DNA of 64,000 bases from Thermodesulfobacteriota bacterium. GTDB taxonomy: Bacteria > Desulfobacterota_D > UBA1144 > Nemesobacterales > UBA2774. A program made the position numbers and the translations under genes. A model generated the notes under the pieces. The model saw only the letters and a list, made by a program, of their open reading frames with translations. It did no database searches and was not told where the DNA came from. The stretch's first letter is position 1. Every line of letters starts with the position of its first letter. The stretch is taken from contig OZ244197.1 in assembly GCA_965216785.1 (NCBI GenBank), positions 192,001 to 256,000 on the forward strand. Direction: 5' to 3'. Positions 1 through 64,000 of this stretch are shown here, in pieces.

Positions 1-38
1 TACCAAGTAAATCTGGAAAAAATCTTTCGAAAATAGGC

Positions 39-644
39 TCAATCCTCCATCCCTATGTAGCCGGGAGTGGATTTGATTCGCTCAATCCAAGAAATAACAG
101 AGCTAAAGGGCGAGAGATCGATACCGCCTTCAGGAGAAAGCAGCACGTAGGGGTAGCAGCCGATATCGGCAATGGAATAAGAGCCTGCAAGGAACTGGTT
201 TTGGGTAAGGTGGTCGTTTAGCACTGTTAGAGCTTTATTCCCCTCCACGTGTAGTCTCTTAAGCTGATTTTCATCCCGGTCTTCAGACGGCACAAATCGA
301 AGAAAATATCTTGCGAGGGCCAGGTTGGGATCTATTGTCGTTTTGCCGAACAAAAGCCACTGCGCGGCTCTACCGAAGGCCTCAGGATTATCAGGGAAGA
401 GATCATTAGGAGCGAATTTCCTGCCAAGATAAAGTAAAATGGCGTTTGATTCCCACATTGTAAAATCTCCGTCCTGTAAAACGGGGATTTTCATGTTGGG
501 ATTCATGCCCTGATGCTCCTCACTCTTATGCTCCCCTTTAAATATATCAACAATTACCCGCTCGTACGGGACACCCAGCTGACTCAGCAGAAGTCTCACT
601 TTATAGCAGTTTCCCGATAGCGGATGGTCGTAGAGTTTTATCAT
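39..644 (-). CDS. Glutathione S-transferase family protein
   Basis: N-terminal SGNCYKVRLLL, NPNMKIPVL and WESNAIL motifs; C-terminal YSIADI capping box. Confidence 0.92.
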   Translation of the reverse strand: MIKLYDHPLSGNCYKVRLLLSQLGVPYERVIVDIFKGEHKSEEHQGMNPNMKIPVLQDGDFTMWESNAILLYLGRKFAPNDLFPDNPEAFGRAAQWLLFGKTTIDPNLALARYFLRFVPSEDRDENQLKRLHVEGNKALTVLNDHLTQNQFLAGSYSIADIGCYPYVLLSPEGGIDLSPFSSVISWIERIKSTPGYIGMED

Positions 645-646
645 TG

Positions 647-1141
647 CTAGTCGTCTAAGTATTTCTGGAATTTCCCGGTAAACCTTTCTTTACCCATGAT
701 CCTGTATGTCACGGCGCGCTTGGGTATGACGTAATCTACGCGGCCCTTTGTACATACTTTCCCGCTACCATCTATAATCCTTACGTTTACGCTTATCTTG
801 CTCCCGTTCTCATTATCTATAGTCCCTATCACGGTTAGCTCAGAGGAGGCTCCTACGGGGCGCATGAAGTCCATATTGATGTTTGTCGTAAGCGCTATCT
901 TCTGGTACTTATCTAACATAGTCCAGAAAGCGACCTCGTCCATAAGCGCGCATTGTATGCCTCCGTGGAGTATGCCCGGGAAACCCTCTAGGTGCTTATC
1001 GGGGGTTATTTTTGTAAAGACTTCGCCTTTATCATCGTCTGCGAAGAATTTTAAGCGCAGTCCAAGCTCGTTACGCGGATCGCAAGCAAAGCACCCGTAG
1101 CCTGGGAAATCTAGGAATGTGTTTTCAATTTCTCGAATCAT
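647..1141 (-). CDS. PaaI-family (hotdog fold) thioesterase
   Basis: CFACDPRNELGL and GFPGILHGGIQCALMDE motifs. Confidence 0.88.
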   Translation of the reverse strand: MIREIENTFLDFPGYGCFACDPRNELGLRLKFFADDDKGEVFTKITPDKHLEGFPGILHGGIQCALMDEVAFWTMLDKYQKIALTTNINMDFMRPVGASSELTVIGTIDNENGSKISVNVRIIDGSGKVCTKGRVDYVIPKRAVTYRIMGKERFTGKFQKYLDD

Positions 1142-1184
1142 ATAGGTTAACGGCTCTCTTTATAAGTACCTATATAGGGAGAAT

Positions 1185-3635
1185 CTAAGTGTCTTCGGTG
1201 CCCGATTCCCTTTCGACTACTTTAGCTACGGCAGCTACCTTTTCATCAGGCTCAAGACCGATGAGCTTGACTCCCTGAGTGCCTCTTCCGAATATGCTTA
1301 TCTCTGAGGCATCCATTCGTATAACCTTGCCGCCGTGGGTGGTAATCATCATTATCTGAGTCTCATTCGTAACCTGAAAAGCGCCGACTACCTTGCCGTT
1401 TTTCTCTGTCGTTTTTATGGTTATCACACCCTTACCGCCCCTGCCCGTAAGCCTGTAGTCTTTGACAAGAGTCCTCTTACCATAGCCCATTTCGGTAACG
1501 GTGAGCACCTGGGCTTCAGGATTCTCAATTACCTCGAGACTGACGACTCGGTCGCCTTTATCTAGCCTGATACCTATAACCCCCGTTGCTGCTCGGCCCA
1601 TCTCGCGTACTGCCTCTTCATTAAATCTGATTGCTTGGCCGTAGTTGGAAGTCAGGAGTATCTCGTCGCTTCCGCTCGTGAGCCTGGCGTTTATAAGCTC
1701 GTCACCTTCTCTGATATTAAGGGCTATAATGCCTCCGACGCGGGGTTTCGAGTAAGCCATGAGCTTGGTCTTTTTGACCACGCCGTCCTTTGTGCCCATG
1801 ATTATAAATTGGTCTTCCTTGAACTCGCGAACAGGGAGCACCGCGGCTATTTTTTCCTCGGGGGCCAAATTGAGCAGGTTAACCAGAGCTTTACCCCTTG
1901 CCGTAGGACCCGCCTCGGGGATTTGGTGGACTTTTAACCAGTAGACTTTTCCTAAATTAGAGAAGAAAAGCACGTAATTGTGCTTTGAGGCTATAAAAAG
2001 GGTCTCGACAAAGTCAGTCTCCTTTGTAGTCATTCCGGTTCTGCCCTTTCCACCCCTGCGCTGGCTCCGGTATACGCTCAAAGGCGTTGTCTTTATGTAT
2101 TCTTCGTGGGTAATGGTTACTACCATGTCCTCGTCGGCTATGAGGTCCTCAAGAGAAATCTCCTCCGCGCTGTCTAGTATCTCAGTTCTTCTCTCATCAC
2201 CGTAGCGGTCTTTTATTGCTGTGAGCTCATCCGTTACTATACCGAGTATAAGCTGCTCCTTGTCCAGTATTTCCTTAAGGCGCTTTACGGTTGCTATGAG
2301 CTCTTTTCTCTCATCTAATATCTTGTCCCTTTCAAGTGCCGTGAGACGCTGGAGACGCATGTCCAATATGGCCTGAGCCTGAATATCGGAAAGTGAGAGT
2401 TTTGACATAAGTCCCGCTTTAGCGGTTGCGGGGCTGTCGGACTTGCGAATGAGCTTGATTACTTCATCGAGGTGATCAAGGGCGATCTTGAGTCCTTCCA
2501 ATATGTGCAGCCTCGCCTCGGCCTTGGCGAGCTCGAATTGGGTGCGCCGAGTTACAACCTCTTTTCTATGCTCAATGAAATGGCCTATAGTTTGTTTGAG
2601 TGAAAGCACCTGAGGCTGGTTTCTGACCAATGACAGCATGATAATACCAAACGAGGTGTCCATCGGGGTGTGCTTATAAAGCTGGTTCAGAACAACTTCG
2701 GCGATGTCGCTTTTCTTTATCTCAATGACAAGCCTTATACCGTCACGGTCGGACTCGTCCCTTATATCGGAAATGCCCTTAATCTTCTCTTCTTTAACGA
2801 GGTCCGCTATACGCTCTATGAGCCTTACTTTGTTAACCTGGTAGGGAATCTCGTTGACTATGATTATTTCTCTATCGCCTTTTTTCTGCTTTTCTATTTT
2901 GGCTTTGGCCCGTATGCGGATGATTCCGCGCCCTGTTTCGTAGGCTTGGCGTATCGGGTTTTTGCCCATTATAAAGCCGCCTGTAGGGAAATCAGGACCT
3001 GGGATGTGAGTCATTAATTCATCTATCGTGATATCGGGATTATTGGCCTGCGCCACTACGGCATTTATAAGCTCGGTCAGGTTATGAGGAGGAATATTTG
3101 TGGACATACCAACAGCGATTCCGGACGAGCCGTTTAAAAGGAGATTGGGGATCTTGGCCGGAAGAACCACTGGCTCATGCTCTCCGCCGTCGTAGTTCGG
3201 GACAAAGTCTACGGTGTCTTTGTCCAGGTCTTCGAGCATTTCGCTTGCGAGCCTGTCGAGCCTGACCTCGGTGTAACGCATGGCCGCAGGCGGGTCGCCG
3301 TCTATAGAGCCGAAGTTACCCTGACCGTCCACGAGCATGTATCGCATGGAGAAGTCCTGTGCCATTCTTACGAGCGTATCGTATATGGCGGCGTCTCCGT
3401 GCGGGTGGTATTTACCCATCACGTCTCCGACGATTCTGGCAGACTTTTTGTAGGGTCTGTTCCACTGGTTTCCCACCTCGTCCATGCCGAAGAGGATACG
3501 TCTGTGGACGGGTTTAAGCCCGTCGCGGACGTCGGGAAGCGCGCGTCCTATGATGACGCTCATCGAATAACTGAGATAAGATTCCTTCATCTCGTCTTCG
3601 ATATTTACAGGTAAAATCTGAGACGGTGTGCTCAT
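1185..3635 (-). CDS. gyrA: DNA gyrase subunit A
   Basis: [22 protein letters not shown], catalytic AAMRYTE, GyrA-box QRRGGKG, C-terminal pinwheel repeats; GGAGG RBS upstream. Confidence 0.98.
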
Positions 3636-3799
3636 TTATATGGAGGCCTCCAAATATGCATAAATATTGGGTAATAACTTATATAAGGGGACGCTAAAGT
3701 CAATAAATTTGCCCACGCGGATTATTACGAGAATACTTTAAATAAAGCTCGTGGCACCTGCGTTTTAAGAAGCGACCATGAGAGAGTAAATTAGAAAAT

Positions 3800-4504
3800 A
3801 TGAAAAAATTCCTTAAGAGACTCTCAGTATTTGTTTTTAAGCTCGTGCTGATCGTTTTTCTGGCCACTTTCGGCCTGGTGCTCATATATAAATATATAAA
3901 CCCTCCGGTGACTCCGCTTATGGTGATGCGTTATCTTAGTCCGAAGGGAGATCAGAGGTCTATCCATAAGAAGTGGAAGGATTATGAGAATATTTCAGAT
4001 AATATGAAGCTTGCTGTGGTTGCGGCGGAGGACCAGAAATTTGCAACGCACCGGGGGTTTGACCTCGAGTCAATTCAGGACGCCATAGAAGACCGACTTG
4101 AAGGTGATGCGCTTAGGGGAGCGAGCACAATAACTCAGCAGACGGCAAAGAACGTGTTCCTATGGCCGGGGAGGTCATGGACGAGAAAAGGTGCTGAGGC
4201 ATATTTTACATTCCTTATTGAGAATATCTGGGGAAAGAAGAGAATACTCGAAGTATACTTGAACGTTATCGAGACGGGCGAGGGTGTTTACGGAGTGGAG
4301 AAGGCGTCTCAAATCTATTTCGGCAAGTCGGCCAAAACCCTTAGCGCAGAGCAGGCGGCGCTAATCGCGGCTGTGCTTCCAAACCCGGTGCTGATGTCGC
4401 CCACAAAGCCTTCCGGATATATAAACAGGAGAAAGCAATGGATTACGGGACAGATGAAGAACTTGGGCGGCAAGCGGTATCTCATTAAAATCGAGGAACG
4501 GTGA
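3800..4504 (+). CDS. mtgA: Monofunctional biosynthetic peptidoglycan transglycosylase
   Basis: N-terminal TM; GT51 motifs AEDQKF, GASTITQQTAKN, RKGAE, ILEVYLN. Confidence 0.95.
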   Translation: MKKFLKRLSVFVFKLVLIVFLATFGLVLIYKYINPPVTPLMVMRYLSPKGDQRSIHKKWKDYENISDNMKLAVVAAEDQKFATHRGFDLESIQDAIEDRLEGDALRGASTITQQTAKNVFLWPGRSWTRKGAEAYFTFLIENIWGKKRILEVYLNVIETGEGVYGVEKASQIYFGKSAKTLSAEQAALIAAVLPNPVLMSPTKPSGYINRRKQWITGQMKNLGGKRYLIKIEER

Positions 4505-4527
4505 GCCCGTCACATACGAGTCGTATA

Positions 4528-4556
4528 TTGACTTTCCTTACCCTCGGATGTAAAAA
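4528..4556 (+). promoter_or_regulatory. Putative sigma70 promoter of the SDR gene
   Basis: TTGACT-17 nt-TAAAAA about 40 nt upstream of the ATG at 4594. Confidence 0.4.
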
Positions 4557-4593
4557 ATATAGATAAGATAAAATTTAGTATTCAGGGGAGATT

Positions 4594-5373
4594 ATGGCTA
4601 AAGAAACAGTACTTATAACAGGGGCGTCATCGGGGATAGGGCTTGAATTCGCAAAGCTCTTCGCGGCGGACGGATCGGACCTTGTAATCGTGGCAAGGAG
4701 AGAAGAGCGTCTTAAGGAGATTTCGGGTGAGCTTGAGTCGGCGCATGGAGTAAAGGTGCACGTACTGGCGAAAGACCTTTCAAAGCCAAAGGCTCCCGAG
4801 GAAATATTCTCGCACCTTACAAAAGAAAAAATACAGATTGATGTGCTCGTGAATAACGCGGGTTTTGGTAAAAAGGAAGAATTCAGTAAAACGGATAAAG
4901 AGATTCACCTCGATATGGTGCAGGTGAACGTTATGGCGCTCACCCATCTGACGAAGTTATTCCTTACCGGCATATTAGAGCGAGGGCACGGCGGGATACT
5001 AAACGTGGGCTCGCTTGCGGGATTTCAGCCGGGGCCGAACCTTGCCGTCTACTTCGCGTCCAAGGCTTATGTGCTGTCCTTTACAGAAGCTCTTGCAGAA
5101 GAGATTGACAATCCGAATATCAAGATATCCTGCTTTGCCCCGGGGCCTGTAAGGACAGAGTTCGGAGAAAAGTCGAAGCTTGACGATTCACTTTTGTTCA
5201 AATTGAGCCTAATGGATTCAGAGCCAGCTGTAAAAATAGGTTACGAGGGTTTCAGGAAAGGCCAGATTCTTGTAATACCGGGACTTAAGCAGCAGGTTGT
5301 ACCATTACTGAACAGGATCACCCCGAGGTTCATGTTAAGGAAAATAGCCAAGAGACTTAATACCTCAGCCTAA
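4594..5373 (+). CDS. Short-chain dehydrogenase/reductase (DltE-like)
   Basis: TGASSGIG, NNAG, YFASK (YxxxK). Confidence 0.93.
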   Translation: MAKETVLITGASSGIGLEFAKLFAADGSDLVIVARREERLKEISGELESAHGVKVHVLAKDLSKPKAPEEIFSHLTKEKIQIDVLVNNAGFGKKEEFSKTDKEIHLDMVQVNVMALTHLTKLFLTGILERGHGGILNVGSLAGFQPGPNLAVYFASKAYVLSFTEALAEEIDNPNIKISCFAPGPVRTEFGEKSKLDDSLLFKLSLMDSEPAVKIGYEGFRKGQILVIPGLKQQVVPLLNRITPRFMLRKIAKRLNTSA

Positions 5374-5384
5374 CCCGATAGCGG

Positions 5385-7913
5385 TTAATCCAAGAACTCT
5401 TCGAGGTCCCTCAAAACTTTCTCGGCGGGGGCTATGGATTTCGAGCAGTTAGGCAGAGATTCCAAAAAGTACTTTCCGTAGAACTTGGATATAATCCGCG
5501 TGTCCAGAACGAGCACGGCCCCTTTGTCCGTTTTGGTCCTTATGAGCCTGCCGAAACCCTGCTTGAATTTAAGAACCGCGACAGGGAGGCTGTAGTCGGT
5601 AAATGAATTTAATCCCTGGCTCTCCATGTGCTCGACCCTGGCCTCGATAATGGGCTCTGTGGGCACCCTGAATGGGAGCCTCGTGATAATGACCAGGCTA
5701 AGCGCGCTGCCCGGAACATCCACACCTTCCCAGAAACTGTCTGTCGCGAAGAGCACCGAGCTGTCTACTTTCCTGAACTTATCCAGAAGTCTTGCCCTCG
5801 GGAGCACCCCTTGCTTGAGGCACATCATTCCCTCGCTCTCCAATCCCCTGTGGATATTCTGATATACAGTGTCAAGGAGTGAATAGGAGGTGAACAGTAT
5901 TAGCGCGCTTCCGTTCGAGAGTTTTAGGGCATCTGCTATGAGGGGTGAGATGGCTTCCGCATATGAGCTGGAGACAGGCTCGGGCAGATCATCTGGGATG
6001 GCCAGAAGCAGCTGCCTCTTGTAATTAAACGAGGAAGGCAGAATGAGCTCTTTGACCCTGGGCTCGTCCATGAGCCCGAGACCCGTTTTCATGAAATTAA
6101 AGCTCTTTCTTACTGCCATTGTGGCCGAGGTCATAACTACGGTCGAGGCTTTGGTATAGAGCCTTTCCTTTATTATCGGTGAGATATCAAGCGGCGAGAG
6201 TCCAAGCCCCGACAGCACCCCTCCCCTGCCCGTTCTGCCCTCGACCCACCTCACAAAACCGTCGTCCTCAAGACTGATGAAGCTTGAGATCACGTCAGAA
6301 GTATAGTCAAGCTTATTACCCACACCCCTGAATTCGACTATCAGCTTTGCGATATCGTTATCGGATTCATAGTCAAGCAGTATGTCGGTGAAGGCTTTAA
6401 TCTCTTCCTGAAGCTCTTTAAGCCTGATCCTGAGAATCGAGAATTTCTTATCTATCTCGGCCCAGGACTCCCTTCCGAACTCAACATCTGTGAGTCTGAG
6501 ATTGACCTCGTCTTTACCATTTTCTTTCTCGCGGGCGATTGAGAGCGCAAACTCGTATAAGGAATCGAACGCGTCCCTAACGTAGTCCTCAGCAGTATCT
6601 ACCTTGGGTGACAGATTCTGCTCAACGCGCTTTAAGACGTCATTTACAATTCCCTTTTGCAGCTGAGTCACGAGCTTTGCGGCAAGCGAAACGGTGTAGA
6701 AAATTAGCCCTTTGTGCTCACCCTTGCGGCCTTTTCTCTTAAGTCTCCTTAGCACTCGGATAATACCGAACTTGGTGGCCCTCATACCAAAATGGGACGT
6801 GGCCGCGTCTGTAATATGGTGAGCCTCGTCAAAAATGACTCTGTTAAAAGGGGGCAGGATGCCGGCGTCGCTCTTCTCGGACGCCCCCTTGATAGAAAGA
6901 TCTGAAAACAGTAGATGGTGGTTTACGACGAGCACCTGGGCCGAGGCGAGCTCGCGCCTGGATTTAAAGAAGAAGCAGCGAGAGTAATAAGGGCAGCGCG
7001 CCCTGAGACAGCTGTCGCTTTCCGCAGAGACCTTGTCCCATACGCTCTCGGGAGGCGTAAAGCTAAGATCGGACAGCGAGCCGTCCTCTGTGACCTTGGT
7101 CCACTCTAAAATGCTGCCAATGGGGTCAACCTCGTCGTCCTCCGCCATTTCAAAAAGACCGTCTGTGACAGTCTCGGCCCTTAGCAGACATAGATAATTC
7201 GCCATACCCTTTACGAGCGAGTAATTAAAATCCTGATTGAAAGCTTTATGCAGCAGGGGCAGATCTTTATCGATGAGCTGTTCCTGCAGATTAATAGTGT
7301 TGGTAGAAATAACGACCCGCTCTTCATTCTTGAGGGCCCAGCTCACAGCCGGGATCAAATATGAGAGCGTCTTACCCGTCCCGGTGCCCGCTTCCACAAG
7401 CGATATGAGGTTGTCGTTAAAGGCCGAAGTCACAGAGCTGAGCATCTCTACCTGCTCGCCGCGCTCTTCAAACTTCTCTGCCATTACCTGCTCTATTGCA
7501 CCGCCCGGAAGCAGGAATTCCTTTATTTCTTCAGGGTCTAACGGCTCGATCTCTTTTGGAACATAGGGCTCGACTACGACGTACACGCGAGAGGCTTTGT
7601 TGTTGACGATATAAAACCCTATACCCTCGTTCCCGAAGAGGGAAGCAATTTGTAAATCCTGCGCTGAGGGAGTGAGGCGGCCCGAGGGATGGTTATGAAT
7701 TACCACATCGCCAGTCGAAGCAGAGTCGAATATGGCAGGAACCGCGTTTTCATTGCCGCGGGCTACGACGCTTACATCCTCTACAATATAGTTTTCATCT
7801 AAAGAGCCAACAAAAAACACTTCGTTGCCCGAAGCGTTATTTATCTCGGACACGATCCGGCTCTTTGCTTTTTCGGAAAGGATCTCTTTTTCCACGGGAG
7901 ATAAAGCTAACAT
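5385..7913 (-). CDS. dinG: DinG/YoaA-family Fe-S helicase with N-terminal JAB/MPN-like domain
   Basis: EAGTGTGKT, DEAHH, SFWEGVDVPG, QGFGRLIR; Fe-S cysteines NYLC...CLRARCPYYSRC; N-terminal E...HNHPSG..PS..D. Confidence 0.9.
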   Translation of the reverse strand: MLALSPVEKEILSEKAKSRIVSEINNASGNEVFFVGSLDENYIVEDVSVVARGNENAVPAIFDSASTGDVVIHNHPSGRLTPSAQDLQIASLFGNEGIGFYIVNNKASRVYVVVEPYVPKEIEPLDPEEIKEFLLPGGAIEQVMAEKFEERGEQVEMLSSVTSAFNDNLISLVEAGTGTGKTLSYLIPAVSWALKNEERVVISTNTINLQEQLIDKDLPLLHKAFNQDFNYSLVKGMANYLCLLRAETVTDGLFEMAEDDEVDPIGSILEWTKVTEDGSLSDLSFTPPESVWDKVSAESDSCLRARCPYYSRCFFFKSRRELASAQVLVVNHHLLFSDLSIKGASEKSDAGILPPFNRVIFDEAHHITDAATSHFGMRATKFGIIRVLRRLKRKGRKGEHKGLIFYTVSLAAKLVTQLQKGIVNDVLKRVEQNLSPKVDTAEDYVRDAFDSLYEFALSIAREKENGKDEVNLRLTDVEFGRESWAEIDKKFSILRIRLKELQEEIKAFTDILLDYESDNDIAKLIVEFRGVGNKLDYTSDVISSFISLEDDGFVRWVEGRTGRGGVLSGLGLSPLDISPIIKERLYTKASTVVMTSATMAVRKSFNFMKTGLGLMDEPRVKELILPSSFNYKRQLLLAIPDDLPEPVSSSYAEAISPLIADALKLSNGSALILFTSYSLLDTVYQNIHRGLESEGMMCLKQGVLPRARLLDKFRKVDSSVLFATDSFWEGVDVPGSALSLVIITRLPFRVPTEPIIEARVEHMESQGLNSFTDYSLPVAVLKFKQGFGRLIRTKTDKGAVLVLDTRIISKFYGKYFLESLPNCSKSIAPAEKVLRDLEEFLD

Positions 7914-7991
7914 AGACGCGGGATATTGCTAAGGTTTCAGTGTGATTGTATTATAATGTCCCCTTTGGTACTGTATCAGAAAGTTAAAACG

Positions 7992-8081
7992 GGAGGGATG
8001 GCCGAGCGGACGAAGGCGCTGGTCTCGAAAACCAGTATGCGGGCAACCGTATCGTGGGTTCGAATCCCACTCCCTCCGCCA
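7992..8081 (+). tRNA. tRNA-Ser(CGA)
   Basis: Acceptor stem GGAGGGA/TCCCTCC, anticodon arm CTGGT-CTCGAAA-ACCAG, long variable arm, GGTTCGAATCC, encoded CCA. Confidence 0.97.
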
Positions 8082-8094
8082 CTATGTGCTTAGC

Positions 8095-8856
8095 TCATTT
8101 TACCGCGCGACAAACAAAGAACTCATATCCGTACCACTCGTGAAACCGCCTGCGCATCTGGATTTCTCGGGCTGTCATATCTACTACGCTTACAGCTTCT
8201 TCATCGCCTTTGTATTTTTCATAGAGCGCCGGAAGCTTCGCCTCAAGAGGTGTATAATAGTGATCCCACCAATCTGAATCAGGCAGGGTAAAATGAGCTT
8301 TTAATTCATAGCCTGCAGAATTTATCATATCGATGTTATTAGCTATGTCCGTCATTAGAGGATATTCCTCTCCGAAGAACTCATATACTTCTGAAGGAGG
8401 GTCTGAGTCTAACCATACTAGTTCTGATAATGCTGTGTATCCCCCGGGTTTCAGAAACGGTTTCCAACTTTCAAGAGCATTGCCGAACCCCATACAATAT
8501 GCCGAGCCTTCCGCCCAAATAAGGTCGAAGCTGCCGGGCTCGTAAGGAAGCGTATTCATATCCCCGAGCTTAACATCAATACATTCTAAAATCCCCTGCC
8601 TGGCAGCACGCTCTTTAAGTTCGTCCAAGTACTCTTGCAAGAGGTCCAAAGCGCTAACTTTACAGTTTAGGTTCTTTGCAAGCGCGATAGTCTGCATTCC
8701 CGGACCGCAGCCAATATCTAAAACGGAAGGTTTCTCGGGTAATTTATCACAGAATGACAGCGCCTTTAGGGTACTTTCGTTAGAGCCTGGCCCCTGACGG
8801 GGGAGTCCACGCTGTATATCGAGGAAAATCTCAAATAGTCTAGAATCGCCGGACAT
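8095..8856 (-). CDS. Class I SAM-dependent methyltransferase
   Basis: VLDIGCGPG, FDLIWAEG, LKPGG motifs. Confidence 0.9.
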   Translation of the reverse strand: MSGDSRLFEIFLDIQRGLPRQGPGSNESTLKALSFCDKLPEKPSVLDIGCGPGMQTIALAKNLNCKVSALDLLQEYLDELKERAARQGILECIDVKLGDMNTLPYEPGSFDLIWAEGSAYCMGFGNALESWKPFLKPGGYTALSELVWLDSDPPSEVYEFFGEEYPLMTDIANNIDMINSAGYELKAHFTLPDSDWWDHYYTPLEAKLPALYEKYKGDEEAVSVVDMTAREIQMRRRFHEWYGYEFFVCRAVK

Positions 8857-9009
8857 TCAATACCTCACTAAGTTATCCCTAATTGAAAAGTGCCCAAAAC
8901 GGTGTATTGCTGAGTGCTTTTTCTAAAATTCTACGGATTTAACGACTAAAGTCATTACTTCAAATTATTAAATGTAATCAAAACCCCCAAGCTAACTTCC
9001 CTTTTTCCT

Positions 9010-10125
9010 CTAAGGCGCGTGGGCCAGTTCGCGAAGCCAGTTGTAGTGCGAGCGCACGCCGTCCAAAAATCCCCCGTGGGCAGAATATGGAACGCCGTAT
9101 TCTTTACAGGTTTCTTCTACTATGTGTGACATTTGAGGGTAGTTTAAATGGCAGATCTGAGGGTGCAGGTGATGCTCTACCTGGTAATTGAGCCCACCTA
9201 GGTACCATGTGAGGAGCCTGTTGCCCCTGGCAAAGTCCACAGTCGTGTGTATCTGATGAACGGTCCAAGTCCTGTCCATTATCCCCGCTTCTTGGTCCTG
9301 CATAGGAAACTCGGCTTCCTCAACGCAGTGCGCGAGCTGAAATACGATTGACATTATAACACCCTGCACCATTGTTATTAATACATAAAATCCAACCACG
9401 TAGGGAAGTGGATAATATAAGGAAGGAACCACAAAAGCTATCAGGAAGAAAAATATCTTCCCTCCGAAGAATATAAAAGCGTCCATACCTCTTGGGCGTT
9501 TTATGCTGTGTCCGTTTAACTTGCCGGTGAAGTAGACTTCGAAATCATCAAACAGTTGCCATTTAATCGCGAGGAAACCATAGAGGAACCAAATATATAT
9601 GTGCTGGAAACGGTGGAAAAAGTATTTCTTCTGATGCGGTGTGAACCGCGCGAATACCCCTACCTCGACATCACCGTCGTGCCCCGTAATATTGGTATAG
9701 GAATGATGGTCGAGGTTATGTTTTATTACCCACATGTACGAGCTTCCGCCGATCAGGTCGAGCCAGTGTCCCATGAGCTTATTCACAACCCTGCGTTTTG
9801 AATACGCACCGTGGATAGCGTCGTGCATCACGTTAAACGAAAGGGCGTTAAGGGCGAGACTAAGAGATAGTGATGCTAAAAGAATGCCCCAAACGGGAAG
9901 AGCGGCAAAAACTATTAGACAGTAAGAAACTATAACCCAAGATATAGAGATAAAGGACTTTAAGTACATATTGAAAGGGCCCTTCTTCGAGTTTGAGTTG
10001 TTCTCGAAAAAAGCGTTTATTCTCCGGCTAAGCTCTTTTTCAAACTCGGTGTTTGGAGCAAAACGTATTTTTACTTTTGAATTCAGTTTTTTATTAGAAC
10101 CACTCACGGCACTTGTCTTTGACAT
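9010..10125 (-). CDS. Membrane fatty acid (acyl-CoA) desaturase
   Basis: His boxes HDAIH, HNLDHH, QVEHH; TM segments; ATG at 10125 preferred over the longer ORF start at 10188. Confidence 0.9.
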   Translation of the reverse strand: MSKTSAVSGSNKKLNSKVKIRFAPNTEFEKELSRRINAFFENNSNSKKGPFNMYLKSFISISWVIVSYCLIVFAALPVWGILLASLSLSLALNALSFNVMHDAIHGAYSKRRVVNKLMGHWLDLIGGSSYMWVIKHNLDHHSYTNITGHDGDVEVGVFARFTPHQKKYFFHRFQHIYIWFLYGFLAIKWQLFDDFEVYFTGKLNGHSIKRPRGMDAFIFFGGKIFFFLIAFVVPSLYYPLPYVVGFYVLITMVQGVIMSIVFQLAHCVEEAEFPMQDQEAGIMDRTWTVHQIHTTVDFARGNRLLTWYLGGLNYQVEHHLHPQICHLNYPQMSHIVEETCKEYGVPYSAHGGFLDGVRSHYNWLRELAHAP

Positions 10126-10436
10126 GATTGATTTATGCTGTTTATACGGGAGCCCGGAACTATGGAGGGTATCCTTCAAAAATCTCAATAATTACTGATA
10201 CGTATGTGTATTTTGGAGCCGTGATAAGGAATTAGGGCTGAGAAAACACTTCAAACTATCTGTAAATATTTATTTGTTGCGGACTCGGGTGTATAAATTT
10301 TCCCCTTTTGTGTTTAGAATAATTGTTATCACGGTGCTTGGAACCCGATAGTGAGCCAAGTACAGCGTTTTGATTTGAGCAACATTATATATCACGACAT
10401 TAAATAAGTACAATTCATCAATACAGAGATAAAGAT

Positions 10437-11075
10437 ATGGCTTACCCGCAGCCTGAAGAATCCTCACATCTTGAGAGGTATAAAAAATCAATTGAGCTTA
10501 TTGAACGGGAGAGAATCATTTTTCTTCTAACCGGGGAATCTGTAGAGCAGGTATTCGATTTGCTTGGACAGTTAAAAGAAAAAGGGAGCGAGCTGGTGTG
10601 CGTGGACTATAAAATCCCTGGAATAATGGAGCGGTTGAAGTCTATCAGAAAAAAGGGCGGGGATTGTCCCGGAGTGTTTTCGATATCGACGGCTAAAGAC
10701 GCGAGGCGCGCTATTAACGCCGGCGCGCAATTCATATTTACAACACATACAGACAAAGGTATGACAAAAAAATGCAGGCATGAGAAAATATTCCATGCGG
10801 CAGGTGCACTTACGCCAAAAGAAGTGTATGAGGCAAATGATCTGGGCGCAGACGCGGTGAGTATATACCCATGCTCCGCCATGGGCGGTGTTAGCTGGTC
10901 CGTAAGATTAAAAGAAATGTTTTCTGGCTTTAAGCTTATACCGACAGACGTAATGACCCCCGAAGAAGCGGGTGATTACTTGAAAACGGGCGCCTTCGCG
11001 GTAGCCCCTGTTATCGATACAAAGAATTCCAAGGAAGCCCGGGAATTAATTCTGGGCTTTATTGATTTGGACTAA
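10437..11075 (+). CDS. KDPG/KHG aldolase-fold protein lacking catalytic residues
   Basis: AGAQFI, GALTPKEV, GADAVSIYP, GG, LIPT pattern follows Eda, but the Schiff-base Lys and catalytic Glu positions are substituted. Confidence 0.75.
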   Translation: MAYPQPEESSHLERYKKSIELIERERIIFLLTGESVEQVFDLLGQLKEKGSELVCVDYKIPGIMERLKSIRKKGGDCPGVFSISTAKDARRAINAGAQFIFTTHTDKGMTKKCRHEKIFHAAGALTPKEVYEANDLGADAVSIYPCSAMGGVSWSVRLKEMFSGFKLIPTDVMTPEEAGDYLKTGAFAVAPVIDTKNSKEARELILGFIDLD

Positions 11076-11255
11076 TCCTCTGAAACTTACTGACGAAAGT
11101 CACTATAAAATTTATAGATATGCCCAGTTAAACCCTGGGTAAACTATTAAAAGTCCGGGGATAGTGTAATTGCCGGGCGTAAATATAATTTGAAACATAA
11201 ACCGTCTACCTTAAGTTATAATTAGTAAAATTTACAAATCTCCTCGGAGGATGTC

Positions 11256-13238
11256 ATGAATAAAACTTTACTTACAGTATTTACCGTAATATTGGGCTTT
11301 TACGGATTTTCCGGCGTGCAGGCTTCTGAAGACGATCAGACGCTTAAGAGAAACGGGTATGAGAGAAGTGAATTCAGCATAATAAGAAGTGAGAAAGTAA
11401 ACCCTAAGCTTGCCGAAGTAATCGATGAGATAGACAGGGTAAACGTCAGCAGGGACAGCCTGGGAAAAAGTAATCCGCAAGGGCTGTCAACCCGGCTGGT
11501 TAAGGTGGACTCTGAGGGGATGATCGAAGTTTATATTCACTGCAACGAAGTCGGTGAGGATAATCTTAACCGCTTATTGGATTTAGGCCTCGATACCGAA
11601 GTTATAAACGACGAGCTTAAAATCATTCAGGGATGGCTTCCCCACGACATTATAGAGGAAGCGGCGGAGCTTGGATTTGTCGATAAGATAACCCCGCCAA
11701 GCTACGGTCACACAAGAGTAGGCTCTCTTACCCCAAATGTAGTTTCTGAAATCGGCGCTGATATGGTAATTTCGGAGTTCGGCATAGACGGCTCGGGAGT
11801 TAAAATCGGCGTGATCTCGGACGGTATCGGAAACCTGGCCGCGTCGCAGGCTTCGGGAGACCTTCCCTTTGTGCAAATAGGAAACGCAGGTAGCGGGAAT
11901 GAAGGCACTGCGATGTTAGAGATAATACACGACATAGCGCCCGGGGCTGATCTTGCTTTCCATACCGGGAACAGCACCTTGAGGTTTATAGAGGCAGTCG
12001 AGTTCTTCTGCAATAACGGGGTCGATATAATAGTGGACGATATCGGATACTTATCCGAGCCTTTTTTCCAGGACGGCTCTGTAGCGCAGGCTGCCGCCGA
12101 CGCAGTGAATCAGGGTAAGGTGTTCGTATCCGCAGCCGGAAACGATCAGGACCGCCACTATCAGGCGCTTTATATTGATGTAGACCCGGGCGATGCTGAA
12201 AGCAATAACCACGACTTCGGAGCCGCCGCGGGAGAGGCCAGTACAAACCGCATGTCTTACCTTCTACCCGCAGGCGGAGAGGTAGTAGTAGTGCTACAGT
12301 GGTCGGACCCTTTCGGCGCATCCAGTAATGATTACGACCTGTTTTTGGTTGAGCCCGGAACAACTACCGTAATAGACTCCGGTACTGCCGCTCAAAACGG
12401 AGATGACGATCCGATAGAGTTTGCAGGTGTGAGAAACGACGGAGGCTCATCGGGCATATTTGAGATAGTAATAGATAAATTCAGCGGTGAAGACCAAACT
12501 CTTGAAATTGTTTTTAACGGGAACGGCAATCTTTTGGAATTCAACGTGCCGGAAGATTCCATATACGGCCACCCAGCGCACCCGGACGTGATTGCAACCG
12601 GTGCCACGGACGGGGGGGTTATTGATTTCTTCAGCTCGTTTGGCCCTTCATCAATATTCCATAACCCGGTAGTTACCGTTTCTTCAAGAGTTGCAGGGCC
12701 CTCCTTGAACGCAGCGCCGCTGCTTGAATCCAGACCCAAGCCCGACATTTCCGCTCCAAACAGAATTCCTACGACAGTCCCCGGCTTTTCCAACTTCGCG
12801 GGTACTTCCGCGGCAGCGCCGGTACTGGCAGCAAGCGCGGCTTTAGTGTATCAGGCTGTTGAATTTGCAAACCTCACCCTGGCGAGCAGCGCTCCGGAAT
12901 CGGCGATCGCTGCCAGACAGACACCTGAGGAGATTCTGGATATACTATCAAACACGGCAACAGACATAGGCCCACCCGGATTCGATAATACCTCCGGGGC
13001 AGGTATAGTTGACGCATTCGCTGCAGTACAAGAGGCGCTTCAGGGACTAGATGGACCCGGCGGGGATCCAGGAAGCAGCGGTAATAGTGGCGGAAACGGG
13101 GGGAACGGCGGAGGCGGGTGCTCTCTACTCAGCAGCGATGCAGCGAGCTTAAACGGCACCGGCGCTATGTTAAATATATTAATACTGCTGGTACCTGCGA
13201 TCTTTGTAGCTCTAATTCAAATCAGAAGAAGGATATGA
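11256..13238 (+). CDS. Secreted S8/S53-like serine peptidase with Gly-rich linker and Cys-TM-RRR C-terminal sorting signal
   Basis: Signal peptide; IGVISDG, NEGTAMLEIIHDIAPGA, SAAGND, AGTSAAAP; tail GGGGCS-TM-RRRI. Confidence 0.88.
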   Translation: MNKTLLTVFTVILGFYGFSGVQASEDDQTLKRNGYERSEFSIIRSEKVNPKLAEVIDEIDRVNVSRDSLGKSNPQGLSTRLVKVDSEGMIEVYIHCNEVGEDNLNRLLDLGLDTEVINDELKIIQGWLPHDIIEEAAELGFVDKITPPSYGHTRVGSLTPNVVSEIGADMVISEFGIDGSGVKIGVISDGIGNLAASQASGDLPFVQIGNAGSGNEGTAMLEIIHDIAPGADLAFHTGNSTLRFIEAVEFFCNNGVDIIVDDIGYLSEPFFQDGSVAQAAADAVNQGKVFVSAAGNDQDRHYQALYIDVDPGDAESNNHDFGAAAGEASTNRMSYLLPAGGEVVVVLQWSDPFGASSNDYDLFLVEPGTTTVIDSGTAAQNGDDDPIEFAGVRNDGGSSGIFEIVIDKFSGEDQTLEIVFNGNGNLLEFNVPEDSIYGHPAHPDVIATGATDGGVIDFFSSFGPSSIFHNPVVTVSSRVAGPSLNAAPLLESRPKPDISAPNRIPTTVPGFSNFAGTSAAAPVLAASAALVYQAVEFANLTLASSAPESAIAARQTPEEILDILSNTATDIGPPGFDNTSGAGIVDAFAAVQEALQGLDGPGGDPGSSGNSGGNGGNGGGGCSLLSSDAASLNGTGAMLNILILLVPAIFVALIQIRRRI

Positions 13239-13241
13239 TGT

Positions 13242-14672
13242 ATGAAATTACTCATAATCGGGCTTGACTGCGCAGATCCCGAGCTTGTGTTCGGATGGAA
13301 GGACGAGCTTCCGAATCTGAACAAACTGATGGAGGGCGGTGCTTACGGCCCGCTCCTTTCAACGCACCCACCGATCACAGTGCCCGCATGGGCCGTAATG
13401 ATGAGCGGCAAGGACCCGGGACAGCTTGGTTATTACGGATTCAGGAATAGAAAAGATCATACATACGACGCTTATGGAATTGCAAACGGAAACGCGGTAA
13501 AGGCGGAGCGGGCCTGGGATAGGCTATCGAAAGCAGGCAAAAAAGTAATTCTCCTCGGAGTACCACAGACCTATCCTCCAAAACCCGTTAACGGGTGCGT
13601 AGTGAGCGGGTTCTTAGCGCCCGACACCAACAGTAATTATACATACCCGATCGCGCTAAAAGATGAAATTGAAGAGGCGGCCCCCGGGTACGTTTTAGAT
13701 GTGGAGGACTTTAGAACAGATGATAAAGAGGCGCTGCTTGGGCGTATATACGACAAGACCGAGAAACATTTTAAAGCCGCGAAATATCTTTTGACAAATA
13801 AACCCTGGGATTTTTTCATGCTCGTTGAAATGGGTGTGGACAGGATTCACCATGGATTCTGGAGCTTTATGGACAAGGATCACCCAAAATACGTAGCGGG
13901 CAACCCCTTTGAAGACTCTATAAAGGAATACTATAAATACTGCGACAGGGAGATAGGTGAGCTTTTATCACTAGTAGCCGACGATACAGTGGTTATTGTA
14001 GTTTCCGACCACGGCGCAAGAAAGATGGAAGGCGGTATCTGCTTTAATGAATGGCTTATAAAAGAAGGTTATCTTGCTCTTAAAGACTACCCGAGTGAAC
14101 CGACGCGTTTTGCTGATACTGAAATAGACTGGAGCAGGACCGCTGCCTGGGGAGAGGGCGGATATTACGGAAGATTATTTATGAACGTAAAGGGAAGAGA
14201 ACCCAATGGCACAGTTGAGCCAGCTGATTACGAAAAACTGCGCTCCGAGCTGATCGAGAAACTTGAGGCGATAGAAGACCCCGAGGGCGGGAATATAGGC
14301 ACAAAAGCTCACAGACCAGAGGAGCTATACAAAGAAGTTAACGGTGTGGCGCCTGATCTTATTGTTTATTTCGGGGAGCTTGGCTGGCGCTCTGTAGGGA
14401 GCGTGGGAATGGGCGGTATTCACACATTTGAGAACGACACAGGGTCTGATGAGGCGAACCACGATTGGAACGGGGTATTTATTTTAAATGATATAGGGTG
14501 CAAGCTGGGCAACATAGAGCCCGGGTACAAAGAGGGAATGAAAATATATGATATCGCACCCACGGTGCTTAACCTGTTCGGAATGAAGTCTGATGAAGAG
14601 GTTATCGGAAAGAGCTTAACGAATTATGAAGATAGGGGAATTCTCTCGAAGTTAAGAAGTATATTAGGTTAG
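13242..14672 (+). CDS. Alkaline phosphatase superfamily, nucleotide pyrophosphatase/phosphodiesterase type; no signal peptide
   Basis: IIGLDC, PPITVPAW (Thr nucleophile), DRIHH, VSDHG, ANHD. Confidence 0.88.
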   Translation: MKLLIIGLDCADPELVFGWKDELPNLNKLMEGGAYGPLLSTHPPITVPAWAVMMSGKDPGQLGYYGFRNRKDHTYDAYGIANGNAVKAERAWDRLSKAGKKVILLGVPQTYPPKPVNGCVVSGFLAPDTNSNYTYPIALKDEIEEAAPGYVLDVEDFRTDDKEALLGRIYDKTEKHFKAAKYLLTNKPWDFFMLVEMGVDRIHHGFWSFMDKDHPKYVAGNPFEDSIKEYYKYCDREIGELLSLVADDTVVIVVSDHGARKMEGGICFNEWLIKEGYLALKDYPSEPTRFADTEIDWSRTAAWGEGGYYGRLFMNVKGREPNGTVEPADYEKLRSELIEKLEAIEDPEGGNIGTKAHRPEELYKEVNGVAPDLIVYFGELGWRSVGSVGMGGIHTFENDTGSDEANHDWNGVFILNDIGCKLGNIEPGYKEGMKIYDIAPTVLNLFGMKSDEEVIGKSLTNYEDRGILSKLRSILG

Positions 14673-14746
14673 GCGGTAGAGAAAAAGATTTAGACAATAT
14701 ATAATCAAGAATCGGAATTAACGCATTATCCGGTGCGGCTCGGCAT

Positions 14747-16819
14747 ATGGCAAAGGTCAATAACGACACAAATAGATTGATCCTGATTACCGCCCTCTCA
14801 ATGAGTATAACCTTTGGGCTCCTTGATATCTATATAGGGCTCAAGTCTGGGGGTATGAAAAACCTGAGGATTCCATGGGTAATTATCCCCCTTGCCGTCA
14901 CTACGGGGTTCTATTTCATTGCCTACATTACAAGCTGGTACTTAGTTGTGTCTCGGTTGGTGAGAAGACTCAGGCTGAATATTGAAAACTCCGCTATCGC
15001 AAACGGGTTTTTGATCGGTATCGCAATAATATTGATATCAATGTATTTCGATGTGCTAGCCATAAGAGGATCTATATACAAAATTGTCGGCATTCTTTTT
15101 ATACTTACAGTTTCAACTATTGTATCGATACTGATATATCTGATCCTGACAAAAGTAATAGAGATAAAAAGACCAGCAGTTACAGGAATGAAGGCAAGCC
15201 TGATCATTCCGATAGTACTCTTGGAAGCCTTATTTTTTATAATCATACAGAAGTTCGTTGCGACTCCGGCCGTGATATTTTACGGAACTTATCTTGTTTT
15301 AGTTCTGGCGACAATTTATGCAATTTCCTATATAAACGCTGAAAAGCTAAGGGTACTGAGCTTACTGACGGCGATAGTGCTGCTAATAGTAATTGGAGGC
15401 CCGCTTGCGGTTATCCTAAACCAACAAATATATAACTCAACACCTACAAGCGAGATTAAAACAAATCTCAATTCATCCAAAAGCAGTATTAAGCATGTAA
15501 TCTTAATTACAGTAGATACGCTTAGGACAGACGTGCTTTCTTCATACGGCAGTCAGAATGTACAAACCCCCAACATCGATAGCCTATCGGCAGACGGAGT
15601 ACTGTTTAAAAACGCATATTCATCGGCGCCTTGGACACTCCCCGCGTTCTCTTCAATAATGACAGGGCTTCCGCCAGGAACTCATTTAACCACTAAACCA
15701 AGCTCGAAGCTGCCGGATAAATTCAATACGATTGCCGAGTATATGAAGGGTTCCGGCTACTATACCGGAGCAATTGTCAGAAATATCTTCCTAAGCCCGA
15801 ATTATAACCTGGACCAGGGATTCGCAGATTATTACCATTACCCAAATCATAATAGGTATGTTAAGTCCTTCGGTACGGCGCTTATGTTATCGGCCCTTAA
15901 TAAAAAACTATTGGAAGATGTATCAACCGAAGATATTACAAACAGCGCTATTAACTGGCTTGGAAAACACAGAGACGAAAACTTCTTTTACTGGATTCAT
16001 TACTTTGATCCGCACCAACCCTATGCCCCACCACAGAGATATATTACCGACAGGAGTGAGCCTCCCTCGCGTATCGGGCGGAAATTTGACGGGGCTGGAC
16101 GTATTAGGGGTGGCCACTTTACGGCCACCGCAAGAGAAAAGCAGTGGATAAAAGAGCTGTATGACGCCGAGGTACGTTACGTGGATGAGAATCTAGGAAG
16201 ACTCTTTAAATATTTAAAGGAGTCCGGATTATATGAGGATTCGCTTATTATTTTCACTAGCGACCACGGGGAGGAGTTCTGGGACCATGGAGGTTTCGAG
16301 CACGGTCACGCTCTTTATAACGAAGTGATACAGGTACCTTTGATCATCAAGATGCCGGGTGTTAATCAATCGAGGGAAGAAAATATGAGGGTGAGCACAC
16401 AGAGCCTTAAACGCACAATACTGGACGCAATCGGTATAGAGTATGATAGTGATCGCTTGATTTCCGGATCTTTATACCCGCTTATTCGGGAGGATGGTAC
16501 AGAAATTAGCCAAGAGCCGCTCGTAACCACCGGACTTTTATATTATGAGGATAAAGAATCCATTATTAATGGCGATAGGAAATTCATACGCTCTCTGGTC
16601 TCAAACAAAGAAGAGCTCTATGACTTAATCACCGACCCGCACGAGCAAAACGAGCTAAGTAGCGGTGGGGGGAGTGCCTTAGAAGCCAGACAAATGCTGA
16701 AAGAATACAACGAAAAAGCCAAGAGTCTGGGCTCTGAGTACGGAGTTCAAAGTGCAGAAGAAGTCGTCTTAAGTAAAGAGAAGAAAGAAGAGCTGAAAGC
16801 TTTGGATTATATACAGTAA
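14747..16819 (+). CDS. Membrane-anchored sulfatase-like hydrolase/transferase (about 7 N-terminal TMs)
   Basis: ITVDTLR, SAPWTLPA, HYFDPH, TSDHGEEF, HG..LY; ends ELKALDYIQ. Confidence 0.87.
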   Translation: MAKVNNDTNRLILITALSMSITFGLLDIYIGLKSGGMKNLRIPWVIIPLAVTTGFYFIAYITSWYLVVSRLVRRLRLNIENSAIANGFLIGIAIILISMYFDVLAIRGSIYKIVGILFILTVSTIVSILIYLILTKVIEIKRPAVTGMKASLIIPIVLLEALFFIIIQKFVATPAVIFYGTYLVLVLATIYAISYINAEKLRVLSLLTAIVLLIVIGGPLAVILNQQIYNSTPTSEIKTNLNSSKSSIKHVILITVDTLRTDVLSSYGSQNVQTPNIDSLSADGVLFKNAYSSAPWTLPAFSSIMTGLPPGTHLTTKPSSKLPDKFNTIAEYMKGSGYYTGAIVRNIFLSPNYNLDQGFADYYHYPNHNRYVKSFGTALMLSALNKKLLEDVSTEDITNSAINWLGKHRDENFFYWIHYFDPHQPYAPPQRYITDRSEPPSRIGRKFDGAGRIRGGHFTATAREKQWIKELYDAEVRYVDENLGRLFKYLKESGLYEDSLIIFTSDHGEEFWDHGGFEHGHALYNEVIQVPLIIKMPGVNQSREENMRVSTQSLKRTILDAIGIEYDSDRLISGSLYPLIREDGTEISQEPLVTTGLLYYEDKESIINGDRKFIRSLVSNKEELYDLITDPHEQNELSSGGGSALEARQMLKEYNEKAKSLGSEYGVQSAEEVVLSKEKKEELKALDYIQ

Positions 16820-16872
16820 TAAAAAAAACCGCCAAAACCATTTGTCCTTAGCCCGGGTATATATTACATTTA

Positions 16873-19077
16873 TTGGTTTTATATTCCATGTTGAAAGTAT
16901 TACGTTGTTCGGATATTAGCAGATTGAGAATATTCCTCTTATACCTAGCAATATTAGTATGTATATACACCGTTCAAACCGAGCCAGCGTTTAGCTACAT
17001 AGGCCCTGGAGCGGGATTTGCATTCCTGTCCTCTTTTCTGGTACTTATTCTTACTTTCGCGCTCGCTATGTTTTACCTGCTTTCCTGGCCATTAAGGTTT
17101 TTTCTGAGGAGGATTTTCAAAAAATCCCCAAAAACAAAGACAGATATAAAAAGGGTAATAATAATAGGTCTTGACGGAATGGACCCCGGACTGGCAAAAG
17201 AGTTCATGGACGAGGGTAAACTTCCGAATTTTAAGAAACTTAGTGATGAGGGAACCTTCTCAAAGCTCGGCACTAGCTACCCCTCGATATCACCTGTAGC
17301 TTGGTCATCGTTTATGACAGGCGTTGACCCATCGCATCACAACATTTTCGATTTTATCACACGAGACCCATGCACATATCAGCCGATGCTTACTTCAGCT
17401 GATATAGGGAAGGCCTCTAAAGTGCTCCCGATCGGAAAGTATATGATACCCCTTGGGAAACCCAAGATGCGGCTTCTTAGAAAAAGTCAGCCTTTCTGGA
17501 AAATTCTTGGGAAGTACGGAATATTCAGCTCTATATTACGGGTACCGATCACATTTCCGCCAGAGAAATTTAACGGCGTAATGTTGTCGGGAATGTGCGT
17601 TCCCGATCTGAGAGGATCACAGGGAACATTCTCACACTACACAACTGATAAAGAGAGAACAAACATAGAGACAGGGGGAGAGAGCCGTTTTGTCGAGGTA
17701 AATAACAATATCATAGAAACAGAGCTTGTGGGACCCGAAAACCACCTCGTTAAAAACGGAGGGGAGCTCAAGCTGCCCATAAAAATAAAACTGGATGAAC
17801 AAAACGTTAAAGCTCAAATTGAAATTTCCGATCAAAGCTTTGAGCTTGAGCCAAAAACCTACTCACCCTGGATCAGAATAATATTTAAAGCCGGTCTCGG
17901 AATAAAAGTTCACGGTATTTGCAGGTTCTATATAAATAGCATAGCTCCGGACTTCGACATGTACGTGACTCCGATCAACATCGATCCCGAAGAGCCTGCT
18001 CTACCCATATCACACCCGTTTATATTCTCTGTTTATCTTGCAAAGCTCATAGGCTCTTACGGTACGCTGGGGCTCGCTGAGGATACCTGGGCGCTAAACG
18101 AAGGCGTCATAGACGAGGACGCGTTCCTTAAGCAGTCATACCTACTATACGAAGAGCGGGAAAAGATGTTCCTTAACGCGCTTGAGAAAACCCCAAGAGG
18201 ATTGGTAACTTGCGTATTTGATACTACCGACCGCGTGCAGCATATGTTTTTCCGCTGCCTTGATGCTGAGCACCCCGCGAATAGGGGAAAAGAAGTTAAG
18301 AAGTATAAAAGTGTAATTGAAGAGCTTTACATAAAGATGGACGGGCTGATTGGAAAAGCGCTTGAGAAAGTAGATGAGAATACTGTTCTCGGCGTAATAT
18401 CGGACCATGGATTCACACAGTTCAAAAGGGGCGTGAACCTTAACAGCTGGCTCTATAAAGAAGGCTATTTGGCACTCAGAGAAGGAAACACCACAAGCGG
18501 GGACTGGCTTGAAAATGTGGACTGGGAAAGAACTAAAGCATTTTCGCTTGGACTTGCGGGTATCTTTATTAATAGGAAAGGCAGAGAGGCTAGCGGCATT
18601 GTAGAAGAAGGAGAAGAGCTTCAAACCCTCAAGAATGACATGATTGAAAAGCTTAGCGGATTATTAGACGAAGAAACCGGGGGTATATCCATAATAGAGG
18701 TGCTGGATACCGAGAGGGCTCATTCGGGACCTTATAAATACGATGCGCCTGATCTCCTTGTAGGTTATAATGCAGGATACAGAAGCTCATGGGGATGCGC
18801 AGTCGGGCGAGTGACGGAATCTGTGTTTGAAGATAACACCAAGCACTGGAGCGGAGATCACTGCGTTGATCCGAAAATAGTGCCGGGAGTCTTATTTATG
18901 AACCGTAAGATTTCCAAAGAAAACCCGCACCTAAACGATATGGCTCCTACGGTTCTGGATTTATTTGGCGTAGAGATACCAAAATATATGAAGGGCTCGC
19001 CCCTTATCGGACAAAAAATATCAAATAAGAAAATAGAAACCGGAGAAAAAGAAGAAAGAGAAGCAAAGGCTGTTTAA
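16873..19077 (+). CDS. Membrane-anchored NPP-type alkaline phosphatase superfamily protein (alternative start ATG 16888)
   Basis: Signal-like segment, YIGPGAG plus TM, IIGLDGMDP, PSISPVAW, DRVQH, SDHGF, WSGDH. Confidence 0.87.
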   Translation: MVLYSMLKVLRCSDISRLRIFLLYLAILVCIYTVQTEPAFSYIGPGAGFAFLSSFLVLILTFALAMFYLLSWPLRFFLRRIFKKSPKTKTDIKRVIIIGLDGMDPGLAKEFMDEGKLPNFKKLSDEGTFSKLGTSYPSISPVAWSSFMTGVDPSHHNIFDFITRDPCTYQPMLTSADIGKASKVLPIGKYMIPLGKPKMRLLRKSQPFWKILGKYGIFSSILRVPITFPPEKFNGVMLSGMCVPDLRGSQGTFSHYTTDKERTNIETGGESRFVEVNNNIIETELVGPENHLVKNGGELKLPIKIKLDEQNVKAQIEISDQSFELEPKTYSPWIRIIFKAGLGIKVHGICRFYINSIAPDFDMYVTPINIDPEEPALPISHPFIFSVYLAKLIGSYGTLGLAEDTWALNEGVIDEDAFLKQSYLLYEEREKMFLNALEKTPRGLVTCVFDTTDRVQHMFFRCLDAEHPANRGKEVKKYKSVIEELYIKMDGLIGKALEKVDENTVLGVISDHGFTQFKRGVNLNSWLYKEGYLALREGNTTSGDWLENVDWERTKAFSLGLAGIFINRKGREASGIVEEGEELQTLKNDMIEKLSGLLDEETGGISIIEVLDTERAHSGPYKYDAPDLLVGYNAGYRSSWGCAVGRVTESVFEDNTKHWSGDHCVDPKIVPGVLFMNRKISKENPHLNDMAPTVLDLFGVEIPKYMKGSPLIGQKISNKKIETGEKEEREAKAV

Positions 19078-19108
19078 GTAGACGGTACTGACTTACATAT
19101 CGACCCAA

Positions 19109-21094
19109 ATGATAACTAAAAACTCAATGAACATGGTTTCGGCAATAGCGCTGGTAGTGATACTCAGCATGTGCGTAGTGCTGCAAGGATGCAGCAGCAG
19201 TGCCGACACAACATCTGCTAAAGCCGTGGATGCGGATAAGAAGCTTATTGTGATCGGTTTTGACGGTATGGACCCTAAAATCGTTCGAAAGCTGATAGCC
19301 GAAGGAAAGCTCCCGCATTTTAAGACCTTGAGTGAAACGGGAGATTTTAAAGAGCTCGCTACAAGTATTCCGCCACAGAGCCCTGTTGCGTGGTCAAACT
19401 TCATAACCGGCATGAACCCGGGAGGGCACGGTATATTCGATTTCATTCACAGAGACCCGAAGACCATGTTCCCATATCTGTCAACATCCAAGACCGAAGC
19501 TCCCGAAACAACGATCAGCATTGGTGAATGGGTAATTCCTCTATCAGAGGGAAAAGTGAAGCTGCTACGTCAGGGAAAGGCTTTTTGGGAATATCTTACA
19601 GAGAACGGAGTCACAACAACAATTTTCAGAGTACCTGCAAACTTTCCCACAACCCAAGGCCACGCGCACCAGATCTCGGGAATGGGCACACCCGACATAC
19701 AGGGTACGTATGGAACATTCTCTTACTATACGGACGAGAATGTAGATCGCTTTGAAGACATTTCGGGCGGTGTGGTGTTCCCGGTAAACATTATTAACGA
19801 CAGTTTCAAAGCCGCGCTTCCCGGACCTAAAAACACATTTAAAAAAGACTCACCGGAAGTGAATGTAGAGTTTAGGGTTTATGTAGATCCTGAAAACCCC
19901 GTCGCCAAGATTAGTGTTCAGGATAACGAGATAATCTTAAATGAGGGCGAGTGGAGCAACTGGGTAACCATTGAGTACGAGATAATCCCCTACATCGAGA
20001 AAGCAAACGGAATTGCCCGCTTTTACTTAAAGGAGATAAGACCGAATTTAAAGCTCTATGTAACTCCCGTAAATATAGATCCTAAGTCGCCGGCGCTTCC
20101 GATCTCAAACCCCGAGGGTTATTCAAAAGAGCTTGCGAAGGCAATCGGGCCCTTCTACACTCAGGGAATACCGGAGGACACTAAAGCTCTTTCTGAGGAT
20201 GTGCTTAACGACAAAGAGTTTCTTCACCAGACAGATATAGTATTTGAAGAGGAGCTTAACATGCTCGACTATGAGCTTGAGCGTTTTAGAGCGGGGCTAC
20301 TTTTCTTTTATATCGGAAGAGCGGATCAGCTCTCTCACATGTTCTGGCGCACTATGGACACGGAGCACCCGGCTTATGATGAGGCCCTCAAGCTAAGGGA
20401 AGTAATTGAGAACTCTTACGTGGAAATGGACACTGTGCTTGGAAAAGTATTGGAGAGGATGGATCCCGATACCACACTGATTGTATTGTCGGACCACGGG
20501 TTTGCTCCTTTTTATAGGGCTTTTAACTTAAACACATGGCTTAAAAACGAAGGGTATGTAACTCTTAATGAGAATACCGAAGGCGAGTTCTTTCAAAATG
20601 TAGACTGGCAGAACACAAGAGCTTATGGCGTAGGGTTTAACGGTCTATTTTTGAATCTGAAAGAGAGGGAGCTGAATGGAATAGTAGAGCCCTGGGAAAA
20701 AAACAAGTTACTTGACGAGATTTCCGAGAAGCTTCTTTCAGTAAAAGATCCTAAGAACGGGGAGCAGGTGGTATCGAAAGTATATAAAGCAAAAGACGTG
20801 TATCAGGGCGCGTATGTGAAAGAGGCTCCCGATCTAGTAATTGGTTATAATAAGGGATACAGGGCGTCCTGGGAAACTGTGCTCGGAAGCTTCCCCGAAG
20901 AGACGCTGCGAGATAATAAAGAGAAGTGGAGCGGCGACCACTTGATGGAGGCGGAGCTTGTTCCGGGCATCCTGCTATCGAACAAAAAGATTGTATCCGA
21001 AAATCCCGCACTCTATGATATGGCTCCAACTATATTAGCCGTATTCGGAATACCGAAACAAAAAGGAATGATAGGAACTAACGTTTTAAAATAA
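19109..21094 (+). CDS. NPP-type alkaline phosphatase superfamily lipoprotein, paralog of the upstream gene
   Basis: Lipobox-like LQGC; IGFDGMDP, PPQSPVAW, DQLSH, SDHGF, WSGDH. Confidence 0.87.
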   Translation: MITKNSMNMVSAIALVVILSMCVVLQGCSSSADTTSAKAVDADKKLIVIGFDGMDPKIVRKLIAEGKLPHFKTLSETGDFKELATSIPPQSPVAWSNFITGMNPGGHGIFDFIHRDPKTMFPYLSTSKTEAPETTISIGEWVIPLSEGKVKLLRQGKAFWEYLTENGVTTTIFRVPANFPTTQGHAHQISGMGTPDIQGTYGTFSYYTDENVDRFEDISGGVVFPVNIINDSFKAALPGPKNTFKKDSPEVNVEFRVYVDPENPVAKISVQDNEIILNEGEWSNWVTIEYEIIPYIEKANGIARFYLKEIRPNLKLYVTPVNIDPKSPALPISNPEGYSKELAKAIGPFYTQGIPEDTKALSEDVLNDKEFLHQTDIVFEEELNMLDYELERFRAGLLFFYIGRADQLSHMFWRTMDTEHPAYDEALKLREVIENSYVEMDTVLGKVLERMDPDTTLIVLSDHGFAPFYRAFNLNTWLKNEGYVTLNENTEGEFFQNVDWQNTRAYGVGFNGLFLNLKERELNGIVEPWEKNKLLDEISEKLLSVKDPKNGEQVVSKVYKAKDVYQGAYVKEAPDLVIGYNKGYRASWETVLGSFPEETLRDNKEKWSGDHLMEAELVPGILLSNKKIVSENPALYDMAPTILAVFGIPKQKGMIGTNVLK

Positions 21095-21119
21095 GAACAC
21101 ATAACGGAGGTATTGGAAG

Positions 21120-21320
21120 ATGTTCGGCGGATCTAAGGTAAAACTGGATAAAGACCTCATTGAAAGATCAAAGAAATACGCAGAAGAAGCGGGGTACAGC
21201 TCACTAGAGGAATTCATTACCCATGCGGTGGAAAAGGAGCTGAGAAGCGCTGGCGGTTCTCCTGCTGAGGACGACGAGCAGGTAACAAAGAGGCTCAAAG
21301 GCCTAGGTTATATAGAGTAA
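21120..21320 (+). CDS. Small ribbon-helix-helix (CopG-like) protein with RLKGLGYIE tail
   Basis: GGAGG RBS; KVKLDKDLIER...AGYSSLEEFITHAVEKEL fits an RHH pattern; 66 aa. Confidence 0.75.
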   Translation: MFGGSKVKLDKDLIERSKKYAEEAGYSSLEEFITHAVEKELRSAGGSPAEDDEQVTKRLKGLGYIE

Positions 21321-21350
21321 GTATAGAATTGTACATATATTTGAATATCA

Positions 21351-21502
21351 TTCGAATCAGACAAAAATGAAATAGAATGTCTAAAAAGAGACTTGAATAC
21401 GAAAGTGCCAAATATTAACAAATTGAAATTAGTTGAATTTGATAAGGCGGAATTAGATATGGAGAATATACAAGGCTAAAAATGCTTGGATATATTCAAT
21501 GG
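21351..21502 (+). pseudogene. 3' relic of a fourth sulfatase-like paralog (frameshifted)
   Basis: Translates FESDKNEIECLKRDLNTKVPNINKLKLVEFDKAELDMENIQ, then in the -1 frame RLKMLGYIQ; aligns ungapped with the last 50 aa of 21549..23456; TGG where the paralogs have their stop. Confidence 0.75.
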
Positions 21503-21548
21503 CTTTTCTGGATAGAATTTATATCTATTATATCAAAGAAAATTAAAG

Positions 21549-23456
21549 GTGGGATCTCAATTGAAAAGATTATTGCAATATACATGCTTAGCCATAATAG
21601 CGGGAGTTATAATAGGTTTTATAATTTCTGTTTTACAAATCTCGAGCAATGAGTATATAAACTACGGGGCTTACAATCTCATACTCTACTACCTACAGGA
21701 GAATATTAACAAATACACACTATTGATAGCATGTGCTTCCTTAGTTCTAATTTTGCTGAAGATTGGCTTAGCCAGACTGAGGTTCTTTAAGGGCTCACCT
21801 GTAAGTAAGTTACTAAATCAACGAGTACTCTTATCAGTGCTTATAGCCCTGATAATCGCATACATACTGCAGTCCTATTTCAGCGTTCACTCCATCGGCA
21901 TAATTAAATACCTAAAATCTAGCCCCTTAAATGATCTTCTAGCACAGCTAAGTAGCTCTAAGAAGGAAACGCAGAAAATTTACAACTCAGTCATATATAT
22001 ATCGGGAATTTTATTTATCGTCTTGTGTAGTTATGTTTTACTACGGTTCCAGGTAACCGAAACGGTTTTAAACGGCATAAATAAAATCGCACATTCAAAA
22101 ATTACCACCTATGCCGGCATTGCTTTGATAGCGGTATTGGTAATATTCAATGTATATGTTATCACCTATAAGAATTCATCTACTCCCGATGGCCCCAACG
22201 TTATATTGATCTCTCTGGATACTACAAGAGCAGACCGCCTTAGTTCCTATGGGTACTCTCGAAATACATCTCCGAACATAGATAAACTTGCCGCCCAAGG
22301 AGTGCTTTTTGAAAACGCATATTCACAAGCCCCGTGGACATTACCGGCTATGGCTACTGTTCATACATCTCTTTACCCTACTGAACACGGCGTGATATAT
22401 GGGAATGTGGCGATAAAGGGCAATCTCATCACTCTTGCAGAATATTTGAAAAATAATAATTACAAGACGATGGCTATCACGACTCACTCATTTGTTGACA
22501 GTAACCACGGTTTCTCTCAGGGCTTTGATATATTCGATGAATTGAATCACCGAGGAAATGATGATATCTCTTCGGAAAGAATAAGCCAAAAGGCGATAGA
22601 ACTGATTTCTGATAATAAAGATGACAAGTTTTTCCTATGGGTTCACTACTTTGACCCTCACGCTGCATATATTAACCATGAGGAATACAATTACGGTCAA
22701 AACCCCAATGGGAATTACCCCGACGTTTTGAAGGCCGTCCCATTAAATAATGATGATTATGATCTAAATCCAGAGTTTGTACAATACGTAAACGATGTAT
22801 ATGATGAAGAAGTTTCGTTTACGGATAGGAGTGTCGGTAAAGTAATTGATGCTCTTAGTGACATGGGATTAAAAGAAGATACGGTGATTATTTTAACTGT
22901 TGACCATGGAGAGGAATTATTTGATAGAACCAGGTTTGGCCATGGTAACAACACTTATGAGGAGCTAATTCACGTTCCTCTGATTATTTACGATCCAAGT
23001 CAGAAAGAATTGGCGGGAACAAGAATCAAGCATGCAGTAGAGACGCGGAAAATCCCTAAAACAATTGTTGAGGTCTGCGGAATTGAAAATAGCCATTTTG
23101 GGGGGGAAAATCTATTCGAAATAGCTAAGGGTGATAAAGATTCACAAAGTTATTTCGCATTCAGCGAAGGCAGCAGCACAAGAAGCGACGGTACGATAAA
23201 GCACGCCATCATCGGTAAGAACTGGAAGTTGATTAAAAACCTTGGTGAGAATTCATTCGAATTATATGATCTTGAAAATGACCCAGGAGAAAAGATTAAT
23301 CTCATTGAATCTGAAGAGCCGGAGAATGTGACTATGAGAAACGAGCTTTATTCAGAACTTTCCGGATTTAAAAAAGAACGGCTGGTGGAGTTAGAAAAGG
23401 TAGAATTCACAAAACAAGAGCTGGAGGAGTTGAAAGCACTGGGATACTTGCAATAA
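21549..23456 (+). CDS. Membrane-anchored sulfatase-like hydrolase/transferase
   Basis: About 5 TMs; ISLDTTRAD, QAPWTLPA, HYFDPH, DHGEE; ends ELKALGYLQ; AT-rich. Confidence 0.87.
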   Translation: MGSQLKRLLQYTCLAIIAGVIIGFIISVLQISSNEYINYGAYNLILYYLQENINKYTLLIACASLVLILLKIGLARLRFFKGSPVSKLLNQRVLLSVLIALIIAYILQSYFSVHSIGIIKYLKSSPLNDLLAQLSSSKKETQKIYNSVIYISGILFIVLCSYVLLRFQVTETVLNGINKIAHSKITTYAGIALIAVLVIFNVYVITYKNSSTPDGPNVILISLDTTRADRLSSYGYSRNTSPNIDKLAAQGVLFENAYSQAPWTLPAMATVHTSLYPTEHGVIYGNVAIKGNLITLAEYLKNNNYKTMAITTHSFVDSNHGFSQGFDIFDELNHRGNDDISSERISQKAIELISDNKDDKFFLWVHYFDPHAAYINHEEYNYGQNPNGNYPDVLKAVPLNNDDYDLNPEFVQYVNDVYDEEVSFTDRSVGKVIDALSDMGLKEDTVIILTVDHGEELFDRTRFGHGNNTYEELIHVPLIIYDPSQKELAGTRIKHAVETRKIPKTIVEVCGIENSHFGGENLFEIAKGDKDSQSYFAFSEGSSTRSDGTIKHAIIGKNWKLIKNLGENSFELYDLENDPGEKINLIESEEPENVTMRNELYSELSGFKKERLVELEKVEFTKQELEELKALGYLQ

Positions 23457-23495
23457 TTAATCTGAGTTAATGTAGTCTTCGTAATAAAATCATCT

Positions 23496-25391
23496 ATGAT
23501 TAAAGATATCCAGAACATCATAAAACTTCTGAATTTAGCTGTGATATCGGGTATTGTGTCCGGTCTTTTTTTCGCCTTTGTCCATATTATAAAGAATAGG
23601 TATTTAGATTATGGGGCGTATAATATCGCGCTGCTTGATTCAATAGCGTATATAAAGGATTATCTACTGATATTTTTATTATTCGCTCTGGTTGTATGGA
23701 TTATTAATACCGTACTTCTTCATGTATTCCATAACGAACGATTAAAACGATTCCATGAAAATAATCACCAGAAGAATTTATCCATATCTCTATCTTATTC
23801 AGTAATGTTGGTGTTATTATTAGCATTATTTCTCTATTCCACATACCCGGAAATCATACAGTATTTAAAATCCACTCCACTGGCCAATTCTCTACATAAA
23901 CTAACCAAGTCGATAGAAGAAACTAAAAGGATTTTTATCTTTATAACATCAGTTTCAGGTTTTTTATTCCTCGTCTTGAGTACATATTTATTATCTAAGT
24001 TTAAATTAGCAGATAAAGTTCACAGTCGGTTAATGAGAATCGCCGACTCTGAAGTTACAAAGTCCCTGGGATTCGCGCTTTTGGCATTGGTGATCATATT
24101 AAATATTTTCGTATTCGGATATAAAAAAATAAACAGCCCTAGCGGACCAAACATATTGCTAATTTCTATCGACACGCTGAGGGCGGATCACATCAGCTCT
24201 TATAGCCATTACAGAAAAACAACTCCAAATATAGATAAACTTGCGGATAAAGGAATACTTTTTGAAAATGCTTACTCTCAAGGCCCTTGGACCTATCCAT
24301 CTATGGCCTCAATGCATACTTCTCTGTACCCATCGCAAGTATCTATTTTTAATTTGAACACAAGCATACATAGCGCTCATACGACTTTGGCAGAGTATAT
24401 GAAGAATAATTTTTATAATACTCACGCAATTATTTCGAATATAGTGGTCGGTAAAGCTCGAGGATTCTCTCAGGGTTTCGATATCTTCGATCAGGACCCT
24501 ACTGGAAATGCAAACGACTTAACTTCACCCCTTGTAACAGATCGGGCAATTGAATATCTGACGGAGGTGAAGGGAGATAAATTCTTTCTCTGGCTTCATT
24601 ATATGGACCCGCACCATAAATATGTCCACCACCCTGAATATAATTACAGTGAGGGTTATAGCGGCTCGCTCGGAGATATTTTAAACACCGGATATTTAAC
24701 GAAACAAAAAGAAAACTTAGACGAAGAGGACTTGATATATGTAAAAGACATTTATGACGAGGAGATTTCATTCACGGACCATCACATTGGACTCGTCTTG
24801 AACAAACTAAGCGAACTGGGCCTTTCTGACAATACCATAGTTATAATAACCGCTGACCATGGGGAAGAATTTATGGAAAGAAATAACTTTGGCCATGGAC
24901 AATCCTTGTATCAGGAGCTTATACATGTGCCGCTAATAATCTACGTTCCTAGCGATAAAGAAATTGAACCAAAGAGGGTAAAATCTAGCGTTGAAGTAAG
25001 GAGTATAGCAAGAACGATCCTTGATTTGTGCGGTATCCGCGGTAGCCGCATCCAAGGTAAAAACCTCTTAATCATTGCAGAAGATGAACCAGAGAGTTAT
25101 GCATTCAGTCAAAAGTTAAGAAAACCTAGTAATAGTTTGGAAACAATAATTATGGAAAACTGGAAGCTAATAATAAACCCTCATCTCGGCTCTTATGAAT
25201 TATACGATATGGAAAGTGATCCCGGGGAGCAAAAGAATTTATTTGATTCGGAAGATACAGATAAAACTGTAATAAAGGATTTAATATCTAAGTCTTCTGA
25301 AATTGAAAAAGACAGCGTTTTCGAAACTGTCGAAGTAAATTTAAACGAAGAAGATATAGAAAAATTAAAAGCTCTCGGATATATTCAATAG
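23496..25391 (+). CDS. Membrane-anchored sulfatase-like hydrolase/transferase (tandem paralog)
   Basis: About 5 TMs; ISIDTLRAD, QGPWTYPS, HYMDPH, ADHGEEF; ends KLKALGYIQ; AT-rich. Confidence 0.87.
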   Translation: MIKDIQNIIKLLNLAVISGIVSGLFFAFVHIIKNRYLDYGAYNIALLDSIAYIKDYLLIFLLFALVVWIINTVLLHVFHNERLKRFHENNHQKNLSISLSYSVMLVLLLALFLYSTYPEIIQYLKSTPLANSLHKLTKSIEETKRIFIFITSVSGFLFLVLSTYLLSKFKLADKVHSRLMRIADSEVTKSLGFALLALVIILNIFVFGYKKINSPSGPNILLISIDTLRADHISSYSHYRKTTPNIDKLADKGILFENAYSQGPWTYPSMASMHTSLYPSQVSIFNLNTSIHSAHTTLAEYMKNNFYNTHAIISNIVVGKARGFSQGFDIFDQDPTGNANDLTSPLVTDRAIEYLTEVKGDKFFLWLHYMDPHHKYVHHPEYNYSEGYSGSLGDILNTGYLTKQKENLDEEDLIYVKDIYDEEISFTDHHIGLVLNKLSELGLSDNTIVIITADHGEEFMERNNFGHGQSLYQELIHVPLIIYVPSDKEIEPKRVKSSVEVRSIARTILDLCGIRGSRIQGKNLLIIAEDEPESYAFSQKLRKPSNSLETIIMENWKLIINPHLGSYELYDMESDPGEQKNLFDSEDTDKTVIKDLISKSSEIEKDSVFETVEVNLNEEDIEKLKALGYIQ

Positions 25392-25436
25392 GTATTTAAA
25401 ACACTCGCTTAATAAAGTTATGCCCTAGACTAAAAT

Positions 25437-26264
25437 ATGTGGTATTTAAATCTCGCAATAAGCAGCTTTTTCGATCTACTAATAGCGCCGTTTAAGAATC
25501 TGAACCCGCTATGGTCCCTGACGTTTATGTCCCTGCTCATAGGGATATTGATGCTTTTGATATTCAGATACACGTCAAATCAGGAAGCCATAAGAAAAAC
25601 TAAGGATAAAATCAGGGCATATATATTCGAGCTCAGGCTGTTTAAGGACGAGCTTGGTATTGTGCTATCCGCGCAGAAAAACATATTCTCTTACAACATG
25701 AAATATATATCATACGCTCTCAAGCCAATGCTCTTTATGATAGTGCCGCTCGCTATAGTATTGATACAGCTCGAGGGATGGTATGGGTATAAGGCACTTA
25801 CTCCCCAAGAGTCCGCCGTCGTGTCACTTAAACTGTCCGAGGGCGATACGGAGTTGATAAACAGCGTTACTATGACAGCTTCACCAGGGCTTGAGATTGA
25901 CTCTCCCGCACTAAGAATTCAAAGTGAAAAGGAAGTTAACTGGAAGATCCGGGCAAAGGAATTGGGCATCCATAATCTTACCTTCAATGTAGATGATTAC
26001 TCGTTTGATAAAGAAGTTGTTGTATCGGACAAGGGACTTAAACGCATAACACCGGCTTCATTTAGATCAGAGCTCTGGAATTTTGTTCTTAATCCGGGAG
26101 GGAAAGCACTGCCCGACAATCCTTACGTCGAAGAAATAGACGTCAGCTACCCACTGAACTCTATTAAAGTTTACGGATGGAGCACACACTGGCTTGTGGT
26201 GATATTCGTTCTTTCTATAGTATTCGGATTCGCTCTGAAGGGACTATTTAAGGTCGAGATTTAA
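25437..26264 (+). CDS. Membrane protein with DUF106/EMC3/TMCO1 (Oxa1 superfamily)-like architecture and an inserted soluble domain
   Basis: Amphipathic N-helix, TM1, charged coiled-coil, KPM..MIVP TM2, ~130-aa beta-rich insert, HW..F.LS TM3; family assignment by pattern only. Confidence 0.6.
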   Translation: MWYLNLAISSFFDLLIAPFKNLNPLWSLTFMSLLIGILMLLIFRYTSNQEAIRKTKDKIRAYIFELRLFKDELGIVLSAQKNIFSYNMKYISYALKPMLFMIVPLAIVLIQLEGWYGYKALTPQESAVVSLKLSEGDTELINSVTMTASPGLEIDSPALRIQSEKEVNWKIRAKELGIHNLTFNVDDYSFDKEVVVSDKGLKRITPASFRSELWNFVLNPGGKALPDNPYVEEIDVSYPLNSIKVYGWSTHWLVVIFVLSIVFGFALKGLFKVEI

Positions 26265-28177
26265 GAGGTTAAATTAAGGGTAATTCTTCTTTTCTCTACG
26301 TCTGCTTCCACTACTTTTACCTTAACTTTCTGGCCAATGTCAAACCATCTTTTGCGCCAATTGCGTATGGTGTCTTTAGGCACAAGCCCTTCAACGAATA
26401 GCTTCTCGACTTCAACAAACATCCCGAAGGGCAAAACACTAATCACGATCCCGTCAAACTCATCTCCGATGTAGGACTTCATGAGGTGCGCCCTTTCCAG
26501 GTTTATCGATTCTCTCTCTACGAGATCCGCGATCCTTTCTTTTTTTGAAGACTGCTCGGAAATCCACTCAAGTGTGTCTTCAGTGTATGGGTGGGACTGG
26601 TTCTTGATGAGCGCGTTTATTATCCTGTGCACAACAAGATCGGGGTAGCGTCTTATAGGCGAGGTAAAATGTGTATAGTGCTTAAGAGCAAGGCCGAAGT
26701 GTCCGCTCCCGCGGGTTGAATATATGGCTCTTTTTAACGAGCGGAGTATGAGGAGAATCACCGCTAGCTGGTTGCGCTTATTTTTACTCTTGTTAATAAT
26801 CCGCTGTAAATCAATGGTGTCGACTCTATCGTCCGCGATTAGTATATACCCGAGCTTCCTTAAACCCTCTGAGAGCTCATTAAGGGATTCCGAGTCAGGG
26901 GGTTCGTGAATTCTGTATATTGAAGGGACCCTGGCTTTGTTTATAAAATTTGCGACTGCTACGTTTGCTGCTATCATAAACTCTTCAATAAGACAGTGCG
27001 CCGTATTTCTCTCCGTTCTGACTATATCGACAGTGTGCCCTAACTCGTCTTTTATGATATCGGGCTCGGGAAGCTCGAAACTAAGCTCACCGACCTCATT
27101 TCTTCTGGCTTTTATGAGCTCATAGAGCTCATTCATTACCTTGAGCTTATCTATAATTTGTCTCTCTTTCTTTGAGACCCTGCCCTTTTTGTTGAGATTA
27201 TTCGATACCCACGTGTATGTAAGACGTGCGGAGCTTCTGATTACACTGTTATAAACCCTCGAGCGCACCACCTCGCCTCTTTTGTTAAAATCCATCTCAA
27301 CGGTCTTCGTCAACCGGTCTTTGTCTTCTACGAGGCTGCAAAGGTCATCGGAAAGCCGGTTCGGTAGCATGGGAATGACCTGATCGGGCATATAGACGCT
27401 GGTTGCTCTGCTGAGCGCTTCATTGTCTATATCGCTCCCGAGCTTAACATAATGGGAAACATCTGCTATGCAGACGAGTAAACGGTAACCTGATCTCCTC
27501 TTATATATACCAACGGCATCATCAAAATCCTTTGCGCTTTCCCCGTCAATGGTAAAGATGGTCTCTTTTCTTAAGTCCTTTCTTCTTTTAATCTCGTGCT
27601 CTGGAATTTCGCTTGGAATATTCTCAAGCTCGCTTAATGCTTGACCCGGAAAAGAAAGGGGCATATCGTATTCGATTAATATTCCTTTTTTCTCTACCTC
27701 CAAATCCCCCGCTTTACCCAGAACTTCCACAACATTTCCCTGCAGGCTCCCGCTGCCGGAGAGCTTGTTTTTAAGCTTTGTTACGACCAGGCTGTTGTTT
27801 CTGAGTGTGCGGATGTTGTTATGACTTAGGCTAATATGAGGCATCTTATCGTCTTTGGGAATCACTTTGCCGGTCTTCCCGGTTTTAACGTATTTCCCAA
27901 GAACCTTTCCCTCTTTAAGGAGCTCACTTAGTGAGGCTTTGGAGCGTGTAGGAGATTTTTCCTGTTTTACAGCTTTCTGAATAGCTGTAAGTGCAAACTT
28001 GCCTCCGTTAACCCTTTTAAGTTTTCCATCACTGACCATCTTGCGAAGTACTTTTTTTAGAATCGGTCTGGCCTCTTTAGGCATACCAAGATGCTTGGAT
28101 ATCTCTTTTGAGCGCATCGTTTTGTACTTTGAGTTTTTAAGTAGTCTTTCTATTTCTTTTTGCTTGGGAACTTTCAT
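26261..28177 (-). CDS. rnr: Ribonuclease R (RNB family exoribonuclease)
   Basis: FTIDGESAKDFDDA, IEEFMIAAN, HFTSPIRRYPDL, C-terminal S1, N-terminal HTH; stop overlaps the convergent gene by 4 nt. Confidence 0.93.
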   Translation of the reverse strand: MKVPKQKEIERLLKNSKYKTMRSKEISKHLGMPKEARPILKKVLRKMVSDGKLKRVNGGKFALTAIQKAVKQEKSPTRSKASLSELLKEGKVLGKYVKTGKTGKVIPKDDKMPHISLSHNNIRTLRNNSLVVTKLKNKLSGSGSLQGNVVEVLGKAGDLEVEKKGILIEYDMPLSFPGQALSELENIPSEIPEHEIKRRKDLRKETIFTIDGESAKDFDDAVGIYKRRSGYRLLVCIADVSHYVKLGSDIDNEALSRATSVYMPDQVIPMLPNRLSDDLCSLVEDKDRLTKTVEMDFNKRGEVVRSRVYNSVIRSSARLTYTWVSNNLNKKGRVSKKERQIIDKLKVMNELYELIKARRNEVGELSFELPEPDIIKDELGHTVDIVRTERNTAHCLIEEFMIAANVAVANFINKARVPSIYRIHEPPDSESLNELSEGLRKLGYILIADDRVDTIDLQRIINKSKNKRNQLAVILLILRSLKRAIYSTRGSGHFGLALKHYTHFTSPIRRYPDLVVHRIINALIKNQSHPYTEDTLEWISEQSSKKERIADLVERESINLERAHLMKSYIGDEFDGIVISVLPFGMFVEVEKLFVEGLVPKDTIRNWRKRWFDIGQKVKVKVVEADVEKRRITLNLTS

Positions 28178-28448
28178 ATGTGAATCACTGAAGAGTGTTT
28201 GAACCGCCCTTTAAGGATAGATGGTTATTGTGCTGACAGACTGGTTTAAAGGCAACATACATAAGCTGAGCTTAAGACAGTATAAGAGTACATATATAAT
28301 CGCATAAATACAAACAAAGAGACTCAAAGAGCCTATTGCCAAAGGTGCAGCTGTAAATATATAATGACAATCATTTGAACATAAGTGGATATTCAGATAG
28401 AATTCTCTTCGCTGTGTTTGTAATAGAATTTGTCTGGAGGAAAATCAG

Positions 28449-28640
28449 TTGCTCAGAAAAAATCTGCCTGGCGCTATTTTAGTATGTCTTATCCTATTTT
28501 CATTTATAGCTGTAGGGCTTTACCTCGGTATATCCCTAAACTGGCACGCTTACTTTAAAGGGCTGGCTATAATTGCCGTCATTGCGTTCATAGTATCGGC
28601 AATTATTAACTCGGTTCCCGCCGGAAGAGATAATAGCTAA
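28449..28640 (+). CDS. Small two-TM membrane protein
   Basis: GGAGG RBS 8 nt before a TTG start; two hydrophobic helices; fills the intergenic gap. Confidence 0.5.
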   Translation: MLRKNLPGAILVCLILFSFIAVGLYLGISLNWHAYFKGLAIIAVIAFIVSAIINSVPAGRDNS

Positions 28641-28667
28641 CTTCCATTATTTAACATCTTAACCAGA

Positions 28668-29309
28668 TTAAGGGGTTATTATGAGACCACCCTCAGGGCC
28701 TTTTTCCTGCTGGGGCTCCTCAGGATAGTAGCGAAGTATGTGAATCAAGTAGCTCTTTTCGTTGGAATCATTGTCCATATAGAACCTGGCTTCTGTCAAA
28801 AACTCTTCTATCACGGCTGAAGCAAAGTCCACAGTCACCCGGTTGCCGCCGACGTCGGGATTATCCTTGAACTCCGAGATCACGGTGAGTATGTTGTCCG
28901 AAATTACATTTGCGTTGCTGTTATCGCCCTGGTGCTGGTATATGAGGCCTTTCTTTTCAGTTTCGAGCGTCTTATTCACAAGCTCAAGTGCCTTTACCAA
29001 ATCCTCATTCTTAATATCACCATTTTCACGAAATACTCTTGCAAAAGTCATCTCGAGCCTTGCGAATATCTCGGGGTTACGCCCGTAGAGCTCAGCTCTG
29101 CGTACATAGGTGCCTGCACCTTCCTTGCGTATACGCTGATGCATGATTTTTTTGTGGTGGTGCTTCTGTCCCTCTACAAAATAACGGCAGTCAAGCGGGC
29201 AGTTGATCTCAACCCCCCTCTTCTCCCCGCAGCAAACCGGGCAAATCTCAGCCCTCTTTGCGGGACAGTAGCGCTTGGGTTTTCGTTTTTCACAAAGTAT
29301 GCATTTCAT
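28668..29309 (-). CDS. Hypothetical protein with N-terminal Cys-rich Zn-binding domain
   Basis: CxxC...CP...CPxCC...CPxxC at the N-terminus; starts 6 nt after the mutase small subunit stop. Confidence 0.75.
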   Translation of the reverse strand: MKCILCEKRKPKRYCPAKRAEICPVCCGEKRGVEINCPLDCRYFVEGQKHHHKKIMHQRIRKEGAGTYVRRAELYGRNPEIFARLEMTFARVFRENGDIKNEDLVKALELVNKTLETEKKGLIYQHQGDNSNANVISDNILTVISEFKDNPDVGGNRVTVDFASAVIEEFLTEARFYMDNDSNEKSYLIHILRYYPEEPQQEKGPEGGLIITP

Positions 29310-29315
29310 AAAAGT

Positions 29316-29735
29316 TTAAGAATGAGCCCTCGGTGTAACGTTCTCCCTTATCCACCCCGTTATTTCATCCGTCGAAGCGCCCGGCTCGAATATAGCTTTT
29401 ACTCCTTTCTCTTTAAGTGATTCTATATCTTCCTTGGGAATAATACCGCCCCCAAAGACAGTTTTATCCTCAATTCCGCGCTCTTTAAGCAGCCTGAGTA
29501 TCTCAGGGAAAATATGGTTGTGGGCACCTGAAAGAACACTTATACCCAAAGCGTCCACATCTTCCTGAAGAGCCATCTCGACAACCGTCTCGGGGGTATT
29601 GTGAAGCCCTGAGTAGATGACCTCAAACCCGGCGTCCCTTAGCGCTCTTGCCACTATTATGATGCCCCTGTCATGGCCGTCCAGTCCTACCTTTCCCAGA
29701 AGTATCCTAAGCTTTGTGCCGTCTTTCATAATCAA
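29316..29735 (-). CDS. Acyl-CoA mutase small (cobalamin-binding) subunit
   Basis: DGHDRG (DxHxxG), SVLSGAH, GGIIP. Confidence 0.95.
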   Translation of the reverse strand: MIMKDGTKLRILLGKVGLDGHDRGIIIVARALRDAGFEVIYSGLHNTPETVVEMALQEDVDALGISVLSGAHNHIFPEILRLLKERGIEDKTVFGGGIIPKEDIESLKEKGVKAIFEPGASTDEITGWIRENVTPRAHS

Positions 29736-29817
29736 GTTTTATTACAATAGTAAATGAGTATACATGAGAGTAGTGGTTATTATAAAGCCGTAAGCCTTCC
29801 TTAGTCCCCGTTATAAA

Positions 29818-31500
29818 TTAAAAATATCCCGGGTCAGTGTACACTCCGTACACTTCCCTGAACACGTCGCTGATCTCTCCAAGGGTCGCGTATTCTCTTA
29901 CGGCCTCAATTATCGAAGGCATGAGATTTTGGCCTTCCCTTGCGGCTAAGACTATGCATTGGAGCCTCTTAGCTACAGCCCCGTTGTCCCTCTCGTTCTT
30001 TAAACGTCTGAGCTTCTCGCTCTGTCCGTGCTCAACCGCCTCATCTATCTTCAGCGTGGGGATATTCACTTCTTCATCCGCAGAGCAATACTTATTGACC
30101 CCGACAATAGTTTTTATTCCGGTGTCCAGCTCCCGCTGGTATTTATAAGCGGAGTCGGCAATCTCCTTTTGGGGATACCCGTCTTGAATCGCGTTTATGA
30201 TACCGCCCATTGAGTCTATTGTCTCTATATACTCGGTAGCCTCTTTCTCTATCCTGTCCGTCAGGGATTCTATCAGATAACTCCCGCCCAGAGGATCAAT
30301 TGAATTTGTGACGCCGCTCTCTTCAGCGATGATCTGCTGGGTCCTTAGGGCAACCGTAACAGCTTCTTCCGTAGGGAGCGCCAGGGTTTCGTCCATTGAA
30401 TTGGTGTGAAGGGACTGAGTGCCCCCCAGCACGGCGGCAAGGGCCTGTATGGTTACCCTTGCAACATTGTTCACGGGCTGCTGCGCCGTCAGGCTCGCAC
30501 CTGCTGTCTGAGCATGGGTTTTTAATAGACAGGATTTTGGATCGTTTACACCGAAACGCTCGCGCATGATAGTGGCCCACATCCTTCTGGCCGCTCTGAA
30601 TTTGGCCACTTCTTCCAAGAAATCGTTATGTACGTTAAAAAAGAAAGAAAGCCTCGGAGCGAACTGATCGACATCAACTCCCCTCTTGATCGCCTCTTCA
30701 ACGTAGCATATGCCGTCCGCGAGCGTGAACGCCAGCTCCTGTACCGCAGTTGAGCCGGCTTCACGGATATGATACCCAGAGATCGAAACAGGATGCCATC
30801 CCGGAACCTCGTTTGCGCAAAACTCCATTACATCCACGACTATCTTTACCGAGGGGCGTGGAGGTGAAATCCACTCTCTCTGAGCTATGAACTCTTTTAA
30901 CATATCGTTCTGTAGAGTTCCCCGGAGCTTGTCTCTACTGACGCCTTTCTTTTCGGCCATAACAATATACATAGCGAAGATGATTGCCGCAGTGCAGTTT
31001 ACCGTCATAGAAGTGGTTATCTTCTCAAGGTCTATCCCGTCGAAAAGCGCTTCCATATCGGCTAGAGATGACACAGACACTCCTTCCCTGCCGACTTCAC
31101 CCCTCGAGCGCTCGTGGTCGCTGTCATAGCCCATGAGGGTCGGCATATCGAATGCTGTGCTGAGGCCCGTCTGCCCCTGCCCTAAGAGGTATTTAAACCT
31201 CTGATTGGTATCTTCCGGGGTGCCGAACCCTGCGAATTGGCGCATGGTCCAGAAACGCCCCCGGTACATGGAGCTGTGTATTCCTCTTGTGTACGGGTAG
31301 GAGCCCGGGAACCCAAGGTCTTTTGAATAGTCAAACCCCTTAAGCTCGAGCGGAGTTACTAGAGGGTCAATCTCCATTCCGGAGATGGTGGTAAACTCAC
31401 CATCCCTTTTGGAAGCTTTTTCATACTCACTCTTCCAGCGCTCTTTCTCATATCTAATCTTGTCACTGCTGCTGTTATCTGCGCGCATATTAAACAACAC
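29818..31500 (-). CDS. Acyl-CoA mutase large subunit (methylmalonyl-CoA mutase family, isobutyryl-CoA mutase-type specificity residues)
   Basis: [49 protein letters not shown]. Confidence 0.93.
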
Positions 31501-31543
31501 CTTTTTCTAAGGATTACTGTGCTTAAACCCATCTAAGCATTAA

Positions 31544-31601
31544 ACTGAACGAGCGTTCAGTCAGCATCCATAGACTAACATAAACTGCTCTTAAATGTCA
31601 A
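31544..31601 (-). promoter_or_regulatory. Sigma70 promoter plus palindromic operator (probable TetR site) for the mutase operon
   Basis: Minus strand TTGACA-18 nt-TAGTCT with extended TG; inverted repeat ACTGAACG-AG-CGTTCAGT at 31544-31561 just downstream. Confidence 0.7.
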
Positions 31602-31649
31602 GATTCTCTCTTGCTTGATTATGTGTTAAAGCTATAGAGCTGGAATTGA

Positions 31650-32276
31650 CTAAGAAGTAAGCTCGCTTAATAAACTTGCGCTCTGCGCCTCTATGTATGC
31701 ATCCAGAGTGTAGTGTTTTTGGAGCACCCACCTTCTGAACGCCCACATCTGTCCGAGCACCATAATATTGTGCGCGAAAAGACCTGCCTGTGCCTTATCA
31801 ATGTTAAAGCTGCCGTCCTCGATGCCGCGCAGGAGAATCTCTTCGAAAATATCGGTCATCTCTTCTTCTGCCTTAAAAATATATTTTCTTGCGTCGCGTG
31901 AAAGGGACTTTGTTTCCTGATAAAGAAAGATAAGATAATCCTGCATCTCATCTATCATTCTGTAATAGGTATCTATAGCGCCTTTAAGCGTTTTCACACT
32001 GTCGGGGGTAATCTCAAGAGCGGGTCTTACCCGCTGCCCGAAACTTGTGTGGATATAATCACAAACCAGATATAAGATATCTTCCTTAGTCCTTATGTAC
32101 TCGTAGAGAGTGCCGACGCTCATCCCGAACTTGCGCGCGATTTCGCGCACGGTCGTCTTATGAAAGCCCTTTTGCACAAACAGGTCCACAGCTGCCTTTA
32201 CAATCTCCATCCTGCGGAGCTCTATAAGGTCTTTATCCTTAACCTGAGTTTCTATTTTTTTGAAAGACCTTTCCAT
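31650..32276 (-). CDS. TetR/AcrR family transcriptional regulator
   Basis: AAVDLFVQKGFHKTTVREIA...SVGTLYEYIRTKEDIL HTH. Confidence 0.93.
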   Translation of the reverse strand: MERSFKKIETQVKDKDLIELRRMEIVKAAVDLFVQKGFHKTTVREIARKFGMSVGTLYEYIRTKEDILYLVCDYIHTSFGQRVRPALEITPDSVKTLKGAIDTYYRMIDEMQDYLIFLYQETKSLSRDARKYIFKAEEEMTDIFEEILLRGIEDGSFNIDKAQAGLFAHNIMVLGQMWAFRRWVLQKHYTLDAYIEAQSASLLSELTS

Positions 32277-32429
32277 ACTGGTTCCTTATCCGCGCTCTGC
32301 AGGCAGCCGCGGAGCCTGGATTTGAATATAGGTATATTGTAACAGAAATGAGAGATGATTGAATTAAGGTCTAAAGAGTAATAATAAACAGCTCAACCTT
32401 CCTTAAACAACCAAACACTAGTATTTTGT

Positions 32430-33299
32430 TTACATCGGATCCATCATCTCTGGAGGAGGCTCTACTGATTGACTAATGCTAAAGGAAGCTTCCACTATTA
32501 AGTCCTCCATCGGAGGTATGGGGCATATAGCGGCCAGTTCCGGAGGTATCTCAAGCACTAATCTGGCCGTTATGACCTGGGTTCCACCAGCTCCAATGAA
32601 TGCATTATATTGCACGAAAAACTCCCCTGCTTCTACACTCCCACTCACAACAGGGAATACCATACCATCCATGCCACCTGTAAAGAAACCGAGCCCGGGG
32701 TTGCTGAGAGACACTTCAACTTCCGTACCCGGCTTAATACCAACTGTGGTAAAAACAAGCGTCACGAACACGGGTTGGGCATTAGGATCTTGAGAATTCG
32801 GAACATCAATATCTGTATTTGCCGGAGCATTAATTCCCACACCCTGGAGTGTGATTGTGATAAAGTCAGATTCCGTATCGCCTTCTGGTGGGTTAATGGT
32901 AGCCGAAATGTTAACAGTAGCTGTCTCATCAACACCTATGAGAATACCGGCTAGGTAGTTTACAAAAGCAACGTCGTCAAAAACAAACGGGCTCGCATCG
33001 AAAAGGCACCCTCTGAGTACAGGAGGTAGATCCGCTGAAAATGTGATTTCAAACTCGATCGGTGTACCGTCCTCTACAATCCCCGTATTGACCTGAATTA
33101 CAGAGTCACTGCAGCCGTTCCCGAAAAGCGTGCCAGGGTTGCCGCTAAGACCTATTATGGCTGTGTTAACCGGATTGTCCGAGACATTATTGTTTGAGAG
33201 ACTGTTCGAACAGCCCACAGCCGCTGCCAATGTTAATGACAAAACGAGAAACGAGAGCAGTTTTGTATATCTTGTTTTTAAGAATCTATTCATACTCAT
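32430..33299 (-). CDS. Hypothetical acidic lipoprotein, distal in the pilM-Q operon
   Basis: Lipobox AVGC; AAGGAGG RBS; beta-rich sequence. Confidence 0.7.
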   Translation of the reverse strand: MSMNRFLKTRYTKLLSFLVLSLTLAAAVGCSNSLSNNNVSDNPVNTAIIGLSGNPGTLFGNGCSDSVIQVNTGIVEDGTPIEFEITFSADLPPVLRGCLFDASPFVFDDVAFVNYLAGILIGVDETATVNISATINPPEGDTESDFITITLQGVGINAPANTDIDVPNSQDPNAQPVFVTLVFTTVGIKPGTEVEVSLSNPGLGFFTGGMDGMVFPVVSGSVEAGEFFVQYNAFIGAGGTQVITARLVLEIPPELAAICPIPPMEDLIVEASFSISQSVEPPPEMMDPM

Positions 33300-33335
33300 A
33301 AGGAATTATTCCTCCTTCTTGGAATAGTAACAATA

Positions 33336-33899
33336 TTAGTTGTTGTCGGCATTTACCGTAAATTCAACTATCTCTATGGCTCCGCTGTCAGTTGAGGCAG
33401 CCAAAGTCGCAGGGTCGATAACCCTGTCTCCGCTGACCAGAATTACTACGAAAGCTACTCCACGGTTATCAGTAAGGACATCAAACGGAGAGTCTACGAA
33501 AGCGCCCATCGCAAACCATTCGCTAATCGGTGTTAACAGACACTGCTGGGGCGAGCAGGCGTTGTTATTTACAAGCTGAAGCGCTCTCGCGTCGCTCACG
33601 CCGTCCCCGTTTGTATCTACGACCAATGAGTTCTCACCCGCAAACGAAAGGTCCCAAAACACTCTGACATCGTTTATGGGGTCGCCTTCCTCGTTCAGCA
33701 CTATAGCCTGTATCCTCATAGGTTCTAAGGAATTCGGAGGTATATTTATATCCGACGGCGGTTGAAGAATTGTAATTTCCGAGCCGAACGGTGCAAAAGC
33801 AGGGTTTGAGCCCCCGCATCCGTAAAACACCGCGCCCGCTATAAACAAGCAAACTAAAACAGCTGGGAATAATGCTTTACCTATTATATTCTTATTCAT
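33336..33899 (-). CDS. Hypothetical lipoprotein, possibly Ig-like, directly after pilQ
   Basis: ATG 33899 with GGAGG RBS; lipobox FYGC; DTNGDG possible Ca-binding loop. Confidence 0.7.
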   Translation of the reverse strand: MNKNIIGKALFPAVLVCLFIAGAVFYGCGGSNPAFAPFGSEITILQPPSDINIPPNSLEPMRIQAIVLNEEGDPINDVRVFWDLSFAGENSLVVDTNGDGVSDARALQLVNNNACSPQQCLLTPISEWFAMGAFVDSPFDVLTDNRGVAFVVILVSGDRVIDPATLAASTDSGAIEIVEFTVNADNN

Positions 33900-33929
33900 C
33901 TCATCATCCTCCTGTTTAATAAAACACAA

Positions 33930-35807
33930 CTACCTAATTATCCTTGGAGTTATAAACACTATGAGCTCCCTTCTTTCGTCGTTCCTGACATTCCTTTCAA
34001 AAAGCCAGCCGAACAGAGGAAGCCTTGAGAACCAAGGAATGCTGTTGTTCGTATCACTCAGACGTTTTGTGAATATACCGCCAATAACGATCGTCTGACC
34101 GTCACCCGCGAGCACCTGCGTTGTAGCCTCGTTCCTTCTGATACTAGGCTGGTCGCCCGCTCCCGTGACAGACTCGTCAGGAGCGTTATCCGTAACTGTA
34201 ATTTCCATTAATATCCTGTCGTCGTTCGTAACCTGAGGAGTTACCGAGAGTCTTAGCGTAGCATCCACAAACTGAGTCTGCGTACCTGCCGCTGAGACAC
34301 TCAGAAACGGTATTGAAACACCCTGTTCGATCCTGGCAGGGGTATTATCCAGGGTTAGTACCTTTGGAGAGGACAGTACGCGTCCTTCTCCCCTGTTTTC
34401 AAGAGCGGACAGCCTGAGGTCAAGGTCGTATGCTCCGGTAAGACTCCCGAGCACAATACCCACAACACCACCAGCGCCGGTACCGGCTGCGGCCGGTAGG
34501 TCCACAATGAAGTTATCAGCAGTTGTACCGAAGGGGCCTGAAGTAGATGTACCACCGATCTCAACATCGGATGGGAATGTAGCGCCCGTTGGGTTTCCTG
34601 TCGCTGCAGACGCCCTGTAGTTAAATCCCCACTGCACACCGAGATCCCTTGTGAAATCCAGAGTCGCCTGCACAATCCTAGACTCTATCAGAACCTGCGG
34701 GGTCCTGGTATCGAGGTCCTCAATGAGCTCCTCAATCTGTCTAACTCTGAGCCCTGTGTCGGTGACTAGAACGCTATTGGTACGGGTATCCACCCTTAAG
34801 TCGCCTCTCGGGCTTAGAAGAGGCTCAACCAACGGTATAAGCTCTTCGGCGCTTGCGTAGTTTATAAATACCTGCTCTGTAGAAAGAGGCTCCAGCTCTT
34901 CCTTGGACTGGGCTGCGCGCCTAACGGCTTGCTGTCTTGCCTGGAGCGTGCCGAGAGGTGCTACTCTCATTACGTTACCTTCGATGAATGCTCCGAGACC
35001 CGCATCTTCAAGTATTACATCAAGCGCTTGGTCCCAGGGTACATTGGTCAGCTTAAGGGTAACCGTACCTGCAACATTCCTCGCAATAATCATATTGAAT
35101 CCACTTATATCCGCTATAATCCTGAGCACATCTCTTATGTCCGCATCCTTAAAGTCAAAAGATACGAGCTGTCCACGGTAAGTTTTTGTTGCGCCCGGAA
35201 TGGTCGTAAGTCTGAAGTCAAACGCGTAGAGGTCTTCCTCGCTGACTTCGACTTCCACCTCTTCTACCTCTTCACTTGCTTGCTGCGCGCGCGATTCACC
35301 CAGGCTCAGAGTAATGGTGTTCCCGTCCTGGGATATGTCTACCTCTACATCTTCATATTTAAGCTCGACAACCACAATGACATCGCTCGCTTTGATAGGA
35401 TCCCGGAACGAAGAGATGAAATTAATAGGGCTATCGAAATCACTCACGTCCCGCGAGACTTGAAATTTCTCGGCAAGTATAACGTCTTTAATCTTGAGGC
35501 TTACCTTTTTCTTTTCTTCGGTCAGCCTTTCATATTGAACGGGTCTTGAAGTGCCGACTGTGACGATTCCCAAGCCCTGATTGACTTCGAACCCTATATT
35601 TTCAAGGGAATTGGGAGAGCTTCCCGGCGTTGCTTGCGCAAGCACTGCCGAAGCCTGCTCCCCAGTGCCCGGGGCATTAATATACATACCGGCACTAGAA
35701 AGAACTCGGCTATCTTTAATGTTTTGAGATTGACTTCCTGCTGCCTGAGAAATAGGTATATATATGCAGAATAAAAGCAATATACTCAATATGTATATAA
35801 ATCTCAT
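33930..35807 (-). CDS. pilQ: Type IV pilus secretin PilQ
   Basis: AMIN-like N-terminus, SFDFKDADIRDVLR, VPWDQALD, PQVLIESRIV, ELIVFITPRII; ATG 35807 with GGAGG RBS. Confidence 0.95.
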   Translation of the reverse strand: MRFIYILSILLLFCIYIPISQAAGSQSQNIKDSRVLSSAGMYINAPGTGEQASAVLAQATPGSSPNSLENIGFEVNQGLGIVTVGTSRPVQYERLTEEKKKVSLKIKDVILAEKFQVSRDVSDFDSPINFISSFRDPIKASDVIVVVELKYEDVEVDISQDGNTITLSLGESRAQQASEEVEEVEVEVSEEDLYAFDFRLTTIPGATKTYRGQLVSFDFKDADIRDVLRIIADISGFNMIIARNVAGTVTLKLTNVPWDQALDVILEDAGLGAFIEGNVMRVAPLGTLQARQQAVRRAAQSKEELEPLSTEQVFINYASAEELIPLVEPLLSPRGDLRVDTRTNSVLVTDTGLRVRQIEELIEDLDTRTPQVLIESRIVQATLDFTRDLGVQWGFNYRASAATGNPTGATFPSDVEIGGTSTSGPFGTTADNFIVDLPAAAGTGAGGVVGIVLGSLTGAYDLDLRLSALENRGEGRVLSSPKVLTLDNTPARIEQGVSIPFLSVSAAGTQTQFVDATLRLSVTPQVTNDDRILMEITVTDNAPDESVTGAGDQPSIRRNEATTQVLAGDGQTIVIGGIFTKRLSDTNNSIPWFSRLPLFGWLFERNVRNDERRELIVFITPRIIR

Positions 35808-35863
35808 CTCACCATCCTCCTTATCTTCATCATCCACAAAATAACATATCCCTGTTATAAATA

Positions 35864-36589
35864 TTAATTCTGAAAAGCAAGTACCGATCTCTTAACTTCG
35901 GTCCTTACCTCGCCATAAACATTTTCAAGCTTTGTCTTTTCCTGCACTAAAATCCCGCTCTCTCTAACTTCCAGTATTTCTCCGTCTTTATTGCCGATCT
36001 TATCCCCTACACCTAAAAAATATGTATTTGTCTCAGGGTCTACTATCATGGCTTTTGGTTCGTTTCCAATCCAAATAATTCCCGCAAGCCTGAAACTGTT
36101 TAACGGGTAGCGTCTTATAGGCGGCCTCACAATTGGAAGCGGACTCGAAGGTCTGTCGACAAGTCTTATGAATGGCTTGAAGGGATCGCGCATTCCCGTT
36201 GAGTCGTAACGTGGTTTTTCAGGGGGTCTAAGTGAATCTCCTCTTGGAAGCCCTTCTACCTGTTTATTAGTAGTATCCTGAGTCTCCGGCTGAGATTGAT
36301 TTGTCTGGGCTTCATTCCCAGGGTCAGCCTCAGCGCTATTTTCTACTTGTGGATCGTCTGCAACTTCTTGAGGGTTATTTACTTCTTCAGCATTATCAGT
36401 GTCTATACGACCCTCTGCCTCTTGAATAGCTTTAAGACCGTCGCCTAAGGTATTTTCTTCGCCTTGCGGATTTACTTCCTCCTGTGAGAGCGCTTGGGTG
36501 AGCGGACACAGCAGTAAAATCGCTAACAATAAGAAAGCAGTATATATATTCGTCATCCTTTTCATCTCTTTCATGGCCCTGGGTCTCAT
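35864..36589 (-). CDS. pilP: Type IV pilus assembly protein PilP
   Basis: RDPFKPF, Y.L..FRLAGIIW...AMIVDP, VGDKIG; position between pilO and pilQ. Confidence 0.88.
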   Translation of the reverse strand: MRPRAMKEMKRMTNIYTAFLLLAILLLCPLTQALSQEEVNPQGEENTLGDGLKAIQEAEGRIDTDNAEEVNNPQEVADDPQVENSAEADPGNEAQTNQSQPETQDTTNKQVEGLPRGDSLRPPEKPRYDSTGMRDPFKPFIRLVDRPSSPLPIVRPPIRRYPLNSFRLAGIIWIGNEPKAMIVDPETNTYFLGVGDKIGNKDGEILEVRESGILVQEKTKLENVYGEVRTEVKRSVLAFQN

Positions 36590-36606
36590 TATTTCTATTT
36601 CACCTA

Positions 36607-37200
36607 TTAACCCGGCGGTGGTGGCGGCGGCGGTAGCAAGCGGAATGTAACTACGCTAAATTTCGCGTCGAGAATAGTGCCCCCTCCTTTAGCGCGCTCT
36701 AGATTAAGATTTCTAACATTAACGATTCTCGGAAGTCTCGATATTCGGTCAAAGAAATCAGCCAGGTTATAATAAGTACCAACTACCTGCATCTCAATCG
36801 GTATTTCTGCGTATATCTCTTTTGTAACCTGCGGCTTTGGAGCAAAAATGATTGAATCGAGACTTGAAGCCGATATCTCTTCATAAACACTATCAATTAA
36901 AGCCGGTATTTCTTTTTCCTTGGGAAGCTTGCTTGCAACGAGCTCAAATTCCTTTTGAAGGCGCGCGTTTTCAGCTTCGAACTTTGGCAGCTCTCTGGCG
37001 ATAGCCTCGTACTCGGATACCTGTTTTTCTACCTGGGCAGCTCTCGATGTAGCCCTTCTAATATCTTCGGACTTAGGGGACCAGTAAAAATACCAATACC
37101 CACCCGCTATTGCTAAGACCAAGAACACTAAGATACCGATCTTAACCTGATTGGTCTGCTCATTAATAGTGGAAACTAAATTTTGTATTGAGCTTAGCAT
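36607..37200 (-). CDS. pilO: Type IV pilus assembly protein PilO
   Basis: TM plus coiled coil, LPKEKEIPAL, YAEIPI, GTYYNLADFFDRISRLPRIVNV. Confidence 0.93.
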   Translation of the reverse strand: MLSSIQNLVSTINEQTNQVKIGILVFLVLAIAGGYWYFYWSPKSEDIRRATSRAAQVEKQVSEYEAIARELPKFEAENARLQKEFELVASKLPKEKEIPALIDSVYEEISASSLDSIIFAPKPQVTKEIYAEIPIEMQVVGTYYNLADFFDRISRLPRIVNVRNLNLERAKGGGTILDAKFSVVTFRLLPPPPPPPG

Positions 37201-37211
37201 TATTATTTGAC

Positions 37212-37805
37212 CTACTTCTTGTCTCCAACCTCGGAGTTTTGATCAGCCTTCTCCTGCTCATGGTTGCCCGTATAATCAAGTCTCGAGGTGATTACGAAGC
37301 TCCTTAAGTTCTGGTCGCGCAAGGAGGTCTTCTTTATTACTCCAAGCTCTACACCCGTGAAGTAAGGGGATTTTTGAAGCGCCTCCATAAAATCCGCAAC
37401 CGTAAATTCATTGTCGGCTATACCGCTTAATTTTGCGTTTAATCCACTCTCCGTAAATTCATCTATCCATGCTTTCCTGGGAATACCGTTACCAAGCGCG
37501 TCCATAACGTAGAGGGGCCCCGTGCGGTTACTTTCGAGCACTTTTATTATTTCTATTCTGCGGTTAAGCTCTGCGTTTCTGGCTTTAAAATCATCGACTT
37601 TCCTTTTAACTTCCTCAAGCTCCTGTATGCGTTTTTCCGCTTTGGCAATCCTCGAGTTTAGAGTATCCAGCTTTTTGTCCTGTAGAATATTAATAGCCGC
37701 AATCGCGGTAAAAAGCGCAACAAGGACAGCAAGGCCTATGAAAACCTGGCTGTATCCGCCGAAATCCTTCTTTGTTTCCTCTCCTAAAAGATTTACTCTA
37801 ATCAT
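37212..37805 (-). CDS. pilN: Type IV pilus assembly protein PilN
   Basis: MIRVNLL motif, TM, coiled coil, VADFMEALQKSPYF. Confidence 0.93.
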   Translation of the reverse strand: MIRVNLLGEETKKDFGGYSQVFIGLAVLVALFTAIAAINILQDKKLDTLNSRIAKAEKRIQELEEVKRKVDDFKARNAELNRRIEIIKVLESNRTGPLYVMDALGNGIPRKAWIDEFTESGLNAKLSGIADNEFTVADFMEALQKSPYFTGVELGVIKKTSLRDQNLRSFVITSRLDYTGNHEQEKADQNSEVGDKK

Positions 37806-38851
37806 TACTTATCACCCGGTTTCCTTAACGCAAGCCCCATTACTACGTTCATTTTCGGAGCTAAGTCCTCTAAATAATCGGGATCGAAATCACTCGTATC
37901 ATAGCTGATAGTCCTGAACGGATTCATCATTTCAACATCTGACTCAGTCATGTCCGTGAGCACTTCTATAAGCCCCGGGACTTTTGATGAGCCTCCGCCC
38001 AGCATGATAGCCTCTATCTTGCCTTTCCATAAAGTCGATGAAAAGAAATCCAGAGTCCTCTTAATTTCACCGCATATCAAATCTACGAAATCCTGAGATA
38101 TACGCTCTACCTGGGGATTCGGTTCTCCGGACATTAGCGTAAGTTTCATACTCTCGGCTTCTTCGAAACTGCAATCAAATTCCTTAATAATCCAATCCGT
38201 GAACTGATCACCGCCCACAGTTATGTCCCTCGTAAAAATCGAGACCCCGTCTTTGAGTATATTGATGTTAGTTACAGAAGCACCGATATTCACTAAAGCT
38301 AAAACACCCTGAGACTCCGCGTAATTTATTTCATACATGTTTTCAAGAGCGAAAACATCGACATCCACTACTACGGGGTTGAGACCAACTTCATTTACTA
38401 TTGAAATGTAGGAATTGGTGACGTCCTTCTTTGCCGCCACAATGAGAACATCGATATTGCCGTCAGGTGTTTCTCCCGGAATTACCTGATAGTCGTAGCT
38501 TACGTCCTGAATACTTTGAGGTATGTACTGCTCGAGCTCCCAAGGTATGGACTCTTTGAGCTCGTTATGAGACATGTTGGGCATGCTTACTTTTTTTATT
38601 ATTACCGAATGGCCTGAAATTGAGATGGCTACGTTTTTAGTTTTAATGCGCAGATCATCCATGAGAACTGACAATGTGTCTGCAACCGCATCGGGCTTTG
38701 TAATAACCTTATTTACAATAGACTGGTGAGGCAGCACAGCCTCTCCAACGTTCTTTAGCTGATGGCCTTTTTTAGTACTTTTAAGCTCTAAAACCTTGAT
38801 GGTATTAGAGCCTATGTCCAGTCCGACAACTCCCTTTCTACCTAAAAACAA
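37805..38851 (-). CDS. pilM: Type IV pilus assembly protein PilM
   Basis: GLDIGSNTIK, VNIGAS, LGGGSSK, GLALR; TTG start with GGGAGG RBS. Confidence 0.95.
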   Translation of the reverse strand: MFLGRKGVVGLDIGSNTIKVLELKSTKKGHQLKNVGEAVLPHQSIVNKVITKPDAVADTLSVLMDDLRIKTKNVAISISGHSVIIKKVSMPNMSHNELKESIPWELEQYIPQSIQDVSYDYQVIPGETPDGNIDVLIVAAKKDVTNSYISIVNEVGLNPVVVDVDVFALENMYEINYAESQGVLALVNIGASVTNINILKDGVSIFTRDITVGGDQFTDWIIKEFDCSFEEAESMKLTLMSGEPNPQVERISQDFVDLICGEIKRTLDFFSSTLWKGKIEAIMLGGGSSKVPGLIEVLTDMTESDVEMMNPFRTISYDTSDFDPDYLEDLAPKMNVVMGLALRKPGDK

Positions 38852-39117
38852 GTTATCCTCCCTACTTACACTACTTATTTAACCATCTTTTTTAACTATT
38901 TGCAATACCAAACCTCATAAATTTAAAATATCACTTTAATTGTTATCGTTACCGTGCTGCAATGGTTTGTTTTAACCTTTAGTATATAGTGGTCGTTTTA
39001 AAATACCGACTTAGTTTTATTTCAGGGCATAACTTAAGAAAGGGGCGGGTTCTTGGAAGTTGTTCAATCTTATTCTAACTATCTGTAATTGAACAACATT
39101 TTAATACATACTGTCTC

Positions 39118-39208
39118 CAACTTCGGTAACCCTGCCGTCCTAGACCAAGCCCTTAGACCGTCGGTTTTGCGTCCTGTACTTTCATACAGTATGCCACTTG
39201 TCGGTTAG
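39118..39208 (-). ncRNA. Cyclic di-GMP-I (GEMM-I) riboswitch aptamer upstream of pilM
   Basis: Minus strand CCGACAAGTGGCATACTGTATGAAAGTACAGGACGCAAAACCGACGGTCTAAGGGCTTGGTCTAGGACGGCAGGGTTACCGAAG: GAAA tetraloop P2, GACGCAAA, CTAA receptor, GGTTACCGA. Confidence 0.9.
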
Positions 39209-39228
39209 AAACTTATACCATAATTTGA

Positions 39229-39257
39229 AAAATACAGCTTAACTGCCTTTTTGTCAA
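39229..39257 (-). promoter_or_regulatory. Sigma70 promoter driving the riboswitch-pilMNOPQ transcript
   Basis: TTGACA-17 nt-TATTTT, about 20 nt upstream of the aptamer. Confidence 0.65.
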
Positions 39258-39323
39258 TACTTTTTTGGTTGGGAAGTATAGGTAATACTTTAAGGTATAC
39301 GTGAGAAAATTTGCCTTGACGCT

Positions 39324-39710
39324 TTAGGAAGGAGGCTGCAGATCCGCTTCATCCTCATAGTAAATTTCAACTTCCTTTGAGAATACATTCGCAGAATCAG
39401 CCTCGAGCGTCACGCTGAAAAACGCCCTTTCAGAGGGAAATAGCAAAAAGCCTGACCCTTCCTCAAATACTGAGACAGAGTTTGCTTCAAGAATATTTCC
39501 GTCCTGATCTTTTAAAACAATTACTACATATATGGAGCCTACAGCTTCATCCCCGTTATTGATAACAGCGCCGTTAAACTCAAGGTGGCCGTCACGGTCC
39601 ACGCTTTCAAGTATCGGGCCGTCAAGCGCAACCGTACCACTCTCGTTCGGGGTACCGCAACCCCAGCCTGCGAGTAAGAGAATTGTTAGAATTAAAATAT
39701 ATTTCTTCAT
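39324..39710 (-). CDS. Small lipoprotein, FxLYD-like Ig fold
   Basis: Lipobox GWGC; G.V.N.G....V..LKD.DG.IL...L.P.E...F pattern. Confidence 0.7.
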   Translation of the reverse strand: MKKYILILTILLLAGWGCGTPNESGTVALDGPILESVDRDGHLEFNGAVINNGDEAVGSIYVVIVLKDQDGNILEANSVSVFEEGSGFLLFPSERAFFSVTLEADSANVFSKEVEIYYEDEADLQPPS

Positions 39711-40486
39711 TGCTTTCTCTTTTCAGCCAGCTCCGAAATAGATATTACATTCTTGTCCTCGGCGTTTTCCTTTTGCTTCTTCAGGTCCTCCCCGCCACCG
39801 TCTTTATCAACCCTATGGTCGTCTATAATATCGCCGAGCACCTTGTGCATAATCTTAAGCGCACCAATTGAGTGTTCCTTTAGATAACCTTTTTCAAATA
39901 CTACCTCTTTCTTCTTTCTCATCATTAAGAGGTAGAAGATAAAAGCCTGGTTATTCAAAACGATCAGCATCGCGGCGTAGAGAAGATAATTGTCCGCGAA
40001 CACTTTCTTTAATATGCCTTTAGTATCGGAATCGATCTTAACAAGTCCGAAAGGCTCAGTTTGAGCTTGAGTAGTAAACGGGACGGATACGGAAATGATG
40101 CCGTTAGTGTCTGTGACCGTATAGCCGCCCTCAGGATAGAACTCACTCATAAAAAGGCCGTCTGTACCGCTCCCGCTTTCTATGTCCTTTTTGAATACCA
40201 CGCTAAAGAATTTTGGAGAAACTTCAAATGTATTGAACAGCTTTTTCCTGCCCAGTCTTTTATCGAGGAAATGATAGAACTCACCGCTTGTAGGCTGGAT
40301 ACCTTCCTCAGAATAAAAATCGCCGGCCAAATCGCCAATGGTCTCAGAGATTGCTCTCGTTTTATTGACGAACTCGTCTTTGGCTTTATTGAACTGGAAA
40401 AGAAACACCAATCCTATAAGAGCTAGGATACACAGCTCAATACCAATTGCTTTTGCTATCGTCGAAAACTTTCCGTTTAAGCGCAT
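39707..40486 (-). CDS. Hypothetical two-TM protein with extracytoplasmic domain
   Basis: TM, ~130-aa domain, TM, charged tail; overlaps both neighbours, suggesting translational coupling. Confidence 0.7.
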   Translation of the reverse strand: MRLNGKFSTIAKAIGIELCILALIGLVFLFQFNKAKDEFVNKTRAISETIGDLAGDFYSEEGIQPTSGEFYHFLDKRLGRKKLFNTFEVSPKFFSVVFKKDIESGSGTDGLFMSEFYPEGGYTVTDTNGIISVSVPFTTQAQTEPFGLVKIDSDTKGILKKVFADNYLLYAAMLIVLNNQAFIFYLLMMRKKKEVVFEKGYLKEHSIGALKIMHKVLGDIIDDHRVDKDGGGEDLKKQKENAEDKNVISISELAEKRKQ

Positions 40487-40893
40487 TTCTCCATGAACTC
40501 TTCGAGTATCTCCTGAATACCTTCGTCTTGGGAATGTCTAAGAAGCATAAAAATCATTCCCCCGAAATCTTTCCTCATATCCGCATTCAAACTTCTGTAG
40601 AGATTTATCAGAGCCTTCTCCGCATCGGTAAGCACTTCGAAGCTCTCTTGTGAAATCTCTTCTTTTTCCATAAACCTGTTGAGGCGCTCTTTTTTAGCCA
40701 CTGTCCAGAGCTCCTCTATTTCTACTTCTAGTATTGCCGCGATCTGATGACACCTGTCGATCGACGGAGCATCAACTTTCCCCGTCTCGAGCTGGTGAAT
40801 GAAAACACTGGATACATCAAGAGAACGTGCAAGATCCTCCTGAGTAATATTCTTGTGTTTCCTCTTACTCTTTAGATAATCACCGAATCTCAT
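40477..40893 (-). CDS. XRE-family HTH transcriptional regulator
   Basis: ITQEDLARSLDVSSVFIHQLETGK; GGAGG RBS. Confidence 0.9.
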   Translation of the reverse strand: MRFGDYLKSKRKHKNITQEDLARSLDVSSVFIHQLETGKVDAPSIDRCHQIAAILEVEIEELWTVAKKERLNRFMEKEEISQESFEVLTDAEKALINLYRSLNADMRKDFGGMIFMLLRHSQDEGIQEILEEFMEKCA

Positions 40894-41174
40894 TATGGCC
40901 TCCTGGCTTTGAGGTATTAACTATAATGTATTATTACACCTTTCCTTAACCTAATTCTACACTATAAACCCATGTAATATCAAGGGTTATATGGTTTAAA
41001 TAACCGACATTTAAACTTCTACATTAATATTTTACCCTGAGAGAACTAAAAGCCGGACAGAAAAGGTGAATAAGCGTAATTAGAGCTGTTCCCGCGTATT
41101 TAGATATATATGGCGGAGCAAGAGGCGATTTTCCGTGTATACAGAGTATGAGGAGCCCCCGGAGTTAAGAATCT

Positions 41175-42032
41175 TTATTTTCTGGCCATTATAAACCATG
41201 TGCTTGAGGGCATATAGATACCGCCTTCTTTTTCATGTGGCATCATCGAGTTCTTCATGTCCTCTCTTATCTGCGGGAGCTTTTGCTGCCCCAGCTCCTC
41301 CGCTTCACGGATAATTTCCCCGGAAGGACCTACCAGAATCTGAAAATCTATCGCCTCTTCCATGCTCGTTCCGATGCAAACTTCAGCATCGTTTCTCCTG
41401 AATAAAACGATATCCTCAAAGCCTGCCGCGTTTAACATTGCCCTTGTGGTTTCTTCATCCGCAAGCGCGAACGGGCCCGGTCCGCAGGTCGCCGCATTGT
41501 CCCCCGGAGGCGGCAGGTGCTTTAGCGCTATGTCCTTTGCCATACCCCAGCACGGGTTGTCGGAGATAGTTCTCCAGACTATCAGGCAAAGCTTACCGCC
41601 TGGTTTTAAAGCCTTGTGAGCGTTTCTGAGAGCAAATACGATATTCTGGAAAAACATCACTCCAAAGCGTGAATATACAACGTCGTAATAATTTTCGGGG
41701 AGCTCGTGAGTCATAGCGTCGCCCAAAACAAACTCGACGTTCTTAAGACCCGATTCGTCTAATTCCTTGTTTGCAATATCCAAGAACGCCTGCGTGCAGT
41801 CAAGACCAAGCACTTCGCCCTCAGGGCCGACGGTCCTGCCTATTTCAAGGCAGGTCTCCCCGTAACCACATCCTATATCGAGCACTTTGTCACCAGGTTT
41901 TAGGTCGAAATACTCATACGCCATTTCGCTATGTACGGCGCCGTTACCCGAGAGCAGGTGCCGGAAAGTATTCCACTTGGGCACAAGTATCTCGTTCCAG
42001 CAGCTTATAAAATCGTCATTTGTATCTACCAT
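41175..42032 (-). CDS. Class I SAM-dependent methyltransferase
   Basis: VLDIGCGYG, SRFGVMFF, LKPGG, PGPFAL. Confidence 0.9.
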   Translation of the reverse strand: MVDTNDDFISCWNEILVPKWNTFRHLLSGNGAVHSEMAYEYFDLKPGDKVLDIGCGYGETCLEIGRTVGPEGEVLGLDCTQAFLDIANKELDESGLKNVEFVLGDAMTHELPENYYDVVYSRFGVMFFQNIVFALRNAHKALKPGGKLCLIVWRTISDNPCWGMAKDIALKHLPPPGDNAATCGPGPFALADEETTRAMLNAAGFEDIVLFRRNDAEVCIGTSMEEAIDFQILVGPSGEIIREAEELGQQKLPQIREDMKNSMMPHEKEGGIYMPSSTWFIMARK

Positions 42033-42289
42033 TTTATATCCCTCCAGATTTATTACGTAATTATAGGTGGATACCTACCGTCATTTAATATCCTATCAGA
42101 TTTTATACCAAGAGGTAAAGATATTTCTTCGATTAGTAAAAGAAAAAATACACCGTGACCATTTGTTTTTATACTCCTGCAACTTTAATTATTAAAGTGC
42201 AATATACTTATTAGGATATTGCTTTTGTCTGACCGTATTCATGGGCAGAGTTATAAAGAAATATCACAAATACTGAAGGAGGATAATCA

Positions 42290-43396
42290 ATGAAGAGATT
42301 TACGTTTTACGCATTAGCAATTTTGGTAGTACTAGTATCAGCACGGGGAGAATCCCGCGCATGCACCGAGACCAGGATTATGTCAAAAGACGGTGCCTGT
42401 GTTATAGGCCGCAGCATGGAGTTTGCCCAGGAAGTGAATTCAAACGTAATAGTTCAGCCGAGGGGTCAAGACAGGGTTTCCGGACTGCCTGAGAACAAGG
42501 AAGGCATGAAATGGACCTCGAAATACGGAGTACTTTACCTGGACGGATTCGGACTCGATATTGCAGTAGACGGGCTAAATGAGAAAGGACTCGCGGTGGG
42601 AGCCCTGTACTTTCCGGACGCAGCTGTTTACCAGGAAGTCGAGCCGGGAAACGAGTCCAAGGCGGTTTCGAGCATAGACCTCCCGCTTTACATACTACAG
42701 AATTTCGCCACAGTAGATGAGGTCCGCGAAGCGATCCCAGATGTAACCGTATGGGGCGCGAGGATAGAGGCGCTTGGAAACATAGTTGTTCCTGTGCACT
42801 GGTCCGTATACCAGCCCGACGGCAAGGGAATTATCATCGAGTACACAAAGGACGGGCTCAGCGTTTACGATAGCATAGGCGTTATGACTAACTCACCCAA
42901 ATACTCCTGGCACCTGACTAATATGAGGAACTTCGTCGGCCTGAATGCGGAGAATGCAAAGCCTGTAGTTATTGACGGAATAAGCTTTGCGGCCACGGGA
43001 CAGGGGAGCGGCCTGATGTCTATTCCCGGGGACCCGACGCCTCCGGCGAGATTTATTAGGGCAGGCGCCATGGCCTACCTCGCAAACAAGGTAGATACAG
43101 CGGAGCAAGCCGTGAACCTTGCGGTGCATGTGCTGAACACTGTAGATATTCCGCTCGGAACAATTAGAAACTTTGAGAATGGAGAAGTGTATCACGACTA
43201 CACTCAGTGGATTGTGGCGAGAGACCTTACGAATAGGATTCTTTACTTCCGCACGTACGATAATATGAATCTGAGAGTGGTTGATCTTAAAAAATTTGAC
43301 CTCAGTCCCGAAGGCAAGAAGTTTATTATGCCGATGAGTAAGGAAGTCATAGGCGCAATCGACGTCACGCAAGAGCTGAAACCAGCTAAAAATTAA
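42290..43396 (+). CDS. Exported choloylglycine hydrolase / penicillin V acylase family Ntn-hydrolase
   Basis: Signal peptide ending SRA-CT (N-terminal Cys nucleophile), GRSMEF, DGLNEKGL, MTNSP, PGD.TP..RF. Confidence 0.9.
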   Translation: MKRFTFYALAILVVLVSARGESRACTETRIMSKDGACVIGRSMEFAQEVNSNVIVQPRGQDRVSGLPENKEGMKWTSKYGVLYLDGFGLDIAVDGLNEKGLAVGALYFPDAAVYQEVEPGNESKAVSSIDLPLYILQNFATVDEVREAIPDVTVWGARIEALGNIVVPVHWSVYQPDGKGIIIEYTKDGLSVYDSIGVMTNSPKYSWHLTNMRNFVGLNAENAKPVVIDGISFAATGQGSGLMSIPGDPTPPARFIRAGAMAYLANKVDTAEQAVNLAVHVLNTVDIPLGTIRNFENGEVYHDYTQWIVARDLTNRILYFRTYDNMNLRVVDLKKFDLSPEGKKFIMPMSKEVIGAIDVTQELKPAKN

Positions 43397-43424
43397 TCAG
43401 TACAAACCGCTGACATTAACTCAA

Positions 43425-43451
43425 TCCCCCTCGTGTCGGTACGAGGGGGGA
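43425..43451 (+). terminator. Hairpin, possible terminator after the Ntn-hydrolase gene
   Basis: CCCCCTCGT-GTCGGT-ACGAGGGGG stem-loop; no clear U-tract. Confidence 0.45.
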
Positions 43452-43574
43452 GCTAAGGATACATCATACTAATAGCTCCGCAGCTATTCAAAATATCTGT
43501 CAGATATTCTTACACCATACGTGCGCATTAACAATATTCCCAATCTAATCCCCATATATCACTGAATATTATAG

Positions 43575-43590
43575 TGGTACATGTCTTGCT
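43575..43590 (+). promoter_or_regulatory. Sigma54 (-24/-12) promoter of the usp / P-type ATPase operon
   Basis: TGGTAC-ATGTC-TTGCT; upstream TGT-N11-ACA at 43498-43514. Confidence 0.6.
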
Positions 43591-43689
43591 TTATTTGCTT
43601 AAGTCAAAGGGCGGGTTTTGTAAGAATTTGAGACCTAGAGCGTATTAAGAAAACCTAACAGAGCATTTATACAAGGGGAGGGAAACATT

Positions 43690-44640
43690 ATGACACGATT
43701 TAAAAATATATTATTGGTACTACACGGTAAGAATAACGAAGAAGCCCTCAAAAGGGCTTTCGCGCTGGCTAAAAACAATAAGGCGAAGTTAACCATCGTG
43801 GATGTCATCGAAGAGCTGCCTGAAGCAATGAAGGATTATCTTGAAATTATTTCGGTAGAAGAATTAGAAAAGATAGTCGCTGATGAGAGAGTCTCGGAAA
43901 TACAAAAGCTCACTAAATCGATTCCTACAAGCAAAACCCTCAAACCTGTGGTCAAAACTATAGTTGGTAAACCTCACATTGAGGTAATAAAGGAAGTACT
44001 TAGAAATAAGCACGACTTGGTTATGAAAACCTCGGAAGGCAAGGGAGGCACAAAAGAGGCACTGTTCGGAAGTATTGATATAAACATAATGCGTAAGTGC
44101 CCCTGCCCTGTATGGATGATTAAACCCAAAGAATCTACGAAATATTCCAGGATTCTTGCGGCGGTAGATCCAGACCCTTATGATAAAGTGGGAGATAAAC
44201 TCAATCAGAGCATAATGGAACTGTCGGTCTCAATTTCCCAGTTGGAGAAAAGTGAACTCCACATAGTTCACGCATGGAGCCTTTATGCGGAAAAGACCTT
44301 GAGCGGACCACGATTTCGTAAATCTCCAAACGTGATGGCTAAACTGCTTCTAGACGCTAAGAATTTTCACAAAGCCAACCTGGCTAAGCTTGTAAACAAG
44401 TTCCCCCTAGAAAAACTTAAGCACAAGATACATCTGCTAAAAGGCGACCCCGCACAAGTAATACCCAGAGTGGCAAAGAAAGAAAAGATTGATCTTATAG
44501 TAATGGGCACAGTCTGCCGCACGGGACTGCCGGGTTTTATTATAGGAAATACCGCTGAATCTATTCTCTACAATGTTGACTGCTCGGTATTAACCATCAA
44601 GCCACATGGATTTATTTCTCCTATCAAACTTAAAGATTGA
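43690..44640 (+). CDS. Tandem-domain universal stress protein (UspE-like)
   Basis: Two Usp domains; RKCPCPVWMIK, DLIVMGTVCRTGLPGFIIGNTAE. Confidence 0.92.
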   Translation: MTRFKNILLVLHGKNNEEALKRAFALAKNNKAKLTIVDVIEELPEAMKDYLEIISVEELEKIVADERVSEIQKLTKSIPTSKTLKPVVKTIVGKPHIEVIKEVLRNKHDLVMKTSEGKGGTKEALFGSIDINIMRKCPCPVWMIKPKESTKYSRILAAVDPDPYDKVGDKLNQSIMELSVSISQLEKSELHIVHAWSLYAEKTLSGPRFRKSPNVMAKLLLDAKNFHKANLAKLVNKFPLEKLKHKIHLLKGDPAQVIPRVAKKEKIDLIVMGTVCRTGLPGFIIGNTAESILYNVDCSVLTIKPHGFISPIKLKD

Positions 44641-44706
44641 GTAATAACGCTCAGAATCTGGTTAACTATAATCACGGATATTTTGCAGGATAAAGGACTT
44701 TAAATT

Positions 44707-47400
44707 TTGTCTAATAAACCACAAACAGCTAATCCCTGGCATGCCATGGATCTGCCTTCAGTATTTGAAGCTCTAGATGCTACCGAGAGCGGTCTTACAG
44801 ATTCTGAAGCCCAAGCCAAACTAAGCAAATTCGGCCCAAATAAACTTCCGCAAAAGCCGCCCGCGCCTATATGGAAGATATTTATTAGGCAGTTCGGTAG
44901 CCCCCTTATATACATCTTAGTTTTTGCAGCTGCTATCTCTATAGTGATAAAGGAACCCACCGATGCTGCTTTTATAATGGCCGTACTGTTGTTGAATGCC
45001 ATAATTGGCGGTTACCAGGAATACAAGGCAGAACAAAGTGCGCAAGCATTACAAAAACTGCTCCAGATAAAAGCCGCTGTCCTAAGAGATGGAGAAGTAT
45101 CAGAAATTAATGCTGAGATGGTTGCTCCCGGCGATGTTGTTTGGCTGGAATCTGGAAACAGAGTGCCTGCTGATATCAGACTTCTGACGACACTTGGTCT
45201 GGAGGTGGACGAGTCTTTGTTGACCGGGGAATCACTCCCGGTACTAAAAGACAAATCCTGGACAGGTGAGGTAAACACACAAATCGCGGACCGGTTGAAT
45301 ATTGCCCATGCCGGATCAATAGTCACGAGAGGCCGCGCTAAAGGCCTAGTTGTTAGTACCGGCATGTCTACTGCAGTTGGACTTCTTGCTATGGATATTA
45401 TGGGAGCTTCAGGAGGAGAGCCGCCTCTAATCCTTAGGATGAAGAGATTCACCCGTGTGATCGCAGTGGCTGTGCTAGTTTCAGCCTTTGCCATTGGGGC
45501 ACTGAACGTATTGCTGGGTAGATACGATTTTACAGAAATGCTCCTCTTTGTCGTAGCCCTTGCAGTTTCTGCCATACCCGAGGGTTTACCCGTTGCAATG
45601 ACTGTGGCATTGGCGATTGCAACAACCAAAATGGCGGGGCGAGGAGTCATTGTTCGAAGACTCGCTGCAGTTGAAGGAATGGGCAGCTGTACTTATATAG
45701 CAACGGATAAAACCGGGACAGTTACACGTAACGAGCTTACAGTGAAAGAGGTGTATCTGCACACAGATAAAATATTTGAAGTTAGCGGTAGCGGATTCAG
45801 CCCTGAAGGACAGGTGCTCCTTGACGGCAAACAGATTGATCGGATCAGCAATCCGGAATTAGAGCTAATTGCCAGGGCTGCCGTGTTGTGTAATGAGGCA
45901 GATTTACATCATAGCGATGGTGGTTGGCGCTGGCGGGGAGATACCGTTGATATAGCGCTCCTGTCTTTTGCTCAGAAGTTAGGTTACAACCGGGAAGCCC
46001 TATTGGATTTATACCCTCAGATCAACCAAATTCCTTTCGAGCCGGAGCTCCAGTTCTCGGCTTCATATCATAGGGTCGATGCAAACTCAGTCAAGGTTTT
46101 CGTAAAAGGCGCACCTGAGAAATTATTGGAAATGTGTGAGATCGATGAAGTGAAAGATAAGATCAATTATCTTTCCATTGTTGAAGAGATGGCTGAAAGG
46201 GGTTATAGGGTCTTGGCTTTGGCTGAGGGGAATTTTCAAGATGAGCTCGACTACTCTATGGTGCCGCCAGAACCATCGGGTCTTTCTTTGTTAGGCTTCG
46301 TAGGAATGATAGACCCCCTGCGCACGGGGGTACCAGAAGCTGTAAAGGATTGCCAACAAGCAGGTGTATCTGTGTCAATGGTTACCGGAGATCATAGTGT
46401 TACGGCTTTGGCTATCGCTCGTGATCTGGGTTTAGCTACCGACCCTGCACAAGTCATTACAGGGGCTGAACTCATAGGAAAATCAGACGGAGATATGCGC
46501 GATATTGTTGCAGAAACAAAAGTTTTTGCGAGAGTAGGACCTCATCAGAAGCTCCAAATTGTAAAGGCTGTACGGGAATTGGGTCATTTTGTTGCCGTGA
46601 CCGGAGATGGAGTGAACGACGCGCCGGCTCTTAGGGAGGCAAACATAGGAGTGTCAATGGGTAAAGAGGGCACTGATGTCGCCAGAGAAGCATCAGAGCT
46701 TGTGATTAGTGACGACAATTTCGCTACCATTGTTGCAGGAATTGAAGAAGGCCGTGTTGCTTACGACAATATCCGTAAGGTAATTTATCTTCTTGTCTCA
46801 ACTGGGGCTGCAGAATTGGTGTTAGTGACCCTTAGCGTGATTGCGGGTCTCCCTCTCCCGCTGCTTCCGGTTCAAATTCTGTGGTTAAATTTAGTTACAA
46901 ACGGAATTCAGGACGTTGCGCTAGCCTTTGAGCCTGGCGAAGATGATATTTTAAAGAAAAAGCCTAGACCGCCTAATGAAAGAATATTTAATAAGCTTAT
47001 GGTCGAACGGACTGTGGTAGGGGCATTAACGATGGGCTTTGTTGGGTTCGGTTTTTTCTATTTCATGATGGAAAATGGTTGGAGTGAACATTCCGCGCGC
47101 AACGCATTACTACTCTTAATGGTTTTGTTTGAAAATGTCCATGTAGGAAATTGCCGCTCCGAAACTAAGTCCGCGCTAGTTCTATCACCACTCAAAAGCC
47201 CTATTCTTCTTATCGGCGTCATAAGCGCATTCTTGATTCACCTGGGCGCGATGTACTTACCGTTAGGTCAGAAAATATTGAAAACAGAACCTGTCGGGGT
47301 AGACACATGGGTCTTATTATTAGCACTCGCCCTGACAATTTTTATCACAATAGAAATCCACAAGCGGCTCTGGGCGCTTAGAAACAAGTCAGTCAAATAA
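44707..47400 (+). CDS. P2-type cation-transporting ATPase
   Basis: LTGES, PEGLP, DKTGT, KGAPE, TGDH, GDGVNDAP; TTG start. Confidence 0.95.
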   Translation: MSNKPQTANPWHAMDLPSVFEALDATESGLTDSEAQAKLSKFGPNKLPQKPPAPIWKIFIRQFGSPLIYILVFAAAISIVIKEPTDAAFIMAVLLLNAIIGGYQEYKAEQSAQALQKLLQIKAAVLRDGEVSEINAEMVAPGDVVWLESGNRVPADIRLLTTLGLEVDESLLTGESLPVLKDKSWTGEVNTQIADRLNIAHAGSIVTRGRAKGLVVSTGMSTAVGLLAMDIMGASGGEPPLILRMKRFTRVIAVAVLVSAFAIGALNVLLGRYDFTEMLLFVVALAVSAIPEGLPVAMTVALAIATTKMAGRGVIVRRLAAVEGMGSCTYIATDKTGTVTRNELTVKEVYLHTDKIFEVSGSGFSPEGQVLLDGKQIDRISNPELELIARAAVLCNEADLHHSDGGWRWRGDTVDIALLSFAQKLGYNREALLDLYPQINQIPFEPELQFSASYHRVDANSVKVFVKGAPEKLLEMCEIDEVKDKINYLSIVEEMAERGYRVLALAEGNFQDELDYSMVPPEPSGLSLLGFVGMIDPLRTGVPEAVKDCQQAGVSVSMVTGDHSVTALAIARDLGLATDPAQVITGAELIGKSDGDMRDIVAETKVFARVGPHQKLQIVKAVRELGHFVAVTGDGVNDAPALREANIGVSMGKEGTDVAREASELVISDDNFATIVAGIEEGRVAYDNIRKVIYLLVSTGAAELVLVTLSVIAGLPLPLLPVQILWLNLVTNGIQDVALAFEPGEDDILKKKPRPPNERIFNKLMVERTVVGALTMGFVGFGFFYFMMENGWSEHSARNALLLLMVLFENVHVGNCRSETKSALVLSPLKSPILLIGVISAFLIHLGAMYLPLGQKILKTEPVGVDTWVLLLALALTIFITIEIHKRLWALRNKSVK

Positions 47401-47562
47401 TCCAACACAACTACAAAAACTTACGGCCTCTTCAATCTAAATATTTTGAGGTACCCATTGTCTGTTACCGGCCTTCCCATCGCTTGAGTGTATGAATAAG
47501 TTCAGACCGATAGCGCCTTCCGACTCACAATAGATTAGTAGTGTGAAAAAGTAGTGGTAATG

Positions 47563-47635
<73 letters not shown>

Positions 47636-47765
47636 ATGAAGAACGTTTTAAACACTTAGATTGCGTTGTATGGTAACGCCTGGAATAGTTAAGCGGGTTT
47701 TATTCTACCTAACTGAAAATATACAGGCAAGGGTTAAATTGCATAGGCAATCTTGAATTACTCAC

Positions 47766-47942
47766 TTCGGCATCTCTGTAATGCGCGATCATCTTTCTTC
47801 TTGATTTTATTCCTGCGGGCATCGCTGTGTTAATTTCATACCTGCTCTCGCTCACGAATAACATTCACTCGCGGCCCCCGGCCTCTGTCCCCTTGATTCT
47901 ATCCCTGCGGGCATCGCTGTACTACGCTTGCCTCTGTCCCCA
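47766..47942 (-). repeat. Cluster of 2-3 copies of the GGGGACRGA hairpin repeat
   Basis: TGGGGACAGAGGCAAGCG-TAGTAC-AGCGATGCC (47942-47910); a second copy with a ~50 nt longer interior (47892-47800); a partial third copy. Confidence 0.75.
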
Positions 47943-47943
47943 T

Positions 47944-47988
47944 AAAAGCAAAAGGGAGAACAGCGTAAGTAGCTTATGCCGTCCTCCC
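47944..47988 (-). terminator. Rho-independent terminator of the amt-porin operon
   Basis: GGGAGGACGGCATAAG-CTA-CTTACGCTGTTCTCCC followed by TTTTGCTTTT. Confidence 0.8.
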
Positions 47989-48067
47989 CCCGCCCACACA
48001 AAGGAGATATGGAGAGATTGGAAATCTCTTATTTAAGAGTCTCTCTTTTTTTCTTTTTTAACTTTCC

Positions 48068-49417
48068 TTAAAGCTCTATCCAATAGAGCAACTGTCCCAT
48101 AATACCGTACTGATTCCTTTCGAAATCACCGTTGTCGGTCTCAAAGAACCTTTCATCCGAATGATCCCAGCGGAACTCTGCTCTGGCTTCGAAATTATCC
48201 AAAAAGCGGTTGTTGGCGATAAGACCTTTAAACGGTTTTAACGACAGCGTCGGTGTAAGCTCGAATAGCTCCTGACGAAGCCCCGTCCTAAATCCGTCAG
48301 CGTCGTCAAAGTACTCACCCCTAAGAGCGAGCGTAACAGCCGGATGAACGTCCACAACTATGTATCCCGCTATACCCCACCAGGAAGCGTTAATGTCTTC
48401 GGCGCCAACGTCGAGAATAAGGTCCTGCTGCCATCCGAAGTCTGCGTCTACGATGAACGTCAGCTTATCCATTAGAGTCATTGTACCGACAGCCGTAATC
48501 AGCTCGCGCCATCCGTTTGAAGAAGCGGTCTCGCCAATGGCGTTTTCAACCTCTACGAATTCGCGTCCGAAGTAGCCCGTTACCCCAAGCCACAGATCAG
48601 TTACCATGCCGCCTGAATAACTGTACGCTATCTGGCTTTCTATAGTAACGTCGTCATTTAGATCCTTAACCTGGTCCCATCCGTTGTTAAGACCTGCTGT
48701 GAGTGTAAGAGGACCTGCCGTGTAATCGGCCCTGATACCGGTGTGTGTGAATGGAATCGCGAACCCGAAAAGAATGGAGCGCGTGATGTTCGGGTTGTCC
48801 TTTGCCTCGATTACCTCATAACCTGCCAGCGTTACGAACTTACCGCCGTAGAAATTGATTCCGTTCCCAACAGGCGCAAGAAACTGGAGATATGCCTGAT
48901 AGGGATCCACGACATCGCTGGACAGACCGTTAGACGCGAGTAAAGGCGCCTGCTCGCCGAACAGTATGTCGCCTCTGAATCCGATCAAGTCCAATATTCC
49001 CCCTTCCATCGTCGGAGTCTTGGACACCGAAATGGTAAAGGCGTTTATTGAGAACTCCTGGTTGTCAGGATAAAGAGACCTTAACTGCAGATCATCCGTG
49101 GTGCCCTTATTAAACACGTACTGATAGGTAGTGTCTACGTAGAACCCAAGGTCTATGGCATCGAAAAAAGTCAAGATACCGTCGTACTTAAGGTCTTTAT
49201 CTTCCTGCTCGGACATAAACTTCTGAACCTCGGCCTGAGAGGCGGCTTTTTCGGCCTCCATCTGCTCAAGCTTTTGCATGAGTATCTCATTCTGCCTGCG
49301 GTTCTCCTCAATCATCTCTTTGAGCTGCTGCACTTCCTCATCACTGGCAGCATAAGAGGTCAAGCTGAGTGCTGCAACTGTCAAAAACGCTGCTAACACA
49401 ATCATTAACGTTCTCAT
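48068..49417 (-). CDS. Outer-membrane beta-barrel porin (OmpL-like/bbp2 type) with N-terminal coiled coil
   Basis: Signal peptide, coiled coil, GKFVTLAGYEVI, FGFAIPFTHTG, NGWD, RGEYFDD. Confidence 0.82.
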   Translation of the reverse strand: MRTLMIVLAAFLTVAALSLTSYAASDEEVQQLKEMIEENRRQNEILMQKLEQMEAEKAASQAEVQKFMSEQEDKDLKYDGILTFFDAIDLGFYVDTTYQYVFNKGTTDDLQLRSLYPDNQEFSINAFTISVSKTPTMEGGILDLIGFRGDILFGEQAPLLASNGLSSDVVDPYQAYLQFLAPVGNGINFYGGKFVTLAGYEVIEAKDNPNITRSILFGFAIPFTHTGIRADYTAGPLTLTAGLNNGWDQVKDLNDDVTIESQIAYSYSGGMVTDLWLGVTGYFGREFVEVENAIGETASSNGWRELITAVGTMTLMDKLTFIVDADFGWQQDLILDVGAEDINASWWGIAGYIVVDVHPAVTLALRGEYFDDADGFRTGLRQELFELTPTLSLKPFKGLIANNRFLDNFEARAEFRWDHSDERFFETDNGDFERNQYGIMGQLLYWIEL

Positions 49418-49446
49418 TTCTGACTTATCCTCCCTTATTTTATTTT

Positions 49447-49489
49447 ATTCCCCCCGATCGCACATACTACGTGCTCCGGTCTGTCCCCA
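49447..49489 (-). repeat. Single dispersed copy of the GGGGACRGA hairpin repeat in the porin leader
   Basis: TGGGGACAGA-CCG-GA-GC-ACGTAGTATGT-GC-GAT-CGG-GGGGAAT. Confidence 0.7.
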
Positions 49490-49521
49490 ATTTTGTGTTG
49501 CCTTCTTAGTCATATTTAATT

Positions 49522-49548
49522 ACCGCTCTCCGCAGAGCAGAGAGCGGT
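49522..49548. other. Intercistronic hairpin between amt and porin
   Basis: ACCGCTCTC-N9-GAGAGCGGT, 9-bp perfect stem. Confidence 0.55.
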
Positions 49549-49571
49549 CCTTTATTATATTTTTCAAAGCC

Positions 49572-51008
49572 TCAGGTATTCTGCTCACTCTCTTCAAGTA
49601 CTGAGGATTCCTGAGCTTTCATATTCATGGTCGGGTAACTCATCGTAGAGCCGCCGGCTTCTGCCACCTGCTGAAAATCCGGGTACGCCATCATACCGTG
49701 CTCCCCGATATCGAGGCCCGCAAGCTCTTCTTCCTCGGAAACTCTGAGTCCCATCGTAACTTTGATAAGCAGGAAAAGCCCCAGCGCGCAAACTACGGTG
49801 AATACGCCGTAGGCCACGACTCCAATGAGCTGGGTGAAGAAGCTGAAATCGGCCGCGAATATACCCACGGCCAACGTGCCCCAAATACCGCAAGTGAGGT
49901 GAACGGATATAGCACCGACAGGGTCGTCGATCTTGGCTATCTTGTCGAAAAACACGACTGAGCCTACTACGATGAGCCCGGCTATGAAGCCGACAATAAC
50001 AGCGCTCATGGGGGTCATTACGTCAGCGCCCGCCGTTATACCTACCAGTCCGGCAAGAGATCCGTTTAAAATCATTGAGAGGTCAGGCTTTTTGAACAGG
50101 ATCCATGAAAGCACCATCGCACCTATAACTCCTGCCGCTGCCGCAAGCGAGGTAGTTACGAATACGAGCGATATCAATTCAGGGTCTGCCGAAAGCACCG
50201 AGCCCCCGTTAAAACCGTACCATCCGAACCATAGTAAAAATACGCCGATTGCCGCAAGCGGAAGGCTGTGTCCGGGTATCGGCTTTAAACCTGATTTCGT
50301 GTATTTCCCTAGGCGCGGTCCGAGTAATATCGCTCCAACGAGAGCGCCCCAGCCGCCAACGCTGTGAACGAGCGTCGAGCCTGCAAAATCATAAAAGCCC
50401 ATCGCGTCGAGCCAGCCGCCGCCCCATTTCCAAGAACCCGCAATCGTGTATACGATCGCGACGAATATGGTCGAGAAGACAAGGAAACTGCTTAGCTTAA
50501 CCCTCTCTGCAACGGCCCCTGAAACAATGGTGGCCGCTGTGGCCGCGAACATTGCCTGGAAAATAAAGTCCGTCCAGTAAGTGTATCCGCCGTCCGCATA
50601 CTCAATGAGTCCGGCTGCCCCCTCGGGCGCCGCAATACCGAAGCCAGCAAACCCAAAGAACTGACCTATGGAAAAGTCTCCGGGGTACATCAGATTAAAA
50701 CCAACCAGTGCGTAAGTGAGAATACCAATGGAAATAATCGAAACATTTTTAAATAAAATGTTTGTAGTGTTCTTTGCTCTCGTTAGACCGGATTCTAGCG
50801 ACGCAAACCCCAGGTGCATAATAAACACTAGGAATGTCGCAACCAGCATCCACACGTTGTTAGCCACAAAAACAGCGTCGACCGCCGTAGGCCCTGCCGT
50901 CTCTTCCTGGGCATAGGACGTATATCCGGCACAAATTAAGATCGCAAGCACCGATAAATATATAAAGGCGTGCGATCTATTTTTTAACCCGTTCAAAAAC
51001 ACTTTCAT
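49572..51008 (-). CDS. amtB: Ammonium transporter (Amt family)
   Basis: FQAMFAATAATIVSGAVAER, DFAGSTLVH, WFGWYGFN, DDPVGAISVH; ATG 51008 with GGAGG RBS. Confidence 0.95.
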   Translation of the reverse strand: MKVFLNGLKNRSHAFIYLSVLAILICAGYTSYAQEETAGPTAVDAVFVANNVWMLVATFLVFIMHLGFASLESGLTRAKNTTNILFKNVSIISIGILTYALVGFNLMYPGDFSIGQFFGFAGFGIAAPEGAAGLIEYADGGYTYWTDFIFQAMFAATAATIVSGAVAERVKLSSFLVFSTIFVAIVYTIAGSWKWGGGWLDAMGFYDFAGSTLVHSVGGWGALVGAILLGPRLGKYTKSGLKPIPGHSLPLAAIGVFLLWFGWYGFNGGSVLSADPELISLVFVTTSLAAAAGVIGAMVLSWILFKKPDLSMILNGSLAGLVGITAGADVMTPMSAVIVGFIAGLIVVGSVVFFDKIAKIDDPVGAISVHLTCGIWGTLAVGIFAADFSFFTQLIGVVAYGVFTVVCALGLFLLIKVTMGLRVSEEEELAGLDIGEHGMMAYPDFQQVAEAGGSTMSYPTMNMKAQESSVLEESEQNT

Positions 51009-51063
51009 CTCAAGTCCTCCTTTGATGATTGTTCTGATACATTCATTATTAATACTGGGTTTG

Positions 51064-51079
51064 TGCAAGAGCCATGCCA
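51064..51079 (-). promoter_or_regulatory. Sigma54 promoter of amt-porin
   Basis: TGGCAT-GGCTC-TTGCA, near-consensus -24/-12. Confidence 0.8.
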
Positions 51080-51190
51080 GGTTGAAATTGTTAGGGGCCG
51101 GTTTAAAGAAATAGACCCCTACCCCCTATTATGATTGGATAAAATTGAAAATGGCGAGGAAGGACCTCAAAATAATATTATGAAAGGCTA

Positions 51191-51207
51191 TGCTTAGATA
51201 TTAAGCA
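51191..51207. promoter_or_regulatory. Probable NtrC-type enhancer site
   Basis: Palindrome TGCTTA-GATAT-TAAGCA (TGC-N11-GCA) about 110 nt upstream of the sigma54 site. Confidence 0.6.
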
Positions 51208-51282
51208 CGGAGTGTTGAAAATCGGGCAGTACATATGCTAAATGATATCGACCCAGAACTGGGAGTGCCGGACCACTTAGTT

Positions 51283-51732
51283 CTAATTTTCTTCGTCTGA
51301 GCTAAACCCGTTCCACTGAAATTCACCTTTGGGACCGAGTAGAGAAAATGGGTTATATGCAACTTCCCACAAATTGCCGTCAGGGTCAGAGAAGTAACCC
51401 GAATAACCGCCCCAGAAAACCTTTTCGGCAAGCTTAATAATTCGCCCGCCTGCCCTCTTTGCTTCTTCTAAAATCTCGTCGACTTCTTTTTCAGATCTTA
51501 CATTGTATGCAATAGTAAATGCCGAATAGCCTGATCGTTCCGAAGGAATTTTCACCTCCTCGACCATTTTATCCCAGGGATATAGAGCTAGAGTCATATT
51601 TTGGAGGTCATATGCAACAATCTCTTCCGACTGCTGCTCTGATGCAGCCTTCCAGCCCAGGGCATCATAAAATGCGCGCGCTCTGTTAAGGTTGGTGACA
51701 CATAGGGTTATGATACTTATTCGCTGATCCAT
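51283..51732 (-). CDS. VOC/glyoxalase family protein
   Basis: ISIITL.V.NL.RARAFY.ALGW, FWGGYSGYFSDPDGNLWEVAYNP; ATG 51732 preferred. Confidence 0.9.
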   Translation of the reverse strand: MDQRISIITLCVTNLNRARAFYDALGWKAASEQQSEEIVAYDLQNMTLALYPWDKMVEEVKIPSERSGYSAFTIAYNVRSEKEVDEILEEAKRAGGRIIKLAEKVFWGGYSGYFSDPDGNLWEVAYNPFSLLGPKGEFQWNGFSSDEEN

Positions 51733-51786
51733 TTCTTTACCGAACAATGAGGAAAGGATCCAAATCCCGGAAAAATCCTAGGAAGT

Positions 51787-53124
51787 TTATTCAATATCTA
51801 GCACTTTCCCTTTGGTTTCCGGAAGGGTCAGCACTACAAAGGCTGCCGCGACGGCGAATATGGATACTGTGGTCAGACCCACTGCAAAACCGTATTTTCC
51901 GACTAAAAATCCAATGAGCGGGGGAGCTACGGCGGATACACCTCTCCCCACGTTATAACAGAACCCCTGCGCTGTTCCACGCGCCCTGGTCGGGAAAATC
52001 TCTGAGAAAATTGCGCCGAAGCCTGAATAAAAACCGGTGCCGAAAAAGCCGATAAAAGGCCCCAGGATGAGTACCTCTTTAAGAGTGGTCGCGTGCCCGA
52101 AGAACCAAACAAGAACCGCCATTATAAGGAGATAAGCAACAAACACCGGTCTCCGACCAAAACGGTCGCTTATAAATCCAAACGTATTACAGCCTATAAA
52201 CGCACCTAAATTGATAGGGATAATCCAGATGAATCCTTTAGTATCGAGGCCAACCCCCTTTTCACTCGCAAGGAACTGAGGAAGCCAGAAATAGAGACCC
52301 CAGTAAGCAATCATACAAAGACTTGTAAGCAGTGTGGCTGTGATAGTAAACCTCAGAAGATCGGGCGCGAATATCTGACTTAGGGTAAAACCCTGCCCTT
52401 TCTCGCTCATAGTGCCTTCTTTGCGCATATCTTTGGTTTTTTGCCAAACCTCGGGCTCATCAAGGTGACGTCTGATATAGAAAACCAGAAATGCCGGCAG
52501 GACGCCTACCATAAACAGAATTCTCCATCCAAGGTCTATCCCGTCCAGGGTAAGACCTATAATAGGGATTGTATATTGAACACCTTCTTTAAAATGTGGA
52601 ATTATTAGTGTGGCAAGTATGGCGGCCAGTATGTAACCGATACCCCATCCGCTCTGCACCATGCCGATGACTTTTCCTCTGTGCTGGTTCGGCCACTTCT
52701 CGGCAACGAGTACTTCACCAGACGCCCATTCACCACCCATACCGAACCCTAAAAACACCCGGCAGACGAGAAGGAAAGCCACATTGGGTGAAAGTGCGCT
52801 TAGCCCGGTGAAAGCAGAGTAGAGAAGAATGCTGTATGTAAGAGCCCTGACACGGCCAATGTAGTCAGAGATAATGCCGAACACCGCGCCCCCGAATGCT
52901 GAAGCAAAGAGCGTGACTGAAAACAGCGCTCCCACCCAGGCCTCTGAGAGATTGAAGACCTTGCCGACCGAGCCCACAGCAAAAGCAAATAGCAGAAGGT
53001 CCATGGCATCGAGTGTCCATCCCAAGAACGCCGCATAGAAGGCTTTCCACTGCTCAGAAGTAATTTCATTAACCCAACCGAAAAGACCGCCGCCCGACGA
53101 CGCGCCTGATGTTTGATTACTCAT
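51787..53124 (-). CDS. MFS transporter (aromatic acid/sialate:H+ symporter-like)
   Basis: GWTLDAMD, SDYIGR, GMGGEW, SDRFGRR, EIFPTRARG, LPETKG; 12 TMs. Confidence 0.92.
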   Translation of the reverse strand: MSNQTSGASSGGGLFGWVNEITSEQWKAFYAAFLGWTLDAMDLLLFAFAVGSVGKVFNLSEAWVGALFSVTLFASAFGGAVFGIISDYIGRVRALTYSILLYSAFTGLSALSPNVAFLLVCRVFLGFGMGGEWASGEVLVAEKWPNQHRGKVIGMVQSGWGIGYILAAILATLIIPHFKEGVQYTIPIIGLTLDGIDLGWRILFMVGVLPAFLVFYIRRHLDEPEVWQKTKDMRKEGTMSEKGQGFTLSQIFAPDLLRFTITATLLTSLCMIAYWGLYFWLPQFLASEKGVGLDTKGFIWIIPINLGAFIGCNTFGFISDRFGRRPVFVAYLLIMAVLVWFFGHATTLKEVLILGPFIGFFGTGFYSGFGAIFSEIFPTRARGTAQGFCYNVGRGVSAVAPPLIGFLVGKYGFAVGLTTVSIFAVAAAFVVLTLPETKGKVLDIE

Positions 53125-53168
53125 ACGAAAGCCTCCCTATAACTCTCAATACTATAGATATTTTTTCC

Positions 53169-53197
53169 ATCCTACTAAATTTAGCAAACTATGTCAA
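53169..53197 (-). promoter_or_regulatory. Sigma70 promoter of the MFS gene
   Basis: TTGACA-17 nt-TAGGAT. Confidence 0.6.
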
Positions 53198-53289
53198 TCC
53201 TGTCATCTCGCTGTATATCCAAATCTTCCGACGCTGCATACTATATTAATATTAAAGCTAATAAGGTGATTTTACACATTAAAGTTTTC

Positions 53290-53318
53290 TTGACTAGCTA
53301 GGGGTACAGCGTTAAAGT
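53290..53318 (+). promoter_or_regulatory. Sigma70 promoter of miaB
   Basis: TTGACT-17 nt-TAAAGT; predicted transcription start near the first repeat unit. Confidence 0.6.
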
Positions 53319-53322
53319 CTAA

Positions 53323-53484
53323 TGGGGACGGAGGCGAGCTCTTTCGAGCGATGCCGGGGAATTATTTGGGGACGGAGGCGAGCGTTTTCGAGCGATGCCG
53401 GGGAATTATTTGGGGACGGAGGCGAGTGTTTTCGAGCAATGCCGGGGAATTATTTAGGGATGGAGGCAAGTGCTTTATAGCAAT
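53323..53484 (+). repeat. 44-bp tandem repeat, about 3.7 units, in the miaB leader
   Basis: TGGGGACGGAGGCGAGCGTTTTCGAGCGATGCCGGGGAATTATT; units start at 53323, 53367, 53411 and 53455 (degenerate, partial). Confidence 0.95.
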
Positions 53485-53506
53485 TTACACAGGATTTAAA
53501 TGAAAA

Positions 53507-54814
53507 ATGGCGAAGAGAAACCTATACATAGAGACCTATGGCTGCCAGATGAACGAGTATGACTCGGACAGGATTACAGCGGCTCTTGGAGCACAATTAA
53601 CCGACGATCCCAAATGCGCGGACGTTATTATTATCAACACCTGCGCAATCAGGGACAAAGCCGACCAGAAAGCGTTCAGCAGCCTCGGAAAGTATAAACA
53701 TATTAAAGCGAAGAACCCAGATGTGATTGTAGGTATGGCCGGATGCGTGGCGCAGCTCTACGGAGACTCTATGCTAAAGCGTATGCCGCACCTTGATTTT
53801 GTGCTAGGTCCGAGGGCAATCCCCAAGCTTCCTGAGATTATCTCAGATATAGAGAGGAAAAAGATCAGGACCGTTGAGACCTCTTATGATGTAGAGGAGC
53901 TTTTCGACGTAGAGCCCTATCATAAGCCCGGAGATGTCACAGCGTTTGTTTCTGTGCAGCAGGGATGCAATAAGAGGTGCTCTTACTGCATAGTACCGTA
54001 CGTAAGGGGAGATGAGGTAAACAGGCCACTTGAGGATATAATCACTGAGACTGAGAGCATGGTTAATAAGGGAGTAAGGGAAATTACGTTTATAGGCCAG
54101 ACCGTGAATTCCTGGAAACAAAACGGCTATAAGTTCGGGGACCTTCTGAGAGCGGCGGGGGATATAGAAGACCTTGAGCGGATACGTTTTACAACTTCTT
54201 ACCCAAGGGATATAACAAAGAGAATGATAGACGCTATGAAAGACGTCCCACAAATCTGCCCCCACATCCACCTGCCGGTTCAATCAGGATCAAATGAAGT
54301 GCTTTCAAAAATGCAGAGGACTTATACGAGAGAATGGTTTGTTGATACAGTGAACAGGCTCCGGGACGAGATCGCAGATTTTGCAATCTCAACCGATATA
54401 ATTGTAGGTTTCCCGGGGGAGACGGATAAGGATTTCGAAGAAACTATGTCGCTTATGGAGGAGGTCAGGTTTGAGAGCGCTTTTTCATTTATCTATTCTC
54501 CGAGACCAGGTACTCCTGCTGCAGAAATAACAGGGAATGAGTGCGTAGACAAAGAGGTAGCGAGCGCTCGGCTGTCGCGCCTTCAGCAGCGTCAGAGCGA
54601 TATTACATTTGAGAGCAACTCAAACAGGGTCGGCAGGATCGAAGAAGTCCTGGTTGAAGGACCCAGTAAAAAAGATGAGAGCTTCATCACTGGACGGACC
54701 TCGCAGAACAGGATTGCCAATTTCATGGGCCCTCAAGCGCTTACAGGCACTGTGGTTAAGGTGAGAATTACAGAGGGCCTTCAGAACTCCATTCGTGGAG
54801 AGCTTGTTGTATAA
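53507..54814 (+). CDS. miaB: tRNA-2-methylthio-N6-dimethylallyladenosine synthase
   Basis: TYGCQMNEYDS, NTCAIR, GCVAQ, CNKRCSYC, C-terminal TRAM domain. Confidence 0.96.
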   Translation: MAKRNLYIETYGCQMNEYDSDRITAALGAQLTDDPKCADVIIINTCAIRDKADQKAFSSLGKYKHIKAKNPDVIVGMAGCVAQLYGDSMLKRMPHLDFVLGPRAIPKLPEIISDIERKKIRTVETSYDVEELFDVEPYHKPGDVTAFVSVQQGCNKRCSYCIVPYVRGDEVNRPLEDIITETESMVNKGVREITFIGQTVNSWKQNGYKFGDLLRAAGDIEDLERIRFTTSYPRDITKRMIDAMKDVPQICPHIHLPVQSGSNEVLSKMQRTYTREWFVDTVNRLRDEIADFAISTDIIVGFPGETDKDFEETMSLMEEVRFESAFSFIYSPRPGTPAAEITGNECVDKEVASARLSRLQQRQSDITFESNSNRVGRIEEVLVEGPSKKDESFITGRTSQNRIANFMGPQALTGTVVKVRITEGLQNSIRGELVV

Positions 54815-54837
54815 TATTTATTAGGGAGGTAACTGCA

Positions 54838-55311
54838 ATGCTAAAGATGAAGGTATCAGGTATCGCGCTTGACCCTTTCACCAACAGCCCGATTGTAATA
54901 CTAAAGGACGAAATGGATGAAAGGACTCTTCCCATATGGATAGGTTTTATGGAGGCAAGCTCTATAGCCATGGAGCTTGAAAAGACACCCAGGATAAGGC
55001 CAATCACCCACGACCTTGTAAAGAATCTCCTAGAAAAGCTTAATTACAGCGTGTCTAAGATAGAGGTTACGGACCTCCGTGACGACACTTTCTATGCACG
55101 TATATATCTTCAAAAAAACGGCGAGGAACACTCACTCGACTCAAGACCAAGCGACGCTATAGCTATCGCGCTCAGAACAGATTCCCCTATATTCGTAAAC
55201 GAAGAAGTCATAGAAAAATCAAAGACAATCGAAATAGACGAAGATAAGGATAAGCTTAACGATCTACTTGAGAATATGACTGACGGGGACTTTGGAAAAT
55301 ACAAGATGTAA
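54838..55311 (+). CDS. Bifunctional nuclease family (DUF151)
   Basis: LPIWIG..EA, RPITHDL, DSRPSDAIAIALR. Confidence 0.93.
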   Translation: MLKMKVSGIALDPFTNSPIVILKDEMDERTLPIWIGFMEASSIAMELEKTPRIRPITHDLVKNLLEKLNYSVSKIEVTDLRDDTFYARIYLQKNGEEHSLDSRPSDAIAIALRTDSPIFVNEEVIEKSKTIEIDEDKDKLNDLLENMTDGDFGKYKM

Positions 55312-55349
55312 AAAGATCGGGAAAACCTATCTCAAAAGATTATAGCTTA

Positions 55350-56762
55350 TTAAAGCTCGCCGGCTTCTTCCATTATATCCTCACCGCTCTCGTCACCAAG
55401 CTCGTGCTTTGCAAGACGGTAGCGCAGCGAGCGGAGTGTAATTCCAAGAAGCTTTGCGGCCTCTGTCTTATTGCCGTTTGTACTCCGTAGCGCCTTCTCG
55501 ATCATCTTCCTCTCAACATCGCTCATAAGTGTATCAAGACTTGTGCTCGAGGAAAAGCTGGTGTCCAGATCAATGTAGTCCTTTCCGGTTACGAGCTGAG
55601 GCAGGGTCTCCTGACGGATGACGTTTGAGCTTTCAAGAGCGACGCAGCGCGCGATTATATTCTCAAGCTCTCTCACGTTGCCCGGATAATGGTAATTCTC
55701 AAGAGTCTCAAGCGCTTTTGGAGATATACCCCTTATATCCTTAGCCATTTCCTCTGCGTACTTGTTAATAAAATGAATCGCAAGCGGCGAAACATCGATC
55801 CTTCTTTCCCTTAAAGGCGGAAGCATTATCTTAATTACATTTAAACGGTAAAAAAGGTCCTCTCTGAACCTGCCTTCGGCCACTTCCTCTTCGAGATTTT
55901 TGTTTGTGGCTGCTATGATTCTTATATCGACATCAATATTTTCAGTCGAGCCCAGCGGCCTGATCTTTTTGTCCTCTATAACTCTAAGGAGCTTGACCTG
56001 GAGATGAAGCGGAAGATCGCCAATTTCATCAAGGAATATTGTGCCGGTATGCGCCTCTTCAAACAGCCCTTTTTTATCTGTGACGGCCCCTGTAAAAGCG
56101 CCTTTTTTATATCCGAAAAGCTCACTCTCCATAAGAGACTCGGGAATAGCTCCACAGTTTACGGGTATAAAAGGCTTTTCATGTCTCGAACCACTGTAGT
56201 GAATTGCTCGCGCGACAAGTTCTTTACCCGTTCCGCTCTCTCCCGCAATCAGCACATTTACATTAAGCTCCGCAACCCGCTTTATAAGCTCGAATACTTT
56301 TACAATCGACGGGCTTCTGCCGATAATGTTACCGAACCCGTACTGTGTCTCGAGCTCTTTTCTGAGCCTAGTGTTCTCTCTCTCAAGCTTCTTCTTATCG
56401 AGAGCTTTCTTAATAACTAATTTGATTTCGTCAATTTTAAAGGGCTTTGTAATGTAGTCGTAAGCCCCGAGCTTCATCGCCTCAATCGCAGTCTCGTGCG
56501 ATGCATAAGCAGTAATCATTATTACTGTAGTATCAGGGCTCTTTTCATTAATTTTTTTAAGCACCTCAATACCGTTCATTACAGGCATCTGGATATCGGT
56601 GATAGCCAGATCGAACAAAGTATTGTCAATCTTGTCCATAGCTTCAGGACCGTCTGAAGCCGTTTCGACAATATAGCCGTCTTTTTGGAGCATTATCTCC
56701 AAAAACTCTCTCATCCCAGGCTCATCGTCTATAACTATAATCTTATTTTTACTATCCTCCAT
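55350..56762 (-). CDS. pilR: Sigma54-dependent response regulator PilR
   Basis: Receiver domain, [25 protein letters not shown], Fis HTH; follows pilBTC and the kinase. Confidence 0.88.
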
Positions 56763-56808
56763 CTCTTACATATACCTCGTGAATAATCTTGGTTCCTGAG
56801 CTAAATTC

Positions 56809-58479
56809 TTATTGGATTCTCGGTAATGTGATAAAAAATGTAGCCCCTTTTCCAGGGGAGCTTTCTACATTTACTTCACCATTATAACCTTCAATTACTT
56901 TTTGTACAATTGCGAGACCAAGCCCCGTACCTACCTCCTTAGTTGTAAAAAATGGATCGAAAAGCCTGGATTTAATTTTATCTTCTATCCCCCTTCCTTC
57001 ATCCCTGAACTTAAGGATTACATTTCCGTTCCGAAACTCAGAGCTCAGCGTGACCTTACCTCCACCGGGCATGGCTTCGATCGAATTCATAAGGAGGTTC
57101 CAAATGGCTTGTTTTAATCTGTAAGAATGGGCCTTTACATAAATTTCCTCTTCAATCCCGTTTATGATTTCAATATTGGAGCGTCTTATTGTTTTGGTAA
57201 ATGAGTCGACGGTACTGGAAATTATTTTACCTAGGTCAACTGAGGATTTATTTTTCTGTATAGGCATCGTCAGGATCAGGAAGTCTTCGACAAGCAAATT
57301 GAGCCTCTCAACCTCCTGAGTAGCGACTCCGATTAGACGCTCATGCTCATCGGTCGGGGTCAAATCTTCTCTAAGAATTTCAACAGCACCGCTAATTGCA
57401 GAGAGAGGGTTTCTGAGCTCATGCGCAAGACCCGCTGAAAGCTGACCCAAAACAGCCATTTTCTCAGAAGTCATCAGACGCTCTTCAAGCTCTTTAACCT
57501 CTGTCAAGTCTTGGAAAATGATTATATAACCCTGAAGCCCATCGTCCGTATCTCTGAGGTCCGAGGAAGAAAACCCGAGTGTAAGCGTTCTTCCATCAGG
57601 CCTGGTGTAAGAGATTTGCTCTCTTTGACTTGAACTGAAACCAGGTATCTGAAGCCCGGATATTATGGAGCTTACGTCCCTGCCCAGCAGATTTTGCCCA
57701 TCCTGCTCACCCAGAATTTCCCGGCCTGTTTTGTTGAGCGATATAATCTTGCCTTGAAGATCGAGCGTAAGCAATCCGCTTGTCAAGCTCTCGAGTATAT
57801 TCTCGTGCAGGTTCTTCAGCACCCTAAGAGTCTTTTCGCTCTCTCCGAGCTCGCGCCCCGCAAGGCGTATGCGGTCTGACAAGTACCCCCCCAGAATCGC
57901 TATGAGTAAAAACCCGGTCAGATGGAAATATGTGGAGACAAGACCGCCCTCTCCCCAAATGGAACTTGCGCCGGGCACTGTCCCGCCGTCCAGGGGAAAA
58001 TTAAGACGCGTTTGGTAATAAACAATCAGAATATAGACCACGCCTGAAACTAGTGCGGTCAGATAGCTGGCAAGCCTTGAAAGCACTATACTTGCATAGA
58101 TTATGATAAACACATATAGGAAGATAAACGGGCTCGATCTCCCTCCTGTAATATATATCGCTGTTGAGGCAAGCGCTATATCGAAAGTGAGCTGGGTTAT
58201 CTGGAAAAATCTGGGATAACTCTTAAGAGCGGACTGTAAAAATAAGTAGATTAAGCTCAAAAAATATACGGCGGCAAGTATGACGACCAGATAAAACGCC
58301 TCGGTTTTCGCGCCCCTTATATAGTAAACAATCGCCCCCGCGCCAAGTAACACAGTAGCAAATATAATCCTAAGCACTATCGTGTTTTTGAGCCCGTGAC
58401 TTAATTTCCCGAGAAGCTTCATATATGTCCTAAGAGTAAACTTTGCCTTTACTACATGCAAGATTGAATGGGAACTCAT
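56809..58479 (-). CDS. pilS: Sensor histidine kinase PilS
   Basis: About 6 TMs, PAS, AHELRNPL, NLLMNS, PFFTTK, GTGLGL; synteny; start may be at 58422. Confidence 0.88.
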   Translation of the reverse strand: MSSHSILHVVKAKFTLRTYMKLLGKLSHGLKNTIVLRIIFATVLLGAGAIVYYIRGAKTEAFYLVVILAAVYFLSLIYLFLQSALKSYPRFFQITQLTFDIALASTAIYITGGRSSPFIFLYVFIIIYASIVLSRLASYLTALVSGVVYILIVYYQTRLNFPLDGGTVPGASSIWGEGGLVSTYFHLTGFLLIAILGGYLSDRIRLAGRELGESEKTLRVLKNLHENILESLTSGLLTLDLQGKIISLNKTGREILGEQDGQNLLGRDVSSIISGLQIPGFSSSQREQISYTRPDGRTLTLGFSSSDLRDTDDGLQGYIIIFQDLTEVKELEERLMTSEKMAVLGQLSAGLAHELRNPLSAISGAVEILREDLTPTDEHERLIGVATQEVERLNLLVEDFLILTMPIQKNKSSVDLGKIISSTVDSFTKTIRRSNIEIINGIEEEIYVKAHSYRLKQAIWNLLMNSIEAMPGGGKVTLSSEFRNGNVILKFRDEGRGIEDKIKSRLFDPFFTTKEVGTGLGLAIVQKVIEGYNGEVNVESSPGKGATFFITLPRIQ

Positions 58480-58539
58480 ACTACATCCCTTAAATCATAT
58501 AAAACTCTTGCTAAGCAGATGGCGGTTGAGCCCTAAGCC

Positions 58540-59754
58540 CTAATCCGCGAGGGTTGAAATGAGCTTGAACATAGGGAGGTACATAGATACAACAATAACG
58601 CCCACTGTAGCTCCCAGAAATGTGATCATTAATGGCTCTAGAGCGGAAAGAAGCGCCGCAACAGCAATATCAACTTCTTCCTCATAAAAATCAGCAATTT
58701 TATTGAGCATATCGTCAAGCGCACCCGTCTGCTCACCCACCGCGATCATCTGAATGACCATCGGCGGGAATAGTTTTGGCCTTGTCGAAAGCGGCTCTGC
58801 TATCGACTGTCCTTCACTAACTGCTTGTTTCGCCTCTAAAATAGCTTCCTCGGTAATAATGTTTCCGGATGCCTTTGCAGTAATATCCAGACCATCAAGT
58901 ATGGCTATACCGCCAGAGGTAAGGGTTGCAAGAGTCCGGCAGAACCTCGCGATAACAGTTTTTAGAATAAGCGGCCCTATAAGCCACATTTTCAACAGAA
59001 ACGCGTCGCACAATCTTCTTATCTTAAATGAGCGCCTATATAGTAATCCAATCAAAAAGACAATTGCCCCGATAGCAATAATTATGAATAGGACGTTGTG
59101 TCTAATAAATGCGCTCGTATCGACGACTAACTGGGTAAGCGTGGGAAGGGTAGTACCCATATCCTTGAACATTTCGGCAAATACCGGAACAACAAATATT
59201 ATTACGACCGCAAGCACCATAACGGCAACCCCTATAACTATGGAGGGATACACGAGAGCGCCTTTGATCTTCCTCTGTATCGAATCCATTTTTTCCAGAT
59301 AGGTAGCCAGCCTCTGGAGCACGACATCGAGCACACCGCCTGTTTCAGCCGCTCTTATGAGCTGTACGTATAAATTGGAAAATACCTTGGGGTGCTTACC
59401 CAGGGCATCGGCGAACGCTGATCCCGCTTCCACATCCTCTTTAACTTTTACAATAATGTCCTTGAATTTCTTATTCGGATTCTGCGCCGCCAGTATATCG
59501 AGCCCTCTTACGAGCGGGAGACCGGCGTCTATCATCGTGGAGAGCTGTCTTGTAAAAACGACAAGATCTCTTGTGGAAATTCCTCCGAAGCTGATATTCA
59601 TGCTCAGGAGGCTGCCTTTTTCTTTAATCTTGTTAGGAAGAGGCTGTATCTGCATCTGCCTCAAGCGAGCCAGAACTGCAGATTTGCTCGGAGCTTCCAT
59701 CTCTCCTTTTTGATGCGATCCCCTGACCCTTCCTTCCCATACGAATACCGGCAT
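58540..59754 (-). CDS. pilC: Type IV pilus platform protein PilC
   Basis: FTRQLSTMIDAGLP, two T2SSF repeats, GEQTGALD, MYLPMF. Confidence 0.95.
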   Translation of the reverse strand: MPVFVWEGRVRGSHQKGEMEAPSKSAVLARLRQMQIQPLPNKIKEKGSLLSMNISFGGISTRDLVVFTRQLSTMIDAGLPLVRGLDILAAQNPNKKFKDIIVKVKEDVEAGSAFADALGKHPKVFSNLYVQLIRAAETGGVLDVVLQRLATYLEKMDSIQRKIKGALVYPSIVIGVAVMVLAVVIIFVVPVFAEMFKDMGTTLPTLTQLVVDTSAFIRHNVLFIIIAIGAIVFLIGLLYRRSFKIRRLCDAFLLKMWLIGPLILKTVIARFCRTLATLTSGGIAILDGLDITAKASGNIITEEAILEAKQAVSEGQSIAEPLSTRPKLFPPMVIQMIAVGEQTGALDDMLNKIADFYEEEVDIAVAALLSALEPLMITFLGATVGVIVVSMYLPMFKLISTLAD

Positions 59755-59815
59755 CTATATTCTCCTATATTGAAATACGAATGCGTACATGAATGTGTAA
59801 TTGATCATAACTTTT

Positions 59816-60919
59816 TTATTTTCTAACAGCGCGTTGTCTCATCATCTGAACTGCTTCTGGGTCCGATATAATTCGTTTCAGCTCCTCGGGTTCCTGCGAT
59901 TTATTTATTGCGTCCTCATAGGTTATAAGTTTTCTCAGATATAGATCGGACAAACTTTGATTGAGCGTCTGCATCTTCCACTTCTCCTGCCCGATCTGCT
60001 GCTGGGAATAGATCTGGTGCACTTTATCTTCACGGATGAGGTTTCTGATGGCCGGGTTGGGCGTAAGCACTTCAACCGCCAACACCCTGCCGCCTCCTAT
60101 TTTGGGAATAAGCGTCTGACACATAATCCCCTCGAGCACAAAAGAGAGCTGCGCCCTTACCTGGGCCTGCTCATGAGGAGGGAAAACGTCAATCACACGG
60201 TTTATGGTCTGTACCGCGGTATTGGTATGAAGCGTAGCGAGAGTCAAGTGACCGGTTTCAGAAAGTGTCAGCGCAATTTTAATAGTCTCAAGGTCCCTCA
60301 TTTCTCCTATTAGAATAACGTCCGGGTCTTCTCTGAGCACGCTCCTTAAAGCATTTGCAAAGCTTTTCGTATCACTCCCGATCTCCCTTTGGTTAACAAT
60401 GCAGTTCTTGTGCTGGAAAACGTACTCGATCGGGTCCTCTATGGTAACAATATGCTCGTAGCGCTCCCTGTTTACCTGATCCACCATACTGGCAAGGGTC
60501 GTTGTCTTACCCGAGCCCGTAGGACCGGTTATCAGAATAAGCCCTCTGGGCTTGCGGGCAAACTCGCTGGTCACGGCCGGGAGCCCGAGCTCCTGATAAT
60601 TCCGAATATTCGCAGGCAGAAGCCTAAAAGCGCCTGCAATCGCTCCCCTCTGAGTAAACACATTGCCCCTGAATCGGCCCAAAGCTTCTTTACCGAAGGA
60701 GAAATCAAGCTCCCAATTTTCTTCAAATCGGTGTTTTTGCACGTCTGTAAGAACGCTGTAACATAGCTCCTTGGTCTCCGGCGGAGTCAGCGCGGGATGC
60801 TTGAGCGGGACGAGCTTGCCGTCGACCCTGAGCATAGGGGGCACGCCTGCCGTAATATGTAAATCAGACGAATCATTTTCAACCATTACATTTAATAATT
60901 GATCCAGTACAACACCCAT
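59816..60919 (-). CDS. pilT: Type IV pilus retraction ATPase PilT
   Basis: SDLH, GPTGSGKTT, LREDPDVILIGEMRD, AIRNLIRE. Confidence 0.97.
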   Translation of the reverse strand: MGVVLDQLLNVMVENDSSDLHITAGVPPMLRVDGKLVPLKHPALTPPETKELCYSVLTDVQKHRFEENWELDFSFGKEALGRFRGNVFTQRGAIAGAFRLLPANIRNYQELGLPAVTSEFARKPRGLILITGPTGSGKTTTLASMVDQVNRERYEHIVTIEDPIEYVFQHKNCIVNQREIGSDTKSFANALRSVLREDPDVILIGEMRDLETIKIALTLSETGHLTLATLHTNTAVQTINRVIDVFPPHEQAQVRAQLSFVLEGIMCQTLIPKIGGGRVLAVEVLTPNPAIRNLIREDKVHQIYSQQQIGQEKWKMQTLNQSLSDLYLRKLITYEDAINKSQEPEELKRIISDPEAVQMMRQRAVRK

Positions 60920-60934
60920 TTATCATATCCTCCG

Positions 60935-62689
60935 TCATTCGTCGGCGGTCGTATTCCTGACCACCTCTTCTATAGATGTTATCCCGTGCTTAAGCTTCTC
61001 AAGCGCGCTCTGCCTGAGCGTTCTCATACCCTGACGTATTGCCTCTCGTTTTATCTCCAGCGCTGAAGCTCCGCTAAGGACAAATTCCTTAAGCTCTTCG
61101 GTCATGTCCATAACTTCATATATTGCAACCCTTCCTTTATAGCCCGTACCAGAGCAGGTCTTACACCCCTCTCCCTTACCCTTGTAAACTATGTAGTCCG
61201 ATACTTCTTTAGGTGCAACCCCAAGGTCTATCAATACCTGGGGAGCAACATCCGCCTCGTGGCGGCACTCGGGGCATACCACCCTGACAAGCCTCTGTGC
61301 CACAACAGAGTTTAGAGACGCCGTTACGAGAAACGGCTCGACACCCATGTTTAGGAGTCTTGTTATAGTTGACGGTGCATCATTGGTATGAAGCGTGGAT
61401 AGAACGAGGTGACCCGTAAGTGCGGATTTAATTGCAATCTCCGCTGTCTCATAGTCCCTGATCTCTCCGACGAGAATTATGTCGGGATCCTGTCTTAAGA
61501 ACGATCTTAGGCAAGACGCGAAGGAGAGTCCTATTTCTTCGTGTGTCTGTACCTGGTTAACCCCGGGCAGACTGTACTCCACGGGGTCTTCAGCCGTTGA
61601 TATATTGACATCGGCCCTGTTTAGCTCCATTAGACTTGAGTACAGAGATGTGGTCTTACCACTCCCCGTGGGTCCTGTGATCAGAACCATTCCGTAAGGC
61701 TGGTATATAGTTTCCCTAAAAACCTCTAATTGCTGGTCTTCAAATCCAAGCTTTGTCAGATCTAGCTGAAGCGAATCCTGGTCGAGTATTCTTAATACAA
61801 CCTTTTCTCCGAATATAGTGGGAACTACCGAAACACGGTATTCCATGGTTTTATTATTAGGAAGCTTTACCTTAATTCGCCCGTCCTGGGGTAGTCTCCG
61901 CTCCGCTATATCGAGGTTTGACATAACCTTGATTCTTGATGAAAGTGCGTTTTTTAGCTTGAGAGGTGGGCTCATAATATCATATAGCACACCGTCAATT
62001 CTATATCTGATGCGAAGGTCCTTCTCGTAGGGTTCTATGTGAATATCGCTTGCTTCTTTTCTGTAGGAATCAACCAGAACATGGTTTACGAGTTTTATTA
62101 CGGGGGCTTCTTCCGAAGCTTTTTCCAAGTCGTTTATATCGATATCTTCTTCACTGGAAATCTCGATCATAAAATCGTCCAGGTCCCCAAGCAGTCTATC
62201 TACGGCTTCGGTGGATTCGCGCTCCTGCACGGCATCTTCCCAGTCCTTTTGGGAGCCGTAGTACTTTTCAATAGAATTTTTTACTGATCGCTCGGATGTA
62301 ACTACTACGTCAATATAATTTCCGGTCGCGAATTTAAGATCGTCCACTGCGAATATGTTGGAAGGGTCGGACATTGCCACCGTGAGAGTAGAGCCGTTTT
62401 TACTTATCGGGATAAGTTTATGTTTTATTGCAGATTCCCTGGTTACGCATTTAAGCGCTTCTTCTGAGATATCCATCTTATCCAGATTAACAGTGGGCAC
62501 ACCGTATTGCTTGCTTAGATATGCAACAAGCTGAGGTTCGTCTATATAACCCAGGTTAAGCAGTGTCTCACCAAGTCTCTTCCCTGTCTCACGCTGTTCC
62601 TGTATCGCAGACTTTAGCTGATCAAGGTTTATTACGTCTTCCTTAATCAGTATGTCGCCCATTTGTGCACTTACTTTCTGCTCTTTCAT
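60935..62689 (-). CDS. pilB: Type IV pilus assembly ATPase PilB
   Basis: MshEN-like N-terminus, ASDIHIEP, GPTGSGKTT, LRQDPD, CPEC...CKTC. Confidence 0.96.
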   Translation of the reverse strand: MKEQKVSAQMGDILIKEDVINLDQLKSAIQEQRETGKRLGETLLNLGYIDEPQLVAYLSKQYGVPTVNLDKMDISEEALKCVTRESAIKHKLIPISKNGSTLTVAMSDPSNIFAVDDLKFATGNYIDVVVTSERSVKNSIEKYYGSQKDWEDAVQERESTEAVDRLLGDLDDFMIEISSEEDIDINDLEKASEEAPVIKLVNHVLVDSYRKEASDIHIEPYEKDLRIRYRIDGVLYDIMSPPLKLKNALSSRIKVMSNLDIAERRLPQDGRIKVKLPNNKTMEYRVSVVPTIFGEKVVLRILDQDSLQLDLTKLGFEDQQLEVFRETIYQPYGMVLITGPTGSGKTTSLYSSLMELNRADVNISTAEDPVEYSLPGVNQVQTHEEIGLSFASCLRSFLRQDPDIILVGEIRDYETAEIAIKSALTGHLVLSTLHTNDAPSTITRLLNMGVEPFLVTASLNSVVAQRLVRVVCPECRHEADVAPQVLIDLGVAPKEVSDYIVYKGKGEGCKTCSGTGYKGRVAIYEVMDMTEELKEFVLSGASALEIKREAIRQGMRTLRQSALEKLKHGITSIEEVVRNTTADE

Positions 62690-62888
62690 ATTTTAGTCTC
62701 TGCCTTGTAACGTTATTATGTAAATTTCCTGTGTAAGTTTCTCTTTAGTGCCGGGAATAATGTCTAAATAGGGATTATAAACAGCAAAGCCCAGAACAAA
62801 TTAGTCATATTCCCCCTTAATTTAATGAGATTTTCACTTGAAAACCTCATTTATCAAGTATATTCCGAGTCTTACGCTACTATTATGA

Positions 62889-62904
62889 AGCAATATCTAT
62901 GCCA
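62889..62904 (-). promoter_or_regulatory. Sigma54 promoter upstream of pilB
   Basis: TGGCAT-AGATA-TTGCT; TGT-N11-ACA at 63034-63050. Confidence 0.6.
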
Positions 62905-63132
62905 TTGTAGATTATCTCCCCAGTTCTCTTATAACTCACTATTAAAAAAGAGAATTCTTATGAATTTGGACAAAGTAGGACAAGATTCCATGAACAGTTA
63001 TGACGAATATTGTAAAAAATAGGAGACTTAATTTGTCATAATTGGTAACATTTCCGATTATCCCCGCAATTAAAGAACAATTGAGCGCACCAACGGATAT
63101 AAAAAGCCGCAGCTTCAGGTAGAATATCGCGC

Positions 63133-64000
63133 ATGTCCGATAACGGTATAGTAAAAATCATAGGCGGGGGCTTGGCCGGATCAGAGGCCGCATATCAGGC
63201 TTCCAAGCTTGGAGTTAGAGTGGTGCTCTTTGAGATGAGGCCCGAAGTGCACTCACCTGCCCATAATTCAGGGGATCTTGCTGAGCTTGTATGCAGTAAC
63301 TCTCTAAAGTCCGATTCCCTTGACAACGCAAGCGGCATACTCAAAGAGGAAATGAGGCGCCTTGGCTCGCTCATTATAGAGGCGGCTGACAATACACGTG
63401 TTCCGGCGGGAAAGGCGCTTGCGGTAGACCGCCTTAAATTTTCTGACTATATAACTGAAAAAATAGAGAAAAACCCGCTCATCGAAGTGATAAAAAAAGA
63501 AATCGAATCTGTACAATCCATAAAGAGCGAGCTCGGCGGACCGTTAATAATCTCATCCGGACCACTGACATCACCCTCTCTTTCAGAAAGTATAAGAGAG
63601 CTCACAGATTCTGAGCATTTATATTTTTATGACGCCATATCACCTATCATTGACGCAGAATCGATAGACTACGACGTTGTTTTTAGAGCGTCTAGGTACG
63701 ACAACGGCCAGGACAGTGAGGGCGATTACCTAAATTGCCCTCTGAACAAAGAGCAGTATTACAGACTCACTCAGGAATTAGAGGGGGCGGAAAAGATTGA
63801 GACAAGGGATTTTGAGAAGGGGATTTACTTTGAGAGCTGTCTGCCTGTGGAAGTGATAGTTGAAAGAGGAAAGGACACTCTCCGTTTCGGCCCGGCAAGA
63901 CCTGTCGGAATAATTGACCCAAAGACTGGCCAATCACCTTTTGCCGTTGTGCAGCTTAGGGCTGAAAACTCAGGGTTTACAATGTACAACATGGTAGGAT
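63133..64000 (+). CDS. trmFO: Folate/FAD-dependent tRNA (uracil-5-)-methyltransferase TrmFO (runs off window; absent from the ORF track)
   Basis: MSDNGIVKIIGGGLAGSEAAYQ...EMRP...AELVCSNSL...VPAGKALAVDR...FYDAISPII...DYLNCP...FESCLPVE. Confidence 0.95.
   Translation, partial: MSDNGIVKIIGGGLAGSEAAYQASKLGVRVVLFEMRPEVHSPAHNSGDLAELVCSNSLKSDSLDNASGILKEEMRRLGSLIIEAADNTRVPAGKALAVDRLKFSDYITEKIEKNPLIEVIKKEIESVQSIKSELGGPLIISSGPLTSPSLSESIRELTDSEHLYFYDAISPIIDAESIDYDVVFRASRYDNGQDSEGDYLNCPLNKEQYYRLTQELEGAEKIETRDFEKGIYFESCLPVEVIVERGKDTLRFGPARPVGIIDPKTGQSPFAVVQLRAENSGFTMYNMVG

Follow-up and report, generated by a model that had tools for sequence, protein, structure and literature searches.

Periplasmic or surface sulfation requires a donor beyond the membrane. 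In LtaS, EptA, CptA and YejM, an N-terminal multi-TM domain precedes an outward catalytic domain with a Thr nucleophile, and the donors are lipids, with LtaS and EptA using phosphoglycerol or phosphoethanolamine carried on lipid. For sulfate, Agl30 (VNG1056C) and Agl31 (VNG1057C) of Halobacterium salinarum, sulfatase-like members of the alkaline phosphatase (AP) superfamily, were assigned from deletions as N-glycan sulfotransferases, in a report whose main text contains none of the terms 'donor', 'PAPS' or 'in vitro' and gives no donor route (PMC11980604), and in Haloferax volcanii sulfation is lost upon deletion of agl7 (PMC3892788). AST of E. coli and Cpz4 are PAPS-independent aryl sulfotransferases that carry out periplasmic sulfuryl transfer from aryl sulfates (PMC13426309). 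In DltX and PatA, an invariant terminal tyrosine shuttles acyl groups across the membrane from an inner to an outer enzyme, which uses a Ser to hand them on to an envelope polymer (PMC12148441).

The locus described here lies in a window of 64,000 nucleotides, the whole stretch of DNA analysed, and contains the following features:

11256..13238, + strand: g1, S8-family protease (PF00082, E 1e-14) with a Gly-rich-Cys/TM/basic C-terminal sorting-like tail
13242..14672, + strand: g2, signal-less NPP-type enzyme (PF01663), Thr46, no LGY tail
14747..16819, + strand: g3, sulfatase-like client (PF00884) with about 7 TM helices, WTLPA (Thr297), tail LKALDY
16873..19077, + strand: g4, core gene; signal peptide, YIGPGAG, one TM helix, basic stretch and NPP-type domain (sequence and model)
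16996..17016, + strand: YIGPGAG motif of g4 (Tyr42), after the signal peptide (homolog alignment)
19109..21094, + strand: g5, core gene; lipoprotein NPP-type paralog of g4, Ser91, full ligand set
21120..21320, + strand: g6, core gene; 66-aa RHH-like protein (alignment; weak NikR match)
21351..21499, + strand: frameshifted C-terminal relic of a lost fourth client gene, similar to the sulfatase-like C-terminus and ending in an LGYIQ tail
21549..23456, + strand: g7, 5-TM sulfatase-like client (PF00884), WTLPA (Thr264), LGY tail, low GC (0.39)
23496..25391, + strand: g8, 5-TM sulfatase-like client (PF00884), WTYPS (Thr266), LGY tail, low GC (0.36)
25437..26264, + strand: g9, core gene; DUF106/Oxa1-related membrane protein with a coiled coil and an inserted Ig-like beta domain (profile search)

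All nine co-oriented genes proposed in a first-pass annotation of this DNA are present, and these tightly packed genes are real ORFs. The intergenic gaps from g1 to g9 measure, in order, 3, 74, 53, 31, 25, 228, 39 and 45 nt; mostly short gaps and a relic within the 228-nt gap had been described, and both were borne out by the ORF and gap check, the relic giving a best score of 25.8 bits that 0 of 100 shuffles reached (maximum 21.2). The count of six AP-superfamily enzymes also stands, with PF01663 above the Pfam cut-off on g2, g4 and g5 and PF00884 the best score on g3, g7 and g8, and the nucleophiles, placed by AP-superfamily motif position, are T46 (g2), S140 (g4), S91 (g5), T297 (g3), T264 (g7) and T266 (g8). 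A family search of the flanks agreed that no formylglycine-generating enzyme (FGE), TonB receptor, glycoside hydrolase or sugar transporter is adjacent; the genome's FGE gene adjoins a separate sulfatase-family gene (C1:1497824-1500516), and a Pfam family search found no glycosyltransferase within the window's locus. An MFS/Sugar_tr gene lies 25 kb from the locus.

What did not hold was the notion that the nine genes form one fixed system. Only 13/76 loci contain g1, the number of sulfatase-like client genes varies across loci, and a g2 ortholog is present in only 3 of 35 core-bearing Acidobacteriota genomes. Judged from gene content, the locus is layered, consisting of a conserved core, g4-g5-g6-g9, plus variable genes. 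All 13 loci with g1 have this lineage's g2-g3-g4 order, a distribution by which g1, set 3 nt from g2, is classed as a Dadabacteria-specific add-on; it is possibly a substrate or passenger of the system, and two further ORFs of the genome share its type of C-terminal ending. Because g9 was found in 0/80 g2-centred loci and g2 in only those 3/35 core genomes, g2 is not an obligate partner of the core. The first-pass annotation had staked its proposal on co-occurrence elsewhere, and the core is indeed found widely in other genomes: g4, g6 and g9 lie beside g5, intact, in 42/76 related loci (g5 homologs lack all three nearby in 11/76, several in long loci), and the core was seen in Dadabacteria, Nitrospinota, Acidobacteriota, Bacteroidota, Armatimonadota, Planctomycetota, Lentisphaerales and Aminicenantes, with g9 in 35 of the 121 sampled Acidobacteriota genomes. 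On these comparisons, the core is a widespread multi-phylum four-gene module, of which we found no published description in the literature. Among 31 relatives, g2, g4/g5, g9 and clients are present in the same 12, all-or-none, though these are kin rather than independent cases.

The NPP-type proteins seen here split into five distinct subfamilies, tied to sulfate activation. NPP and phosphonoacetate hydrolase are enzymes of phosphoryl chemistry, and g2, g4 and g5 fall in the NPP-like group, with two-metal ligands, a Thr/Ser nucleophile and best structural matches to NPP, ENPP and phosphonoacetate hydrolase; the NPP fold is seen in the structural model of g4, the only one of the three modelled. 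Compared with Xanthomonas NPP (2GSN/7N1S) and ENPP1-6, fold and two-metal ligands are alike at about 12% identity. The ligand set of g2 is full (D9, D200, H204, D256, H257, H407), and its homologs are fused to, or adjoin, Sat/CysC; we propose that g2 is a cytoplasmic entry enzyme. g4 and g5, whose families are sister clades (42% identity between the two proteins), both carry a large beta insert and a full ligand set, and hydropathy and charge, on which all topologies given here are based, predict a cytoplasmic catalytic domain for g4 and a periplasmic one for g5. The annotated TM anchor of g4 is kept as one TM helix, refined by a domain predicted to face the cytoplasm. Many g5 homologs have twin-arginine-like signals. 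The start codon of g4 may be an ATG five codons downstream. The tyrosine of its Y[IV]GP motif is invariant in the 49/49 homologs with an intact N-terminus, residues 36-45 have low pLDDT in the model, and a YIGPG-type DNA pattern occurs in 31/35 g9-bearing vs 2/86 other genomes. Tyr42 is predicted to form a new N-terminus on the outer face, and we propose this tyrosine as a trans-membrane carrier.

The clients g3, g7 and g8 (g8 and g7 are 42% identical) score 155-165 bits against PF00884 vs a cut-off of 25, and the catalytic domain of g3 is predicted to be periplasmic. A formylglycine-dependent sulfatase (S1) was considered and rejected, as all three carry WT[LY]P[AS] and no [CS]xPxR occurs anywhere. 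In their multi-TM N-terminus and outward Thr-nucleophile domain, as predicted, the clients resemble LtaS, EptA, CptA and YejM; however, their matches to LtaS/EptA-type models reach 24-48 bits vs cut-offs of 404-1250 (48 vs 900 for CptA), and those enzymes work without the core module. With Agl30 and Agl31 they have in common an AP-like core (IPR017850) and sulfatase-like best matches. Among plasmid proteins, g8 is matched best by sulfatase-like proteins of haloarchaea, one of which, from Halopiger, has an LGY tail; the haloarchaeal loci inspected showed no g4-g5-g6-g9 module.

Elsewhere, comparative genomics shows the core linked to sulfate activation. Sat is present in 34/35 g9-bearing vs 38/86 other Acidobacteriota, and Sat or CysD in 34/35 vs 53/86. 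In an independent g2 sample, Sat, CysC or CysNC occurs in 24/80 loci, with four Sat-g2 fusions (that of locus L129 confirmed by Pfam); a fifth lies in a core-bearing genome. Among loci picked because Sat or CysD lay nearby, L179-L181 contain co-oriented cysQ-RHH-sat-cysC-N435-g4-g5-(g6)-g9 operons and L183 a cysD-cysN-N435-core operon. Plasmid pHALXA01 of Halopiger xanaduensis follows the same scheme, with the tail on a CysD-like protein and on the clients but not on N435, and it also has three GT4 genes; glycan genes, mostly biosynthetic, recur as neighbours. Whereas the first-pass annotation had allowed for either sulfo- or phospho-groups, the Sat/CysC/CysD linkage and Sat-g2 fusions tilt strongly to sulfate, which is probably the cargo. 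It is improbable that the NPP-type enzymes instead clear PAP, APS or nucleotide by-products, or move a phospho-group to the envelope, with the sulfate genes as upstream metabolism only. The full two-metal ligand sets and best structural matches of g2, g4 and g5 would suit such phosphoryl chemistry, as would a family in which no ATP sulfurylase was found, but CysQ-like genes, presumably for a PAP phosphatase, are already within the operons, L179-L181 have sat and cysC with no match to two PAPS-sulfotransferase queries, and clean-up needs neither paralogs on two faces, nor an Oxa1-like protein, nor two invariant tyrosines.

In the present genome's own lineage, Sat was found in 0/19 members of the family and CysD in 0/31 of the order, and PF09830 is absent from this genome. 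CysC of this family lacks the LGY tail and is encoded away from the locus. The genome has three canonical sulfotransferase-family genes and, with neither Sat nor CysD found, an APS-reductase-like gene. Seven core-less family members likewise lack Sat and keep CysC; because these relatives and the genome's canonical sulfotransferase genes face the same gap, the missing ATP sulfurylase is not core-specific. This pattern also bears on an inward route, in which sulfate or phosphate esters would be stripped by the periplasmic sulfatase-like proteins and the released group imported by the relay, possibly feeding APS/PAPS. Clients scoring best against sulfatases, and CysC and APS-reductase-like genes kept without Sat or CysD, are what such scavenging would predict, but no client has [CS]xPxR, the same gap in core-less relatives and the core's tie elsewhere to the presence of Sat, not its absence, speak against it, and most neighbouring genes serve glycan biosynthesis, with locus L028, flanked by GH39 and heparinase-like genes, as an exception. 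We regard scavenging as very improbable, and lean towards an outward, biosynthetic direction.

The C-terminal LxxLGY is near-invariant on clients, peptides and CysC/CysD. In this genome, the strict tail pattern occurs in 4/13,591 six-frame ORFs and a looser one in 3/2,664 ORFs of at least 150 aa, in both cases all within the locus; the tail is not due to chance. Across loci, it is present on 33/39 Thr-sulfatase-like, 13/15 soluble NPP-like, 54/56 RHH and 10/13 CysC proteins vs 1/102 g2, 0/51 g4, 0/68 g5, 0/18 N435 and 0/11 Sat, counts biased upward since, wherever ORFs overlapped, the choice between them favoured those with a tail. In g6, which has no Pfam match above cut-off and whose tentative RHH assignment draws on a weak NikR match (E 0.003) and the nearest annotated Atlas cluster (0.88, PF01402 on 27% of its members), the tail L59-x-G61-L62-G63-Y64 is invariant. 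This suggests a role beyond DNA binding for the putative regulator of the first-pass annotation, and we propose that g6 is a cytoplasmic carrier or docking peptide.

For g9, a putative assembly factor in the first-pass annotation, the annotated DUF106 likeness stands via profile search, while g9 alone is without a Pfam match (PF01956 is found on 2/120 listed homologs). Its alignment profile matches MJ0480 (5C8J) at E 8.9e-8 over residues 6-118, and its model (pLDDT 93), compared for a three-TM core with a cytoplasmic coiled coil, matches YidC (3wo7_A, Z 7.1) and a multipass-translocon chain (7tut_8, Z 8.8) over the whole chain, in a range that is ambiguous for helical proteins; Foldseek matched the beta domain only. 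By profile, g9 is related to archaeal DUF106 MJ0480 and so to the Oxa1/YidC/EMC3/TMCO1 superfamily, but it is bacterial, has an Ig-like insert and belongs to a single, constant enzyme cassette instead of accompanying general protein-biogenesis genes. The family comprises 1,301 clusters at E 1e-30 or better.

Tail and g9 together admit a docking arrangement, in which the LGY tail recruits CysC/CysD and clients to tail-less hub enzymes, a lipid or small molecule takes sulfate across, and g4 and the multi-TM clients have in g9 an insertase or scaffold of their own, with envelope sulfation still the purpose. Docking for substrate channelling would be natural on CysC and CysD, where it explains the tail as well as a carrier role does, and the kinship of g9 with YidC-like MJ0480 and the clients' Thr nucleophile, 5-7 TM helices and weak matches to LtaS, EptA, CptA and YejM models fit too. 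Yet the short peptides found after g2 in four loci, with little beyond the tail itself, would bring no partner to a docking site, the exposed and invariant tyrosine at the N-terminus of g4 is left without a role, and in many tailed clients there is at most one TM helix and hence no lipid-binding membrane domain. We consider docking rather unlikely.

Our preferred reading, held tentatively at somewhat below even confidence, is an outward sulfuryl relay onto surface glycans, tyrosine-carried and needing no canonical sulfotransferase. First, the Thr/Ser of g2, or of a related N435 enzyme in other lineages, would accept a sulfuryl group from PAPS or APS. That enzyme would then load the tyrosine in the LGY tail of g6, giving an aryl sulfate, from which the cytoplasmic domain of g4 would take the group and hand it to g4's own N-terminal tyrosine, which would reach across the membrane via the hydrophilic groove expected of an Oxa1-like g9. 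Periplasmic g5 would take the group and load the LGY tails of g3, g7 and g8, and each client, via its Thr, would set it on a specific position of an envelope glycan or glycoprotein. The support is sequence-based: gene order, conservation, intact catalytic residues, both tyrosines invariant, the tail split and the sulfate linkage. The trans-membrane relay of the first-pass annotation fits the opposite predicted topology of g4 and g5, transferase activity remaining a proposal. Against the relay stand the family's lack of a detected ATP sulfurylase to supply a donor, the lack of a glycosyltransferase in the locus, and the usual use of NPP-type metal sites for phosphoryl groups; that the tyrosines are covalent carriers is plausible at a little less than an even chance.

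The placing of an invariant terminal tyrosine between an inner and an outer enzyme recalls DltB-DltX-DltD and PatA-PatB, covalent loading being our proposal. In contrast to those systems, the locus has no MBOAT or SGNH family match and no FXYXXF, but its own motifs, LxxLGY and YIGPG; the cargo would be sulfuryl, an Oxa1-like protein would replace the MBOAT funnel, and two tyrosine motifs would be used. Sulfotyrosine would be an AST-type donor, although AST and Cpz4 belong to an unrelated enzyme family with small-molecule donors. A wider reading, which we consider rather doubtful, is that the sulfuryl group hops between AP-fold enzymes on two kinds of tyrosine tip, crosses the inner membrane through the groove of an Oxa1-family protein that once served protein insertion, and charges a large class of LGY-tailed 'sulfatases' that are in fact sulfotransferases, haloarchaeal ones included, with Dadabacteria using an unrecognised APS source.

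The locus provides a parts list and two point-mutable tyrosines for a module that is common in uncultured lineages (35/121 Acidobacteriota; 1,301 g9-family clusters). If the relay is true, many of the sulfatase annotations that metagenome studies count towards degradative capacity would belong to biosynthetic transferases, an Oxa1-family protein would have a non-insertase job, and sulfated glycans would be reached by a new enzymatic route.

Nine co-oriented genes (g1 to g9; window 11256-26264) make up the locus, and ORF calls across it bear out the gene order and gaps reported in the first-pass annotation. The source genome (G000) is one contig of 3.12 Mb with a completeness of 92%, and the closest relatives of g5, at 91% identity, carry the label Candidatus Dadabacteria. 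In a Pfam search, g2, g4 and g5 fall in PF01663, and PF00884 is the best-scoring family for the sulfatase-like genes g3, g7 and g8, here called clients. FGly sulfatases follow a [CS]xPxR motif rule; at that position g3, g7 and g8 have WT[LY]P[AS] instead, so that they are predicted to be Thr-nucleophile enzymes. With the FGly type ruled out by these nucleophile motifs, a catabolic FGly-sulfatase locus, which had already been argued against, was discarded. The 228-nt gap holds the frameshifted C-terminus of a client, for which an equally good score arose in 0 of 100 shuffles, and this relic, together with the low-GC g7 and g8, is part of an expandable client set. Promoter and terminator scans of the locus gave no excess over shuffled sequence (37 versus 31.5 +/- 5.7 and 19 versus 14.3 +/- 3.5, respectively), leaving gene spacing as the one support for the predicted co-transcription. 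The protease g1 (window 11256-13238), for which NCBIfam returned no match, has EGT at the position of the subtilisin HGT motif. Two other proteins (G000:C1:118603-119787 and 2188852-2190246) terminate as g1 does, in GGGC followed by a hydrophobic helix and then basic residues, an end that appears sorting-signal-like. Elsewhere in the window, 5385-7913 on the minus strand encodes a DinG/YoaA-type helicase with a RadC-like JAB domain at its N-terminus.

The conserved unit is smaller than the nine-gene system first envisaged. Our genome scan with g5 yielded 76 loci, from the best 80 of 88 confirmed stretches and with many contigs short, and g4, g6 and g9 all adjoin g5 in 42 of these, so the co-occurrence in other genomes that a gene-neighbourhood check was to look for is indeed found. 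Individual partners were g9 (57 loci), g4 (54), g6 (48), a client (30), g2 (26), the ~435-aa NPP-like paralog N435 (16) and g1 (13); on this gene content, with g1, g2 and clients so often missing, a conserved unit of nine genes was discarded. The order g4-g5-g6-g9, the core, is kept in at least eight named lineages. Across 31 genomes from the taxonomic order of the source, the genomes with g2, with g4/g5, with full-length g9 and with clients are one and the same set of 12. Outside that set, a broken g9 fragment of 53 residues turned up in one genome and weaker g2-like paralogs in another; a further tailed client lies away from the locus in one core-bearing genome. A quick tree, which carries long-branch warnings for N435, resolves five clades (g2, g4, g5, N435 and a soluble tailed NPP-like group), with g4 and g5 as sisters. 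Taken together, gene counts, inheritance and tree describe the locus as the core, a lineage-specific entry enzyme, expandable clients and a Dadabacteria-only protease. None of g4, g6 or g9 was nearby in 11 of the 76 loci; long loci with such solitary g5 homologs (L023, L025, L026, L039, L040, L041, L044 and L055) may reflect a role of this periplasmic paralog apart from the core.

Homologs of g4 open with a signal peptide and an A-x-A-type site; the tyrosine motif Y[IV]GP[GK]AG comes next, and a single hydrophobic helix and a basic segment separate it from the catalytic domain. For this layout the positive-inside rule would place the tyrosine outside and the enzyme domain inside. The motif was matched in 47 of 50 homologs; in two others it lies ahead of a start codon that had been called wrongly, and the last is truncated by its contig; as a DNA pattern it was found in 31 of 35 g9-bearing versus 2 of 86 other Acidobacteriota, with the reversed control in 11 genomes. 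Three extra matches to the YIGPG pattern in Acidobacteriota comprised two chance hits and one in genome G105. Free-standing YIGPG micro-proteins next to sulfotransferases were looked for and not recovered: of 11 matches from a search among shorter proteins, PF01663 was present in six and a sulfotransferase domain in none, and an Atlas search gave no usable match. In the g4 model (pLDDT 87), residues 36-45 are of low confidence and precede a long helix, and the fold matches NPP at ~12% identity. By sequence g5 is a lipoprotein, and twin-arginine-like signals are frequent among its homologs. The clients have five (g7), five (g8) and about seven (g3) hydrophobic segments, which, given a cytoplasmic N-terminus, predicts an outside location for catalytic domain and tail, with loop charges only partly clear. 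A profile search with g9 matched MJ0480; the g9 model shows a coiled coil plus an inserted beta domain, and the best whole-chain matches of g9, at modest Z, are a multipass-translocon chain (7TUT chain 8, which we take to be TMCO1) and YidC. Ig-like domains were the sole matches of g9 in Foldseek.

The C-terminal tail follows a rule. Among 13,591 six-frame ORFs, the strict pattern LxxL[GD]Y is C-terminal in g3, g6, g7 and g8 only, and across loci the tail is carried by clients, RHH proteins, CysC, CysD and DUF2061 proteins, with g2, g4, g5, N435 and Sat nearly always tail-less. Directly after g2 in four loci lie peptides made of an acidic stretch, LGY and little else.

Small and membrane-bound tail carriers
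L085:7911-8111, L086:2367-2615, L094:6380-6622 and L096:4613-4750: tiny acidic-LGY ORFs after g2 homologs
L028:7204-7503, L043 and L047: DUF2061 membrane proteins with LGY tail, in core or cysC loci

Both membrane faces would hold tail-less enzymes, each with tailed partners, a symmetry that leads us to read g2, N435 and g5 as enzymes that may bind or load the LGY tail; the putative crossing step would fall to g4 together with g9. Our leading proposal, to which we give a little less than an even chance, is an outward sulfuryl relay on tyrosines, inferred at every step, for which the DltX/PatA acyl-tyrosine shuttle (PMC12148441) provides an analogy. It is unlikely, but worth serious weight, that the tail is instead a docking tag and a lipid the carrier; the purpose would be that of the relay and the carrier would differ.

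The chemistry of such a tyrosine relay is approached through its neighbours. Neighbour domains at g5 loci were assigned by Pfam on 127 representatives, with ~66 others outside the scan, and the neighbours recorded at the 76 loci include CysC (10 loci), Sat (5), CysD/CysN (1), a PAPS sulfotransferase (5) and DUF2061 (6). In an independent scan of 80 metagenome g2 loci, 24 had Sat, CysC or CysNC (16 of the 50 of at least 5 kb), and four encoded Sat-g2 fusions. Selected loci form whole operons, cysQ-RHH-sat-cysC-N435-g4-g5-(g6)-g9-client and also cysD-cysN-N435-core. Co-occurrence with sat, one of the checks proposed earlier, was found in Acidobacteriota, where Sat is present in 34 of 35 g9-bearing versus 38 of 86 other genomes (n = 121; Fisher p 8e-9, kin being non-independent), or 33 of 34 g9-bearing ones without the unpublished G083. 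Phosphoryl chemistry by the NPP-type enzymes is improbable in our judgement. Only 3 of 35 core-bearing Acidobacteriota have g2 (at most 13 candidates scored per genome), and gene order suggests that N435 takes its place there. Inward scavenging appears very unlikely. GT4, GT2 and Wzx-type genes recur in g2 loci. In the archaeon Halopiger xanaduensis the cytoplasmic half is plasmid-borne and surrounded by GT4 genes; it includes a CysD-like protein whose terminal LGY tail closely resembles the bacterial one.

Links between sulfate-activation proteins and the system
L129:1671-4262, L133, L134, L151 and L171:7355-9997: Sat-g2 fusion proteins, ~840-930 aa
L175 (NC_015658.1, Halopiger xanaduensis pHALXA01): 'PAPS reductase family' protein, CysD-like, 28% to the CysD of L048

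Against the sulfuryl relay stands the source genome's own family, which has CysC in 18 of 19 but Sat in 0 of 19, with CysD likewise absent. This CysC is tail-less and unlinked to the core; it (G000:C1:2319181-2319867; relatives G001-G030) occurs in 30 of the 31 genomes of the order, including those of 1.2-1.4 Mb. Relatives that lack the core show the same gap, which is why the core was rejected as the reason for the orphan CysC. Three sulfotransferase-family genes and one APS-reductase-like gene of the source genome share the donor need, which makes the ATP-sulfurylase gap general and not core-specific. An unrecognised APS source in the family is possible; the CysC neighbourhoods of 14 relatives, searched for a substitute ATP sulfurylase, held housekeeping and glycan genes only. 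The APS-reductase-like (PF01507) gene adjoins a PiT-like permease at G000:C1:1304401-1306250, where ATP sulfurylase is likewise missing from the neighbourhood, and two identical tblastn matches to a CysN query at G000:C1:21551 and 2927663 are likely duplicate EF-Tu genes, not CysN.

Precedents exist for parts of this chemistry. Aryl sulfates are established sulfuryl donors (PMC13426309) and haloarchaeal glycan sulfation depends on AP-superfamily proteins (PMC11980604, PMC3892788); the term 'alkaline phosphatase' is absent from the available part of a review of polysaccharide sulfotransferases (PMC11625862). We found no published description of the core cassette, supplements and most subscription journals lying outside the search, and membership tests file it under no known system. 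As judged from sequence, the core is real and new as a system, and its mechanism, a relay that would carry sulfuryl groups from the cytoplasm to surface glycans, is put forward as a proposal.
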